59,432 bases of DNA from the NCBI GenBank assembly GCA_964352225.1, contig CAYGRM010000004.1, forward strand, positions 1 to 59,432, in the 5' to 3' direction. Of the stretch, positions 1-59,432 are shown one piece after another (positions within the stretch are counted from its first letter, which is position 1; each line of letters opens with the position of its first letter). The notes beneath the pieces were generated by a model, which was given only the letters and a program-made list of their open reading frames with translations, had not been told where the DNA came from and made no database searches. Position numbers and translations under genes: made by a program. The DNA is from an uncultured Saprospiraceae bacterium (GTDB taxonomy: Bacteria > Bacteroidota > Bacteroidia > Chitinophagales > Saprospiraceae).

Positions 1-87
1 TGATTATTAAGTTATTTCCAAAAGGGTACTTCTATAGATTGTACGACTAATAACTTAATAACCAAATGAAATTATCTAGAGCCAATC

Positions 88-984
88 TTAATTCTTACGA
101 GAACTTCTTCGCTTCCGCTTAGATGATTTCTTTTTCCCGTTTTCTTTTTTAGAAAAAAGATAATTGACATCTGCAGTCACTCCAAATTGCATCGTACTAG
201 GTTGCACTTCCAAAAATACATCTCCAAAATCATATACTCCTGCAAGCGTCAAATAACCTCGAATAGGCGCTGTCGGTTTTCCTACAGAAATTTTTAATGC
301 TGATTCCAAAAAGAAAAACGGATTATTTTCTTCTATAATCTCAATCTTTCGCAATTCTGAAGCTGTCAATTTCCCAGTTGCAGTTGAGCTATCCAAATAA
401 TTAAGTTGTGCCCCTCGCAAAGTAAAACTTGCCCCTACTTTATCTAAGAAAATATGAAATCCACCTTGCACATAAATTTTTTGAAAATCCAATTCTATTT
501 TTCCTGTTTCTCCAAAGTAAAAATTATTTACACCTCCTTGACTAAATCCTATATATCCATCAAAGAGTAAACCTTTACCTTCGGTTGGAGATTCGAATGA
601 AGTTAGCCCTTCTTCTTCGTCACCAAAAACTTCTTTAGCTTTGGCAGGCATAAAATAATAGCCGCCTATTGCTCCGCTAAAATTATATTGATAAACATTT
701 TTATCTATGTCCTCTGCTCCTGTAAATGAATTTCTAATACGAAAATAACTAGCATGAAGTCCAAGGTTTTTAAAAGGACTATAACCCACTTGAGCATTCA
801 AATTATTGCCAGGCAAACTATTAAGATGTGGAGTATATCCTGCCGAAACTTTTAAATCTTTTTCTTCTCGAAGTGCCAAAAGACTCCCTTCATCCGTTGC
901 ATAAAAATGATGACTCGCACTTCCACAAGAAGAAAAAAACAATACACTTACAAAAAGATATAAATTGAATTTTATTAATTTCAT
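88..984 (-). CDS. hypothetical outer-membrane beta-barrel-like lipoprotein
   Basis: 298-aa ORF. Signal peptide with lipobox-like FFSSC. G/Y/F-rich alternating strands. Barrel-like ...DVNYLF is followed by an unusual 22-aa K/R/S-rich tail. Confidence 0.5.
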   Translation of the reverse strand: MKLIKFNLYLFVSVLFFSSCGSASHHFYATDEGSLLALREEKDLKVSAGYTPHLNSLPGNNLNAQVGYSPFKNLGLHASYFRIRNSFTGAEDIDKNVYQYNFSGAIGGYYFMPAKAKEVFGDEEEGLTSFESPTEGKGLLFDGYIGFSQGGVNNFYFGETGKIELDFQKIYVQGGFHIFLDKVGASFTLRGAQLNYLDSSTATGKLTASELRKIEIIEENNPFFFLESALKISVGKPTAPIRGYLTLAGVYDFGDVFLEVQPSTMQFGVTADVNYLFSKKENGKKKSSKRKRRSSRKN

Positions 985-1013
985 AAGACTGAATTCGTTT
1001 TATTTTTTGTAAA

Positions 1014-1048
1014 AAAAGTCTTCCACAGCTAAACCATGGAAGACTTTT
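1014..1048 (-). terminator. rho-independent terminator downstream of the peroxidase gene
   Basis: Stem aaaagtcttcca / tggaagactttt. A T-run follows on the minus strand. Confidence 0.6.
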
Positions 1049-1070
1049 TATTTTATTTTTAATCAATCCA

Positions 1071-2237
1071 TTATTTAAATGGATCTGAATATTTTTCATC
1101 GTTTAACATCACTTCATCTGTGAAGGTATTCAAGAATGCAATCAAAGCATCTTTTTCTGTTTGAGAAAAATTAAATGCTTTGGGTTGTCCTCCAGATTTC
1201 AATTGAAAACTCAAATTTGGATGATTCTGTATACCATTACTATAATGCTCTACTACATCTTCCAATGTTTCAAATCGTCCATCATGCATATATGGCCCAG
1301 TCAAAGCAATATTTCTTAAGGTAGGAACTTTGAACGTTCCATTCTGAGCAGGCCCACTTATTGCACCTATTCCCTGATCTTCATAATTCATTTCCAAACC
1401 ATTGTTTGCTTGAACTTGCGCAGGGAAACCGTTAATTGCACCATGACAATTTCCGCAGTTAGATACGTATAAGTCTTTTCCTAAATTTTCAGCAGTTGTA
1501 AATCCACTAAAGGTCACTCCTTCAATATTATTGAAATTAAAGTTATCCACGTAGTGCTTATCCAATTCTTCATCATATTTAGATCGGTAAGAACTCATAC
1601 TGTTGACAAATTCACTAACTGCATCTAAAATTCTCTCTTCTGTCACTTGGCTATCACCAAATGTTTCTTTAAAAAGAATTTTGTAGTATTCTGCTGCTTC
1701 CACTCTATCCATCACTTTATGCATTGGCATATTCATTTCTCTTTCGTTCGCAAAAGTCTGTCTTGCTTGCTCTTGAACAGTAGATGCTCGGTTATCCCAG
1801 AAGAATGGAATTCGTCCTTGAGAAATATCTCCATAGTATTCTGCAAAATTAAATACAGAACCTAATGCTAATGAATTCCTGCTTGTAATTCGATTCGAAA
1901 CTCCTTTACTAAATGCTAGATCATCAGCAAATGCTAACTCTTGCTTATGGCATGATGCACATGAAATAGTTCGATCATCCGATAAGTTTTTATCATAAAA
2001 CATCACCCGTCCAAGTATAGCAAGATCGCTATCAAATGAAATGGAACGAGAATTATAATATTTAGGGAAAACGAAAGTGTAATCATCTAATTCATTATCG
2101 ATATTCAATGTTTGACTTAGGACTGCATAATCTTCTGCAGTATATCTCTCATAAGTAATATCTATTTTTTCTTTTTTACAAGAAGAAAAGAAAAATAGCA
2201 CCATCAGAAAGAAAAGGAAGCTGTTTAAATTTTTCAT
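1071..2237 (-). CDS. di-haem cytochrome c peroxidase (CCP/MauG family), lipoprotein signal
   Basis: 388 aa. Two CxxCH motifs (CASCH, CGNCH), conserved PTLRN...GPYMHDG segment, signal peptide ending FFSSC. Confidence 0.85.
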   Translation of the reverse strand: MKNLNSFLFFLMVLFFFSSCKKEKIDITYERYTAEDYAVLSQTLNIDNELDDYTFVFPKYYNSRSISFDSDLAILGRVMFYDKNLSDDRTISCASCHKQELAFADDLAFSKGVSNRITSRNSLALGSVFNFAEYYGDISQGRIPFFWDNRASTVQEQARQTFANEREMNMPMHKVMDRVEAAEYYKILFKETFGDSQVTEERILDAVSEFVNSMSSYRSKYDEELDKHYVDNFNFNNIEGVTFSGFTTAENLGKDLYVSNCGNCHGAINGFPAQVQANNGLEMNYEDQGIGAISGPAQNGTFKVPTLRNIALTGPYMHDGRFETLEDVVEHYSNGIQNHPNLSFQLKSGGQPKAFNFSQTEKDALIAFLNTFTDEVMLNDEKYSDPFK

Positions 2238-2754
2238 AACCTTAAGTTGTTTTAATTAATTCACTAAATAGGTCTTTGTCAAAGAATTGTAAAAATAGCA
2301 AAAACCTCGATCAAAATCTTTTTCGCAAAGTTAAAATTGACTGTTAAGGTGTGTTAAAGTAAGGTATATGGAAGTAGTTTTACTTAACTTTTAAAGAAAA
2401 AATTAAAAATGTAGCAGAATTATAAAAACAAAAAAGGCCACTCAAATGAATAAGTGACCTTTTTTTGTTGACCCTACAGGTGAATTATCGAACCAATTAT
2501 ATGAAGATTTTCGAAAAATTTATGAATTACGGGACTTTGTAAAGGTAGTTCCGTTTAATTCAAAACAGGATCCCGCATCAAAATCTGAATGACTTGAAGA
2601 ACTAACTCCGCCAACAAAGTTTTCTCTATAACCATTAAAATATTTTTCTGTGATATTTTTTGGAAGCCTCAATAGAAACTAAAAATGAACCTCTAGACTC
2701 AAACGGCTCTTCTTAATCTAGTCAATGATTAGGTTAAAGATAACCTAAACTCTA

Positions 2755-3127
2755 ATGGCAAAACCATTTGGGAAACTGCCCGCTGATTTCTTAAGATTAA
2801 AGCAAACGAAATCTTTTATGGAAGAATTGTTTGAACAATTGAGTCAACAAATTCATCCTATTAAAGGAACTGTTTTAGTTTGGAATGAGAGTTTTGAAAA
2901 AACTCAAGATAAGTTGATGGCTGAACCACTTCCTCTATATGCGCAATTTCTTTATTCAGTCAATGAGATGGTCTATGACATGATGAAAATATTTAGCCAA
3001 GGATTGTATTTACATCTAAAATTTAAGGCAGTACTCTATCAAAATAGTTCTGCTTATATTGTGTCATGTGATATATAGAGATTTGGTTATACAAAATGAG
3101 CGAAGGGAGGAGTTTGAAACAGTCTGA
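2755..3127 (+). pseudogene. truncated and frameshifted remnant of a DUF2779-family gene
   Basis: The ORF 2755-3078 reads ..GTVLVWNESFEKT..LYAQFL..DMMKIF..YLH.KFK. That pattern is typical of the C-terminal third of DUF2779 proteins. The expected continuation (YSIKIVL...YRDLVIQ...) appears only in the +1 frame from about 3020 to 3127. The N-terminal two thirds are absent. Confidence 0.55.
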
Positions 3128-3435
3128 GGAAGATTTTCTTTTTTTAAAATCATCTAACAAAAATAAACATATACATTTATAAAAATTTTATTAATTTTAC
3201 TCTCCGCATATAAAAACTTCCCTAAATCGTTCACTAAAACTCTAGAAGATTTACTAATTTTGATTCGTTTGTTTAAGATGAAATAAATGGATCAGAGTGG
3301 TTCTCTTGAAAATTTGAAAGTGAATCCTACAGTATTTGTTTTCTAAGTTAATCTGAAATTTTACTAACAAGAGATACAGTTTGTTCTTAGACTGATAATT
3401 AAATGTTTATTTACTCCAAAACCAAAAAAACAATA

Positions 3436-6400
3436 ATGAGAAAACAAATACTACTCGCATTCTTCTTTTCTTTAACTTATCTGGGGTTAAATGCTCAATG
3501 TAATTTACCTTTTCCTCCAGCATTAACTTGTTCTTCTGCTCCAGTAATATGTGGCTCGGAATTGGATGGTTATTGTACCTCTCTTGGTGGATTCAATGCA
3601 ACCGATAGTCCAAGTACTTCTTGTTTTGTAGTAAATAATAATCAATGGTTTGCCTTTGTAGCAGGTAGTGTAAATATTAATCTTGATTTTATTGTAGGTA
3701 CCTGTACCTTTGACCCAAATGCTGGACTTACTGGATTTCAAGCTCAAGTTTTTACTGGATGCGGAGCCCCATGGACTACGGTTCCTGGCTGTTTAAACCA
3801 AGTTTCTCCAAATACTACACAGACCCTAGCTATGACAGGGTTGACAGTAGGAAATGTCTATTATCTAATGACAGATGGTGTCGCAGGAGTTTTGTGCGAT
3901 TATTCGATCCAGGTAACAAGTGGAAGTACAACTGCTCCAATTCCAGATCCAGCAGGAGCAATTTCTGGAGATCCTGTATTTTGTCAAGGAGCATCATCTG
4001 TGACTTATTGTGTGCCACCCTCTTTTGGGGCAGCATTTTATGATTGGACAATTCCAGCAGGGGCAGCGATTGTTGGGGCAGATAATGGAGAATGTATTAC
4101 GATTGATTTTAGTGGGTATATAGGTGGTATAGGATCTTCTGGAACCATTTCAGTAACACCTACAAATGCGTGTGAATCTGGGGATCCTTCCTCACTTACA
4201 GTAACTTCGGGGCCACCACCAACTTCACCAGATGAACTTTTCATATTATGTCCAGGGGAATCTGCAACTTATGGAAATACAGTATATTCTACTGCAACAA
4301 ATGGAACTCCATTTATTAATACAGATATTGCAAATGCTCAAGGTTGTTTAATTGAAACATTAGTATATGTTGAGATTGGAACTATTGAAACAACAAATTT
4401 AGCAGAAGCTATTTGTCAAGGAGATGTATCATCAACTGGTGAAACTTTGGCAGGGACTTATGTATATAACTTGTTAACTAATTATTATGAATGCGATAGT
4501 ACAGTTACAATAGACTTAACTGTATTAGATCCTCAAACTGGAGTTTTCCCAGTAACAGATGAAATTGATTGTTCTGGAACTCCAGTTACAGTATCTGCAA
4601 TACAGTTAAATACAGATCCAACAATATCATACATTTGGTCTGGACCTTGTTTCACTCAAAGTTTCCCACAAGATCCAAATATTTCGGTATCATGTGGAGG
4701 TGTATATACAGTATATGCGGAGCAAACTGTGGCTGGAGTAACATGTGTTTCTCCGACTTTCTCAGTAACTGTAATTGAAAATATCACTCCTCCAATAGCA
4801 GATCCAGGGCAATTAATAGCAATTGATTGCAATACTAACTCTGCCACCTTAGGTGGACCTAATATGTCGTCAGGGTCGAATTTTGTTTATTCGTGGACAG
4901 GGCCTAACGGGTATACATCTTCTCAACAAAATCCTGTAGTTACTGAGGGTGGTGAATATTGTGTATTTGTAATAAATTCGACTACTTTCTGTCAATCGAC
5001 AATCGAATGTGTAACTGTTACGGGGAATTCAACATCTCTAATTGCAACAGCAAGCAATAGTAATGATTTATCTTGTTTAATTAGTTTTTCAATACTTGAT
5101 GCTTCGGGGTCTTCTTCCGGTGGAAATATTTCATATACTTGGGATGGGCCGGGTGGCCCTTATTCTGGAAGTAACCCTTCAGTGAGTCAGCAAGGAACTT
5201 ATACGTTGACGGTTATGGATAATGTAACAGGATGTACGTCAACAGCTCAAACAATAGTTGGCGGGGATTTCAATACACCAACTGCAAGTATAATTACCCC
5301 AGCTGATATTGATTGTAATAATCCAACAGTTTCTTTGGATGGAAGTGGATCAAGTAGTGGAGTAACCTATTTATGGTCAACAGGAGAAACTACTGCCATC
5401 GCCACTACAAATATGGGAGCAGGAACTTATACTTTAACGGTAACTAATATCAGTAATGGTTGTACTGATGAGGCATCTGTTCTTGTAAATGATAATTCAT
5501 CAATTGTAACTGCAGATGTGGATGTGCAAGGGGTGCTTGATTGTGATAATAATTTGGTTACTCTGTCTGCAATTAATGTTATTGGATCAAGTAATCCAAC
5601 ATATTCTTGGTCAAATGGAATGTCTGGACAAACTATTATGGTTGGGACAGCTGGATCAATTACCTTAACCGTAACAGATGCAATTACAGGATGTAGTGTA
5701 GATATTATGGCAAATGTTGCAAGTGGCACAAACGCCCCTACGGCAATAGCAGGAGTAAGTGGAGAATTAAATTGTAATAATACTAGTGTCGTTTTAAGTT
5801 CTGCAGGTTCTTCAACGGGTGTGAATATTACGGCGAGTTGGTCAACTGCAAATCCTAATAATGTTACAACTCCAGGAACTTATACTTTGACAATTACTGA
5901 TAATGATAATGGATGTACTGCAACTGCTGATGTTGATGTGATACAGGATATTACGGCTCCAGTAGCTGCTATAGTTACACCAATAGCAATCGATTGTAAC
6001 AATACTAGTATTGTATTAGATGGGGGAACTTCAACAGGAACTAACTTAAGTTATTCTTGGACTCCAGGTGGAGGTACAGGATCAACATTAAATGCTGTTG
6101 TTGCTGGTACTTATACGTTGACCGTTACTAATATGGATAATGGATGTACAGATACTGAAGAGGTAATTGTAGTTGATAATACAACGACAGTTTCAGTTAC
6201 AGCAAGTGTAAGTAATGAATTAACCTGTACGCAAACTACTGCAACATTAGATGTGTCTGGTGGATCTGGATCTTCAAATCCAACCTATACCTGGACTGGT
6301 CCAGAAACTGGAAATGGTTCAACTATAAGTGTGAGTACTCCTGGAATTTATACTCTAACTTTAGTTGATTCAAATACAGGTTGCCAAGGTTCAACTACAA

Positions 6401-9400
6401 TTACTGTATTACAAGATGACTCAGGGCCAACAGCTTCTGTAGCTCCAGCCAATAATTTAACTTGTAATGTGTCATCTGTAACTTTAGATGGTTCAGCTTC
6501 TTCTACTGGAAATAATATTTCTTACCAATGGTTTATTAATGGAACAACATCAGTTGGTGGAAATGCAGCAATTATTGATGTAACTGTTGCTGGTGATTAT
6601 ACTTTACTAGTTACAGATAATAATAATGGATGTGATATTACATCTTCTGTAGTTACTGTAATCCTAGATGATGCAACACCTACGGCTTCAGCAATAGCGG
6701 GTAATAATGGATTACTATCGTGTTCAATTTCTTCATTGGCCTTAGATGGAAGTTCTTCTACTGGGAATTGTCTTTCTTATGAATGGTTAAGTAATGGAAA
6801 TGTGGTAGGAACAGCATCAATATATGATGCTACAAATGCTGGAGATTATATTTTAGTAGTAACTAATTGTGATAATGGATGTACTGATCAAACAATAGTT
6901 AATGTTGTTGCTGATGCAGGTTTACCTACTGCGACAATCGACCCTGTGGTTAATTTAGATTGTAATAACCCCACATCTACTTTACAAGGAACAGGTTTAT
7001 CTAACACGGGAGGAACTGTTTCTGTAGAATGGTTCTATGAAGGAACTACTCTAAATGTTACTGATCTTGATTACACTACTTCGGTGGCAGGTGAATATAC
7101 ATTTATGGTAACTGATAATGGAAATGGCTGTAGTTCTTCAGTAACTGTTCAATTAAGTGAAAATATTGACCCTCCATTTATTGATATTGCGACTGCTCCA
7201 ATTATTGATTGTGCTAATACAATGGTAACAGTTAATGCAACTAACTCAGCAAGTGGAGTTAATATATCTTACCAGTGGCAAGATGCAGGAGGAGTTGATT
7301 TACCAGGAAATGAAACTGCGAATACTTTAATGACAGATATCGCAGGTGATTATATTTTATTAGTTACAAATACTGAAAATGGATGTACTGCAACTCAACT
7401 GGTAAACGTACCAGAAAATATTGAGTCACCAGTATTTGCTGCATCAGCATTGAATAATATTGATTGTAACAATATAGAAGCTTCCTTGGAAAGTAATATT
7501 ATATCATCTTTTAGTACTGATTTAACTTACCAATGGTTATTGAACGGAAATAATGTAGGTGATCAATCAACACTTTTAACTTCAAATGATGGTGATTATT
7601 TCCTGATTGTAAGTGATAACCAAAATGGTTGTTCTTCACAGGTGGGTGTAACGGTTCTTAATACAACACAAGATCCTACTATTGCTGCAAGTTCTTCAGG
7701 TAATAGTGCTTTAGATTGTATTACTACTGAAACAACTCTTGATGGTACAGGATCTGATACTGGAGCAAACTTTAATTATGCTTGGACTTTAGATACAGAT
7801 CCAACCAATGTTTTAGGTACAGATTTACTGTACACAACAATGGATCCGGGTACTTATATATTGACTGTAATAAATATGGATAATGGATGTGTAAGTACAG
7901 AAACAGTAACGATCACTCAATCTATAGCGCAACCAACATCTGTTGCAATTTCAAATACTGCAACATTAACATGTACTGATCCAACGATTACATTGGATGG
8001 GACTAGTTCAAGTATCGGTGCTAATTTTTCTTACCAATGGTATGAAGTTATAGGTGGAACATCAACAGAAATAGTTGGTGCCGATATGATTTCTTATGAT
8101 ATCGTTGTAGAAGGAACTTATGAATTGTTAGTAACAAATTCAGACAATGGCTGTACGGCAATAAGTGATCAAATTGTAATTGATCAGTCTTCTGATGTAC
8201 CAGTAGCTATAATTTCAAGTGATGGAATTTTGACTTGTGATAATGGAATGGTAATAGTAGATGGATTGAGTTCTACTGCTGGTGGAACACTTACTTATGA
8301 GTGGGTAGATGTTGCAACTGGAGATATTTTAGGAACAGATCCAACTCTTGAGGTTTCGACCTCTATAGAGCTTGGATTAAATATTCAAGATCTAAATGAT
8401 GGCTGTACTTCAACAACTTCATTTTTCATTGACGAAGATATTGAGGATCCGTCTGCTAATGCAGGTTTAGCTCAAACATTATTCTGTGGAGATATTGAAG
8501 TTACTTTAGATGGAAGTGCTTCTTCTGCTAATGGTGATCCGATAACATATGCATGGGCTGATCCAATGGGTAACCCAGGAGGATCTACAGCTGCCATTGG
8601 TGCTTCTACTCCTGGATCATGGACATTAACAATTACAAATACAGATAATGGCTGTACATCAACTTCTACAGTTGAAGTAGATCAAGATACTAATGTGCCT
8701 GTTCTTTCAATGGTTCCTTCAGCAGCAGGACTTAATTGTGATATTCAAACAATTACATATGATGCAACAGGATCTAGTGTATCAACAGGTAATCTTATTT
8801 ATCAATGGACAGATGTAGTAAGTGGAACCGTTTTAGGTAACACAGCAAGTATTGATATATCTAATACAAATGAGATAATTTTAACAATTACTGATGATGG
8901 TAACGGTTGTTCTACTACTCAATCTTACATTGCAACTCAAGATATCGAACAACCTACTGCTAATGCAGGTTTCCCACAAACTCTTTTCTGTGGTGATACA
9001 GAGGTTACTTTAGATGGAAGTGCTTCAGGTGCGGGAGGTGCTGCTTTTACTTATAACTGGACTGACCCAATAGGTAACCCAGGAGGAACTACTGCTCAGG
9101 TTGCTGCAACAATTATAGGTTCTTGGGAATTATTGATTACTAATACCGTAAATGGTTGTACTTCCATTGAAACAGTTGAAGTAGATCAAAATATTGCAGC
9201 TCCTACTGCTGTTGTTGATTTCGCAGGAATGTTAACTTGTGATATTAATGAAATTACAGTTGATGGAAGTGCTTCAACTACTGCAGGTGGATCAGTACTT
9301 CAATATGAATGGCAAGGTGGGGCTACTACATCAACAGCTTCGTTTGATGCTCCAGGAACTTATACTTTGATTATTACAGATGTATTGAGTAATTGTACTG

Positions 9401-10989
9401 CGACTCAAAGTTTTACTATCGAAGAAGATGTATTACCTCCTGTTGCTGTGATTCAAGCATTTACAAGTACGACAATTACATGTACAGAGCCAACATTAGT
9501 ATTTAACGGTGCAGCTTCAAATAATAACGGTAATCCTAATGGTGGAATCTTAACTTATGAGTGGACTCTAAATGGAAATGTAGTTTCGACTGTGACTCCA
9601 GACCAAGTTGAGATTTCAGAACCAGGAGATTTAGTACTTGAAGTAACTAACTCTAATAATGGATGTGTATCAACATTCTTATTACCTGTTGATGTAAATG
9701 ATGATGTACCAATTTGCAATATTCCTACAGCTCCTCAACTTCTTACTTGTATAGTTGATGAAGTGACAATTGTAGCAAATGGTTCTATAGGTCCTGAATA
9801 TACTTACCTATGGACAACAACTAACGGTACAATTGTTAGTGGTGAAACTACTTTAGCTCCAGTAGTGTCAGAAATAGGAATCTATACATTGACTGTAACC
9901 AATACAATTAGTGGTTGTGATCTTTCAATTACAGCAGTAGTATCAGGAGACTTTGATGAGCCTATTGCTTTTGCAAATGCAACTGATCAATTCGACTGTG
10001 TTACAGATGAAGTTACTATAGATGCAACAGGTTCAACTACTGGGCCAACTATAACTTATTCTTGGACAACTGTAACAGGTTTTATCGAAAGTGGTGCAAA
10101 TACTATCAATCCAGTTGTTTCTGCTCCGGGTGAATATACTTTAGAAGTAACAGATAATGGAAATGGATGTATTGGTACAGCGATAGTTAATGTATTAGGT
10201 AATATAGATGTTCCAACTATTGCAGGATTTCAGGTTATTGATCCTAATTGTTTTGGAGAAAATAATGGATCGATTACTTTAGATAATGTAACAGGTGGAG
10301 AGTTACCATACTTATACTCAATTGATGGAGGCGCATTAGTATCGATTAATCAATTTAGTTTCTTACCTGCTGGCCAGTATGACATTTTAGTAGAAGACGC
10401 TAATGGTTGTACTGCTAGTCAAGTTATTACAATTACTGACCCTCAAGAATTGGTAGTAGATCTAGGCGATAATCAAATTATTGGCTTAGGGGATGACTTC
10501 CAATTATCTGCCCAAATTGTAGGAGCATATGATACTATTATATGGTCAACCAACTGTCCAGATTCTGTTTGTGCAAATCAAACTCAATTCTCTATATCTC
10601 CTCTTAATACTGTTTCTTATAATGTAACAGTAGTTGATGGAAATGGATGTATTACTACTGACCAGATCACAATTAATGTTGAGAAAGGAAGAGAAGTATA
10701 TATTCCGAATGCCTTTTCTCCAAATGATGATGGTTACAATGATCGATTCTGGGTTTATCCTGATGGAGAAGTTGCTAAAATTCATGAGTTCAGAGTATTC
10801 AATAGATGGGGAGAGCAAGTGTTTGGAGTTTCTGATTATGATCCTTTTATTCAGGATAATACAAATGGATGGGATGGAACTCTAGACAATAAGAAAATGA
10901 ATTCTGCAGTATTTGTTTACTATGTTGATGTTGAATTTATCGATGGAAGAAGAGAAGTGCTTAAAGGAAGCGTTGCTCTTAAACGTTAA
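3436..10989 (+). CDS. giant secreted multi-Ig-like-repeat adhesin-like protein with T9SS type-B (gliding-motility-associated) C-terminal sorting domain
   Basis: 2517 aa from ATG 3436 (signal peptide MRKQILLAFFFSLTYLGLNAQ). The ORF-track start at 3403 adds 11 residues. Cys-rich N-terminal domain. About 25 tandem modules of roughly 80 aa with the pattern DC..LDGS.S....Y.W.....G.YTL.VTN..NGC. One SprB-type repeat at 10237-10419. The CTD reads VYIPNAFSPNDDGYNDRF...FNRWGEQVF...GWDG (10681-10986). Confidence 0.9.
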   Translation: MRKQILLAFFFSLTYLGLNAQCNLPFPPALTCSSAPVICGSELDGYCTSLGGFNATDSPSTSCFVVNNNQWFAFVAGSVNINLDFIVGTCTFDPNAGLTGFQAQVFTGCGAPWTTVPGCLNQVSPNTTQTLAMTGLTVGNVYYLMTDGVAGVLCDYSIQVTSGSTTAPIPDPAGAISGDPVFCQGASSVTYCVPPSFGAAFYDWTIPAGAAIVGADNGECITIDFSGYIGGIGSSGTISVTPTNACESGDPSSLTVTSGPPPTSPDELFILCPGESATYGNTVYSTATNGTPFINTDIANAQGCLIETLVYVEIGTIETTNLAEAICQGDVSSTGETLAGTYVYNLLTNYYECDSTVTIDLTVLDPQTGVFPVTDEIDCSGTPVTVSAIQLNTDPTISYIWSGPCFTQSFPQDPNISVSCGGVYTVYAEQTVAGVTCVSPTFSVTVIENITPPIADPGQLIAIDCNTNSATLGGPNMSSGSNFVYSWTGPNGYTSSQQNPVVTEGGEYCVFVINSTTFCQSTIECVTVTGNSTSLIATASNSNDLSCLISFSILDASGSSSGGNISYTWDGPGGPYSGSNPSVSQQGTYTLTVMDNVTGCTSTAQTIVGGDFNTPTASIITPADIDCNNPTVSLDGSGSSSGVTYLWSTGETTAIATTNMGAGTYTLTVTNISNGCTDEASVLVNDNSSIVTADVDVQGVLDCDNNLVTLSAINVIGSSNPTYSWSNGMSGQTIMVGTAGSITLTVTDAITGCSVDIMANVASGTNAPTAIAGVSGELNCNNTSVVLSSAGSSTGVNITASWSTANPNNVTTPGTYTLTITDNDNGCTATADVDVIQDITAPVAAIVTPIAIDCNNTSIVLDGGTSTGTNLSYSWTPGGGTGSTLNAVVAGTYTLTVTNMDNGCTDTEEVIVVDNTTTVSVTASVSNELTCTQTTATLDVSGGSGSSNPTYTWTGPETGNGSTISVSTPGIYTLTLVDSNTGCQGSTTITVLQDDSGPTASVAPANNLTCNVSSVTLDGSASSTGNNISYQWFINGTTSVGGNAAIIDVTVAGDYTLLVTDNNNGCDITSSVVTVILDDATPTASAIAGNNGLLSCSISSLALDGSSSTGNCLSYEWLSNGNVVGTASIYDATNAGDYILVVTNCDNGCTDQTIVNVVADAGLPTATIDPVVNLDCNNPTSTLQGTGLSNTGGTVSVEWFYEGTTLNVTDLDYTTSVAGEYTFMVTDNGNGCSSSVTVQLSENIDPPFIDIATAPIIDCANTMVTVNATNSASGVNISYQWQDAGGVDLPGNETANTLMTDIAGDYILLVTNTENGCTATQLVNVPENIESPVFAASALNNIDCNNIEASLESNIISSFSTDLTYQWLLNGNNVGDQSTLLTSNDGDYFLIVSDNQNGCSSQVGVTVLNTTQDPTIAASSSGNSALDCITTETTLDGTGSDTGANFNYAWTLDTDPTNVLGTDLLYTTMDPGTYILTVINMDNGCVSTETVTITQSIAQPTSVAISNTATLTCTDPTITLDGTSSSIGANFSYQWYEVIGGTSTEIVGADMISYDIVVEGTYELLVTNSDNGCTAISDQIVIDQSSDVPVAIISSDGILTCDNGMVIVDGLSSTAGGTLTYEWVDVATGDILGTDPTLEVSTSIELGLNIQDLNDGCTSTTSFFIDEDIEDPSANAGLAQTLFCGDIEVTLDGSASSANGDPITYAWADPMGNPGGSTAAIGASTPGSWTLTITNTDNGCTSTSTVEVDQDTNVPVLSMVPSAAGLNCDIQTITYDATGSSVSTGNLIYQWTDVVSGTVLGNTASIDISNTNEIILTITDDGNGCSTTQSYIATQDIEQPTANAGFPQTLFCGDTEVTLDGSASGAGGAAFTYNWTDPIGNPGGTTAQVAATIIGSWELLITNTVNGCTSIETVEVDQNIAAPTAVVDFAGMLTCDINEITVDGSASTTAGGSVLQYEWQGGATTSTASFDAPGTYTLIITDVLSNCTATQSFTIEEDVLPPVAVIQAFTSTTITCTEPTLVFNGAASNNNGNPNGGILTYEWTLNGNVVSTVTPDQVEISEPGDLVLEVTNSNNGCVSTFLLPVDVNDDVPICNIPTAPQLLTCIVDEVTIVANGSIGPEYTYLWTTTNGTIVSGETTLAPVVSEIGIYTLTVTNTISGCDLSITAVVSGDFDEPIAFANATDQFDCVTDEVTIDATGSTTGPTITYSWTTVTGFIESGANTINPVVSAPGEYTLEVTDNGNGCIGTAIVNVLGNIDVPTIAGFQVIDPNCFGENNGSITLDNVTGGELPYLYSIDGGALVSINQFSFLPAGQYDILVEDANGCTASQVITITDPQELVVDLGDNQIIGLGDDFQLSAQIVGAYDTIIWSTNCPDSVCANQTQFSISPLNTVSYNVTVVDGNGCITTDQITINVEKGREVYIPNAFSPNDDGYNDRFWVYPDGEVAKIHEFRVFNRWGEQVFGVSDYDPFIQDNTNGWDGTLDNKKMNSAVFVYYVDVEFIDGRREVLKGSVALKR
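4555..10200 (+). repeat. coding tandem array of about 240-bp (80-aa) Ig-like modules inside the adhesin gene
   Basis: The NGC(T/S) and (L/V)DGS.S signatures recur about 25 times. The two-module units at about 8431-8937 and 8938-9420 are clearly more alike than the others. Confidence 0.8.
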
Positions 10990-11013
10990 TTTTAAATTTT
11001 TATTAATAAAAAA

Positions 11014-11047
11014 GGCAGGTTGGATTCGTCCAATCTGCCTTTTCTTT
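11014..11047 (+). terminator. rho-independent terminator of the adhesin gene
   Basis: ggcaggttgga-ttcg-tccaatctgcc followed by ttttcttt, 25 nt after the stop codon. Confidence 0.75.
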
Positions 11048-11291
11048 AAAATGATCGACTCTGGATTTCCCTAACAAATGAAGTAATTAAAACCTCCTTA
11101 GATGGAAAAGGAAAAAAAACACAAAATGAGGTAAATAAATTGAGAGACAGTATAATTAAATATCTGAATGGCAAAAGGGAAAATCCTTTTAAAATTAACA
11201 GTCAAACCATAGGGTTTAAAAACCCTCTCATACGGATTCCGTAAGAACGGAAACAAAGACGGTGAAAAGAGTAATATTTAAAGATGGTAAC

Positions 11292-11381
11292 ATGAGAGGG
11301 TGTGACCATTGCGGAAACCAATTTTTGGTAGCACCAAAACACAAAAGGTTTTGTTGTGAGCAATGCAGAAAGGAAAATTGA
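11292..11381 (+). CDS. possible 29-aa zinc-ribbon mini-ORF (MRGCDHCGNQFLVAPKHKRFCCEQCRKEN)
   Basis: ATG to TGA with a CxxC...CxxC arrangement. It lies in an otherwise ORF-free 470-bp stretch next to the 3' end of tRNA-Gln. It is below the ORF-track cutoff and may be a remnant. Confidence 0.2.
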   Translation: MRGCDHCGNQFLVAPKHKRFCCEQCRKEN

Positions 11382-11478
11382 AAAGAAAAAAATGGGCGTG
11401 ACCCAATGATGAGAAAAAGAAAGTAATTAAAAGGTAATCACTACCGATTGGTAGTATATATGGCAGTAGAAAAACAAA

Positions 11479-11510
11479 AACCCTCATAAACATTACGTTT
11501 ATAAAGGTTT
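11479..11510 (-). terminator. terminator hairpin downstream of tRNA-Gln
   Basis: On the minus strand: aaacctttataaac-loop-gtttatgagggttt followed by tttttgttttt. Confidence 0.55.
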
Positions 11511-11514
11511 CTTG

Positions 11515-11585
11515 TTGACCCACTAGGACTCGAACCTAGAATGACGATACCAAAAACCGTAGTGTTACCATTACACCATGGGTCA
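11515..11585 (-). tRNA. tRNA-Gln (anticodon UUG)
   Basis: Hand-folded cloverleaf. Acceptor TGACCCA/TGGGTCA, D stem GTGT/ACAC, anticodon stem ACGGT/ATCGT with loop TTTTGGT (anticodon TTG), T arm CTAGG-TTCGAGT-CCTAG, discriminator A. CCA is not encoded. Confidence 0.9.
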
Positions 11586-11667
11586 TGCTTTTAGAAAGCG
11601 ACGCAAATTTAAGACATTTTTATCATTTAGTAAAGTTCTTTGAAAATATTTTTCCAAAAACTTACGA

Positions 11668-12510
11668 TTAAATCGCTTTGGGGATTTGCTTAAAGTAGTG
11701 CTCAAAAAAATCGTCATCATTCAATATATCATATAAAAAATCGTGATACTCTGGAAATTGCGGTAGATTATTATGATGAGCCTTTTCTATCGAAAATAGA
11801 TGACTTCGCTTCGGAACGATTTTTTGTAATTTTTCACTATTACTGAATGGTATCAAGTGATCTTTTTTTCCGTGTAGAAAGAAAATAGGGCAAGTTACTT
11901 TTTTGATAAAATAGTCCGTTCGGATTTGATATTTGAGTAACCAATGGATCGGCAGTAAAAATCCATATCGTTTTATTTGTGCTAAAAAGCTAAGATAAGG
12001 CGAATCTAGAATCAACATCTTAGGGTCATTCCACGAGGCAATTCGAGTAGCAATTCCACTTCCCAATGAGCGACCGTAAATGATAATTTTGTCTTCATCA
12101 TACTGAGTGGTCAGCCATTTGTACACATGCTGTCCATCATTGTACAAAATAGATTCCGTGCGCTTGCCGGAGCTTTTCCCAAATCCTCGGTAATCCACCA
12201 TAAAAAAATCATAGCCTTTGCTGACAAAATCTCGGGCAAATTTCCCCCAACCTTTGATGCTCCGCGAGTTGCCTTTGAAATAATAAATGACTCCTTTTGA
12301 ATTAGGAACTTTAAAATGAATCCCATTGATAAAACCGCCATCTTCCATCTCAAAGTTGACTTCTTCGAATGGAAAAACATACTGGTAAGTAAAATGTCGA
12401 GGTAAAATTTCAGGTCGAAAAAAAAAGTAGTCTTGCAAAAAATAGAAAATGAGGCATAGCAATAGGTATGCGCCGCTGAGGTATAAAAGAATGTTAAACC
12501 AGTCAGTCAT
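11668..12510 (-). CDS. alpha/beta-fold hydrolase with N-terminal membrane anchor
   Basis: 280 aa. N-terminal TM helix, nucleophile elbow GRSLG, and downstream D and H (HHNNL) consistent with a Ser-Asp-His triad. Confidence 0.75.
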   Translation of the reverse strand: MTDWFNILLYLSGAYLLLCLIFYFLQDYFFFRPEILPRHFTYQYVFPFEEVNFEMEDGGFINGIHFKVPNSKGVIYYFKGNSRSIKGWGKFARDFVSKGYDFFMVDYRGFGKSSGKRTESILYNDGQHVYKWLTTQYDEDKIIIYGRSLGSGIATRIASWNDPKMLILDSPYLSFLAQIKRYGFLLPIHWLLKYQIRTDYFIKKVTCPIFFLHGKKDHLIPFSNSEKLQKIVPKRSHLFSIEKAHHNNLPQFPEYHDFLYDILNDDDFFEHYFKQIPKAI

Positions 12511-12530
12511 TTTCGTTTGTTATTTTTTTT

Positions 12531-12617
12531 GCCCCTGACTTTTTATGACTTATTATGACTGTTCACAGACTTGAACATTCTCAGCGAAAAGTCATATAAG
12601 TCATAAAAGTCAGCGGC
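12531..12617. repeat. 87-bp palindromic element (copy 1) acting as hpt terminator
   Basis: gcccctgactttttatgacttattatgactgttcacag ... ctcagcgaaaagtcatataagtcataaaagtcagcggc. The arms are nearly perfectly complementary. T-run on the left, A-run on the right. Confidence 0.85.
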
Positions 12618-12622
12618 AAAAT

Positions 12623-13165
12623 TTATTTCAGTTGGTAAATCCCCCGCAAGTTTCTAGCTAATTCATTGTAATCCAATCCATATCCAATCACAAATTTATT
12701 GGGAATTTCAAAACCAATATAATCAATTGGAAACTCATATTTGATCGCATCAGGTTTTAATAAAAAAGTAGCGAAGGTTACCGAAGCAGGATTCATCTTT
12801 CTCAAGGTAGGCAAAAACTCATGCATCGTTTTTCCAGTATCAATAATATCTTCGACAACGATGACGTGACGATTTTCGACATCAGAAGTTAGCCCAATTA
12901 CTGTTGCCACTTCACCCGTTGATTCCAAACCTGAATAAGAGGAAAGTTTGATAAAAGAAACTTCACATGGCGCTCCAAATGCTCTGGTCAAATCTGCGAT
13001 AAAAATAAAAGCACCATTGAGCACGCCTAAAAAAATAGGATTTTTGTCGTGATATTTTTCATACAATTCTTTTCCCATTTCATCGACTCGTGCTAATACT
13101 TTTTTTTCTGAAAACATGAGCTCGAAGGTAAGGTCGTGGGCTTTTACTATTTGTGGTTCTGTCAT
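12623..13165 (-). CDS. hpt: hypoxanthine(-guanine) phosphoribosyltransferase
   Basis: 180 aa. PRPP-binding motif VVVEDIIDTGKT. Typical Hpt length and layout. Confidence 0.9.
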   Translation of the reverse strand: MTEPQIVKAHDLTFELMFSEKKVLARVDEMGKELYEKYHDKNPIFLGVLNGAFIFIADLTRAFGAPCEVSFIKLSSYSGLESTGEVATVIGLTSDVENRHVIVVEDIIDTGKTMHEFLPTLRKMNPASVTFATFLLKPDAIKYEFPIDYIGFEIPNKFVIGYGLDYNELARNLRGIYQLK

Positions 13166-13185
13166 TTTTTACTTTTTATTTTTTT

Positions 13186-13279
13186 GCCACGGACTTTTTA
13201 TGACTTTGATTATGACTTTTCACAGACTTGAATTTTATCAGCGAAAAGTCTTAAAAAAAAGTCATAAAAAGTCAGCGGC
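13186..13279. repeat. 94-bp palindromic element (copy 2, same family and orientation as 12531-12617)
   Basis: gccacggactttttatgactttgattatgacttttcacagacttgaa...tcagcgaaaagtc...gtcataaaaagtcagcggc. It fills the gap between the peptidase stop and the hpt start. Confidence 0.85.
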
Positions 13280-13285
13280 AAAAAA

Positions 13286-14686
13286 CTACAATCCATATTT
13301 ATCAATCAAATACAACAAGCTCACAATACTCGCCGCACCTAATTCCAATTCTCTTTTATTCACCGCATCGATGGTATCAATTGCCGTATGATGATAATCA
13401 AAATACCGTTGCGAATCAGGACGAAACCCAATCAGTATTCCTTTTTGACTTTTGAGCGGAGTAATATCTGCTCCTGATCCACCGGTAGTAAATCCTAATC
13501 CGTAGGGTTCCAACAAAGGTAACCATTCTGTCATCTTTTTAAATTTTGGCTTAAAGACATCTTCGTGAGCCGTTGATGAAAAACCTCTAGGTGTAAATCC
13601 ACCAGCATCTGATTCGATAGCAGCAAGATGGTATTCTCCTTTTTTGTTGGAAGCTTCTGCGTAAGCTTTTCCTCCTGCCAATCCATTTTCTTCATTCATA
13701 AAGAGAACACATCGAATCGTTCTTTTTGGTTGGTAATTCAATCTTTTTAAAATTTGTAAAACATCCATCGAATGTACACAACCCGCTCCATCATCATGAG
13801 CACCACTTCCTACATCCCACGAATCCAAATGACCTCCGACTAAAATAATTTCATCAGGTTTTTCCGTTCCTCGAATTTCACCAATCACATTATAGGATAA
13901 TTTATCTGCCAACATCTCACAAGTCGTTCTGATATAAACATGTGTTTTTTCTTTTTTTAAAACTCGACTCAACACTTCTGCATCATTGGTAGAGATTGCC
14001 ACCGCAGGTATTTTTTTAATTCCTTTTTTGTAACCCAAAGCTCCCGTGTGCGGAATGTCATCCAATCTCGTAGTCATGGATCGAACCAAAACTCCAACTG
14101 CTCCATATTCCGCAGCCTTGGATGGACCACTTCCTCTTTGATCAACTGCACCTCCGTAAGCATTGAATGTTCGCAGTTGAGTTGGATCCATTGGACGATT
14201 ATAAAAAACAATTTTCCCTTTAATTTTTGCTTCGCCTAATTTTTCTACCTCATCTAGACTTTTCACTTCGATCACTTCTGCGGTAATTCCCTCCTTTCCA
14301 GTTCCGATAGAATTACCCAAAGCCAAAGCATTTAAATCCATCGATCCAATGACCCCAGAATTTACAATTCTGACTTGCTCTTTTTCTCCACGCACCCAAT
14401 GCGGAACCATGACTGGCTGCAACCAGACAGAATCTAGGTTTAATGTATCCAACATTTGCTTAGTATATTCCACCGCTGCTGCGGCTTGTGGAGAGCCAGC
14501 CAAACGACCTCCAATTTTAGTCGTTAGATGGGTCAACCATGGATAGCATTGTCCTTTAGTCAAAGCTGTATCATAGATTTTTTTTATGAAAAAAGCATCT
14601 TCATCCCCTTCTACAGGGCTCTGAGCGAAATTCTCATTTTGAAAAAAAAATAAAAAAAGAAGAATTAGAAAAAATATTTTTCTCAT
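13286..14686 (-). CDS. M28-family secreted aminopeptidase with PA-like insert
   Basis: 466 aa. Signal peptide. Zinc-ligand region GGHLDSWDVGSGAHDDGAGC, and FMNEENGLAGG. Confidence 0.85.
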   Translation of the reverse strand: MRKIFFLILLFLFFFQNENFAQSPVEGDEDAFFIKKIYDTALTKGQCYPWLTHLTTKIGGRLAGSPQAAAAVEYTKQMLDTLNLDSVWLQPVMVPHWVRGEKEQVRIVNSGVIGSMDLNALALGNSIGTGKEGITAEVIEVKSLDEVEKLGEAKIKGKIVFYNRPMDPTQLRTFNAYGGAVDQRGSGPSKAAEYGAVGVLVRSMTTRLDDIPHTGALGYKKGIKKIPAVAISTNDAEVLSRVLKKEKTHVYIRTTCEMLADKLSYNVIGEIRGTEKPDEIILVGGHLDSWDVGSGAHDDGAGCVHSMDVLQILKRLNYQPKRTIRCVLFMNEENGLAGGKAYAEASNKKGEYHLAAIESDAGGFTPRGFSSTAHEDVFKPKFKKMTEWLPLLEPYGLGFTTGGSGADITPLKSQKGILIGFRPDSQRYFDYHHTAIDTIDAVNKRELELGAASIVSLLYLIDKYGL

Positions 14687-14851
14687 AGAAATGATGTTTT
14701 GAAAAAATTTGCGGTTTTTTTGAAAAAGTTTGAAGGGCTAAAAATATTTAAAAAACAAGATAAATTAGCGAAAACCCTTATAAATTAAAGTATTCCGTAT
14801 TCCCATCATGTTTAAAAAATAGAAATTAGAGGTTAATTTCTAAGGATTCAT

Positions 14852-14859
14852 TACATTTG
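14852..14859 (+). promoter_or_regulatory. candidate Bacteroidota -7 box (TAcaTTTG)
   Basis: Matches TAnnTTTG about 130 nt upstream of the sigma-factor start. Confidence 0.3.
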
Positions 14860-14992
14860 CTATGATAAAAATGTGTCTTTTCAACTTTAACGTCGTCTTA
14901 ACAACATCGACAGAAAAGACTGTTTGAAAATTTATTTTGAAAAACTGTTCTTTTAATAGTTTTTCGACCCACAACAAATATTTCAATACCCA

Positions 14993-15565
14993 TTGGCAAC
15001 ACCAGGGAAAACAAAATTGGAAGACTTTGAATTAGTCGAGTTGTTTATTAAAACACAACGACCTGACTATTTTAGTATACTTTACCAGAGGTATTCGAGT
15101 AAGGTATATAGCAAGTGTATTTTCATGTTGAAAAACGATGCACGAGCCAAAGACGCAACCCAAGAGATTTTTACAAAAATCTTCCTGAACCTCTCGAAGT
15201 TTAGTGGACGGTCTAAATTTTCGACATGGGTTTATTCAATCACATATAATTTTTGTATCGATACCATTCGAAAAAGGAAAAAAGAAAAAAATCTTTTTTC
15301 TGAAGAAGTTGACGATGCTCCAGACATCATCGAAGAAGTAGAAGATGCTGCTTTATTAGAGATGGAGGTTACTCGACTTAAAAAAGTATTGGAAGAAATT
15401 CCACCAGGTGATCGAGCTGTACTATTAATGAAATACCAAGATGAGCTCTCTATCAAAGAGATCGCAGAAGTCCTAAACAAAACGGAAAGTGCCATAAAGA
15501 TGAAAATCAAACGAGCTAAGCACAAAGCACAAAAAGTGTACAGGGATATTTTTCCCAACAAATGA
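14993..15565 (+). CDS. ECF-type RNA polymerase sigma-70 family factor (TTG start)
   Basis: 190 aa. Region 2 (..YQRYSSKVYSKC..ATQEIFTKIF) and region 4 (DRAVLLMKYQDELSIKEIAEVLNKTESAIKMKIKRAK). There is no in-frame ATG upstream. Confidence 0.85.
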   Translation: MATPGKTKLEDFELVELFIKTQRPDYFSILYQRYSSKVYSKCIFMLKNDARAKDATQEIFTKIFLNLSKFSGRSKFSTWVYSITYNFCIDTIRKRKKEKNLFSEEVDDAPDIIEEVEDAALLEMEVTRLKKVLEEIPPGDRAVLLMKYQDELSIKEIAEVLNKTESAIKMKIKRAKHKAQKVYRDIFPNK

Positions 15566-15580
15566 GTAAAGCTTTATGTC

Positions 15581-15820
15581 ATGAATAATTTTAAAAAACT
15601 AAGCGAAGAAAACGAGGATCGATTTCCTGGTTTCTTCGAAGAAAAAAAGGTCTCCTCTAATTATTTTTTTCTTAGGCATGTAGGTAATGTAGTTGATCAT
15701 TTTCTAGGAAGGGCGATGGATATGTTCATCTCTTTTTCAGGTGGGTCTAAGGCTGGCCCCAAAGCGCCACCTGATCAAATAAATGATCCTTATGAAGATG
15801 TACCTCCGATGCGACATTAA
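15581..15820 (+). CDS. hypothetical small protein downstream of the sigma factor
   Basis: 79 aa, starting 15 nt after the sigma gene. No TM helix or zinc-finger anti-sigma signature is visible. Confidence 0.4.
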   Translation: MNNFKKLSEENEDRFPGFFEEKKVSSNYFFLRHVGNVVDHFLGRAMDMFISFSGGSKAGPKAPPDQINDPYEDVPPMRH

Positions 15821-15895
15821 AAAATTAAGACAAAAAACACAAAACCTAAATAAACAATCTACATTTTTTTTTGTACCTGATATAACTCCCAATTA

Positions 15896-16732
15896 ATGAG
15901 AATACTTTTATTTCAAAACAGTTTACTTGAAGGTAGTAGTAATTTTGATAAATTAATTGCTGACTTTTTCTCGGTCATTCCTCGAGTCGGTTCAGCTCTT
16001 TTAATTTTTATCATTGGATATTTTATTGCTAAAATTGTTGCAACCATTATCAAACGAGCATTAAAGGCTGTTGGGGTTGATAAACTTGGAGACAAGCTAA
16101 ATGCAATAGACATTGTACAAGACAATGATATAGAAATCGTTCCTAGTACTATTTTTTCCAAAGTCTTTTATTATATCATTTTACTTTTAGTTACGGTATT
16201 GGCAACTGATGTATTGCAGGTAGAAGCAGTTTCTAAATTGATGAGTGATTTGGTGGCTTATATGCCTAATGTTTTGGTAGCAATAATTTTATTAGGTATT
16301 GGACTTTTGGTTGCTGATGCAATAAAAGGAGTAGTTCAATCTGCTTGCGAATCATTCAATATTCCATCTGCAAAGATGATTGGAAATGTTGTTTTCTTTT
16401 TGATTTTAATTGTAGTGTTGGTGAGTGCTTTGAGTCAATTGGGAATCGAAACAGATTTTATGATTTCGGTCATCACCATTATTTTAGGAGGCATTGTTTT
16501 AGCTTTTTCGTTGGGGTATGGTTTAGCTTCAAAAGGAACCATGGCTAACTTTTTAGCTTCTCGACAAAATGATAATAAATTCAAAATCGGTGATACTATT
16601 TCTATCGATGGAACCAAAGGTGTAATTCTAGATATAGACCAATCAGCCGTGACTTTAAAAACAGAGCATAGTAAGATTATTATTCCATTATATAAATTTG
16701 CTTCTGAGCAAGTTGAAGTCTTTACGGACTAA
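15896..16732 (+). CDS. mechanosensitive-channel-related membrane protein (conserved TM-helix repeats plus small beta domain)
   Basis: 278 aa with several TM helices. The C-terminal KIGDTISIDGTKGVILDID..VTLKT resembles the MscS beta domain. Confidence 0.55.
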   Translation: MRILLFQNSLLEGSSNFDKLIADFFSVIPRVGSALLIFIIGYFIAKIVATIIKRALKAVGVDKLGDKLNAIDIVQDNDIEIVPSTIFSKVFYYIILLLVTVLATDVLQVEAVSKLMSDLVAYMPNVLVAIILLGIGLLVADAIKGVVQSACESFNIPSAKMIGNVVFFLILIVVLVSALSQLGIETDFMISVITIILGGIVLAFSLGYGLASKGTMANFLASRQNDNKFKIGDTISIDGTKGVILDIDQSAVTLKTEHSKIIIPLYKFASEQVEVFTD

Positions 16733-16793
16733 AAACAATTTAAATTTCAGAAAACTTTATTATACTTTTTATAAAAACAAATAACATTTAAAA

Positions 16794-17792
16794 ATGATTA
16801 AAAGAATTACTATCCTTTTTGCAATGGTCTTTTTGATGGCTAATTTAGTGAGTGCACAAACGAATGAAGAATTGCAAAAAATGTTGGATGACAAGAAAGC
16901 TACAAAGGCTACAAAAACTGCTGAGGTAAAAGCTTTAGAAGGCGAAATAGCAGACATTAAAAAACAATTAATTGTTTATCCTGATTGGAAAATAGGAGCA
17001 TCTGGAACAATTGGAGGTAACTTTTCTCAATTTGACCGATGGTTAGGAGCTGGTAATCCAAATGCTAAAATGCAAAACTTTGGTCTATCTGGTGGAGCTT
17101 TTGCTAACCTCAATCAAGAGAAATATTTTTGGAGAAATGGTTTAAATATTAATATAGCTAGAACCAAGTTGATCATTGATAAAGATGATAAAGCTTTAGC
17201 GGATACGACAGGTTTTGAAACAACTGCTGATGCGATTAATCTTACTTCTTTATTTGGTTATAAATTAAGTGACCAATGGGCAATTTCTGCACTAGGAGAA
17301 TATCGTTCAACATTATTGGAAAACTTCAACAACCCTGGATACTTAGACCTTGGAGTTGGAGCAACTTGGACACCTATTACTAATATGGTAGTCGTTTTCC
17401 ATCCATTAAACTACAACATTGTAATGGCCGATAGTGACGTAAATTATGAATCTTCTCTAGGTTGTAAAATCGTAGCAGATTATAATCAAGCACTTCCAAT
17501 GGGGATCGCTTGGAGATCTAATCTTTCTGCTTTTGTGAGCTATTCAGATACGAATAATTTCTCTAACTGGACTTGGATTAATGGAATTAACTTTACTGCG
17601 TGGAAAGGAATCGGAGTTGGATTTGAATTTGGTTTGAGAAAAAACAAACAAGAAAGTTATAATACATTTATTGCAGCTAGTGGTGCAGATCCTGAGATGG
17701 TTTTAATCGATACTTTCGAAGATCAACCTAATGCTGATAATCCTTTGCAAACTTATTGGTTGCTAGGATTGACCTATACTATTTCAAAATAA
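16794..17792 (+). CDS. outer-membrane beta-barrel protein, DUF3078-like
   Basis: 332 aa. Signal peptide, short coiled-coil region, then W.IGASGTIGGNFSQF..W and alternating beta-strand pattern. Confidence 0.5.
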   Translation: MIKRITILFAMVFLMANLVSAQTNEELQKMLDDKKATKATKTAEVKALEGEIADIKKQLIVYPDWKIGASGTIGGNFSQFDRWLGAGNPNAKMQNFGLSGGAFANLNQEKYFWRNGLNINIARTKLIIDKDDKALADTTGFETTADAINLTSLFGYKLSDQWAISALGEYRSTLLENFNNPGYLDLGVGATWTPITNMVVVFHPLNYNIVMADSDVNYESSLGCKIVADYNQALPMGIAWRSNLSAFVSYSDTNNFSNWTWINGINFTAWKGIGVGFEFGLRKNKQESYNTFIAASGADPEMVLIDTFEDQPNADNPLQTYWLLGLTYTISK

Positions 17793-17854
17793 ACAACACC
17801 CCTTAAAGGGACGCAATTTATTTTGCATCTAACCCAAACACAATTCACTACAGG

Positions 17855-17886
17855 CTCACTCCATTTTTTGGAGTGAGTTTTTTTTA
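17855..17886 (+). terminator. rho-independent terminator
   Basis: ctcactcca-ttttt-tggagtgag followed by a 9-nt T-run. Confidence 0.75.
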
Positions 17887-18027
17887 TGCAAAAAACCAAA
17901 CCTACGCCACATCTTCTTTTCTTTTTCCCTCTCATTTTGATTAGTTTTGCTCTAAGTTATTTTTTCAAAAAATAAAGCAGCAGGTAGAAATAAATTAATG
18001 TTCTACTCATCTCCAATACTTAAAATT

Positions 18028-20859
18028 ATGTCTGAAAAAAAATTATTCCTCCTTGATGGCCATGCCTTAGTTTATCGGGCACATTATTCATTTATCACTC
18101 GCCCTTTAGTCAATTCCAAAGGCATGGATGTTTCGGCAGTAACTGGATTTACTCGTTACTTATGGAATATTTTAGCAAAACAACAACCATCTCACATTGC
18201 CGTTTCATTTGACTTGAAAGGGCCTACTTTTCGACATGAAATGTTTAAAGAATACAAAGCTAATCGAGAAGCTCAACCTGAACCAATCTCCATTGCTATT
18301 CCTTACATCAAAAAAATTGTTAAAGCATTCAACATACCAGTTGTGACCATGGAAGGTTACGAAGCTGATGATGTAATTGGAACTTTGGCAAAGCAAGCAG
18401 AGAAAGAAGGATTTGAAGTTTACATGATGACGCCAGATAAAGATTACGCACAACTTGTTTCAGATAAAGTATTTATGTACAAGCCTGGTCGATCAGGAGG
18501 TGATGTTGAGATTTTAGGAAAAAAAGAAGTCCTCGAAAAATGGGATATTGAAAGAGTTGATCAAGTCATTGACATTTTAGGATTGCAAGGTGATGCGGTA
18601 GATAACATCCCTGGGATTCCTGGAATTGGTGCAAAAACTGCAGTCAAATTGCTAAAACAATTTGGCTCAATGGAAGGTCTATTTGAAAATACAGACCAGC
18701 TCAAAGGAAAGCAAAAAGAAAAAGTAATTGAGTTCGAAGAGCAAGGACGATTATCTAAAGTACTCGCGACAATTGATATAAATGTTCCTGTTCAATTTGA
18801 CGCAACAAAATATATTGTCGAACCATTCAACCGAGAAGCACTCACCGATCTTTTTAGAGAATTAGAATTTAAAACCCTAGGAAAACAAATTCTAGGAATC
18901 GAAGATGCCAATATGCCAACTACTCAAGGCAAAGCAAAAAGTAAAGGCGGTGGAACCCAGGGAAGTCTTTTTGGAGAGGCAGAACTTAAAAAACATACTT
19001 ACTCTGACAACAATGCATTTGTTCCAAAATTTGCCATTGCCGAAAAAAACATCACTAACGTTGAACATAAATATGAATTAGTTGATACCAAGGAAAAACG
19101 GGCAGCATTAATTGCGCTTTTAGCCAAAGAAAAATCAATTTGCTTCGATACAGAAACAACTGGAATCGATGCCAACGAAGCAGAATTAGTCGGGATGTCT
19201 TTTTCTATAAAAAAGCATCAAGGTTACTACGTGCCTGTTCCAGCCGATCGAGTAGAAGCTCAAAGTATTGTTGATGAATTCAAACCACTTTTTGAAAATG
19301 ATAAGATTTCTAAAGTTGGACAAAATATAAAATATGATGCCTTGATGTTGAAATGGTACGGAGTAGAAGTAAAAGGACGATATTTTGATACGATGGTCGC
19401 ACACTATTTACTCGAACCTGAGTTGCGACATAATATGAATTTCCTCGCACAATCTTATTTGGGATATGATTGTGTTTCGATCGAAACCTTGATTGGAAAA
19501 AAAGGAAAGAAGCAATTAACCATGCGTGATGTCTCCGTTGAAAAAGCAGGTGAATATGCCGCTGAAGATGCGGATGTAACATTACAATTACAACATGAAC
19601 TAGAACCGCTTCTCAAAGAAGAAGAATTAGAAAAACTATATGATGAATTGGAAGAACCACTCATCAATGTCTTGGTTGATTTAGAATTTGAAGGAATAAA
19701 ATTAGATTCAGAGTTTTTAAATATATATTCTAAAGAACTTGAAATCGAAGTCGCCGAACTCGAAAAAGAAATTCATGAAGAGGCCGGCGTGGCTTTTAAT
19801 ATCGCTTCGCCAAAACAGGTGGGAGAAATTCTTTTTGATAAAATGGAAATTCCATATCGTTGGAGAAAAACCAAAACGGGACAATATTCTACCGATGAAT
19901 CTAAGTTGACTGAACTTGCTAAAGAATATCCTTTTGTTGAAAAAATTCAAACCTATCGAGGTTTAGCCAAGTTAAAATCAACTTACGTCGATGCTCTTCC
20001 AAACATGGTTAATCCAAAAACGGGACGCATCCATTCTTCTTTCAACCAAGCTCTAGCAGCAACAGGAAGATTGAGTTCGAACAATCCTAATTTGCAAAAC
20101 ATCCCAATCAGAACTGAGCAAGGGCGAAAAGTACGGAAGGCATTTGTTCCTCGCGACAAAGATCATATTTTGCTCGCTGCGGATTATTCACAAATTGAAT
20201 TGCGACTTATTGCTGAGATTAGCAAGGACGAAGCAATGCTCGAAGCCTTCCAAGCAGGGCATGATATCCACCAAGCAACTGCTGCCAAGGTTTATGGAAA
20301 AACCCTCGAAGAAGTTACTCCTGACGAAAGAAGAAATGCCAAAACAGTCAACTTTTCCATTATCTATGGAGCTGGTGCAACTAACCTATCTCAACAATTG
20401 GATATCAAGCGAAAAGAAGCTACTGAATTGATTGCTAACTATTTTGCACAATACCATGGATTGAAAAATTACATGGACCAAACGGTGGAGTTTGCTAGAG
20501 AACATGGTTACGTAAAAACATTGTTAGGAAGAAAACGAAAACTACGTGACATCAATTCTAGAAATGGACTGATCCGAAGCAATGCAGAAAGGATTGCCAT
20601 CAATACTCCAATTCAAGGTTCTGCTGCTGACATGATTAAAGTTGCTATGATCAAAATTCATAAGGCTTTGAAAGATGGAAATTTCAAAACTAAAATGATT
20701 TTACAAGTACATGATGAATTGGTTTTTGATGTGTACAAACCTGAATTGGAAATAGTAAAACCAATTATCGAAAATGAAATGAAAAACGCCATGCCGAATT
20801 TGCAAGTTCCAATTTTAGTAGGAATGGATACTGGTGAAGATTGGCTCGAAGCGCATTAA
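18028..20859 (+). CDS. polA: DNA polymerase I
   Basis: 5'-3' exonuclease N-terminus (LLDGHALVYRAHY), 3'-5' exonuclease domain, and polymerase motifs DYSQIELR and QVHDE. The start is moved to ATG 18028. Confidence 0.95.
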   Translation: MSEKKLFLLDGHALVYRAHYSFITRPLVNSKGMDVSAVTGFTRYLWNILAKQQPSHIAVSFDLKGPTFRHEMFKEYKANREAQPEPISIAIPYIKKIVKAFNIPVVTMEGYEADDVIGTLAKQAEKEGFEVYMMTPDKDYAQLVSDKVFMYKPGRSGGDVEILGKKEVLEKWDIERVDQVIDILGLQGDAVDNIPGIPGIGAKTAVKLLKQFGSMEGLFENTDQLKGKQKEKVIEFEEQGRLSKVLATIDINVPVQFDATKYIVEPFNREALTDLFRELEFKTLGKQILGIEDANMPTTQGKAKSKGGGTQGSLFGEAELKKHTYSDNNAFVPKFAIAEKNITNVEHKYELVDTKEKRAALIALLAKEKSICFDTETTGIDANEAELVGMSFSIKKHQGYYVPVPADRVEAQSIVDEFKPLFENDKISKVGQNIKYDALMLKWYGVEVKGRYFDTMVAHYLLEPELRHNMNFLAQSYLGYDCVSIETLIGKKGKKQLTMRDVSVEKAGEYAAEDADVTLQLQHELEPLLKEEELEKLYDELEEPLINVLVDLEFEGIKLDSEFLNIYSKELEIEVAELEKEIHEEAGVAFNIASPKQVGEILFDKMEIPYRWRKTKTGQYSTDESKLTELAKEYPFVEKIQTYRGLAKLKSTYVDALPNMVNPKTGRIHSSFNQALAATGRLSSNNPNLQNIPIRTEQGRKVRKAFVPRDKDHILLAADYSQIELRLIAEISKDEAMLEAFQAGHDIHQATAAKVYGKTLEEVTPDERRNAKTVNFSIIYGAGATNLSQQLDIKRKEATELIANYFAQYHGLKNYMDQTVEFAREHGYVKTLLGRKRKLRDINSRNGLIRSNAERIAINTPIQGSAADMIKVAMIKIHKALKDGNFKTKMILQVHDELVFDVYKPELEIVKPIIENEMKNAMPNLQVPILVGMDTGEDWLEAH

Positions 20860-20934
20860 TTTAATGCATAGATTTATTTTTTCCAGATTTTTAAAATCTG
20901 GAAAAATAAATTGAGGTACTTTTAAAATAAAAAT

Positions 20935-21855
20935 ATGAAATTCAAAACACCTATTCCTCTCGAAGCAATCGCCGGAAAATACCATTGTGAAATCATTGGT
21001 GACGCTTCACTCATTGCCACAGGTATCAATGAAATTCACAAAGTAGAAACTGGAGACATCACTTTTGTAGATGTAGAAAAATATTTTCAAAAGTCGCTCG
21101 GCTCAGCTGCCTCAATTATTATTTTAAATAAAAAGGTAGATTGCCCTCCCGGAAAAGCATTGTTATTTTGCGAAAAACCTTTTGAAGTTTATAATAAAAT
21201 TATCAAAAGTTTTCGCCCTTTTGAACCGTTGAATCAAGAGATCAGCGACCGAGCTATTATTCATCCTTCAGCGATTATCGAACCCAATGTTATCATTGCA
21301 CCTAATGTAAAAATTGGCAAATATTCTTATATCCAATCCAATGTTATCATTCATGAACATACCATCATTGGAGATCATGTTGTTATCAATTCTGGAAGTG
21401 TTATCGGAACTAATGCTTTTTATTTTAAAAAATATCCAGATGGTTTCAAAAAATGGCGATCTGGCGGACGAGTGATTATTGAAGACAGAGTGGACATCGG
21501 AGCCAATTGTACCATTAGTAAAGGTGTTTCTGGAGATACTATTATAGGCGAAGGATCAAAGTTAGACTGTTTAATTCATATTGGACATGGAGTAGTGGTT
21601 GGAAAAAATTGCCTCTTTGCAGCACAAGTTGGAATTGGTGGAAAAACCATTATCGAAGATAACGTCACCCTCTATGGACAAGTTGGAGTTGCTCAAAGTA
21701 TTCGGATTGGAGCCAACACAGTAGTGCTTGCCAAGTCTGGAGTTTCAAAAACTTTAGAAGGAGGTAAAACCTATTTTGGAGCCCCGGCAATGGAAGCTCG
21801 ACAATATTATCGACAAATGGCAGCCTTGAGAATGCTCACTAAAAATAGCGGTTAA
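20935..21855 (+). CDS. lpxD: UDP-3-O-acylglucosamine N-acyltransferase
   Basis: 306 aa. N-terminal LpxD-type domain followed by left-handed beta-helix hexapeptide repeats. Confidence 0.8.
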   Translation: MKFKTPIPLEAIAGKYHCEIIGDASLIATGINEIHKVETGDITFVDVEKYFQKSLGSAASIIILNKKVDCPPGKALLFCEKPFEVYNKIIKSFRPFEPLNQEISDRAIIHPSAIIEPNVIIAPNVKIGKYSYIQSNVIIHEHTIIGDHVVINSGSVIGTNAFYFKKYPDGFKKWRSGGRVIIEDRVDIGANCTISKGVSGDTIIGEGSKLDCLIHIGHGVVVGKNCLFAAQVGIGGKTIIEDNVTLYGQVGVAQSIRIGANTVVLAKSGVSKTLEGGKTYFGAPAMEARQYYRQMAALRMLTKNSG

Positions 21856-21896
21856 TGTTTGGCGGTGAACGGTTATCCACCGTAGAGACATTAACC
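21850..21896. repeat. nested hairpin element between convergent lpxD and the K+ channel gene
   Basis: ggttaatgt ... cggtg-aacggttatc-caccg ... acattaacc. The left arm contains the lpxD stop codon. Similar ggtgaa/gttaat words continue into the 3' end of the channel gene. Confidence 0.65.
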
Positions 21897-21904
21897 CTTC
21901 ACCG

Positions 21905-22840
21905 TTAATCATTCACCATTAACTCCACATCATTTATTTTATCCAACTCGAGAACTGTTCCTCTCTCATCATCGGGACGAAACATCATTTTAAATTTAGC
22001 ATTCCAAATAATTTCATCACAAGTATAAGATGTATTTGAATAAATCATTTGATTGTAAGATTCATCATAACCTTCCAACATCACTAGAAACTCAACATTC
22101 ATCTTTTTCAAATTATCCTCTTCACTAGAATAAAATGGACTATTATGATTCAATGGATGAACAATCGTCCAACTCAATGGAAAAAGAAAAACTCGGTTAC
22201 GTTCTAATTTTAATGAAGCATATTTTCTAATTTCTCTTCCATCAATTTCTTCATGCCACGTTGCACTAATTTTTGCTTCCAAATTCATAATCTTATTATC
22301 TCTCGTATTCGCGATTCTAATCATAAATGCTTTTCCGTCTTCAAAGGGAGCAATGACTGCATGCTTGCTATAAATAATCTGAGCCTTAGGCCTTGTGAAT
22401 CGTGAAAACAATAAACCTGTGGCAACTGCTGCTGAAAGTAAACCTACCAGAGCTTCCAATGAAGCAATCCAATTAGCAGTCATTCCCACCGGACTCATCG
22501 CTCCATAACCAACCGTGGTAAAAGTTTGAACGCTAAAAAAAAATGTCTGACTAAAATTTTCCCAAAGACTTCCTGATTCCATTCCACTAAATGATTCCAC
22601 TCCAATTCGTAAATATACCATTGCGAAAATACTATTCACGAATATATAATATAAAACTACATGCATAAAAAAACCTATCCATGAAGATTCCGTCAACTGA
22701 TGATAAAGTGTCCAATTTGAATATCCCGTTCGCTCAACATTTAGGCTTCCATCTTTATTAATGAATCTTTTTTTAGAATACACTCTCGAGCCAAATCCTA
22801 AATCTTCTAGTGTCGTATCCTTCTTCTTTTTCTTTGCCAT
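21905..22840 (-). CDS. inward-rectifier-type potassium channel (KirBac-like)
   Basis: 311 aa. Two TM helices flank the pore helix and selectivity filter TTVGYG. The C-terminal cytoplasmic beta-rich domain is typical of the Kir family. Confidence 0.8.
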   Translation of the reverse strand: MAKKKKKDTTLEDLGFGSRVYSKKRFINKDGSLNVERTGYSNWTLYHQLTESSWIGFFMHVVLYYIFVNSIFAMVYLRIGVESFSGMESGSLWENFSQTFFFSVQTFTTVGYGAMSPVGMTANWIASLEALVGLLSAAVATGLLFSRFTRPKAQIIYSKHAVIAPFEDGKAFMIRIANTRDNKIMNLEAKISATWHEEIDGREIRKYASLKLERNRVFLFPLSWTIVHPLNHNSPFYSSEEDNLKKMNVEFLVMLEGYDESYNQMIYSNTSYTCDEIIWNAKFKMMFRPDDERGTVLELDKINDVELMVND

Positions 22841-22906
22841 TTTCTTCTAAAATTTTATTTCAAAAAATAAACATACTAAACTTAAAAAAGATTTTAACAA
22901 AAAAAA

Positions 22907-22943
22907 GGGAGGATGAAAATCTTAGTTTCATCCTCCCTTTTTT
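22907..22943 (-). terminator. bidirectional-type terminator downstream of the CotH-family gene
   Basis: gggaggatgaaa-atcttag-tttcatcctccc flanked by an A-run and a T-run. Confidence 0.75.
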
Positions 22944-22967
22944 ATTAAAATTTTTATTCCAAAAGTT

Positions 22968-25310
22968 TTATATACTTCTTTTGATTACTTTTCTTTTTCG
23001 GCCTCTGAAACTTAAAACAATAAAACAACTCAACAATACACCAACTGCTACCCCTATCCGTAAATACAAATCTTGTTGTGCTTTAATGATACTTTGTAAG
23101 TAAAATGGATTCTTATCATTTGGCGTTCCATATCCTCGAACAATTTCCCAATTTTCCATATCTGAGTTATCTAAATGAGGTAACAAAAGACTCATAGTAA
23201 ATACCGAATCTAAAGGAACCAGGTGGTATCCAGTACTATCTACCGAAGCGCCTTCATCGGTGTACAAACCTAGTCGTTCCTTTTTCTTTTTAATTCCAAA
23301 ACCTAAATTACCGACAATAGGCATTTTGTAATCTGGAAAAGTCTTTCGAAAGGCTAAGGTATCTTCACAAATAATGAGATAAGATTTCGGATTCAAATTC
23401 ACATTTGGAAGTTTAAATCCATTTTTAGAATCTGCAAAAATCCAGTCATTTACATTGATAATTTCCTCGCTCGCATTATAGATTTCTACCCAATCTCCTG
23501 TCTGCTTATTATTAGAACTAATCTCATTAATCATAATTTGACTCGCCAAAGGATGTTCGAATTTTTCGAAAACAGCCTTCAAGTTAGTGGTATTCCCTTT
23601 TTTTAAACTAACAATTAATTCTGGATCGTCATTCTCCGAACTCATCCCTTCCCAATGCGAAAATCGATACCCAAAGTTTGGAACTGCTCGCAAAGCAACT
23701 GGAATTCTTTCAAAATATTTACCTTCAAAAATTTCATTATCAACTTTTACATTTTCATTTAACACCACGTAACCTCCTCTTTGAGATTCTACCTGAAGAT
23801 TTACTATGGCACCTGTATTGAATTTGCCCATCAAATGCATCCGTGCATAATTCGGTCTTTCTTGCCCAAATTTTTTCATCACCTTCAATTCATACTCCCA
23901 CTTTTTTCTGCTCAATTTCCAGCGCTTTAGATGCTTATCAATTTCAGGAACCAAGATACTTATGTGTTCATCTAACTTCGCTTCTACATTCCTCGTTTCA
24001 AATGAAGTATTTAATGCATCACAAAATCGATTGATAAATTTCTTTTCAAACTCTTCATTGTTTAATAATTTTCTCAAAATAAAAGTACTCCACTCTGGAT
24101 TTGGCCAAGCTGGACCATCCTCTTTAGTATGAAAAGCAAGACTATTATTTTTATATGCTTCTTCATCATGTAACCCAAATCCCCAATCAGTATCATACAA
24201 AATCCATCTCCACTTTCCGCTAGAAGTTTGCGGTCGCCAATATTTTATATTACCTCCTGCATCTTGGTTATCGAAAAAGATCTGAGCAATCTGATAATCA
24301 ATGAAGTTTTCAACCTCCATTAATGAATTAACATAGGCATAATTTGCAGGAACACTCAAGTCATTTTCTCTCATGAATTTGAGCATCTTCTGATAATGAA
24401 TAGCACTTCCTCTTTTTAGGTTCATGCGGTGCTCCATCAGGTCTAGACTATCTTTATCGACATCCGTATGCTCTTGCAAATAGAACCGATTTACTTTTTC
24501 TCGAATATTATAAATTCCCCAATATTCTCCATTAATATAAACATGAGAAGGACGAGAATCCTGAATTTCTAAGTCCCAATCCTCTACCAAACTCGTCATA
24601 AATTTATCTCGCAAATGAGATTTCCCCCAATCACTTCCTGAGTTTCGAAGAACTAAATATTTATGTTTTTTAGGTGTTCCTTTTCCAAAAATTTTATGCT
24701 TGATTCGTTTTTTTCCATACTTATCTCGAGCGACTAATACTATTGACTTTTGGGGAAACAATCGACTCATTCCTCCAAACAATCGAAATCCAGAATTACT
24801 TCGATAAACGCAAGTTCCATCTGTTTCAAAAATTTCACAATTGATTTTCACTTCTTTTCGACTCCAAAAATTAGCTCCCAATTTAGCATAAGATGAATCT
24901 GCATCTGGCCCATCGATAAATAATCCATTCTCTTCATCAAATAAAATTCTAGGTGGAACCAACATCGACACTACTGGAAAAGTAGAAGTTTCTTCATCAA
25001 TAAAAAATGTATGCCCTTTAATATTACTCTTCCGTCTACCTTTTCGAGCAATCGCACGAATGGCTGTAGTAGATTTTATGACGATAGGTTTATCGTAAAC
25101 ATTTGAACGGCGAGTTGGCTTCGAGCCATCTGTGGTGTAGTATATTCGAGCTCCTGGAGAACGTAATTCCAAGATGACATAATCAGTATAAAATCCTCCT
25201 TTGGTAGAGAATTCCAGCTCCAAAGTTTTCGCTTTAACCGAAGTATTTTGAGAAAATCCATTCAGCTGGAATAATCCCACAAGAAGTAGTATGAGTAATT
25301 TTTTTCGCAA
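22968..25310 (-). CDS. CotH kinase-family protein with N-terminal chitobiase/hexosaminidase-C-like domain, lamin-tail domain and C-terminal TM anchor
   Basis: 780 aa. Signal peptide. GARIYYTTDGSKPT motif. CotH-like core (LRNSGSDW..INGEYWGIYNIREK). LTD-like INEISSNN..GDWVEIYN. Hydrophobic helix near the C-terminus. Confidence 0.75.
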   Translation of the reverse strand: MRKKLLILLLVGLFQLNGFSQNTSVKAKTLELEFSTKGGFYTDYVILELRSPGARIYYTTDGSKPTRRSNVYDKPIVIKSTTAIRAIARKGRRKSNIKGHTFFIDEETSTFPVVSMLVPPRILFDEENGLFIDGPDADSSYAKLGANFWSRKEVKINCEIFETDGTCVYRSNSGFRLFGGMSRLFPQKSIVLVARDKYGKKRIKHKIFGKGTPKKHKYLVLRNSGSDWGKSHLRDKFMTSLVEDWDLEIQDSRPSHVYINGEYWGIYNIREKVNRFYLQEHTDVDKDSLDLMEHRMNLKRGSAIHYQKMLKFMRENDLSVPANYAYVNSLMEVENFIDYQIAQIFFDNQDAGGNIKYWRPQTSSGKWRWILYDTDWGFGLHDEEAYKNNSLAFHTKEDGPAWPNPEWSTFILRKLLNNEEFEKKFINRFCDALNTSFETRNVEAKLDEHISILVPEIDKHLKRWKLSRKKWEYELKVMKKFGQERPNYARMHLMGKFNTGAIVNLQVESQRGGYVVLNENVKVDNEIFEGKYFERIPVALRAVPNFGYRFSHWEGMSSENDDPELIVSLKKGNTTNLKAVFEKFEHPLASQIMINEISSNNKQTGDWVEIYNASEEIINVNDWIFADSKNGFKLPNVNLNPKSYLIICEDTLAFRKTFPDYKMPIVGNLGFGIKKKKERLGLYTDEGASVDSTGYHLVPLDSVFTMSLLLPHLDNSDMENWEIVRGYGTPNDKNPFYLQSIIKAQQDLYLRIGVAVGVLLSCFIVLSFRGRKRKVIKRSI

Positions 25311-25834
25311 AAAAAGAGATATTTAACCTGTTCTAAGAAATTGTATTGGAATTAACTCCAATACTGTTTCTTTTATCAATAGAATTCATTAATAATTCGG
25401 CAAAAGCAGTACAAAATAAGCACTACTTTTAGATTATACAAGGGTTACGAAAAAGTAAGGGAAAAGTTAAAAAATCAAATATATTATTTTTTGTACATAT
25501 TTTATGATTTTTCTACTGATTTCGAGGATATCACTTTGTTTCCAGCCTATATTATATTTTCCTGAAAGCTATGATGATTCTCACCTAGGGATAAATTTTT
25601 CTTCCTTTCCTTATGAAAAGCCTAGAATACATTTTTTGTAAATCAAGAGACAATTAATTTTTCTCTTAATTAAGTGATCATTTTTTTTTAAAGTTAATTT
25701 CGGCTCAATGATTTGAAATGTTTTGCAGCCTTTGCTTTTGTTTTACAAAATAAGTTAAAACAACTTCTTTATTCAGGTGTTGCTTTTAAAATAAATCATT
25801 AGCTAACTTATTTTTTCACCTAAAATCATGATCT

Positions 25835-26686
25835 ATGAAATTGAGAATTATCTACACTTTTTTTAGTTTAATGCTTGGAGCATTTTTCCTCCTAAGTAAC
25901 TCTAGTGGTCGAGCTTCCTCACAATCTGAAGGAAACACAGGCGCACCTAACGACAATGCTGCAGGCAACCGAACCTGCCAAACTTGTCACAACAACGGTT
26001 CTTTTGGAGTAACTCCCGTTTTAGAAATCACAAATGCTGGAGGTACAGTTGTTACTGATAATTTTAATCCTGGCGAAACTTATAATGTAAAAATGACTGT
26101 CGATGCAACAGGTAATCCTGCTGGATATGGCTTTCAAATTACATCTTTAAATGCTGCTGACGGTATGTCTGGTTCACCTGTCAATACCTGGACTAACGGA
26201 AGTGGCAACGTGCAATTTGCTACTATCGGAAATGGAAGACAATATGCCGAACAAAATGGAATAAGTTCTAGTAATGAATTTACCATGGAATGGACCGCTC
26301 CAGCAAGTGGAACCGTTACTTTCTATTATGGAGGAAATGCAATAAATGACAATGGCAATACTAATGGTGATAATGCAATCATGGGCTCCATGTCAATTGA
26401 TGCAAATCCTAATTCATTGAATGAATTGGAAGAAGCTGTTGAGTTGGCTATTTTTCCAAATCCAGTAAGGGATGTTTTGAATTTGCGAACTAATGCTCAG
26501 ACTACTGAAACTTACGATTTGCAATTATTTGATCAAAACGGAAAACAAATCTCAATCGAAAGATTAATGATTCCTTCAGGTGAAAATATTGCTCCCATCC
26601 AGGTTGCTAACTTTCCAACTGGAATTTATAGTTTGATTTTATCCGATGGTAAAAATCAAATCACTAAAAAGATGGTTAAACTCTAG
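25835..26686 (+). CDS. secreted T9SS type-A cargo protein with a single CxxCH motif
   Basis: 283 aa. Signal peptide. GNTGAPND..NRTCQTCHNNG near the N-terminus. C-terminal roughly 80-aa sorting domain (FPNPVRDVLNL...GIYSLILSDGKN..KKMVKL). Confidence 0.7.
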   Translation: MKLRIIYTFFSLMLGAFFLLSNSSGRASSQSEGNTGAPNDNAAGNRTCQTCHNNGSFGVTPVLEITNAGGTVVTDNFNPGETYNVKMTVDATGNPAGYGFQITSLNAADGMSGSPVNTWTNGSGNVQFATIGNGRQYAEQNGISSSNEFTMEWTAPASGTVTFYYGGNAINDNGNTNGDNAIMGSMSIDANPNSLNELEEAVELAIFPNPVRDVLNLRTNAQTTETYDLQLFDQNGKQISIERLMIPSGENIAPIQVANFPTGIYSLILSDGKNQITKKMVKL

Positions 26687-26714
26687 TTTCGTTTTTTTAG
26701 TTTTAAAAAAATCA

Positions 26715-26750
26715 AAAGCTCTTGCAGATTCATTTTTGCAAGAGCTTTTC
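26715..26750 (+). terminator. rho-independent terminator
   Basis: aaagctcttgca-loop-tgcaagagcttt followed by T-rich sequence. Confidence 0.7.
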
Positions 26751-26851
26751 TTAATTTTACACTTCAACTATTTTGTATTTGAAAACAACTAATTACAAGA
26801 CAGTTTAACAGCATTCTGAAGATTCCACAAATCTAAATAATTCAAAAAAAT

Positions 26852-28963
26852 ATGTACTCCACCTCCGAGCAACGAAACCTTGTTGATTTATCCAAAAAAT
26901 ATTTAGCAGAAGCTATTTCCGAAAATCAGATTGATGATTTACGAAAAGTTTTAGTATATCATGAATGGAAATATTCCATTCAAAATGATCCTGTGATTAG
27001 TGATTTTGAATATGATACTTTGTATAAAAAGTTGGAAGCACTCGAAGCAAATAATCCTTCGCTCATCACTTCGGATTCTCCGACGCAAAGAGTTTCCAAT
27101 GAGTTGACGGAAGATTTACCTTCGGTGGAACACTTAGTTCCGATGCTCTCGCTAGGCAATTCTTACAATGCGGAAGACTTAAATGACTTCGATACTCAAA
27201 TCAAAAAATTGGTTAATCTGCCGGAAGATGTGGACATCGAATATGTCGTCGAACCAAAATTTGATGGCGGAAGTATTGCCCTCGTTTATGAAGATGATCA
27301 ATTTGTCAGAGGAGCAACTCGAGGCAATGGAACTATGGGAGAAGAGATGACTGCCAATGCCCGAACAATGCCATCCGTCCCTTTGCGAGCTGATTTTGAA
27401 AAATATAATATTCAAAAAGTAGAACTTCGTGGAGAGGTCGTCATCCGGAAAGATTTATTTGAAAAAATGAATGAGGAACGAGAAGCGGAAGGCTTGACAC
27501 TTTTTGCCAACCCTCGAAATACTGCTTCGGGAGGACTTCGAGTAAAAGATCCAAAAGATGCGGCAAAAAGAAATCTAGTTGCTTTCGTTTATCAAGTAGG
27601 AGTGGCGTTGGATGCGGAAGGAAATAATGTTTTAAAAAATCTGACAACACATGATGAGTCAATCGAGTTGCTAGGTTCTTTAGGTTTTAAAATTCCAACC
27701 ATAGAAAAAAAGGTTTGTAAAAATATTCAAGAGGCTATTGATTTTTGCCTAGGTTGGGAAGCGAAACGAGAAGCTTACGACTATGAAATAGATGGAATGG
27801 TTGTCAAGGTAAATAGCCTAGAGTTACAAGACAAATGTGGTTTCACCAATCACCATCCTCGCTGGGCGATTGCCTTCAAATTTAAAGCAAAACAAGCCTC
27901 TACCAAATTAATTGATGTCGAATACCAGATTGGAAAAATTGGTTCGGTAACCCCTGTAGCTAAACTAGAACCTGTGGCTTTGGCAGGCGTAACGATCTCT
28001 TCGGTTTCTTTGCACAATGCAGATTTTATTTCAAGCAAAGATCTTCGTTTGGGTGATACTGTTTTAGTGGAGCGAGCTGGTGATGTAATCCCTTACATTG
28101 TAAAACCGATGGAAGATTTACGAGATGGAAGCGAGCAAAAAATTATTTTCCCGACTCATTGTCCCTCTTGTAACACGATACTTACGCGAGCCGAAAATGA
28201 AGCTGCTTGGCGTTGCGATAATACTACAGGTTGCGAAGCTCAAGTGGTGCAACGAATGATTTTCCATGTTTCAAAAGATGCAATGGATATTGATGGTTTT
28301 GGGAAATCGTATGTCGAGCGTTTTTACGACGAAGGTTGGTTGAGAGATTTGGCAGACATTTATAATTTAAATTATGAAAAGATTGCAGAGCTCGAAGGCT
28401 TTGGCGATCGTTCTGCTTCGAAGCTAAAAGCTGCCATTAACAAGGCGAAGAAAAATCCAATTCATCGGGTTTTGCATAGTTTATCCATTCATCATTTAGG
28501 GAAAAAAGTATCTAAACTTTTAGCAGCTGAAATCAAAAAAGTCCAAGACTTACAAAACTGGACCGAAGATAATTTCACCGAGATAAAGGATGTTGGCCCC
28601 AAAGTTGCAGAAAATGTAATTGCGTTTTTTTCCAAAGAAGAAAATATCGCCTTGCTCGATAAAATGGAATCTTTCGGAGTCAATATGTTGCAGACCGAAG
28701 ATGATATTCCAAAAGCAATTGTGGCAGATGCCTTGCTTTCAGGTAAGACTATTTTGTTCACCGGAACGTTAACTCAAATGGGAAGAAAAGAAGCCCAACG
28801 TCGAGCGGAAGAGTTGGGTGCTAAAAATATTTCAGCCGTTAGTTCTAATTTAAATATCCTCGTGGCAGGTGAAAAAGCAGGGAGTAAATTAAAAAAAGCA
28901 ACTGCTCTGGGAACTGTTGAAATTTTAACGGAACAAGACTTTATCGATTTAATTTCTTCGTAA
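26852..28963 (+). CDS. ligA: NAD-dependent DNA ligase
   Basis: 703 aa. Adenylation motif EPKFDG, OB fold, Cys4 zinc finger (CPSC...CDNTTGC), HhH region and C-terminal BRCT. Confidence 0.95.
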   Translation: MYSTSEQRNLVDLSKKYLAEAISENQIDDLRKVLVYHEWKYSIQNDPVISDFEYDTLYKKLEALEANNPSLITSDSPTQRVSNELTEDLPSVEHLVPMLSLGNSYNAEDLNDFDTQIKKLVNLPEDVDIEYVVEPKFDGGSIALVYEDDQFVRGATRGNGTMGEEMTANARTMPSVPLRADFEKYNIQKVELRGEVVIRKDLFEKMNEEREAEGLTLFANPRNTASGGLRVKDPKDAAKRNLVAFVYQVGVALDAEGNNVLKNLTTHDESIELLGSLGFKIPTIEKKVCKNIQEAIDFCLGWEAKREAYDYEIDGMVVKVNSLELQDKCGFTNHHPRWAIAFKFKAKQASTKLIDVEYQIGKIGSVTPVAKLEPVALAGVTISSVSLHNADFISSKDLRLGDTVLVERAGDVIPYIVKPMEDLRDGSEQKIIFPTHCPSCNTILTRAENEAAWRCDNTTGCEAQVVQRMIFHVSKDAMDIDGFGKSYVERFYDEGWLRDLADIYNLNYEKIAELEGFGDRSASKLKAAINKAKKNPIHRVLHSLSIHHLGKKVSKLLAAEIKKVQDLQNWTEDNFTEIKDVGPKVAENVIAFFSKEENIALLDKMESFGVNMLQTEDDIPKAIVADALLSGKTILFTGTLTQMGRKEAQRRAEELGAKNISAVSSNLNILVAGEKAGSKLKKATALGTVEILTEQDFIDLISS

Positions 28964-29045
28964 AATAAAACTAATCATGCAGTACTCTCCCGAGTGCCGT
29001 ACAAAACTGCCGGCCCTCAAATGAGTGCTGCCACAAATAAATAAT

Positions 29046-30473
29046 ATGAAAAATTTTAAAATAACCTTCGCGCTCTCATTCTTACTAATGCTCTTTTTTG
29101 CCAATTGTAAATCACAGCAAAAAACTGCCGAACAAGTCATTGAAAAAACCAACGAGTACGTAACGCTTAATTGCGAATTAGCTGATTGTAAAAAAGATGC
29201 ACCCCTTTATTTATATCGTTTTGATGGATATAATTTTTCCATTTTCAAAACCGCGATGGCTGATTCTAACCTGCCGGCCGAACAGGCAGGCAATGTATTT
29301 ACATTTAAAATCCCCGCTTCGGAAAATCAATTTTATTTCGTAGGTGCTGAGCAAGGAAAAACCAAACCGGTCATTTTAGGGACTGAAAAAAACTTGACGA
29401 TGCAGGGAAGATGCAGCAACATTCGTAAATCTGAATTTGTAGATTCTGAACTCAACACAGACTACGAAATGGCAATCGGTAGATTTAGAAGCTTTCAAGC
29501 AAAGTCTAAAAATTTAAATCGTCAATTTGCTCAAGCGGCTCAAAGTCCTGAGGCTCAAACTGAAATTATTGCAAAATTAAAAGCGAATGATGATGCTCAA
29601 ATAGAATTGTATAATCGCATGAAAGCGAAGCATCCTTATGTTGGGAAAATTTTAGCGACTAAAATGTATTTGAGTTTCCCGAATAATAAAGGCTCTTATG
29701 CAAATGAAGTAGAGTATTACGTCAATGAGTTTTTCACCCATTTAGATTTGAAAGACCCTGACATGGATCGAATGCCGGCACTCTTCGAAACGTTCAGAGA
29801 TTACACGACAACCTTAGTTGCTATTAAGTTTGACCAAGCGAAAATGAAAATTACTTTGGATAATGTTTTAAGAAAAATGAATCCTGAAAGTCAGGCTTAC
29901 CGATTTGCTTTGGGCGCAATCGTACAAACTTTAAAAAGCAAAAATCATCCTTCGTACATTGGCTATGGAAATTTATACTTAGAAAAATATGGCGCTGAAA
30001 ATCAACCTTACATGGTCGAATTGAAAAAAAATATTGACGATGCAAAAAACTTTATCATAGGAGCAGTTGCGCCTGACTTTGAGCAAAACACGCCTGATGG
30101 CAAACCGATGAAATTGAGTGATCTTCGAGGGAAAGTGGTCTTAGTTGATTTTTGGGCGAGTTGGTGTGGCCCTTGTCGAAGAGAAAACCCGCATGTCGTG
30201 AAATTGTATGATAAATATAAAAGCAAAGGTTTCGAAGTACTCGGAGTTAGTTTAGATCGAAAAAAAGATAGTTGGGAAAAAGCGATTGATAAGGATAAAT
30301 TAACTTGGAGTCATGTGAGTGATTTGAAAGGATGGAAGAATGAAGTGGCAAAGCAGTATTCTGTTACTTCAGTTCCACATACCATTTTGTTGGATCAAGA
30401 AGGAAGAATTTTGGCGAGGAATTTACGTGGAGGTGATTTGGATGCGAAGTTGAAGGAGTTGTTTGGGGAGTGA
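29046..30473 (+). CDS. TlpA/ResA-like thiol:disulfide oxidoreductase lipoprotein
   Basis: The signal peptide ends FFANC. C-terminal thioredoxin fold with WCGPC. The start is moved to ATG 29046. Confidence 0.8.
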   Translation: MKNFKITFALSFLLMLFFANCKSQQKTAEQVIEKTNEYVTLNCELADCKKDAPLYLYRFDGYNFSIFKTAMADSNLPAEQAGNVFTFKIPASENQFYFVGAEQGKTKPVILGTEKNLTMQGRCSNIRKSEFVDSELNTDYEMAIGRFRSFQAKSKNLNRQFAQAAQSPEAQTEIIAKLKANDDAQIELYNRMKAKHPYVGKILATKMYLSFPNNKGSYANEVEYYVNEFFTHLDLKDPDMDRMPALFETFRDYTTTLVAIKFDQAKMKITLDNVLRKMNPESQAYRFALGAIVQTLKSKNHPSYIGYGNLYLEKYGAENQPYMVELKKNIDDAKNFIIGAVAPDFEQNTPDGKPMKLSDLRGKVVLVDFWASWCGPCRRENPHVVKLYDKYKSKGFEVLGVSLDRKKDSWEKAIDKDKLTWSHVSDLKGWKNEVAKQYSVTSVPHTILLDQEGRILARNLRGGDLDAKLKELFGE

Positions 30474-30487
30474 TTCCCTTACTAATT

Positions 30488-30667
30488 AGTTATCGGATAT
30501 CTTGAAGCTGAATGTCGTCAACTTAAGAGTTGCGATACCAGCGACTGGCTTTCCGCCAGCCTCTGGTTTTATAATAAACTGGGAGAAATCAGAGGCTGGC
30601 TTGAAGCCAGTCGCTGATACCAAAATTCTTAAGTTGACGACATTCATCTTGAAGATATCCGATAACT
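30488..30667. repeat. 180-bp near-perfect palindrome (78-nt arms, 24-nt loop)
   Basis: The outer 41 nt pair with 2 mismatches (agttatcggatatcttgaagctgaatgtcgtcaacttaaga). The inner blocks gcgactggctt and agcctctg pair perfectly. Each arm also carries its own ctggc...gccag mini-hairpin. Confidence 0.9.
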
Positions 30668-30685
30668 GAGCACCTAAAAATAAAT

Positions 30686-31387
30686 ATGATGAAACGCCTT
30701 TTTCCATTTTTAATTCTTTTACTTTTTTCAACTTGTGAAGAAAATACTTCGACTCAAGAAAAAAATAACAATACTCTTACAAAACCAGCTCAAGAGGTTT
30801 TACCTGAAAAAGAAAATCCAAAACTAATCGTTTTTGATTACGACACTACGAAGTGGATAGACCTGCATCACTTAGATTCTACCATCATCATCGACATGCG
30901 ATATGCAACCACCGACAATTTTGTCAAAGAAAAAATGTATGATTGTAGTCGTTGTTTTCTCCGTCCAAAAGTTGCGCAAAAAATAGTTGAAGCACATTTG
31001 ATGTTGCAAGAAGGAGGACTTGGTTTAAAAATGTTAGACTGTTTTCGTCCTCGTCCGATTCAACAAAAGTTGTGGGACAAATTTCAAAATCCACTTTATG
31101 TTACTGACCCTGCCAAAGGTTCGATGCACAATCGAGGTGCTGCGGTTGACTTAACTATTGTCGATGCTGATGGCCAACAATTGGACATGGGAACTGCTTT
31201 TGATTATTTTGGAAAAGAGGCGCATCATGCTTATACTAATTTATCAAAAGAAGTTTTGGCTAATCGAAAATTATTAAAGGAAACCATGCAAGCGGTGGAA
31301 TTGCATCCGATCACGACGGAGTGGTGGCATTATTCTTATCGAGGAGAGAGTTATGAGTTATCGGATATGCTTTGGGATTGTGATTGA
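30686..31387 (+). CDS. D-alanyl-D-alanine dipeptidase (VanX/DdpX-like, M15D) lipoprotein
   Basis: 233 aa. MRYATTDNF, SMHNRGAAVDLT and EWWHY motifs. Lipoprotein signal. Confidence 0.8.
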   Translation: MMKRLFPFLILLLFSTCEENTSTQEKNNNTLTKPAQEVLPEKENPKLIVFDYDTTKWIDLHHLDSTIIIDMRYATTDNFVKEKMYDCSRCFLRPKVAQKIVEAHLMLQEGGLGLKMLDCFRPRPIQQKLWDKFQNPLYVTDPAKGSMHNRGAAVDLTIVDADGQQLDMGTAFDYFGKEAHHAYTNLSKEVLANRKLLKETMQAVELHPITTEWWHYSYRGESYELSDMLWDCD

Positions 31388-31496
31388 TAAATTTCAATCG
31401 TAATTTTAAAATAAATATGAGTTCACTAATCAGTATTAGTTGAATTACAACAATAAGAAGTTGTTTATTTTAGATAGCAGAGCAAGTCACCAACTT

Positions 31497-32201
31497 TTAA
31501 AAAAGAAAATATGAAACGCCTAATATAATGTCTAGATCATATGTTTGAAATAAATCATCGTTAAAATCATCGTGTTTATAATAAACAGAATAGCCAATTT
31601 CCCCTATTAAATTAATTCTTTGATTTAATACATTTCTTACCCCTGTTGATAATCTAAGAGGAGTAATATCTAAAAATTGATTAGTTCTTTTTACTATCTT
31701 ACTAGAGCTATTAGGCAAATCTTTCAATTCTATTTTTTCACTCAATATTAGAGAAGAACCTCCTTCCATAGATATGAAAAAATTTGTTTTGCCATGATTA
31801 AAAAAATCATACTTTACGCCCAATAGAAAATTTATTTGCCTAGATTTTTCAGTAATTAAAAAGTTACAATCTCGTTCATAATTATAACCGACAAAAGGGT
31901 TTATCGGCATAATAGTATTTTCTCTAAAAAATATTGGACAATCTTCTGATAGTCTTTTTTTACGATAAATAGAACTAAACGAAAAAATCCACTTTTTCAA
32001 ATGAAGATTTGTTCTAAGTCCAAAATCTAAAACCATTCTTTCAGATTGCGTTATCAAGCCTAATTCACTTCTACTAGGCTCTAAGTTAATTACATGATAG
32101 GTTGGTTTAATTAAAAAATCTACTGATAAACTTTGTCCATAGCTTTTTCCTGACGCAAAGCCAAGAATTATAAATACGTATTTAAAAGTGTTTTTAATCA
32201 T
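31497..32201 (-). CDS. hypothetical outer-membrane beta-barrel protein
   Basis: 234 aa. Signal peptide, alternating strand pattern, C-terminal ..YFLF. The gene is very AT-rich. Confidence 0.4.
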   Translation of the reverse strand: MIKNTFKYVFIILGFASGKSYGQSLSVDFLIKPTYHVINLEPSRSELGLITQSERMVLDFGLRTNLHLKKWIFSFSSIYRKKRLSEDCPIFFRENTIMPINPFVGYNYERDCNFLITEKSRQINFLLGVKYDFFNHGKTNFFISMEGGSSLILSEKIELKDLPNSSSKIVKRTNQFLDITPLRLSTGVRNVLNQRINLIGEIGYSVYYKHDDFNDDLFQTYDLDIILGVSYFLF

Positions 32202-32441
32202 AAATTATTAATTAGTTTTTTTTTGAAATAATTAAATTACAATTTATTGTAATTCCACTATTAGTATTAAGATGTATTTATTTGATATAATTGCATTTTA
32301 ACAATCTTTTTCTCAATAAACCCGCTCATTTTTAACTCTGTAAAACAAAAATCGTCATTTGCTAGTGCTGGTTCTCTGAACCTTATTTACCCTTAAGCGC
32401 ATAAAAAGATGAAAAAATCCTCAGCATCCTAAAAGAAAATT

Positions 32442-32477
32442 AAAACCCATTTCCGTCAATTGACAGAAATGGGTTTT
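32442..32477 (-). terminator. rho-independent terminator of the PDZ-protein gene
   Basis: aaaacccatttc..gtca-at-tgac..gaaatgggtttt. The minus strand is followed by T-rich sequence. Confidence 0.7.
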
Positions 32478-32507
32478 ATGTTTGATTATTGACCTTGTGA
32501 AAGGAAA

Positions 32508-33458
32508 TTAATTATCCTTCTCCTTTTTGATAATAATCTTCTTTTTGATTTTTTTAGCACCGTCAGTTCCTTCTTCTTCGAAGTGCATTTCTTGCCCTTC
32601 TTTCATTTCAATAATTTTTCCATCATCCGTTTTCCAAATCATTTTTTCTTCCATCGGGATATCTTTGGAGTCTGCCAAATTTGCTTGTACTTTGTTCACT
32701 TGACCATCTCTTCTGTACATCACTACGATAGAATCTCCTGGCTTGAAGTTTGACAATTTTTTAGTCAACTCTTCGTAAGTGGAGATTTGATGCTCATTAA
32801 CTGATTGTAAAATGTCTCCTTTTTTCAAGCCAGCTTTTTCCGCAGGACTATCTTTTACTACATCTAATAATTCCATTCCTTCAGCAGATGGATCGATCAT
32901 CACTCCGAAAAAAGCACCATTGCCTTTTCGAGTTTTCATGATTCGGATTTCTGTTTTTTTATCGCCATCCATCTCCACATCTATATCTTCTAAAAACTCA
33001 AACGTGTTTTCATCGTCACTTTCTGACTTCATGATGGTAATGTGTTGTCCATATTCTGTCGTGAATTCTTTTTTGGCTTCGTCACCATCAATTTTGATCA
33101 CCGTTTTTTCATCGCCGTCCATAATAAATACATTATCTCCATCAACTGTCACTTCGATTTCTCGTTCTTCGCCAGTCTTTTTTTCATCCCCTCCTTTAGT
33201 TACTCTCACTTCCACATTGACATTCGTTTCCCCTAGTTCATCTTTTTCAAGATATTTGGCTACGTCAAAATCTTCCGCTTCTTTTCCTTCTTTGACAATT
33301 TTTTCTACCACTTCGTTTCCATCTTTATCAATAGTTTTTTTGATAATTACTACCTGTTTTTTTTCCTTTGTTTCTGCTTGCGCAAAAGAAATATTAGGAA
33401 AAATAAAACATCCCAAAAAAAGTAAAACCCATGTAATTTGTATTTTTGAAAGATCCAT
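32508..33458 (-). CDS. secreted PDZ-domain protein with long E/K/D-rich region
   Basis: 316 aa. Signal peptide, charged low-complexity middle, PDZ-like ..VKDSPAEKAGLKKGDILQSVN... Confidence 0.65.
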   Translation of the reverse strand: MDLSKIQITWVLLFLGCFIFPNISFAQAETKEKKQVVIIKKTIDKDGNEVVEKIVKEGKEAEDFDVAKYLEKDELGETNVNVEVRVTKGGDEKKTGEEREIEVTVDGDNVFIMDGDEKTVIKIDGDEAKKEFTTEYGQHITIMKSESDDENTFEFLEDIDVEMDGDKKTEIRIMKTRKGNGAFFGVMIDPSAEGMELLDVVKDSPAEKAGLKKGDILQSVNEHQISTYEELTKKLSNFKPGDSIVVMYRRDGQVNKVQANLADSKDIPMEEKMIWKTDDGKIIEMKEGQEMHFEEEGTDGAKKIKKKIIIKKEKDN

Positions 33459-33491
33459 ATTTAATTGATTTTATTAAAAATAATTTATGAA

Positions 33492-33564
33492 ATTGGTTAT
33501 TAGGTTATTACGAGAATTGCTGTTATTGGAAATAACTCAATAACTTACTCACTCAATAACCAAT
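33492..33564. repeat. nested hairpin built from ggttatt / aataac words
   Basis: attggttatt (33492-33501) pairs with aataaccaat (33555-33564). The inner words aggttatt, gttatt, aataac and aataact pair in nested fashion. Confidence 0.6.
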
Positions 33565-33902
33565 CAACTTTAACGTTTCATTAGCAGAACGTATTCTTTT
33601 TTCTAGCAATACTTTCCGTTTTTTTCCAAAACCGTTAAAGGTTAGTTAAACATTCCCAAAGCATCTTTTGATTATATAAATTTGTAAGAATCGGATAGAG
33701 ATTTGTGCTTATTTTACCACCTTTTCTTTTGTAAATTTACAGATTACTATTCATTTTTTTGTTCTTAGACAAATTCTATTTTTAAGTCAAGCCAAAATTA
33801 AAAGTAACACTTCCGTTAGTCGTTTTTAATTTCAATTTTAGCTTGACATAGAATTTATCTGCGGACGATAATTTTTTTAAAAATTTCCAATACTAAATAT
33901 CA

Positions 33903-35441
33903 ATGAATAAAAAAGCGATTTGGGCGATTATTGGTCTTATGAGCGCAGCTATGATTGGAATTATATTGTTACAATTGTACTGGATCAATTTTAATATCAA
34001 ACTCAATGAACAACAATTCGATAGAAATGTAAAAGATGCCATCACGCAAGTTGCGGAAAGGTTAGAAGTCTGGGAAGACAATGCAACTTATGATAATGCT
34101 TTAAACCTACGAACCAATACTCCTACTTCATACTCTTCGGCTAGTATTCGAAAATCATTTCGCTCAGGAGAAGTTTTGGGAGATATATCAATGGGTCAAA
34201 ATTTTCGAAATGTACAATTAACCCCAACTTCGGTAAATCCACTTTCCATCAATAATGATTCTGGCTTTTCGCAATTTCAAGATAAAATGGAATATCAAAA
34301 AGTACAAAAGATGCTCAATTTGCATCCTTTAGAAGAGCGAATTAATTTGGAAGTTCTGCATGGATTACTGGAACAAGAATTAAGAAAGAAAAGAGGAATT
34401 GAAGCGGAATTTCAATATGGCGTTTTTTCTCATCAAAAAGGATCGTTCGTGATCAACAACGGCGCTTATGCGGTGATCAATGAAAATTTTAATTCTGCGG
34501 AAAGCATTGATAATGACTTATATAATTCAAGTTATAAAACCGAATTGTTCTCTAACTCCTATGCCTTGGAGTCACCAGGTTTACTGATGGTTCATTTTCC
34601 GAATCGAACGAGCGTAATTTGGAGTTCCTCATGGAAAACACTTTTGGCCTCGATTATTTTTACTGGTTTGATTTTGTTTTGTTTTTCCTATACCATTCTA
34701 GTCATTTTTGAACAAAAGAAAGTCTCAGAAATGAAAACGGATTTTATCAATAATATGACGCATGAATTTAAAACACCTATTGCGACAATTTCTTTAGCTG
34801 CGGACTCGATTACAAGTCCAATGATTTCTGGAAATGTTGATAAAGTGAAAAGATTTGCAGATATCATTCGCCAAGAAAATAAACGAATGAATAATCAAGT
34901 AGAAAAAGTTTTGCAAATGGCTTTGATTGATAAGCGCGAGTACAAACTCAAAATGTTGCAAATCAACTTACATGATATTATTAATCAAGCGGTGCAAAAC
35001 TCCAACTTACAAGTGGAGAAAAAAGATGGGAGAGTAGATACTCAATTTGAAGCAACGAATCCATATGTGTATGGTGATTTGACTCACGTTTCTAATATTA
35101 TCAATAATCTACTGGATAATGCTAATAAATATTCCCCTGAAAAACCTGAAATAACTGTTAGCACACGCAATGTAGCACAGGGAGTTGAAGTTATTATAGA
35201 GGACAAAGGAATTGGAATGAGTCGCGAAGCTTTGAAACATATTTTTGATAAGTTTTATCGAGTACATACAGGTAACCGACATGATGTCAAAGGGTTTGGA
35301 TTAGGATTGAGCTATGTAAAAGCGTTGATGGATGCCCATCGAGGACAAATAGATGTCAAAAGTGATTTGGGAAAAGGAAGTACGTTCGTTCTTACTTTTC
35401 CATATAATAGTGAACGCCAAAGCATTGATACTGATGATTAA
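33903..35441 (+). CDS. sensor histidine kinase
   Basis: 512 aa. Two TM helices, H-box HEFKTPIATI, N box LLDNANKYSP, G boxes DKGIGM and GFGLGLS. Confidence 0.9.
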   Translation: MNKKAIWAIIGLMSAAMIGIILLQLYWINFNIKLNEQQFDRNVKDAITQVAERLEVWEDNATYDNALNLRTNTPTSYSSASIRKSFRSGEVLGDISMGQNFRNVQLTPTSVNPLSINNDSGFSQFQDKMEYQKVQKMLNLHPLEERINLEVLHGLLEQELRKKRGIEAEFQYGVFSHQKGSFVINNGAYAVINENFNSAESIDNDLYNSSYKTELFSNSYALESPGLLMVHFPNRTSVIWSSSWKTLLASIIFTGLILFCFSYTILVIFEQKKVSEMKTDFINNMTHEFKTPIATISLAADSITSPMISGNVDKVKRFADIIRQENKRMNNQVEKVLQMALIDKREYKLKMLQINLHDIINQAVQNSNLQVEKKDGRVDTQFEATNPYVYGDLTHVSNIINNLLDNANKYSPEKPEITVSTRNVAQGVEVIIEDKGIGMSREALKHIFDKFYRVHTGNRHDVKGFGLGLSYVKALMDAHRGQIDVKSDLGKGSTFVLTFPYNSERQSIDTDD

Positions 35442-35595
35442 TTTCTTTTAATAATTTCGCTTTGACTATTGAACACGAACTGATTTATCCTTAACTTTAA
35501 CATATGTTAAGATAATTATTTAAAACAGAATGAAACGTCGATTTTTTGTCGGCATTAACTAAAACATCCTATTTTTTGGAATAAAAAATTTACTA

Positions 35596-36327
35596 ATGAC
35601 TGCAGCAAACAATCGAATATTACTAGTTGAAGATGATCGAAATTTCGGAGATGTATTGCGTTCTTATTTAGAGATGCATGACTATAATGTTACTTTAGCA
35701 ACTGATGGAGAAGCGGGTTTGGAAAGTTATAATAAAGGCGAATACGACCTTGGTATCTTTGATGTGATGATGCCTAAAAAAGATGGTTTTACCTTGGCAA
35801 AAGAAATTAGAGAAAAAGATAAAGAAATGCCAATCATTTTTTTGACTGCTAAAACAATGAAAGATGATGTGCTTCAAGGTTTCAAAATTGGTGCAGATGA
35901 TTATATCACTAAACCATTTAACTCTGAAGAATTATTATATCGAATCCAAGCAATCTTAAAAAGAAGTCAAGCGAAGGAAGATCCTAGGGAAGAGATTAAA
36001 GAGTTTGAAATAGGAAATTATCATTTCAATTTTCCATTAAGAATTTTGACTTTTAGCAATGGCGCAGGGGAGGATAGTAAAAATAAATTATCTCCGAAAG
36101 AAGCTCAATTACTTCGAATGTTCTGTATGTATAAAAATGATATTTTGCCACGGTCTGAAGCATTGACTAAAATATGGTCTGAAGATAATTATTTTACTGC
36201 TCGAAGTATGGACGTGTTTGTAACTAAGTTAAGAAAATATTTAGCAGCTGATCCTAATATTGAAATTGTCAATATTCATGGAAATGGATTTCAACTTTTA
36301 GTTAGAAATAGTGAAGAAGCTTCCTAA
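35596..36327 (+). CDS. OmpR-family response regulator
   Basis: 243 aa. Receiver domain (LLVEDD, FDVMMPKKDG, K in LTAK) and winged-helix output domain. Confidence 0.9.
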   Translation: MTAANNRILLVEDDRNFGDVLRSYLEMHDYNVTLATDGEAGLESYNKGEYDLGIFDVMMPKKDGFTLAKEIREKDKEMPIIFLTAKTMKDDVLQGFKIGADDYITKPFNSEELLYRIQAILKRSQAKEDPREEIKEFEIGNYHFNFPLRILTFSNGAGEDSKNKLSPKEAQLLRMFCMYKNDILPRSEALTKIWSEDNYFTARSMDVFVTKLRKYLAADPNIEIVNIHGNGFQLLVRNSEEAS

Positions 36328-36361
36328 GCAAAAATAAATAAGAAGGTATAATCCTTTCGAG

Positions 36362-36402
36362 AGGACAAAAATCTGAATTTGATTTTTGTCCTTTTGTTTT
36401 TT
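36362..36402 (+). terminator. rho-independent terminator of the response-regulator gene
   Basis: aggacaaaaatc-tgaattt-gatttttgtcct followed by tttgtttttt. Confidence 0.75.
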
Positions 36403-36415
36403 ACTTTTGGAAATA

Positions 36416-36533
36416 GACCGCTTCGCTGTCAGAGGTCAGATCATCGCCTTTGGCGACTGTCAGAGGTCAGACTGACGATTAGAGTTTTGACTAACGGCTG
36501 ATTTAATATTAAACCTCTGACAGCGAAGCGATC
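36416..36533. repeat. 118-bp element bounded by 21-bp inverted repeats
   Basis: gaccgcttcgctgtcagaggt versus acctctgacagcgaagcgatc (1 mismatch). Internal direct repeat ctgtcagaggtcaga occurs twice. Small hairpin tcgcc-tttg-ggcga. Confidence 0.8.
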
Positions 36534-36564
36534 TAATTTCATAACAAACTAATTACATTTTATT

Positions 36565-37122
36565 TTGAAGAATCAAGTAAAGCGAATTTTGGGAGTCGAT
36601 CCAGGAACTAATTACTTAGGGTATGCGGTAATTGAGACTAAGAAAAATAAAATTAGTTTGTTGACTATTGGGGTAGTATCGATGAAGCACCTTGGGTCTC
36701 ACCAATTAAAGTTGAAAAAAATTTTTGAACGATTACAAGAGATTATTCGAGGATACAACCCTGATCACATGGCTGTGGAAGCTCCCTTTTATGGGAAAAA
36801 TGTACAATCCATGTTGAAGTTAGGAAGGGCACAGGGCGTTGCCATTGCCGCTGCAATTACGATGGATGTGGAAATGACGGAGTATGCTCCAAAGAAAATC
36901 AAGCAATCTGTAACTGGAAATGGAAATGCCTCAAAAGAGCAAGTTGCTGCAATGCTTGTCAATATATTAGATCAAAAATTAGATACAGAATATTTAGATT
37001 CGACTGATGCTTTAGCGGCAGCTATCTGTCATCATTACCAATCAAGCAGTATTTTGGGTGGAGGAAAAAAACATAGCGGCTGGGCTAGTTTTATTAAAGA
37101 CAATCCCAATCGGATTAAATAA
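36565..37122 (+). CDS. ruvC: crossover junction endodeoxyribonuclease RuvC (TTG start)
   Basis: 185 aa. ILGVDPGTNYLGYAVIE catalytic-Asp region, and DSTDALAAAICH near the C-terminus. Confidence 0.9.
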   Translation: MKNQVKRILGVDPGTNYLGYAVIETKKNKISLLTIGVVSMKHLGSHQLKLKKIFERLQEIIRGYNPDHMAVEAPFYGKNVQSMLKLGRAQGVAIAAAITMDVEMTEYAPKKIKQSVTGNGNASKEQVAAMLVNILDQKLDTEYLDSTDALAAAICHHYQSSSILGGGKKHSGWASFIKDNPNRIK

Positions 37123-37146
37123 TTTGATCTAGCCTAGAATAAAAAA

Positions 37147-37168
37147 AGCAGAACTTAATAGTTCTGCT
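37147..37168. terminator. bidirectional terminator between convergent ruvC and the HIT gene
   Basis: agcagaac-ttaata-gttctgct flanked by A7 and T7 runs. Confidence 0.8.
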
Positions 37169-37176
37169 TTTTTTAT

Positions 37177-37563
37177 TTATTCAAAATTCTCTCTAATTCT
37201 TTCGGCAATTTTAGCTAATTCGTCCTGTGAGTATTTTGGTTTTTTCTTTGGAAAAAAATGCTTCACAATTGGAATCAAATGAACATGAGCATGAGGCACT
37301 TCTAAACCTTCGACTAATATTCCTACTCGTTTACATGGAACTGCTTTTTCGACAGCATGTGCTACTTTTTTTGAAAAAGCCATTAGGCCTTCGTAAGTTT
37401 TACTATCCAAATCAAAAATATAATCTACTTCCTTTTTAGGAATTACTAAGGTGTGTCCCTCTTCCCATGGATTAATATCTAAAAAGGCAAAGTAGTTTTC
37501 TGACTCTGCAATTTTATGACATGGAATTTCACCGTTAATTATTTTAGTAAAAATACTTGCCAT
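37177..37563 (-). CDS. HIT-family (histidine triad) nucleotide hydrolase
   Basis: 128 aa. Histidine triad HAHVHLIP. Confidence 0.85.
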   Translation of the reverse strand: MASIFTKIINGEIPCHKIAESENYFAFLDINPWEEGHTLVIPKKEVDYIFDLDSKTYEGLMAFSKKVAHAVEKAVPCKRVGILVEGLEVPHAHVHLIPIVKHFFPKKKPKYSQDELAKIAERIRENFE

Positions 37564-37565
37564 AG

Positions 37566-38036
37566 CTAAAATGAGATTTCTAAAATTTCAAATTTGATAA
37601 TTCCTCCTGGGGTTTGTATTTCAGCTATTTCTCCAACAGCTTTCCCCAAAAGACCTAAACCAATAGGAGAGCTGACGGATATTTTTTTGAGTTTCAGATC
37701 TGCCTCAGATTGAGAAACTAGCTGGTAAGTAATTTCTTTATTGACTTGCAAGTTTTTCATTCTAACTTTTGAAAGTACAACTACTTTTGAATTATCCAAT
37801 TGACTAGCATCTAATACTCGAGCGTTAGACATCTCTTTTTCTAAGTTGTTTATTTTCAACTCAAGGAGACCTTGTGCATCTTTTGCAGCATCATATTCTG
37901 CATTCTCAGAAAGATCACCTTTCTCCCTTGCCTCAGCAATTGCAGCTGCAGCGTTTTGTCTTCCAACTGATTTAAGCTCTTCTAATTCTGCTTGTAGTCT
38001 ATCGTATCCTTCCTGAGTTAGGTAATTATATTTCAT
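37566..38036 (-). CDS. greA: transcription elongation factor GreA
   Basis: 156 aa. N-terminal coiled coil (..EGYDRLQAELEELK..) with acidic tip, C-terminal globular domain. It is 2 nt upstream of the HIT gene. Confidence 0.9.
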   Translation of the reverse strand: MKYNYLTQEGYDRLQAELEELKSVGRQNAAAAIAEAREKGDLSENAEYDAAKDAQGLLELKINNLEKEMSNARVLDASQLDNSKVVVLSKVRMKNLQVNKEITYQLVSQSEADLKLKKISVSSPIGLGLLGKAVGEIAEIQTPGGIIKFEILEISF

Positions 38037-38139
38037 AATAAATTTTTAAATTAATTAAACGCTTCGCGAGATTTAGGTGAGAAAAGAACAACATGAGTTT
38101 GTTTAAATGAGTTCATTCCCGCGCTTGATAAATAAAAAA

Positions 38140-38176
38140 CAAGAACGTTTCTATCTGGTAGATAGAAACGTTCTTG
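38140..38176 (-). terminator. rho-independent terminator at the end of the three-gene outer-membrane module
   Basis: Perfect 16-bp stem caagaacgtttctatc / gatagaaacgttcttg. The minus strand is followed by a T-run. Confidence 0.8.
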
Positions 38177-38243
38177 TGATGAACTTTGCTTAAATATAGT
38201 AAAAATCAAGCAAATAAAAAAAATATTTGAAGGATCCTATTTT

Positions 38244-39293
38244 CTAGAATCCTAATCTTACTGCTATGTTGTGCGTTCCACCCCATGGATTTGAAGTTCT
38301 GAATGCATAATCAATACCAAAAGTAGTATTTGAATTCTTACTAACTGGTACCTGAATTGATAATCCTCCAGCGATGCCAGTATAAACATTTCTTTCATCA
38401 GGTGCATCACTTTGACCTAAGTCATATTTGTATCCACCTCTCAACATGAATTTATCATTGAAAGCATATTCAATACCTGCTCCAAGTTGATCTCTTGAAA
38501 ATGAATTAGAGGTAAAATTAGATACTGCTGTAATTCTATTCTTATCTCCTAAAATAAAATCATAAGATACTCCAATATTCAGAACTGAAGGCAACTCAAA
38601 AGCTGCTGGTCTTTGCTCATAAGATAATTGGTAAGTTGAATTAGGTACACTCAATTGTTGAGATAAACCTTGTCCTCCAAAACTCATCGGAGAGCCAACG
38701 TTTCTTAATGATAACCCTAATTTAAAATTATCTTGAGGTCCAGAAACATACTGCACACCTGCATCGAGTGCAAAACCAAATGCATTTAAGTCTGCTGTAC
38801 TTTCAGAAATTGCTCGGAACAAAATTCCTACAGAAATTTTATTTTCAAAAATATGTCCGTAGCCAAGTCCTAAATTGAAAAAGTTAGGAGAAAACGTACC
38901 ACCTGTTCCTTCTGGAGAATTTTCAGTTGTGATTGGAATATCTCCAAAATCAAGCGCCATCAGACTTAATCCAAATGTTCCATTTTTTCCAACTTTTTGA
39001 GCTAGTCCAAATGCATTCATTTTAATATCAGTCCCTTCCAAATATCTAGCATGGCTAATAAGAACTTCTGTTCCTTTTACTCTCGAAAGACCTGCAACAT
39101 TTAACCGCATTGCTTCTACTCCACTTACAAACGATGTACTCATAGTATGAAGTCCTGCTGAGCGTGCCCATGGATTCATTAAAAGTTCGTAAGCACCTGC
39201 TTCTCCTTGTCGATCAGGATTTCCTGCAAAAGCTGTTTGGCACATGGTAATTGACAAAACAGCTATAAATAGGATGTAAATAATTTTATTCAT
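38244..39293 (-). CDS. PorV/PorQ (FadL-like) family outer-membrane barrel protein
   Basis: 349 aa. Signal peptide, N-terminal ..GEAGAYELLMNPWARSAGLH.. segment resembling PorV-family openings, beta-barrel pattern, terminal ..VRLGF. Confidence 0.6.
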   Translation of the reverse strand: MNKIIYILFIAVLSITMCQTAFAGNPDRQGEAGAYELLMNPWARSAGLHTMSTSFVSGVEAMRLNVAGLSRVKGTEVLISHARYLEGTDIKMNAFGLAQKVGKNGTFGLSLMALDFGDIPITTENSPEGTGGTFSPNFFNLGLGYGHIFENKISVGILFRAISESTADLNAFGFALDAGVQYVSGPQDNFKLGLSLRNVGSPMSFGGQGLSQQLSVPNSTYQLSYEQRPAAFELPSVLNIGVSYDFILGDKNRITAVSNFTSNSFSRDQLGAGIEYAFNDKFMLRGGYKYDLGQSDAPDERNVYTGIAGGLSIQVPVSKNSNTTFGIDYAFRTSNPWGGTHNIAVRLGF

Positions 39294-39327
39294 AATTAAA
39301 TTATAGTCTAATTTTTTTGAAATAAAA

Positions 39328-39365
39328 ACAAGGAAAATTGGTTCGCTAAAACCAACCTTCCTTGT
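39328..39365 (-). terminator. intercistronic hairpin or partial terminator
   Basis: acaaggaa..ttggtt / aaccaa..ttccttgt. A T-run follows on the minus strand, between the 1360-aa gene and the PorV-like gene. Confidence 0.5.
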
Positions 39366-39374
39366 AATTTAATT

Positions 39375-42300
39375 TTATAATCCTGATGGATCGAATTTTC
39401 TAGCTACACCAAACCACTTAATCACTCGTTCACCCAATCCGTCGGCATCTATATGGATTAGATACACTCCACTTGCTACAGGAATACCTTTGTTATTTTT
39501 CAGATCCCATTCTAGTGCCGGAGATACCTGAGTAGTATTAATTCCTGAACTTGGTCTATCCAATGTAACATTAACTCCTAATTCATCTCTCTCGTATTGT
39601 CTAATAAATTTCCCATCTAATGAATAAATCGTAACTGTACTCTTCGCAGGAAGGTTAGTTATTTTTACGGTATTAGCGAATTGAGAAATTTCATAAGCAG
39701 AGTATCCATAGTATGGATTAGGAACTACATTAATGTTATCTAATGCAGTTTCAGCAATTGATCCTGCTACTACATCGGTAGCAGCTTGTCCTTCCAATTT
39801 GAATCTATAAGTTGGATAACCTTGGAAGTCATTAGTTCCTACTTCCACTTGATAAGGATTATCTACTCTCAGTTGTATTCTTAAATCGGTAGGAATTAAT
39901 CCATCACCAATAGAGTTTAAACTAGATCCTTCATTTAAGACAGGCATAGTAGTCCAACTAATTTCTGCTAATGCTTTACGTACATCATTGACACCACCTT
40001 CTAATCTAGTTTTCAATTCAGCACACTCATCATACTTTTGTTTAGTTACATAAATAAAGTGCTGACCTCCCATAATAATATTATATGGGAATGGTGCTCC
40101 ATTAAATGCTATTTCACTAGTAGGATTCCAGATCATATCTCTACCATTAGCTTCGTAGTTCTCTGCAGCAAATCCTTCTGGGTAATATGTTGAATTTTCT
40201 CCAAAGAAAATATTCAAACGCTCACCTGTTTCTTGGTCAATTGCATATCCAGGGAAATACCCCATACCTGTAGTTGAAGGATCAGAATCATCTTCGACAC
40301 CTTCTTTATTTACTGATTGACCTTGTCGTAATTCAATATTTCTTGCATTACCTTCCGTTTCGAGTTCAAGTCCTCCATTTGCTATTGGATTATAATATTC
40401 AGGTGCTGCAGTTTCTACTACGATACATCTACTCCAAAGATCTTTATTACTAGTGAATACAATATCAACATTGTTTAAAGTTTCAAGTTTATTTTGACCT
40501 CTAACAACACCTGAAATAGCAGGCTGTCTTAACGCTGGAGTAAACCAATATTGACCAACAGTTTGATCTGGATCTGCAAAGACATTTAATATATAAGGAG
40601 TAAATGCTCCAAATGAACTAAATGCTTGATCTGGATCTAAAAGAGTTGCATTAGGATCTACTTCATTTCCTTCCTCTGTTTGTATATAGTTGAAAGGCGT
40701 AGGTCCATCAGCTATATAAGAAAACCAATTATCACTTGCAGCATAGATTTCTTCATATCCAATTGTACCGTTTGACTCATCTGCTTTATCTCCCACATCA
40801 TCAGTCTGGCCAACTTTGATTGAAATTCCATATTCTTTCAAAATCTGTTCATTCAATCTTTCAATTGTTTGTTCAGAATAAATTGGAGCAGTAGGATCTG
40901 AAAGGTTAGTCAATTGCCAATACATTTCAGAATCAAGATCATCATTTCCATCATTATTTCCATTAAGATCAGTAAACGTTAATTGGAATTCACCATCTAC
41001 TACTTCTAGTGGGTTAATAATTTTAACATTGATTGGAGATCTTCCTGGTTGATATACCAATTCACCAGTAGATGATCCTGCAAGAATTTCCGCTTCTGTT
41101 TCAGGAGAAATGGCTACATTATTTTCACCAACTCCAACACCATCAATTCTAGTAACGATTGGTCCGTCTCCATAACCAGAATTTAAGTTTTTATAAACGA
41201 TTGGTCGCGGAATAACGGTGTATGATGTTGCATTACCATCCCCAATATTTCTACGTCCTTCGAGGTATGGTCTTCTTTGTCCCACTACTAATCCTGGATC
41301 AAATTGCTCGTAATTATTATAAGCATAAGCAACTACCGTAAAGTAATATTTCTTATGGTTAATCAATTTATTATTTCCATCAGCAAATTGATCTGTGGTT
41401 ATACTAAATGTATGAGAAATACCATTTTCTAAAACACCTTCATTTTCTAATGTAGGAATCCAAATTGGTTTGGTTGGATCACTTGGATTAAATTCTGAAG
41501 ACCAGTTATATATTCTTGATATTCCATTTTTGATATCTACAGAAGTTACCAATCGTGCTTTATCAGGATTCGTATTAAACTCTGCAGGACTTACATTTGG
41601 CTCAGTTAATTGGTAAATTCTATATCCTTCAAATTTGTAAGATCTAACTTCCTCTGGTAGTAGAGTCGGAGCTTGTAAATCAATCTCAGAATAACCCTCT
41701 CCAGAATTATTAGTAGATAATTCATCGCCATTAGTTAAGATCATAACAATCTCTTTATTTAATTCAACGAAATCTACATCTGGTGCATCTGGCCCATCCG
41801 TGATATCAAAACAGTTATCAAATAAAGCCTGCGCAATATCATCTGCTGATAATAATGGTGAAATATTTGGACATGAGTGAGCTACGTCTGGTACCCAAAC
41901 AACTCCAACAATCAACTCATTAACAGCTTGAGAAATCAAGGTAAATGGTCCTGATGCTTGAAGTGTTCTTCTATCTCCAAAAGGCAAATTCTCTGTACAC
42001 ATTGACCATCCTGCTGGATCATCCGGAGCATCTGGGAAAGCATATTTCACAATCTCTCCACCTGAGTTAAATCCATCTCCTCCAAAAGTTAATGGAGCAC
42101 CATTAGGCCACGAACCTGAAATCAAGTTATAAAATTCTGCTGGTAAAGAAGGGTCAGTAGTTCCTGGAGAAGGATTACCTACACCTGCATTATTATAATA
42201 TGTGAAAGATGACATTCCTAAAGGAACTAGTACATCTGCAGGTTCTCCATTTTCTGGATTTCTTAAAATTGAATCCACACCATACACTTTAGGTGCATTA

Positions 42301-43457
42301 GGTCCTCTAAAGTAATCAATTCCTAATAATGGAATCTTATCACAATAAGTAGCAACACCTCCAGGACATTGACATCCAGTTTGTCCATCTAATGCATCTT
42401 CATTATATACATATGCTAAACTTCTTGTTGTATCACTTCCAATATAATCATCTGTATAACATCCTAAATCTGGATCTACCCAAACAGCAAAGAAGCAACT
42501 GTCAATCGGATCTTGTGCACGATTAATCAATTTATATCTTTGGAAAGTCATATCATTGATCTCATCATTAGTTCTCCATGCAAATGACTGAACTTGAACT
42601 TCCATTCTAATTGCATCTCCACCTGAAGCTGTGTGGTTTCCACCAGCATCATTATAAATCCAAAAATACATTTCATCTGCATACTGTGCTTGCTTGATCG
42701 ATTCAACTTCACAGTTAGTAATGTCAATTCTTGGAAAATCTCCTAAGTGTGGTTCATATACATCAATCTCGTTTGGAATATTATCCGTTGGATCATCATT
42801 ATCAAAAAAGAACCCAAACCCTTGAGAACTTGTAGACTCATCTGGTAAATCAAACCCATGCACATCAAAGAAAAAATCATTTCCTCTGGCAGGCCATCCT
42901 AAAACATCAGCAGGAATTTCTCCTGGCTCAAGTTCAGTTCTTCCTTCCGCTTTTGCGATTTCCCAATTTTTGATATGAAGCGCAATATTCTCACCTAACA
43001 CTTTAAAGTGTTTATTCCAATTAGCACAAGTATCAAATCCAACTGTACCTACATCTGTAAGTGGTCCAGGGAAAAAATCATTACTTGTTCCACTTCGGTA
43101 ATCTACCGCCGCCATTTTCAAAACTGGATTATCCGGCAAACCGGTAAACCCACCAATCCAAACGGCTCCAGCAAAAATAGAAGATACCTCTGGCAAACCT
43201 GGTTCTACTTTTGGAACTACATATTGTCCATCATTCAAATCCCACCAGATATCTCCACCATTTAATAACATAGCTCTTACATTATTAATGGATTGAATAA
43301 CTTTGGATGTACCTTGGGCACAGTCCATTCTTAATGTCGCTGTGGTATTAGAAGTATTAGCATTTTTCCCATGCACATTTGGATTGATGTGCGCATAAGA
43401 AAAGGACCATATTCCTAACAACAGAGCCACAGAAAGTAAATATTTTAAATTACGCAT
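39375..43457 (-). CDS. 1360-aa secreted protein of unknown function with T9SS-CTD-like C-terminal beta-sandwich
   Basis: Signal peptide. No catalytic motif recognised by eye. Cys cluster GCQCPGGVATYC. C-terminus VVPNPY..VKITNLP..TIYSLDGK..WDLKN..GVYLIHI resembles type-A sorting or FlgD-Ig-like domains. Confidence 0.7.
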   Translation of the reverse strand: MRNLKYLLSVALLLGIWSFSYAHINPNVHGKNANTSNTTATLRMDCAQGTSKVIQSINNVRAMLLNGGDIWWDLNDGQYVVPKVEPGLPEVSSIFAGAVWIGGFTGLPDNPVLKMAAVDYRSGTSNDFFPGPLTDVGTVGFDTCANWNKHFKVLGENIALHIKNWEIAKAEGRTELEPGEIPADVLGWPARGNDFFFDVHGFDLPDESTSSQGFGFFFDNDDPTDNIPNEIDVYEPHLGDFPRIDITNCEVESIKQAQYADEMYFWIYNDAGGNHTASGGDAIRMEVQVQSFAWRTNDEINDMTFQRYKLINRAQDPIDSCFFAVWVDPDLGCYTDDYIGSDTTRSLAYVYNEDALDGQTGCQCPGGVATYCDKIPLLGIDYFRGPNAPKVYGVDSILRNPENGEPADVLVPLGMSSFTYYNNAGVGNPSPGTTDPSLPAEFYNLISGSWPNGAPLTFGGDGFNSGGEIVKYAFPDAPDDPAGWSMCTENLPFGDRRTLQASGPFTLISQAVNELIVGVVWVPDVAHSCPNISPLLSADDIAQALFDNCFDITDGPDAPDVDFVELNKEIVMILTNGDELSTNNSGEGYSEIDLQAPTLLPEEVRSYKFEGYRIYQLTEPNVSPAEFNTNPDKARLVTSVDIKNGISRIYNWSSEFNPSDPTKPIWIPTLENEGVLENGISHTFSITTDQFADGNNKLINHKKYYFTVVAYAYNNYEQFDPGLVVGQRRPYLEGRRNIGDGNATSYTVIPRPIVYKNLNSGYGDGPIVTRIDGVGVGENNVAISPETEAEILAGSSTGELVYQPGRSPINVKIINPLEVVDGEFQLTFTDLNGNNDGNDDLDSEMYWQLTNLSDPTAPIYSEQTIERLNEQILKEYGISIKVGQTDDVGDKADESNGTIGYEEIYAASDNWFSYIADGPTPFNYIQTEEGNEVDPNATLLDPDQAFSSFGAFTPYILNVFADPDQTVGQYWFTPALRQPAISGVVRGQNKLETLNNVDIVFTSNKDLWSRCIVVETAAPEYYNPIANGGLELETEGNARNIELRQGQSVNKEGVEDDSDPSTTGMGYFPGYAIDQETGERLNIFFGENSTYYPEGFAAENYEANGRDMIWNPTSEIAFNGAPFPYNIIMGGQHFIYVTKQKYDECAELKTRLEGGVNDVRKALAEISWTTMPVLNEGSSLNSIGDGLIPTDLRIQLRVDNPYQVEVGTNDFQGYPTYRFKLEGQAATDVVAGSIAETALDNINVVPNPYYGYSAYEISQFANTVKITNLPAKSTVTIYSLDGKFIRQYERDELGVNVTLDRPSSGINTTQVSPALEWDLKNNKGIPVASGVYLIHIDADGLGERVIKWFGVARKFDPSGL

Positions 43458-43559
43458 GACTATATTTTTTTACGTTTATAATTCTTTGTTAATTATTGAG
43501 ATAAGTTCTGTAGTCGATTAATTTTATTTAATCAACTACAGAACTGTTTTATCTTTTTA

Positions 43560-46500
43560 TTAAAAGTTTATATTTGCTCCTATGTAGATTCTTCTTGGCA
43601 ATGTAAAGAATCCAGGATTCAACATTCTCCAAGTGTAAGAAGGTAAATAGAATTGTTCTAATCCATCAGCAACTACACCTTGCAATACAGATTCTCCAAT
43701 TGGAGAAGTAAGGAATCCATCATCAGTAGGAGATCCAGATGCAGAGTAAACACCTAATAAGTTTCTTCTATCTAATAAGTTTTGAACTCTTACGTATACA
43801 TTTAAGTCAATAGGATTTTTACCCGCTTCTTGTGGAGAATAAAGTCTAACCGTTTTATCAACTCTAATATTAACGGTGAAGTTCCAAGGTAATCTTGCCC
43901 CATTTAATGATCCAACTGTACCGTCACCACCGAATGATGAAGGAACTAATTTGGCAGTATATGGTCTTCCTGATACAGCAATTACTTGAAGGTTCGCTCC
44001 AGCATTTGCTAAGATATCTTTTCCAAAAAGAACCGGTCCATTGTAATTTCTTCCAGAGTCATATCTGTAATCCATTGCAATATTAAATCGATGTCTTTCA
44101 TCAAATGATAATGGGAAAAGGTTTCTAATATTTCCTCTACTTCCTAAGTTTCTTGAGGACTCAGAATCAGATCCAGTTCCATCTGCAAATTGAAGCGTAT
44201 AAGCTGCTAACAAAGTAACATTCTTAGTTCTTCTCAAATCATACTGAAAAGTAAAACCTTTTACCGTTCCAAAATCAAGGTTATCAAAACCTGTGTATGA
44301 TGTAATATTCAAATCAGAAGGTAAAAACAAGAAATCTCTAATCTGAATCATATCTCTCATCTCTTTGTAATAAGCAGATACTTTTAATGCAGAAGAATTC
44401 GTCAATTTTTGTTGGAAACCAACTTCATAATCAATTGTTCTTTCTGGTCTCAAGTTTGGATTTGATTCTGGAGTTCTTCCAGCATCTCCAAAGTAGAAAT
44501 AATTCAAAGCTGTTGCGATATTATTTCCTGGAGGTCGTTGTACCAAGATATCGTAGTGAGCAAAGAAGTTTGCTACATCTGAGATAGGGAATGAAAATGC
44601 CAAACGAGGCATTACATTAATCTGCGGTTCATAATCTTCAAATCCATCATTTGGATCATATGTATTTTCTTTAATCCAGTTACCATTCGCAAGAGGGTTA
44701 CTATATTGAACGTATCTTGGAGCTGTTCCGAAAATAACGTTACCTCCATTAGATGCACTTCCATCAGCAAAAAACCACTCATCCCCATTTCGGAAAGCTT
44801 TAACTGTATTATCGTCTGGTCCACTTACATATACTTTATAATCATCCCCAACATTAAGAGGTCTAACTTGGTTAGAATTAGCATCTTCAGAGAAGAATTG
44901 CTCTGCATCTTTAATATCGTATAATGAAAGTGGATCTTTTAATACTTTCGTATTTGCATCATATCTATCTACACGTAAACCTAATCTAAAGATGATATCT
45001 TTATAGGTAAATTTATCTTGAATATATGCTGCAGTATAGTTTGGTCGGAAAGGAGCTACCGGAAAATCTCGGATGGTATTTCCAAATCTTGTAACTCTTG
45101 TTGAGCTGAAAAAATCGTCAAATGTTACATCTGAACCAATTCTTGCACCCGTATGATCATATCCATAAAATGAAGCTAATCCTAAGTCGGTTAACTCAAT
45201 CGGAGCAAACATATCAATCGAAAGTTGATCCGGAGTAAGTTCATCTACATTTACAAATGTATTTAAATCATCTCCTGTGATCTCTCTGATTGATCGATAG
45301 AATAAAGATGCCTCATCATTTTGAATTAATGTCTGATAAATATCTACCTCTACTGGTCCAAATGGAGTATTTTCCGTTTGAGTTCCAACAATAATATTCG
45401 TATCAACACCAATAATGTGTCGGTTATCATTAAAGTCCGCAAGTTCCCAAAGTCTTCTAGGAGATACTGAATAAGCTCTCTCCTCTCGTTGTTCATACAA
45501 TAACCCAATCTCGATAGAGTGACGACCTTTGTCTGTTCCTCCAGGGTGTAAGTCAAATGAACTAGATACGTTTGCAGTAATCAAAGTTCCTTGACTTTTT
45601 TGGTATTGATTGAATACGGTTCCTACATTTGTATGAAATTCAAAAATAGAATTTGAGTTACTAAATGTTTGACCATTTTGTGCAAACAAATCATCTTCTG
45701 TTTGGAAATCTGTAACTCCATTATTATAAGCTGCTAACACAGGATTGATATCTCGATTCAGAGTATATCCAATTGTATTTTCACTAAATCCTCCATGTGT
45801 TAGAGTTAATCCTGTTCCATCAAAAGCGAAATCTATGGTAGGTACATATTCTTTTTCTACAGTACCAATATATCCATAGTCGAATAATCGGTCTTCATGT
45901 CTTGAATCTTGTCTCAAGAAATCGTTATACTCATATCCTGCTTGAATAATGTATTCAAAATTGGATACGATTGAACTTTTAGATGCATTAGCATTAGAAC
46001 CTCCAAGCCTGTGTCTAAATCTCAAATTTCCTCTATATCTATTATAACTATCGTTTGGATTATTCTGAGTATTAAATGTTGTCCACCCACCTGGAGTGAA
46101 GTAATCTTTCCCCGTAAAGTATGTTCCTGTAAATGATACATCAATGGCATCGCTTAATCTTGCATCCAACTTAAGTGTTCCATTAAATTGTTGTAAAGAT
46201 TCGTTTGGTCGAGTTTTTAATAACTCTACTTCATCGGCAACCACTCGTTGTCCGGTTGGAGTTCCAAAACCATCTAAGATTGGATTAGCTTGTAATCTTG
46301 CCAAAACTTCAGGCTTTACAGTATATACACCCGTAGCAGTTGGACTATTATCTTCTCGGTGAGTATAACGTCCTGAAAAACGGAATCCTATAATAGAGGT
46401 TTTATTTCCATCTTCATTTGTTTTCCTTAAAATAGGTCCACTCAAGCTCACTCCAACTAAGCTGTGACCGAATGCATCTAAATATTGAGAAGTTTCTGAA

Positions 46501-47198
46501 TCCACTCCTCCTGAAAATTTGGCAGAAGGCCCTTTGGTTGTAATGGAGATAATACCTCCTGTTACATCTCCATATTTTGCTCCGATACCTCCTGTGATCA
46601 CTTGCATTTGCTCGATCTCAGATTCTGGAAGTAAGTTTCCTCTTACCCGAATACCATCAATATAGTAATCCGTTGCATTTGAACGGGATCCCTTGATCGT
46701 AACCGCTCCTCCTTCATCAGAAGAACTCGCTCCTGCTGTAGCCGCTGCCACGGCATTAATATTACGCGTAGGTAAATTTCGGATTTGCTCACTTGTTACA
46801 GTTGTACCCGTTGATGTTTCATCTTGTTTGATCAGAGGGACTTTATATCCCGTCACTACGACCTCGTCGATTACGTTTCCTGCTCCTACTGAAAGTTGAA
46901 CATCTACTCTAGTAGCTTGTCCAGCATTTGCAACTACACCTGTAATTTGCTGCGTAGGATATCCTGTATAAGATACCTCTATGTCGTAAGTTCCAGGATC
47001 GACTCTGATACTATAATTTCCATCGATATCCGTAGTTTCCCCTTGAATGAAAACTCCATTTTTCGATATAATTATGTTAGCGGCAATCATATCTTCGCCA
47101 GTATCTTTATCAGATATCTTTCCAGTAATACTGGTTTGTGCGAAGGTGAATGAGGCTACAAATAGTAATGAAAGTGTAAGTAAAAAATTTCGTACCAT
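43560..47198 (-). CDS. TonB-dependent-receptor-like outer-membrane protein (carboxypeptidase-regulatory-like N-domain, plug, very large barrel)
   Basis: 1212 aa. Signal peptide, ITGKISD..DIDGNYSI..GTYDIEVSYTGY domain, plug-like ..VTIKGSRSNATDYYIDGIRV.. and ..GGIISITTKGP, terminal ..YIGANINF. No SusD-like gene is adjacent. Confidence 0.8.
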   Translation of the reverse strand: MVRNFLLTLSLLFVASFTFAQTSITGKISDKDTGEDMIAANIIISKNGVFIQGETTDIDGNYSIRVDPGTYDIEVSYTGYPTQQITGVVANAGQATRVDVQLSVGAGNVIDEVVVTGYKVPLIKQDETSTGTTVTSEQIRNLPTRNINAVAAATAGASSSDEGGAVTIKGSRSNATDYYIDGIRVRGNLLPESEIEQMQVITGGIGAKYGDVTGGIISITTKGPSAKFSGGVDSETSQYLDAFGHSLVGVSLSGPILRKTNEDGNKTSIIGFRFSGRYTHREDNSPTATGVYTVKPEVLARLQANPILDGFGTPTGQRVVADEVELLKTRPNESLQQFNGTLKLDARLSDAIDVSFTGTYFTGKDYFTPGGWTTFNTQNNPNDSYNRYRGNLRFRHRLGGSNANASKSSIVSNFEYIIQAGYEYNDFLRQDSRHEDRLFDYGYIGTVEKEYVPTIDFAFDGTGLTLTHGGFSENTIGYTLNRDINPVLAAYNNGVTDFQTEDDLFAQNGQTFSNSNSIFEFHTNVGTVFNQYQKSQGTLITANVSSSFDLHPGGTDKGRHSIEIGLLYEQREERAYSVSPRRLWELADFNDNRHIIGVDTNIIVGTQTENTPFGPVEVDIYQTLIQNDEASLFYRSIREITGDDLNTFVNVDELTPDQLSIDMFAPIELTDLGLASFYGYDHTGARIGSDVTFDDFFSSTRVTRFGNTIRDFPVAPFRPNYTAAYIQDKFTYKDIIFRLGLRVDRYDANTKVLKDPLSLYDIKDAEQFFSEDANSNQVRPLNVGDDYKVYVSGPDDNTVKAFRNGDEWFFADGSASNGGNVIFGTAPRYVQYSNPLANGNWIKENTYDPNDGFEDYEPQINVMPRLAFSFPISDVANFFAHYDILVQRPPGNNIATALNYFYFGDAGRTPESNPNLRPERTIDYEVGFQQKLTNSSALKVSAYYKEMRDMIQIRDFLFLPSDLNITSYTGFDNLDFGTVKGFTFQYDLRRTKNVTLLAAYTLQFADGTGSDSESSRNLGSRGNIRNLFPLSFDERHRFNIAMDYRYDSGRNYNGPVLFGKDILANAGANLQVIAVSGRPYTAKLVPSSFGGDGTVGSLNGARLPWNFTVNIRVDKTVRLYSPQEAGKNPIDLNVYVRVQNLLDRRNLLGVYSASGSPTDDGFLTSPIGESVLQGVVADGLEQFYLPSYTWRMLNPGFFTLPRRIYIGANINF

Positions 47199-47668
47199 AA
47201 GTAATTCTTTTTAAAATGTTATTGGCGAAAAAATTGGCTTTTCGTGATTAATGGAAAAATAGAACTATCCATTTCTACATTAGCCCACAATGTTAATAAA
47301 TTACGTCTCATTTCTGAAAAAAATAGAAATCCCTTGTCAAGGGAATGACATAAAGATTCTATTAAAAGTCAGCTTTCTACTTGAAAGCGGTGCAGTAGTT
47401 TCAAATATATTCTTTCCAAAATATATTTTTTTTCTATTTCACTTAAAGTATGGTTTTCTTTTTCTATGTTTTTATTTTAATTGAAAAGCTCCTGTTTTAA
47501 AGCTTTTTCCCTCTTTTAATGTAATCTATTATCTTTTCTCTTATTCTCCTTACCAGACTTGTTTTATAAGTCAGGTTTCAATTTTCATTTTTTAGGTTCT
47601 AGCCTTGAGGATACTTAGAAGTTTCCTTGTTGATAAAGATCTTTCTTGTCAGCTGAGATCAAATAGAT

Positions 47669-48610
47669 TTATGCTTGAAGTCCCTCCGTTATTTTTCTTA
47701 AAAGCACATCTGCTAATCTTTGCAAAGATTCTTTTGTCCAACCTGCTACGTGCGGAGTCAAAATTACATTTTCAAAATCATACAACTCATCATACATCCC
47801 GTGTTCCTCTTGAGAAAAAGTAGCTGTTTTTTCATTTTCAAAAACATCTAAACATGCTCCTCCTATCTTTCCAGATTTTAACCCAACGATTAAATCCCTC
47901 GTTTTGGCCACATGCCCTCGCGAGGTATTAATGAGTATGACTCCGTCTTTACATTTTTTTAAAAAATCAGAATTTACCAAATGCTTGGTCTCAGGTGTGA
48001 AGGGTAAATGCAAACTAATGATATCTGCATTGGCTAGAATGTCCTCCAAAGTTGTTTCTCGTACCTGTTCAAATTTATTGGTATAGTTCGTCTTGTATTT
48101 ATCGTATGCTAAAATCTCTACACCCATTCCGCTCAGTTTTTTGGCAAATTGGCTCCCGGTGTGCCCAAAACCAATAATTCCAACTGTGCGTCCCGTGATT
48201 TCAAAGCCTCGATTTTCTTCTCTTTGCCAGTTTTTTTGTCTGACTTGTCGATCTGCTCGAAGAAAATTATTAGCCAATGCAAGCAACATTCCTAGAGCGT
48301 GTTCCGCTACTGCATTACAATTTCCCTCAGGTGCTCCGTGAACCGCTACTCCTTTTTGAGCAGCATATTCCAAATCAATAATCTCCATTCCAGAACCTAA
48401 TCTACCAATAAATTTAAGCTTTTTGCCTGCATCCAACATCTCCTTATCCATTAAGACTTTGCTATTAATGATAATTCCTTCGTAATCTACCACCATTTCT
48501 CGTACTCGTTCCAACCCAATTTTAGGATGATAATCGCATTGAAATCCCAATGCTTTTAAGCCTTCCAATAAATGTGGATGAACGCCATCCGTAACTAGTA
48601 CCTTTCTCAT
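47669..48610 (-). CDS. D-isomer-specific 2-hydroxyacid dehydrogenase (phosphoglycerate-dehydrogenase-like)
   Basis: Rossmann motif GIIGFGHTGSQFA, and catalytic-region TSRG...HVAGWT. The start is moved to MRKVLVTDG (48610). Confidence 0.85.
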   Translation of the reverse strand: MRKVLVTDGVHPHLLEGLKALGFQCDYHPKIGLERVREMVVDYEGIIINSKVLMDKEMLDAGKKLKFIGRLGSGMEIIDLEYAAQKGVAVHGAPEGNCNAVAEHALGMLLALANNFLRADRQVRQKNWQREENRGFEITGRTVGIIGFGHTGSQFAKKLSGMGVEILAYDKYKTNYTNKFEQVRETTLEDILANADIISLHLPFTPETKHLVNSDFLKKCKDGVILINTSRGHVAKTRDLIVGLKSGKIGGACLDVFENEKTATFSQEEHGMYDELYDFENVILTPHVAGWTKESLQRLADVLLRKITEGLQA

Positions 48611-48682
48611 TAAGTTTTTGCTCGGTAAAATTATTGCGCCCAAAGGTAACAAGAATATTATATTTCAAAAAATGATTTTTTC

Positions 48683-48973
48683 GTAGCTGCTGACTTTAGT
48701 CGTCGGCCAAAAAAGAACATAGCGATTTTTTTTTAAAAAAGAAAAAAGTAATTCTGAAACTCAATGCTCACTCAATTCAAAAACTTAGTAATCAGCATTT
48801 TACATATTTAATTTTAAATATAAATCTAAAACAAGTCAAGCTAGTTGATTTGTTAATCTAATAACCATCCGAGTTGATTTTTTCCGTTCGCCTTTAGAGA
48901 AATGTATCTCTTGCTTGTTTTTGCAAGAAATCGCTGCGCTCTTTTTTGGCCGACGACTAAAGTCAGCAGCTAC
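48683..48973. repeat. 291-bp element bounded by perfect 34-bp inverted repeats
   Basis: gtagctgctgactttagtcgtcggccaaaaaaga (48683-48716) is the exact reverse complement of 48940-48973. The 223-bp spacer is AT-rich and non-coding. Confidence 0.9.
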
Positions 48974-48998
48974 TCTTTAATTTTCATCAAAGTAAAAT

Positions 48999-49006
48999 TA
49001 TCTTTG
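48999..49006 (+). promoter_or_regulatory. candidate -7 box TAtcTTTG for the lipoprotein operon
   Basis: Matches TAnnTTTG 28 nt upstream of ATG 49034. Confidence 0.45.
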
Positions 49007-49033
49007 CGCTTCATTTAACCTTGAATTATTATC

Positions 49034-49735
49034 ATGAAAAAAATACCATACTTTCTGCTTTTGGGAATCATCATATTTTTGATGTCTTGTCAGACTGAAT
49101 CACTCCCAAAAGAGAAATCTGACAAATCGAAACCTACGACTTTTGCCAACTTTTATGTTCGATTTTTACAAAGTGAAAATCAAACGGAAGCAAATGCTAC
49201 TTTCCAAAATGGAATGACTCAGCCAAAAGCGGAACCTCTCAAAATTGAAAAAGGTGTTTTTTTTCATAATGGAAATATGGTGGAACGAAATATTCCAAAT
49301 CTTGGAACTCGCTACCAAGCATATTATGATGGGCCATTTTCTGAAACTTATAGATTTCAATTTCAAGATCCGCTCAAAGGAAAAACCGATCATCTTGTTG
49401 AGATAAATCCAATCGTAGATTTTTCATTTGAAGGAGAAGTGAGTAAATCAAAAGGAGCAACGTTGACTTGGGAAGGACTTCCTCTCAATGAAAATGAAGC
49501 ACTTGTATTTTTAATTAACGATGCTAAAAATCAATCAAGGAGTTTTGAATTAAAAGGAAGAACAAATGCATCCAAAATAAAATTGGCAAATAAACATTTA
49601 AGTCAGCTAGCATTGGGAAATGCAAAAATTTATTTAGTTCGAAAACAATCTAAAGCGGAGCAAAAACCAAATTTAGTAATTCTAGCAGAAACCGAATTTT
49701 ACACTAAAGAAAAAGACATCTTAATTGCTCCGTAA
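49034..49735 (+). CDS. hypothetical lipoprotein
   Basis: 233 aa. Signal peptide with lipobox (FLMSC). Confidence 0.55.
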   Translation: MKKIPYFLLLGIIIFLMSCQTESLPKEKSDKSKPTTFANFYVRFLQSENQTEANATFQNGMTQPKAEPLKIEKGVFFHNGNMVERNIPNLGTRYQAYYDGPFSETYRFQFQDPLKGKTDHLVEINPIVDFSFEGEVSKSKGATLTWEGLPLNENEALVFLINDAKNQSRSFELKGRTNASKIKLANKHLSQLALGNAKIYLVRKQSKAEQKPNLVILAETEFYTKEKDILIAP

Positions 49736-49784
49736 ATATCTTGTTATAAATTTATTCGAAAACTCATTTTATTAAATTTTTCTT

Positions 49785-50801
49785 TTGAAAAAAAACAATC
49801 GCAAAAACTATTTTAATTTTTTAATAAAAGTCGCTGTCGTCTTTTTATTAAGTTATGTGATTTATCAACAAGTTTTTGCGAAAGAAAATGCTGATGAAAT
49901 TTGGGAAAACTTTCTCCTAAATCTTACCGATGATAATATTCCTTGGCTCATCATTACTATCTTTTTAATTCCTATCAATTGGGCATTCGAAACTTTAAAA
50001 TGGCAAGTGCTCATCAAAGATTTTGAAAAATTATCTTTTTGGAAGTCCTACCAAGGAGTTTTAACAGGCATCACTTTTTCCCTTTTTACCCCCAATCGAA
50101 TTGGAGAATATGGAGGTCGGATTTTACTCGTCAAACCTGAAAATAATTGGAAGGCAGTCATCGGATCCTTAGTTGGATGTTTTAGCCAATTATTAGTTTT
50201 GTTGAGTTGTGGAATCCTTGGTTTACTTTTATTTATTTATCTGTTTTTGGAAATTGATCAATGGATTTGGTTGAGTATTTTTTTTGTCGGAGTGTTATTT
50301 ACAAGTTTAATGTTGTTTTGTTTTTACAATATTGATTTGGTCATTCCAATAGTCAAACGAATTCCATACGCACATAAATTAAAACGATTTGTCAAGCATG
50401 TAAATGTTTTGAGAAATTACTCTTCCTTCATTTTATCTTCCGCATTGCTGTATTCCTTTTTGAGATATTTAACTTATACTTTTCAGTATTTTTTTATGTT
50501 ACAATTCTTCGGAATCAACGTCTCAATCATTAAAGGATTTGCTGGAATCGCAACTATCTATTTATTGCAGACAAGTATTCCTCTTCCTCCGATCTGGGAT
50601 TTATTCGCAAGAGGGCAAATTGCACTCGAAATTTGGGGCTTTTCTAGCGAAAACGAAATCGGAATTTTAGCGAGTACTTTTACGCTTTGGGTACTAAATT
50701 TAATCATTCCAGCGTTAATTGGTACGATCTTTATCATCCGAATTAATGTACTTCAATCTTTAGGATATGAAAAAATCAATGATAAAAAAAACAATATATA
50801 G
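49785..50801 (+). CDS. polytopic membrane protein, flippase-like / lysyl-PG-synthase-TM-region-like (TTG start)
   Basis: 338 aa with about 8 TM helices, and ..FTPNRIGEYGGR.. typical of that family. Confidence 0.5.
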   Translation: MKKNNRKNYFNFLIKVAVVFLLSYVIYQQVFAKENADEIWENFLLNLTDDNIPWLIITIFLIPINWAFETLKWQVLIKDFEKLSFWKSYQGVLTGITFSLFTPNRIGEYGGRILLVKPENNWKAVIGSLVGCFSQLLVLLSCGILGLLLFIYLFLEIDQWIWLSIFFVGVLFTSLMLFCFYNIDLVIPIVKRIPYAHKLKRFVKHVNVLRNYSSFILSSALLYSFLRYLTYTFQYFFMLQFFGINVSIIKGFAGIATIYLLQTSIPLPPIWDLFARGQIALEIWGFSSENEIGILASTFTLWVLNLIIPALIGTIFIIRINVLQSLGYEKINDKKNNI

Positions 50802-51642
50802 CTTCTTCATTTTCAGCATGATGGCATTCACGATTCCTCCAATTGAGACAGATACTACTTCCAATAGTTTATCTCTAATTGAAACTGAAAAAGAAGTTGT
50901 GGAACCATGTTTCATGGAAAACAAGACCTTTCAAGGAGGCGAAGAAATCACTTACAAATTATATTATAATTGGGGAGTAATGTGGTTAGCAGCCGGTGAA
51001 GTTACTTTCAAAGTAAATGACATGGGCGGTCAATATCATGTAGCTGTGGCAGGTCGAACGTACAAATCTTACGAGTGGTTTTTCAAAGTGAGAGACTACT
51101 ATGATACTTATATTGACAAAAATTCTTTGTTGCCAAAAACTTCTATTAGAGATGTAAGTGAAGGGAAATATAAACTCTACGATAAGGTTACTTTTGACCA
51201 AGAAAATAAAAAAGCAAGTAGCTTAAGAGGTAATACTAAAGATGATGCAACTAAGAAAGAATACCATCTGGGGGAGTGCATGCATGACATGCTTTCGGTC
51301 ATTTATTATTCTCGAAATATTGATTTTGAAAGATACAATGAAGGGGAAGAATTTCCTGTGAAAATTTTTATGGACAAAGAAGTCTGGCCACTCAATGTAA
51401 AATACAAAGGCAAAGAAAGTCGGAAAAAGGTAAAAGGAAGTGGCCGATTTGACACGATTAAATTTAGCCCACAAGTTGTCTCAGGAAGAGTATTTAAAGA
51501 AGGAGAAGAAATGATGGTTTATGTTTCTGATGACAAGAATAGAATTCCACTTTTGATTGAATCGCCAGTTAGTGTTGGTTCAGTAAAAGCAGTTCTAAAA
51601 GATTACAAAGGACTTAAATATGAGATGACTGCGAAGAATTAA
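50767..51642 (+). CDS. DUF3108-like protein
   Basis: 291 aa. GEEITYKLYYNWGVMWLAAGEVTFKV opening is typical of DUF3108. It overlaps the upstream gene by 35 nt, so the start is uncertain. Confidence 0.6.
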   Translation: MKKSMIKKTIYSFFIFSMMAFTIPPIETDTTSNSLSLIETEKEVVEPCFMENKTFQGGEEITYKLYYNWGVMWLAAGEVTFKVNDMGGQYHVAVAGRTYKSYEWFFKVRDYYDTYIDKNSLLPKTSIRDVSEGKYKLYDKVTFDQENKKASSLRGNTKDDATKKEYHLGECMHDMLSVIYYSRNIDFERYNEGEEFPVKIFMDKEVWPLNVKYKGKESRKKVKGSGRFDTIKFSPQVVSGRVFKEGEEMMVYVSDDKNRIPLLIESPVSVGSVKAVLKDYKGLKYEMTAKN

Positions 51643-51687
51643 TAGATCATTCATGAGTCGTAATTTGTGATTCGTCGAAAAGAAATA

Positions 51688-51727
51688 AAAGCTGCAAGGG
51701 ACAATATGATTCTTGCAGCTTTTTGTT
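51688..51727 (+). terminator. rho-independent terminator
   Basis: aaagctgcaag-loop-cttgcagcttt followed by ttgttttatttt. It lies inside the ORF-track N-terminal extension of the next gene. Confidence 0.7.
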
Positions 51728-51750
51728 TTATTTTACAAAAAATAAAAACC

Positions 51751-52380
51751 ATGGCTAATAAATTAGTAAATGTAATTGTATTGTTAGGGATTTTCCTTTT
51801 CGGAGTTTGGGTCGCTCGATTGTATTATCAAGAACCTGAAATAACCACAAATACTGATGCAACCGTTTTGCTTAAAAATATAAAAGACGTTTGTAAATTA
51901 GTAACCGTCGAAGCTGAGTTACAAGAAATTTATGATGAAAAAAGTAATCGAAATTTCACGGTTTATTTACCACTTCCGACCAATTTTACATTTTCCAAAA
52001 AGGCTAGTATTGAAGTATTTGGAAAAGTTTTGGTGGGCTATGATTTAGAGAAAGTTACGATTGATATCGACTCTGTAAATAAAATTTTATACATCAGAAA
52101 CCTACCAAGTCCTGAAATTATTTCAATTGAACATGATGTCAAGTATCGAAGTTTGGATGAGAGTTTTTTCAATGAATTTACACCACAAGATTTCACTCAA
52201 ATGAATAAAACGGCCAAAGCCATTTTGAAACAAAAAGCGATTGAAGAAAAATTATTTGAACGAGCAGAAGAGCAAGGTTCTGAAGTTTTAAACGTGATCC
52301 AATTTATGGCAAGTGGTTTTGGTTGGGAAACAATAGTACAACCCCTGTCCCCTGAAGGGGCACGTTCTATTGACGATTAA
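51751..52380 (+). CDS. DUF4230-like membrane-anchored protein
   Basis: The start is moved to MANKLVNV (51751), after the terminator. Single TM helix, then ..LVTVEAELQEIY..VLVGYDLEKV.. pattern. Confidence 0.6.
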   Translation: MANKLVNVIVLLGIFLFGVWVARLYYQEPEITTNTDATVLLKNIKDVCKLVTVEAELQEIYDEKSNRNFTVYLPLPTNFTFSKKASIEVFGKVLVGYDLEKVTIDIDSVNKILYIRNLPSPEIISIEHDVKYRSLDESFFNEFTPQDFTQMNKTAKAILKQKAIEEKLFERAEEQGSEVLNVIQFMASGFGWETIVQPLSPEGARSIDD

Positions 52381-52486
52381 TGAAACTTCAAAAATTTTCA
52401 ATTTCATTTGAAAAATATATCTTTGCTCTTAATTATTTATTACAAATTTTATTCAAATAGTTCCCCTTTAGGGGACAGGGGTTGTA
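52337..52486. repeat. 150-bp unit bounded by 24-nt inverted repeats enclosing a promoter
   Basis: tacaacccctgtcccctgaagggg (52337-52360) versus cccctttaggggacaggggttgta (52463-52486), with one mismatch. Confidence 0.85.
52418..52425 (+). promoter_or_regulatory. candidate -7 box TAtcTTTG for the rhodanese gene
   Basis: Matches TAnnTTTG 63 nt upstream of ATG 52488. Confidence 0.45.
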
Positions 52487-52487
52487 T

Positions 52488-52775
52488 ATGAACCATTTGA
52501 CTTTTGAAGAATTACAAAAGTGGAAATCCGCCAATAAACCTTTCCAACTCATTGATGTTCGTGAACCTGACGAGCATAATGCCTACAATATTGGTGGTCA
52601 ATTAATCCCTCTTCAATCCATTATAAAACAGAGCGATTTATTAGATTTTTCCCAACCTATTGTCTTTTATTGCAAGCGAGGTATTCGAAGTCAAATAGCC
52701 ATTCAACGATTAAGTATCCGTTTTCCAGAAGCTCAATTTTATAATCTTTCTCAAGGGATTATGCATCTTTTTTAG
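52488..52775 (+). CDS. rhodanese-like sulfurtransferase domain protein
   Basis: 95 aa from ATG 52488. Active-site loop CKRGIRS. Confidence 0.8.
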   Translation: MNHLTFEELQKWKSANKPFQLIDVREPDEHNAYNIGGQLIPLQSIIKQSDLLDFSQPIVFYCKRGIRSQIAIQRLSIRFPEAQFYNLSQGIMHLF

Positions 52776-52841
52776 GTTTAACCTTTCCTTTTTAAAGTAG
52801 TTAACTTTCCAATAACTAGAATAGGCAACCTATTTTAACAG

Positions 52842-52885
52842 ATTTCTCTATTAAAAAATCTATTTTTAGTCCGCGAAATCAACTT
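52842..52885 (+). promoter_or_regulatory. conserved 44-nt upstream box, copy 1
   Basis: atttctctattaaaaaatctatttttagtccgcgaaatcaactt. It matches 54529-54572 at 41 of 44 positions and ends 22 nt before the ATG. Confidence 0.55.
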
Positions 52886-52906
52886 TAACAAACTTAAAAA
52901 TTGAAA

Positions 52907-54421
52907 ATGAATACAAAAGATTTAGATAATCAACAACAGTTGTGGGGACACCCCGTGGGACTTTACGTATTGTTTTTTACAGAAATGTGGGAACGATTTT
53001 CATACTACGGAATGCGGGCACTTTTAGTTTTATATATGACTGCAACTGCGGCTCATGAAAATGGAATAGGTTTGGCCTGGACAGAAAAAGAAGCTATTGC
53101 TTTATATGGATGGTACACCATGTTAGTTTATGTGGCATCCATTCCAGGTGGAATTATTGCAGATAAATTAATTGGGCAAAAGAAAGCTGTCCTCTACGGA
53201 GCAATCATTCTCTGTATGGGACATGGAATATTAGCTATAGATGCTGTTTGGGCTTATTATACCGGTTTAGGATTAGTTATTACGGGAGTAGGTTTATTGA
53301 AACCAAATATTTCAACAATGGTTGGTGGACTCTACAAGCCTGGAGATATTAGAAGAGATAAAGGATTTAATATTTTTTATATCGGTATTAACCTAGGTTC
53401 GTTATTAGCCACGATGACTGTTGGGTTAGTGGTTGCGGAATGGGGATGGCATGCTGGCTTTGGTTTAGCAGGTCTTGCAATGTTAGCAGGGTTAGTGGTA
53501 TATATTTGGGGGCAAAAACACTTGACTCATGTGGGTAATCTTTTACCTGAAGAAGAAAGAAAAACAGAAGCATCTGTTCCTCAACTTTTTTCCAATTTGA
53601 TGAAAACGACCACCCAATTATATATAACTATTGGTTTACTATTAGTTTCTGCTTATGGTTGGTATAAATTAGACTGGGCTTATGGCTTATTATTTTTATT
53701 TATAACTGGTGTTGTTGCGATGCTAATGATGATCTACAGAGATCTTGAATCTCAAATTTTTAAAGATCGATTCTTAGTTTTATTGCTTTCGTTTATAATG
53801 GTAATTATATTTTGGGGCGCTTTTGAGCAAGCAGGTGGTTTGATGAACTTATATACTGACACCAAAACTGATAGAGTTTTATTTGGCTGGACAGTTCCGA
53901 CTGTGATGTTCCAAAGTTTAAATGCTGGATTTATCATTTTATTTGCAACAGGAGTAGCGAGTATTTGGGCAAAACGAAAATTAAAAAACAAAGAAGCCTC
54001 TTCCATATTCAAAATGGCAGTTGGGATTATTATCATGGGACTCGGATTTGTATTCATGGTTTTTGCTGCCATGGAATTTGAAAAAAATGGATCTTCAAGT
54101 ATGATTTGGTTGGTGATGGCTTATCTTTTCCATACCATTGGAGAGTTATGCTTATCACCAGTAGCACTTTCATTTATCACCAAATTGGCTCCTGTAAAAT
54201 ATGCTTCCTTAATGATGGGAGTTTATTTTGCCGCATCTGGTTTAGGAAACAAAGTAGCTGGAATTGTTGGAGAAGCGGCAAGTGATTTTGGAGAGTATAC
54301 TATTTTCCTAGGAATTACTTTCTTTACAGTTGCGATAGGTTTATTATTTATTGCTATTTTAAAACCTTTAAAAAGATTGATTCACGGAGCTGAAGATATC
54401 AAAGTAGAGACAGGACACTAA
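52907..54421 (+). CDS. proton-dependent oligopeptide transporter (POT/PTR2 family)
   Basis: FTEMWERFSYYGMRALLVLY signature, GGIIADK motif, about 12-14 TM helices. ATG 52907 is preferred over TTG 52901. Confidence 0.9.
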   Translation: MNTKDLDNQQQLWGHPVGLYVLFFTEMWERFSYYGMRALLVLYMTATAAHENGIGLAWTEKEAIALYGWYTMLVYVASIPGGIIADKLIGQKKAVLYGAIILCMGHGILAIDAVWAYYTGLGLVITGVGLLKPNISTMVGGLYKPGDIRRDKGFNIFYIGINLGSLLATMTVGLVVAEWGWHAGFGLAGLAMLAGLVVYIWGQKHLTHVGNLLPEEERKTEASVPQLFSNLMKTTTQLYITIGLLLVSAYGWYKLDWAYGLLFLFITGVVAMLMMIYRDLESQIFKDRFLVLLLSFIMVIIFWGAFEQAGGLMNLYTDTKTDRVLFGWTVPTVMFQSLNAGFIILFATGVASIWAKRKLKNKEASSIFKMAVGIIIMGLGFVFMVFAAMEFEKNGSSSMIWLVMAYLFHTIGELCLSPVALSFITKLAPVKYASLMMGVYFAASGLGNKVAGIVGEAASDFGEYTIFLGITFFTVAIGLLFIAILKPLKRLIHGAEDIKVETGH

Positions 54422-54429
54422 AATATATT

Positions 54430-54462
54430 GCGGAAGAGAGTTCATCTCTTCCGCTTTTTTTT
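54430..54462 (+). terminator. rho-independent terminator
   Basis: gcggaagaga-gttca-tctcttccgc followed by T8. Confidence 0.8.
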
Positions 54463-54528
54463 GATTTAAATTTCATTTCCAAGATTGTTGATTTTTCTTC
54501 AAAAAAAATAGATTAGTAATTCTTACAT

Positions 54529-54572
54529 ATTTCTCTTTTAAAAAATCTATTTTTAGTCCGAAAAATCAACTT
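54529..54572 (+). promoter_or_regulatory. conserved 44-nt upstream box, copy 2
   Basis: atttctcttttaaaaaatctatttttagtccgaaaaatcaactt. It ends 24 nt before ATG 54596. Confidence 0.55.
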
Positions 54573-54595
54573 TTGTTTAATTAAAATAATAAAAA

Positions 54596-56329
54596 ATGGC
54601 AGACAAGTTTGGAAACTCCCTAGTTAAGGATCAATTAATCCTTGACCATCCAGCAAGTTTATTTGTATTGTTTTTCACCGAGATGTGGGAACGATTTTCA
54701 TATTATGGTATGAGAGCTTTATTAGTTCTCTTCCTTACAGCTTCCCTTATGGATGGCGGTTATGGATGGGAAAGAAGTAATGCATTAGAGCTTTATGCCC
54801 TTTACACAGGATTAGTATATCTGACTCCATTATTGGGAGGAATTATAGCTGATAAAATCATGGGATATAGAAAAGCTGTTGTTTTAGGTGCATTTATTAT
54901 GGCAGTTGGGCATGGATGTATGGCTATTGAAGCTATTCCCGCTTTCTTTTATGCAGGTTTAACTTGTTTGATTATTGGAAATGGTTTATTCAAACCAAAT
55001 ATTTCATCCATGGTTGGGCAACTCTATAAAGATGATGAATCTAAAAAAGATTCTGCTTATACTATCTTTTACATGGGAATTAATGCCGGTGCCTTTTTAG
55101 GGATTTTGCTTTGTGGATATATTGGTGAAAATATTGGCTGGAGTTATGGCTTTGGGTTGGCAGGTATTTTCATGCTGTTAGGAATGTTACAATTTTGGTT
55201 TGCTCAAGATATTTTTGGAGACATTGGATTAACACCAAAAAAAGAAACTGTTGAAGAGGATAAATCTTCTACCAATGATGTTTCCACAAATGGAAGTTCA
55301 AGACTTGGTATGTGGGCAGCTATCGGTTTAGTAATAGCTGCAATTATCTATTTTTTAATTCCAAAAGATGCTGCCGCTCCACTTCTAAGTGTTGTTAATA
55401 AAAATTATATCCCTCCTTTCTTATTTGGTACAGTTACAGCCATTGTAGGATTTATTGTAACTGATCCTTCCTTAACTAAAGTAGAAAAAGACCGAGTTTG
55501 GGTTATCATTATTTTAACTTTCTTCACTATTTTCTTTTGGTGGGCATTTGAGCAAGCTGGTGGTTCTATGACAATCTTTGCAAATGATTACACCAATAGA
55601 GACTTAATAGGGAGTGGTGCAATGATATTTAAAGTCGTCAATACAGTTCTAACTGTAGGTTCACTTGGGGTAATTACTTGGGTTTTATTTAAATTATTCA
55701 ATGTTACTTTCAGTCAGATAAGTACTTCAAATATTATTCTCGGACTTAGTTTTGTAATTATTTGGGGAATTGCAATTTGGATGTTAGGCAGAGAGTTTCA
55801 AGATACAAAAGCTCAAGTTCCTGCTTCTTGGTTCTCTATTCTTAACTCCTTCTTTATCATTACAATGGCTCCAGCTGTTTCTAAGTTTTGGGAAAAAGGA
55901 ATTATCACCTCAGGCCCAATCAAATTTGCTATGGGCTTAATGATTTTAGGGCTAGGATTTGGTATTTTAGCTTGGGGAGCTAATGGTATTCCACAGGGTG
56001 CAAAAACAGCTTCAGTTAGTATGATTTGGTTAGTTCTTGCATACTTTTTCCATACAACAGGTGAATTATGTGTATCTCCAGTTGGGCTTTCTTATGTAAG
56101 TAAATTAGCTCCTGTTCGATTGATAGGATTAATGTTTGGAGTTTGGTTTATCGCCAACTTTATTGCTAACTGGGCAGGTGGAATGACAGGTAGTTTTATT
56201 GATCAAATTGTTGAATCTACAAATATGTCTACCTTCTTCTTAATTTTTACTCTTATCCCAATTGGTGCAGGTGTTGTGCTAATTTTGATAAAAGGATTTA
56301 TGAAGAAGATGATGCATGGTATAGATTAA
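54596..56329 (+). CDS. proton-dependent oligopeptide transporter (POT/PTR2 family), longer paralogue
   Basis: 577 aa with the same FTEMWERFSYYGMRALLVL signature. It carries an extra central loop and helices. Confidence 0.9.
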   Translation: MADKFGNSLVKDQLILDHPASLFVLFFTEMWERFSYYGMRALLVLFLTASLMDGGYGWERSNALELYALYTGLVYLTPLLGGIIADKIMGYRKAVVLGAFIMAVGHGCMAIEAIPAFFYAGLTCLIIGNGLFKPNISSMVGQLYKDDESKKDSAYTIFYMGINAGAFLGILLCGYIGENIGWSYGFGLAGIFMLLGMLQFWFAQDIFGDIGLTPKKETVEEDKSSTNDVSTNGSSRLGMWAAIGLVIAAIIYFLIPKDAAAPLLSVVNKNYIPPFLFGTVTAIVGFIVTDPSLTKVEKDRVWVIIILTFFTIFFWWAFEQAGGSMTIFANDYTNRDLIGSGAMIFKVVNTVLTVGSLGVITWVLFKLFNVTFSQISTSNIILGLSFVIIWGIAIWMLGREFQDTKAQVPASWFSILNSFFIITMAPAVSKFWEKGIITSGPIKFAMGLMILGLGFGILAWGANGIPQGAKTASVSMIWLVLAYFFHTTGELCVSPVGLSYVSKLAPVRLIGLMFGVWFIANFIANWAGGMTGSFIDQIVESTNMSTFFLIFTLIPIGAGVVLILIKGFMKKMMHGID

Positions 56330-56349
56330 GTTCTTCTTTTCATATAAAA

Positions 56350-56386
56350 AGAAACCCTCAACCCACCCGTTGGGGGTTTCTTTTTT
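56350..56386 (+). terminator. rho-independent terminator
   Basis: agaaaccctcaac-ccacccg-ttgggggtttct followed by a T-run. Confidence 0.75.
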
Positions 56387-56409
56387 CCAAAAATAAAAAG
56401 CAAAAAAGC

Positions 56410-56898
56410 ATGACCACCGAAAGAGTTTCTACCCAAAATGATTTCAAAGCAAATTACATTATTTACTATGCTCTAGTTGCAGGGCAAGTGTTAATCGCTC
56501 TCGTCGTTAGTTATTTGTTGATAGGTTCTGAAATAACTTTTGATTGGGATATGAGTAATCCATTTCATTTGATTGCACCTATTTTTATCTTGAGTTGTAT
56601 CTCGATGAGTTCATTTTTGTTCACTAAAAAAATGGAAGAAGCAAAAAGTATAACGGGTCTTTTCCCTAAATTAGAGCATTATCGAAGTGCGATAATTTTA
56701 CGAAGTGCGATAATGGAAGGAGCGAATTTGGTTTGTATTATGATCTTTTTTTTAGAACAAAACTATTTCTTCTTGCTTTTATTCTCTATTGGCTTGGGAG
56801 TATTTTTATTGGTTAGACCGTCGGAAGAAATGTTTAGAGAAAAATATAGATTGACTGAAGAGGAGAGGGTAAAATTTCGAAAAATGATTCAGCGATGA
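56410..56898 (+). CDS. hypothetical membrane protein
   Basis: 162 aa with four predicted TM helices. Confidence 0.5.
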   Translation: MTTERVSTQNDFKANYIIYYALVAGQVLIALVVSYLLIGSEITFDWDMSNPFHLIAPIFILSCISMSSFLFTKKMEEAKSITGLFPKLEHYRSAIILRSAIMEGANLVCIMIFFLEQNYFFLLLFSIGLGVFLLVRPSEEMFREKYRLTEEERVKFRKMIQR

Positions 56899-56947
56899 AC
56901 TAGGAGTCAATAAGTGATGAGTCCTTATCGTAAAAAAACTCATCACT
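56894..56947. repeat. hairpin element (gtgatgagt words) between convergent genes
   Basis: agtgatgagt (56913-56922) pairs perfectly with actcatcact (56938-56947). The left part, 56894-56924, is about 85% identical to 59210-59240. Confidence 0.7.
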
Positions 56948-57290
56948 AAAATTCAAGTCCATCCTCCAAATCTTCCAACTCCGTTTTCCCATATTCTTGT
57001 TTAATTTTAATCCTCAATTTTTGTCTTTCCAAAATCAAATGTGCCAAACCAATATTAGGTGCAATCAACGCTTTTGGCGAAAGCGCCAATCTGATTTTTT
57101 CTTCATCAATATCTAATCGATACATTAAACTCAATAAAAAATCCAAACGATACTGCATCATGTAAGCCACTTGATCAGCCAACATTTCAAATAATTCTTG
57201 CTCCGTAGGTTTTTTATCACCAAGCACCATTTCGAAATCTCGGGCGATGAGTTCTGTCGTTTTTTCGGTAAAATCTTCTTTTTCTTCCAA
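56946..57290 (-). CDS. hypothetical cytoplasmic protein
   Basis: 114-aa ORF, acidic and helical. No motif recognised. Confidence 0.5.
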   Translation of the reverse strand: MEEKEDFTEKTTELIARDFEMVLGDKKPTEQELFEMLADQVAYMMQYRLDFLLSLMYRLDIDEEKIRLALSPKALIAPNIGLAHLILERQKLRIKIKQEYGKTELEDLEDGLEF

Positions 57291-57387
57291 ATTTTAATTG
57301 TTGATTGGATGATATTTAAATACAAAAAAATTCCATGTGTTTCCCGACATTTGAAAATCATTCGCTCAAAAATCAGAATTATAACTC

Positions 57388-57395
57388 TATCTTTG
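57388..57395 (+). promoter_or_regulatory. candidate -7 box TAtcTTTG
   Basis: Matches TAnnTTTG 21 nt upstream of ATG 57416. Confidence 0.45.
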
Positions 57396-57415
57396 CGCAA
57401 ACAATTACCGATTAC

Positions 57416-58174
57416 ATGGATCATCAAATTTATCAATCTCTGAACGAAGCAAAGCAAAAAGGCGAAAAAAAATTCGTGGTTTTAATTGACCCGGATAAAG
57501 GAAGTCTTAAAAATTTGCAAGCAACGGTGAACCTTTCTATCGAAGCAAAGGTTGATTATTTTTTTATCGGAGGAAGCTTAGTGGTCAATAATATGCTAGA
57601 TCATACGCTGCAAACGATCAAAAAATCATGCGATATACCATTGATATTATTTCCAGGAAATAATTCTACGCAACTCAGTTATCGTGCAGATGCTTTACTT
57701 TTTCTTTCCTTAATTTCAGGTCGGAATGCTGATTTGTTGATTGGAAAACATGTCATCTCTGCTCCATATTTAAAAATGAGTCCTTTAGAAATTATTTCCA
57801 CAGGTTACATGTTGATTGATGGAGGCATACCTACAAGTGTTTCCTACATTAGTAATACTTACCCAATTCCAGCGATGAAAGATGATATTTCATTGTGTAC
57901 GGCATTGGCTGGTGAAATGCTCGGTTTGAAATTAATTTACATGGACGCAGGAAGTGGGGCGCTTAATCCAGTTTCGGAATCAATGATCCATGCCGTAAGT
58001 TCTGCAGTAAGTATTCCATTGATTGTAGGAGGAGGAATTCGAACTCCAGAGAAAGCTTATCAAAATGTCAAAGCAGGAGCGGATGTTATCGTTGTAGGAA
58101 ATGCCATTGAAAAAGATCCTAGCTTGATTAAAGAAATGGCAGCAGCTATTCACGAACTCAACCATGTTACGTAA
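57416..58174 (+). CDS. geranylgeranylglyceryl / heptaprenylglyceryl phosphate synthase family protein (PcrB-like)
   Basis: FVVLIDPDK, YFFIGGS, IYMDAGSG and VGGGIRTPEKA motifs. The start is moved to ATG 57416, downstream of the -7 box. Confidence 0.8.
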   Translation: MDHQIYQSLNEAKQKGEKKFVVLIDPDKGSLKNLQATVNLSIEAKVDYFFIGGSLVVNNMLDHTLQTIKKSCDIPLILFPGNNSTQLSYRADALLFLSLISGRNADLLIGKHVISAPYLKMSPLEIISTGYMLIDGGIPTSVSYISNTYPIPAMKDDISLCTALAGEMLGLKLIYMDAGSGALNPVSESMIHAVSSAVSIPLIVGGGIRTPEKAYQNVKAGADVIVVGNAIEKDPSLIKEMAAAIHELNHVT

Positions 58175-58175
58175 C

Positions 58176-58222
58176 AGGACTTTTCAAGTCCCGAGTATTT
58201 TTTACGGGACTTGAAAAGTCCC
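58176..58222. repeat. double-hairpin palindrome
   Basis: aggacttttcaagtcccg / cgggacttgaaaagtccc form 17-bp perfect arms. Each arm is also self-complementary (ggactt-ttc-aagtcc). Confidence 0.8.
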
Positions 58223-58251
58223 GCTAGGTAGATTATTAAAATAAATAAACT

Positions 58252-59199
58252 TTGCAAAAAGGAATAGTTATAAAATCAACAGGAAGTTGGTACCAAGTTA
58301 GACTCGAAAATGAGGAAGAGTGGAAATGTCGAATCATAGGTAAATTTCGATTAGATGGCATGAAAGTGACCAATCCTGTTGCTGTTGGTGATGAGGTGGA
58401 AATCGAAATTGAAGACGAAGTAGAAGGAACTGCAATCATCAAAAAAATCTTACCTCGTCGAAATTATGTCATTCGACAATCTCCTCGAAAAAAACATTTT
58501 TTACATTTACTTGCTGCTAATGTGGATCAAGCGATGGTCATTGTTACGATTATTGAACCAATGTTGAAACAAGGCTTTATCGATCGATTTCTGCTAATGA
58601 CAGAGCCATATAATATTCCTACCGTCATTGTTTTTAACAAAGCAGATCTGTATGGCGAAGATGAGTTGGCGATCTATGATTACATGAAAGCTATTTATGA
58701 AAATATCGGTTATACGGTTATTTTAGTTTCTGCAACTGAAAATATTGGTAAGGAAGAATTTAAAGCAGTTTTAAAAGATAAAACTACTTTAATCGCAGGT
58801 CAGTCAGGTGTTGGGAAATCTACTTTGGTCAATGCTATTCAACCTCAATTGGATCTGCGAGCATTCGAATTATCTGATTACTCAGGCAAAGGACAACACA
58901 CCACAACCTTTGCTGAAATGTTCCAATTAGATTTTGGTGGAGCAATTATTGATTCTCCTGGCATTAAAACCTTAGGGTTTAACCATTTGAAACCAAGTGA
59001 TGTGGTTCATAATTTTAGAGAGATTTTTAAAGTCTCGCATGAGTGCAAATTCAACGATTGCACTCATCGAAATGAACCTCATTGTGCCGTAAAAGAGGCA
59101 GTCGAAAATGGAGAGATTAGTGAATTACGATTTGGAAATTATCTTCAATTGCTAGATGAAATTGAAGATCAAAATTACTGGGAAAGACATAAAGGATGA
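58252..59199 (+). CDS. rsgA: ribosome small-subunit-dependent GTPase A (TTG start)
   Basis: 315 aa. OB-fold N-terminus (GIVIKSTGSWYQV), NKADL, GQSGVGKST, and zinc finger CKFNDCTHRNEPHCAV. Confidence 0.9.
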   Translation: MQKGIVIKSTGSWYQVRLENEEEWKCRIIGKFRLDGMKVTNPVAVGDEVEIEIEDEVEGTAIIKKILPRRNYVIRQSPRKKHFLHLLAANVDQAMVIVTIIEPMLKQGFIDRFLLMTEPYNIPTVIVFNKADLYGEDELAIYDYMKAIYENIGYTVILVSATENIGKEEFKAVLKDKTTLIAGQSGVGKSTLVNAIQPQLDLRAFELSDYSGKGQHTTTFAEMFQLDFGGAIIDSPGIKTLGFNHLKPSDVVHNFREIFKVSHECKFNDCTHRNEPHCAVKEAVENGEISELRFGNYLQLLDEIEDQNYWERHKG

Positions 59200-59209
59200 T
59201 TTTTTGAGT

Positions 59210-59240
59210 GATGAACTATGAGTGATAAGTGATGAGTTCC
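59210..59240. repeat. solo copy of the gatgaacta.gagt..taagtgatgagt word block
   Basis: It matches 56894-56924 with about 4 differences. No complementary arm is seen downstream. Confidence 0.6.
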
Positions 59241-59284
59241 GAGTATGGAAAATTTAAACATATAATTTTAAATAAAAAAAGAAA

Positions 59285-59432
59285 ATGGCAGTCAACAGAA
59301 AAATATATAAAAGTAGGAGAGAAAAATATAATCGGGATAAACGAAATTTTAAACTCGTTTTCTTCTTCGCGATGATCGCACTAATTGACCTTTTTATAAA
59401 AAACAGACAAAAGATTACAGATTGGTTCTTAG
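59285..59432 (+). CDS. possible small membrane protein, 3' end outside the window
   Basis: ATG at 59285. Basic N-terminus followed by a hydrophobic helix (LVFFFAMIALIDLF). The frame is still open at the window edge. Confidence 0.25.
   Translation, partial: MAVNRKIYKSRREKYNRDKRNFKLVFFFAMIALIDLFIKNRQKITDWFL

Follow-up and report, generated by a model that had tools for sequence, protein, structure and literature searches.

In the attachment complex of the P. gingivalis type IX secretion system (T9SS), PorZ and PorU are proteins with a C-terminal sorting domain (CTD) of type A, which is proposed to be kept and to remain bound to a PorV-family barrel at the surface: the PorZ CTD stays on PorQ and the PorU CTD on PorV (PMC10202324). 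Cognate barrels that anchor cargo through an intact CTD are often encoded adjacent to it. In SprB-SprF and PG1035-PorP, whose cargo has a type B CTD, the small barrel proper to the cargo is encoded right after it, and anchoring is via the intact CTD (PMC9143113). A different arrangement is seen in SusC/SusD, RagAB and BtuB-BtuG, where a large partner exposed at the surface is encoded directly after the TonB-dependent transporter (TBDT); stable complexes of TBDTs with non-SusD surface partners exist as well (PMC10404256). Two further TBDT-like proteins are relevant. PorF (PG0534 / Fjoh_0118 / CHU_1606) has a TBDT fold and is linked functionally or physically to the T9SS and PorV (PMC5445135, PMC8564354), while Oar of Myxococcus xanthus is a large SusD-less TBDT with a carboxypeptidase-regulatory-like N-domain, linked to the secreted PopC (PMC6434023).

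Here we analyzed a window of 59,432 nucleotides, the whole stretch of DNA considered, from an uncultured Saprospiraceae bacterium (contig CAYGRM010000004.1). Three adjacent open reading frames on the minus strand, g1, g2 and g3, are separated by gaps of 102 bp (g1-g2) and 81 bp (g2-g3). Each gap holds a hairpin and a terminator closes the module, all of which the original prediction had described correctly. The three genes are as follows.

43560..47198, minus strand: g1, a 1212-aa TonB-dependent transporter with a signal peptide, a CarboxypepD_reg-type N-terminal extension, a TonB box, a plug and a large barrel, as assigned from sequence and model
39375..43457, minus strand: g2, 1360 aa, a secreted protein whose family is uncharacterised; it consists of a Sec signal peptide, ~1200 aa of body in which no domain is recognised, and a type A T9SS CTD
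38244..39293, minus strand: g3, a 349-aa outer-membrane barrel of the PorV/PorQ family

The hallmarks of a TBDT in g1 lie in its N-terminal part.

46890..47132, minus strand: N-terminal extension of g1 (aa 23-103), with a carboxypeptidase-regulatory-like fold as in SusC-type transporters
46845..46868, minus strand: candidate TonB box of g1, DEVVVTGY (aa 111-118), located past the N-terminal extension and before the plug
46554..46826, minus strand: plug domain of g1 (aa 125-215), PF07715

The carboxypeptidase-regulatory-like domain and plug expected in g1 are both recognized by Pfam (CarboxypepD_reg, PF13620, aa 23-103, E 1e-14; Plug, PF07715, 39.5 bits vs a cutoff of 23.9, E 8.7e-10). The plug also has a profile match to the Cir plug (E 1.5e-12), and the PDB matches of the N-terminal extension are 9hfj ('SusC homolog') and the N-domain of 6ytc ('TonB-dependent receptor'). 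DEVVVTGY, assigned by motif only, is what we take to be a SusC-type TonB box; 39 orthologues retain its consensus LDEVVVTEYKVPLIEQD, and Y118, P121, L122 and D126 are invariant among them. The AF2 model of g1 (pLDDT 75, pTM 0.72) is of low confidence in the plug region. With this model Foldseek gave 196 PDB matches at E<=1e-3, and the best 50 of the 196 are all TBDTs. The best matches include FoxA, FptA, PfeA and FhuA (E 1e-19 to 1e-15, best 4.7e-19), and it is by this fold match, not by a strand count, that g1 is assigned a barrel enclosing a plug. Judged by sequence and predicted fold, g1 is a true TonB-dependent transporter and shows all the features of sequence or fold that mark an energised importer.

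Like the transporters of SusC/SusD systems, g1 combines the SusC-type N-terminal extension with a TonB box, and g2 stands where susD follows susC. Unlike them, g1 has no NCBIfam match at E<=0.01 to the SusC/RagA signature models TIGR04056/TIGR04057; it falls outside the SusC/RagA subfamily, and the common feature is the N-terminal extension only. There is no SusD at the locus, as had been predicted: g2, the gene downstream, has no SusD-family Pfam match and was rejected as a SusD. Unlike the partners in SusC/SusD, RagAB and BtuB-BtuG, g2 is neither a lipoprotein nor SusD-like, and its delivery would fall to the T9SS, with a separate barrel to hold it.

The similarity to Oar raises the question of direction. 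Oar has a comparable architecture (carboxypeptidase-regulatory-like N-domain, plug, barrel, no SusD), protein secretion depends on it (PMC6434023), and g1 is unusually large at 1212 aa, so that g1 could be imagined to work outward, exporting or surface-exposing g2 as Oar does for PopC, with g3 as the receiver. We find this hardly credible, since the T9SS CTD of g2 already accounts for its export, a folded protein of ~150 kDa is implausible as a passenger through a plugged 22-strand barrel, and no Oar-type barrel family is found among the Pfam matches of g1. In addition, Oar belongs to a different phylum and has neither a T9SS nor a PorV-type partner, whereas g2 carries its own T9SS signal. We favor an inward-working g1.

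g2 is a secreted protein of a large family that has so far been left without annotation. By inspection it has a Sec-type signal peptide with the hydrophobic N-terminus MRNLKYLLSVALLLGIWSFSYA/H, cleavage at SYA/H and no lipobox Cys, in keeping with the signal peptide originally predicted. The description of g2 as an orphan has to be abandoned, since ~6,100 clusters at 50% identity match it. Wherever the source gives its homologues a name they are called 'hypothetical protein', with only a C-terminal sorting domain named once, and all organisms named are MAGs. g2 has no match in Pfam and no sequence match in the PDB, by single sequence or by profile. Its AF2 model is poor (pLDDT 63, N-terminal half <50), so that a fold match may have been missed; with this weak model the best Foldseek E-value is 0.09, and no binding or catalytic fold is recognised. 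Among 36 members of the g2 family no Pfam family is common to more than two, and those matches are weak and unrelated (best E 0.0067).

Several identities for g2 were considered and rejected. As had been anticipated, it belongs to no characterised enzyme family by Pfam, PDB profile or fold, the last with a weak AF2 model. It is not PorU, because NF033707 is matched only over its CTD part (positions ~992-1077); none of the 36 family members has a Peptidase_C25 Pfam match, and Foldseek with the weak model gives no gingipain fold. It is not PorZ, because NF052228 is matched only at model positions 667-745, which is the CTD and not the propellers. Thus, the body of g2 is unrelated to the PorZ propellers and the PorU C25 peptidase. 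The family includes extra paralogues that lie in a cluster next to one g1 and one g3, reminiscent of the additional partner paralogues found near SusC/SusD systems, and also stand-alone paralogues that have no TBDT nearby and end in ordinary CTDs.

The C-terminus of g2 is the part of the protein that can be classified.

39378..39752, minus strand: C-terminal T9SS sorting domain of g2 (aa ~1236-1360), PorZ/PorU-like type A
39378..39404, minus strand: terminal extension ARKFDPSGL of g2, following KWFGV, the strand with which the CTD usually ends; it hardly varies in the alignment

When the CTDs of 17 family members were scanned on their own, the PorZ CTD matched 17/17 (best 3.4e-9), TIGR04183 17/17 and the PorU CTD 16/17. 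The CTD of the g2 in the window scored 23.0 bits on TIGR04183, which equals the cutoff of 23 and is marginal, and full-length g2 gave the PorZ-CTD match only. The Pfam type A sorting domain PF18962 had no match in g2 or in the family scan, the type B model TIGR04131 had none in g2, and a profile of the g2 CTD found nothing in the PDB. By these profile matches, which bear out the T9SS-like CTD of the original prediction, the g2 CTD belongs to the type A T9SS sorting domains and comes closest to the CTDs of PorZ and PorU.

This CTD is also the best-conserved segment of g2 (mean identity 0.75-0.77). Because it is conserved more than the body, it is more in keeping with a lasting interface than with a signal that is discarded. 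Unlike the PorZ and PorU CTDs, it carries an additional conserved tail. The tail motif WFGxxRxxDxxxL is found in 73/78 g2 copies that are followed by g3, the remaining 5 having near-variants, and it is absent from 8/11 copies without a following g3 (Fisher p 2.5e-6, with counts that are not phylogenetically independent). The tail is thus associated with those g2 copies that lie beside g3.

g3 belongs to the barrel family that would be expected to receive such a CTD. It scores 135.8 bits on the NCBIfam PorV/PorQ family model NF033709 (cutoff 90), and for the distant orthologues L077 and L080 the scores are 129-130 bits. On the PorV equivalog NF033710 it reaches 68.1 bits vs a cutoff of 250 with partial coverage, and on the PorQ equivalog NF033711 79.2 bits vs a cutoff of 220, with the model covered end to end. 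A profile of g3 orthologues matches only F. johnsoniae PorV in the PDB (6h3i_F, E 1.8e-12, over its N-terminal 224 residues). The predicted likeness of g3 to PorV therefore stands for the family and fails for the canonical protein: from these scores, g3 is a member of the PorV/PorQ family that is neither a canonical PorV nor a canonical PorQ. The placement with PorV/PorQ rather than FadL is supported by NF033709 and the PDB profile. A FadL/Toluene_X type was rejected, since Pfam gave no match at E<=0.01 and none of the PDB profile matches at E<=10 is a FadL chain. BamG, a barrel resembling FadL and PorV, holds a surface lipoprotein (PMC12578637); a BamG-type identity for g3 has no support, PorV being the sole PDB match. 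A literature lead to 'PorV2' was a text-matching artefact.

Compared with SprB-SprF, g3 is likewise above the Pfam PorP_SprF threshold (27.3 vs a cutoff of 22.3). Unlike SprB-SprF and PG1035-PorP, however, the g2 CTD is of type A, g3 scores far better on the PorV/PorQ model (135.8) than on the PorP model (22 bits), there is no PorE-like gene, and a TBDT lies within the unit. The likeness to PorZ-PorQ and PorU-PorV is that the g2 CTD best matches the PorZ and PorU CTD regions and g3 is in the PorV/PorQ family. The differences from that complex are that g3 falls below both equivalog cutoffs and that the g2 and g3 genes are adjacent and joined to a TBDT gene. The earlier suggestion that the cargo protein comes with a PorV-type partner of its own has gained support from the PorZ/PorU-type CTD, from its being the best-conserved part of g2 and from the tie between the tail and g3 adjacency. 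Saprospiraceae MAGs have been reported to encode a T9SS (PMC9304909). Since the same window encodes a 2528-aa protein whose CTD is of type B, the source organism presumably uses one.

We tentatively propose, with somewhat less than even confidence, that the T9SS exports g2, that g3 tethers g2 by its retained CTD, and that g2 feeds g1. g2 would be exported by Sec and would then pass across the outer membrane through the T9SS by means of its type A CTD. Unlike ordinary cargo, it would keep this CTD, which together with the conserved tail would dock on g3 as a dedicated PorV/PorQ-family barrel, and docking would keep g2's body of ~1200 aa tethered at the cell surface, a step modelled on PorZ on PorQ and PorU on PorV. 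g3 probably holds g2 on the cell surface. Positioned beside or over g1, the tethered g2 could serve as a surface capture or processing partner, in the role that the SusD lipoprotein has toward SusC, and g1 would import the ligand with TonB energy. To our knowledge, the TBDT surface partners known so far are lipoproteins, not T9SS cargo. In the literature searched, we found no description of a TBDT combined with a large T9SS cargo and a PorV/PorQ-type barrel. The locus may represent a new class of Bacteroidota outer-membrane machine, in which the partner of a TBDT is a T9SS-delivered protein permanently docked via an uncleaved, tailed CTD on its own PorV/PorQ-type barrel, a possibility that we regard as doubtful but worth stating.

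The signals recognized around the three genes are listed here.

47402..47409, minus strand: candidate -7 element of a Bacteroidota promoter, TATATTTG, lying ~200 nt upstream of g1; found by eye, low confidence
43504..43545, minus strand: hairpin between g1 and g2, 18-bp stem without a T-run
39328..39365, minus strand: terminator-like hairpin in the g2-g3 gap, directly 3' of the g2 stop codon; 17-bp stem, then TTTTTATTT
38129..38177, minus strand: intrinsic terminator closing the module, 3' of g3; 18-bp stem at 38139-38177, then the T-run TTTTTTATTT

TATATTTG was matched to TAnnTTTG, which we take to be the -7 consensus of Bacteroidota promoters. The g1-g2 hairpin has a dG of -26.6 kcal/mol (z -8.7), and equal stability was seen in 0/200 shuffles. 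The close relatives L002, L005 and L006 also have a hairpin there, its stem altered in sequence, and L003 has a weaker one; none was found in the more distant loci compared. The hairpin in the g2-g3 gap (z -6.2) has counterparts at the same post-g2 position in the distant loci L007, L023, L024, L033, L052 and L054, which have a stable stem of unrelated sequence. It could partly uncouple the transcription of g3, and the expression levels of g1, g2 and g3 relative to one another are probably adjusted by the intergenic hairpins.

The triad is conserved as a unit across Saprospiraceae and other Chitinophagales. Almost all related loci with sufficient flanking sequence share the gene order PGDH-g1-g2-g3-GreA-HIT, down to 36-39% identity, and the triad is also found in a second Chitinophagales clade. 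The exceptions are one locus without g3 downstream (L037) and one with only g2 copies (L064). Synteny in related genomes, on which the original prediction depended, is therefore strong. These data bear on another reading, in which g2 and g3 form a self-contained pair of cargo and anchor (an adhesin, surface-layer protein or exo-enzyme) and g1 is an independent TBDT that shares the locus. Pairs of cargo and cognate-barrel genes are well documented (PMC9143113), the g1-g2 hairpin and 102-bp gap could divide transcription units, and stand-alone g2 paralogues have no TBDT nearby. However, the g1-g2 adjacency is as conserved as that of g2 and g3 (54 and 66 adjacent pairs across loci) and holds down to the same 36-39% identity; some lineages have overlapping genes or gaps of <40 bp, including g1-g2 in distant lineages, and the g1-g2 hairpin has no T-run. 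We consider a separate g1 distinctly improbable and retain the reading in which g1 and g2 cooperate.

A more serious challenge comes from PorF, a precedent that was absent from the original prediction. Pfam shows no regulator genes at the locus. Rfam gives no riboswitch or known RNA in the g1 leader and gaps, the matches to hairpins being sub-threshold and due to chance. Unlike SusC/SusD systems, the locus has no regulator or enzyme genes. Since it also has a fixed place among the housekeeping genes PGDH, GreA and HIT across the order, it has more the look of a core envelope function than of nutrient-specific uptake. The triad might then be a lineage-specific T9SS accessory or attachment module and not a nutrient importer, with g1 as a PorF-like component, g3 as the PorQ/PorV-type barrel of the lineage and g2 as a PorZ/PorU-like, CTD-retaining factor that would act on other cargo, for example in anchoring, processing or LPS handling. 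PorF (PG0534) is annotated as a TonB-dependent receptor-type barrel, is required for the T9SS, and has FptA as its best modelling template (PMC5445135, PMC6590471). FptA is also a top structural match of g1 (1xkw ranks 3rd in Foldseek), a comparison of g1 and PorF made from the literature only. In C. hutchinsonii, PorV co-immunoprecipitates SprA and a plug-bearing TBDT 33% identical to PorF (PMC8564354). Because PorF is a T9SS component and a PorF-like TBDT co-purifies with PorV, a link between g1 and g3 can be explained without import (PMC5445135, PMC8564354).

The proteins themselves speak on both sides. The g2 CTD is closest to those of PorZ and PorU, g3 spans the PorQ model end to end and outscores its own PorV match there, and the locus is single, regulator-free, part of the core genome and fixed across an order. 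On the other hand, g2 outside the CTD does not resemble the body of PorZ or PorU in HMM searches, or by fold with a weak model, and its many paralogues, including stand-alone ones with ordinary CTDs, are unusual for a core machine part. Moreover, g1 (~135 kDa) has a plug and a conserved TonB box, whereas PorF has a mass of ~92 kDa, and in P. gingivalis a plug is reported to be missing from it (PG0534; PMC8564354). A role of the whole triad as a secretion module thus seems rather unlikely to us, though it is a serious rival, and we continue to favor g2 as a surface partner of g1 that is docked on g3.

The operon is a genetic link that has been preserved throughout an order of bacteria abundant in the environment and in wastewater. 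If its products form one complex, the T9SS could supply 'lids' for transporters, held by PorV-type barrels, and the terminal tail would be a sequence rule for whether a CTD is retained or cleaved. Such a complex would also give a first context for the unannotated g2 family with its thousands of members, and a handle on why the TonB-receptor-like PorF is needed for type IX secretion. If the docked-partner machine is true, the T9SS shuttle family would be physically coupled to TonB-powered transport, and the triad would provide a tractable model for the connection between PorF and PorV.

The original prediction placed three adjacent outer-membrane genes on the minus strand, with a hairpin in each gap and a terminator closing the module. 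On re-check, the coordinates of the three ORFs are identical, both gaps fold with a stability well above that of shuffled sequence, and the terminator is present.

The triad and its terminator (positions in the window)
43560-47198, minus strand: g1, ORF of 1212 aa
39375-43457, minus strand: g2, ORF of 1360 aa
38244-39293, minus strand: g3, ORF of 349 aa
38139-38177, minus strand: terminator after g3, 18-bp stem and T-run

The genes are separated by 102 bp (g1-g2) and 81 bp (g2-g3), with a 2-hydroxyacid/phosphoglycerate dehydrogenase (PGDH) gene upstream and genes for GreA and a HIT protein downstream. The g1-g2 hairpin has an 18-bp stem without a T-run (dG -26.6 kcal/mol, z -8.7 against shuffled sequence). 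In the g2-g3 hairpin, TTTTTATTT comes after a 17-bp stem (z -6.2 against shuffled sequence). This long stable stem lies directly 3' of the g2 stop codon (39328-39365), and an equivalent stem is found in homologous loci of related genomes (L007, L023, L024, L033, L052 and L054), where the stem sequences are unrelated and the position is conserved. Since the same position is kept in distant lineages, this points to conserved control of transcript ends or gene stoichiometry, and suggests attenuation or transcript 3'-end stabilisation within the operon. A further hairpin (37092-37195), between the convergent gene at 36565-37122 (plus strand) and the HIT gene (minus strand), has Rfam sRNA matches below threshold on both strands and most likely terminates transcription in both directions.

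With each species represented by one genome, the scan gave 422 g2 relatives. Nearly all of them belong to Saprospiraceae, Lewinellaceae, Haliscomenobacter and unclassified Chitinophagales, though all are MAGs with uncertain labels. The gene-neighbourhood comparison proposed with the original prediction bears out a module, with the order PGDH-g1-g2-g3-GreA-HIT in almost every locus with sufficient flank, including those of 36-39% identity. The exceptions are L037, which lacks g3 in the 10 kb downstream, and L064, in which g2 copies alone were found. Adjacency was counted in 54 pairs for g1 and g2 and in 66 pairs for g2 and g3. Some neighbours overlap slightly, others lie up to a few hundred bp apart, and in distant lineages the gaps are near zero. 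When the most distant orthologue was the query, a second large clade of uncultured Chitinophagales was found, and its loci L084 and L085 have the same gene order, flanking housekeeping genes included. One locus, L078 (contig JAKLJF010000186.1), has g2-g3-GreA-HIT at 46-66% identity in a MAG binned as 'Thermoanaerobaculia bacterium' (Acidobacteriota); most likely, the contig was misbinned and does not represent a true occurrence outside Bacteroidota.

The g2 product is an unannotated secreted protein bearing a T9SS sorting domain (CTD). It starts with a Sec signal peptide that lacks a lipobox. No catalytic or binding motif had been recognised in it, and our searches likewise give no family: there is no Pfam domain in g2 and none consistent across 36 relatives, no PDB relative by sequence or profile search, and no significant fold match (best E 0.09). 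The AF2 model used as query is mediocre (pLDDT 63, with the N-terminal half mostly below 50), so a fold may have been overlooked. At 50% identity, the superfamily comprises 6135 clusters for E<=1e-3 and 1155 clusters for the stricter E<=1e-30; where the source gives a label, homologues are called hypothetical, with one exception ('Secretion system C-terminal sorting domain'). In some genomes, one or two added g2 paralogues adjoin a single g1 and g3, and most of these no longer have the terminal WFG..R..D...L tail. More distant paralogues occur by themselves at other sites, with C-termini like those of ordinary type A CTDs.

Loci with extra g2 paralogues
L081, 15298-23311
L016, 2933-11034
L039, 1623-5678
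L072, 8782-12840

The likeness of the g2 C-terminus to a T9SS sorting domain, noted earlier from the sequence alone, holds for the last ~125 residues. In a CTD-only scan, the type A model TIGR04183 was matched by 17 of 17 CTDs (the window copy exactly at the cutoff), the PorZ CTD region was the best match (17/17), and the PorU CTD matched 16 of 17. Mean identity within g2 is highest in the CTD (0.75-0.77, vs 0.3-0.7 elsewhere). High conservation is not expected of a signal destined for cleavage and loss, rather the reverse. Copies directly upstream of g3 also carry a tail after the usual last CTD strand, W[FMY]G..R..D...[LF], which reads KWFGVARKFDPSGL in the window. It occurs in 73 of 78 g3-adjacent copies, the remaining five being near-variants, and is absent from 8 of the 11 copies without g3 next (Fisher p 2.5e-6, on counts that are not phylogenetically independent). 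PorU and PorZ retain their CTDs and remain bound to PorV and PorQ (PMC10202324), and type B cargo is held on cognate PorP-like barrels, often encoded by neighbouring genes (PMC9143113). From CTD conservation, the g3-linked tail and these precedents, we suggest that g2 would most likely be tethered to g3 via a retained, specialised CTD.

The g3 product is a non-canonical PorV/PorQ-family barrel. It had been likened to PorV: it passes the PorV/PorQ family model (135.8 bits, cutoff 90), and among solved structures its orthologue profile matches F. johnsoniae PorV only (E 1.8e-12) and not FadL, but it falls far below the equivalog cutoffs for PorV itself (68 bits, cutoff 250) and PorQ (79 bits, cutoff 220).

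The g1 product is a TonB-dependent transporter (TBDT). In it, Pfam identifies a carboxypeptidase-regulatory-like domain as N-terminal extension at aa 23-103 and a plug domain at aa 125-215. Between them lies DEVVVTGY (aa 111-118), conserved across 39 orthologues, which from the motif match we take to be a SusC-type TonB box. The AF2 model (pLDDT 75, pTM 0.72) gave 196 matches in the PDB at E<=1e-3, and the best 50 of these are all TBDTs, including FoxA, FptA, PhuR, PfeA and FhuA. Profile search adds matches to two N-terminal domains, one from a SusC homologue and one from a Bacteroides TBDT. NCBIfam SusC/RagA signature models do not match g1 and no SusD gene lies downstream at the locus, in line with the plug/barrel protein without SusD described originally.

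Such a TBDT beside a PorV/PorQ-type barrel could also belong to a T9SS accessory module, our main rival explanation, which we consider rather unlikely. One T9SS component, PorF, is itself TonB-receptor-like (PMC5445135, PMC6590471), C. hutchinsonii PorV co-purifies with a PorF-like TBDT (PMC8564354), and the triad sits at a fixed core-genome position with no regulator gene present and no riboswitch found by Rfam. Against this, the g2 body is unlike both PorZ and PorU, and paralogues are numerous in the g2 family. In addition, g1 keeps its plug and putative TonB box, while the PorF protein PG0534 is reported to be plugless. An export role for g1, for which Oar is the precedent (PMC6434023), is very improbable.

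The host organism probably uses a T9SS; the window encodes a 2528-aa ORF (3403-10989, plus strand) that ends in a sorting domain of type B (TIGR04131, 41.5 bits, cutoff 35). This is probably a giant surface adhesin, and among the ORFs scanned no PorP/SprF-like gene lies directly beside it. In L085, a 640-aa protein (1320-3242) that combines a type A CTD with an SprB repeat is inserted between PGDH and g1; thus, ordinary type A cargo is present in triad-bearing lineages. Elsewhere in the window are a 780-aa protein with CotH kinase, chitobiase/Fn3-associated and lamin-tail domains and no NCBIfam name (22968-25310, minus strand), and a prokaryotic inward-rectifier-type K+ channel homologue with IRK_C and Ion_trans_2 domains (21905-22840, minus strand). 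A tandem pair of POT/PTR2-family peptide transporters (52901-54421 and 54596-56329, plus strand) fits the peptide- and protein-degrading lifestyle attributed to Saprospiraceae.

Each part of the triad is of a known kind (TBDT, type A CTD cargo, PorV/PorQ-family barrel), and a gene pair of cargo and cognate barrel has precedent. The g2 family is wholly without annotation, and in the literature searched we found no paper on a tail-bearing CTD or on a conserved operon in which a TBDT and a CTD protein are united with a dedicated PorV/PorQ paralogue. That g1 is an independent TBDT adjoining a cargo-anchor pair seems to us improbable; its linkage to g2 equals that of g2 to g3 in tightness. This equal linkage, the full set of importer hallmarks in g1 and the occupation of the susD position by g2 lead us to favor, tentatively, a T9SS-assembled uptake unit. 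In this unit, g2 would be held on g3 and would there serve g1, an importer powered by TonB.
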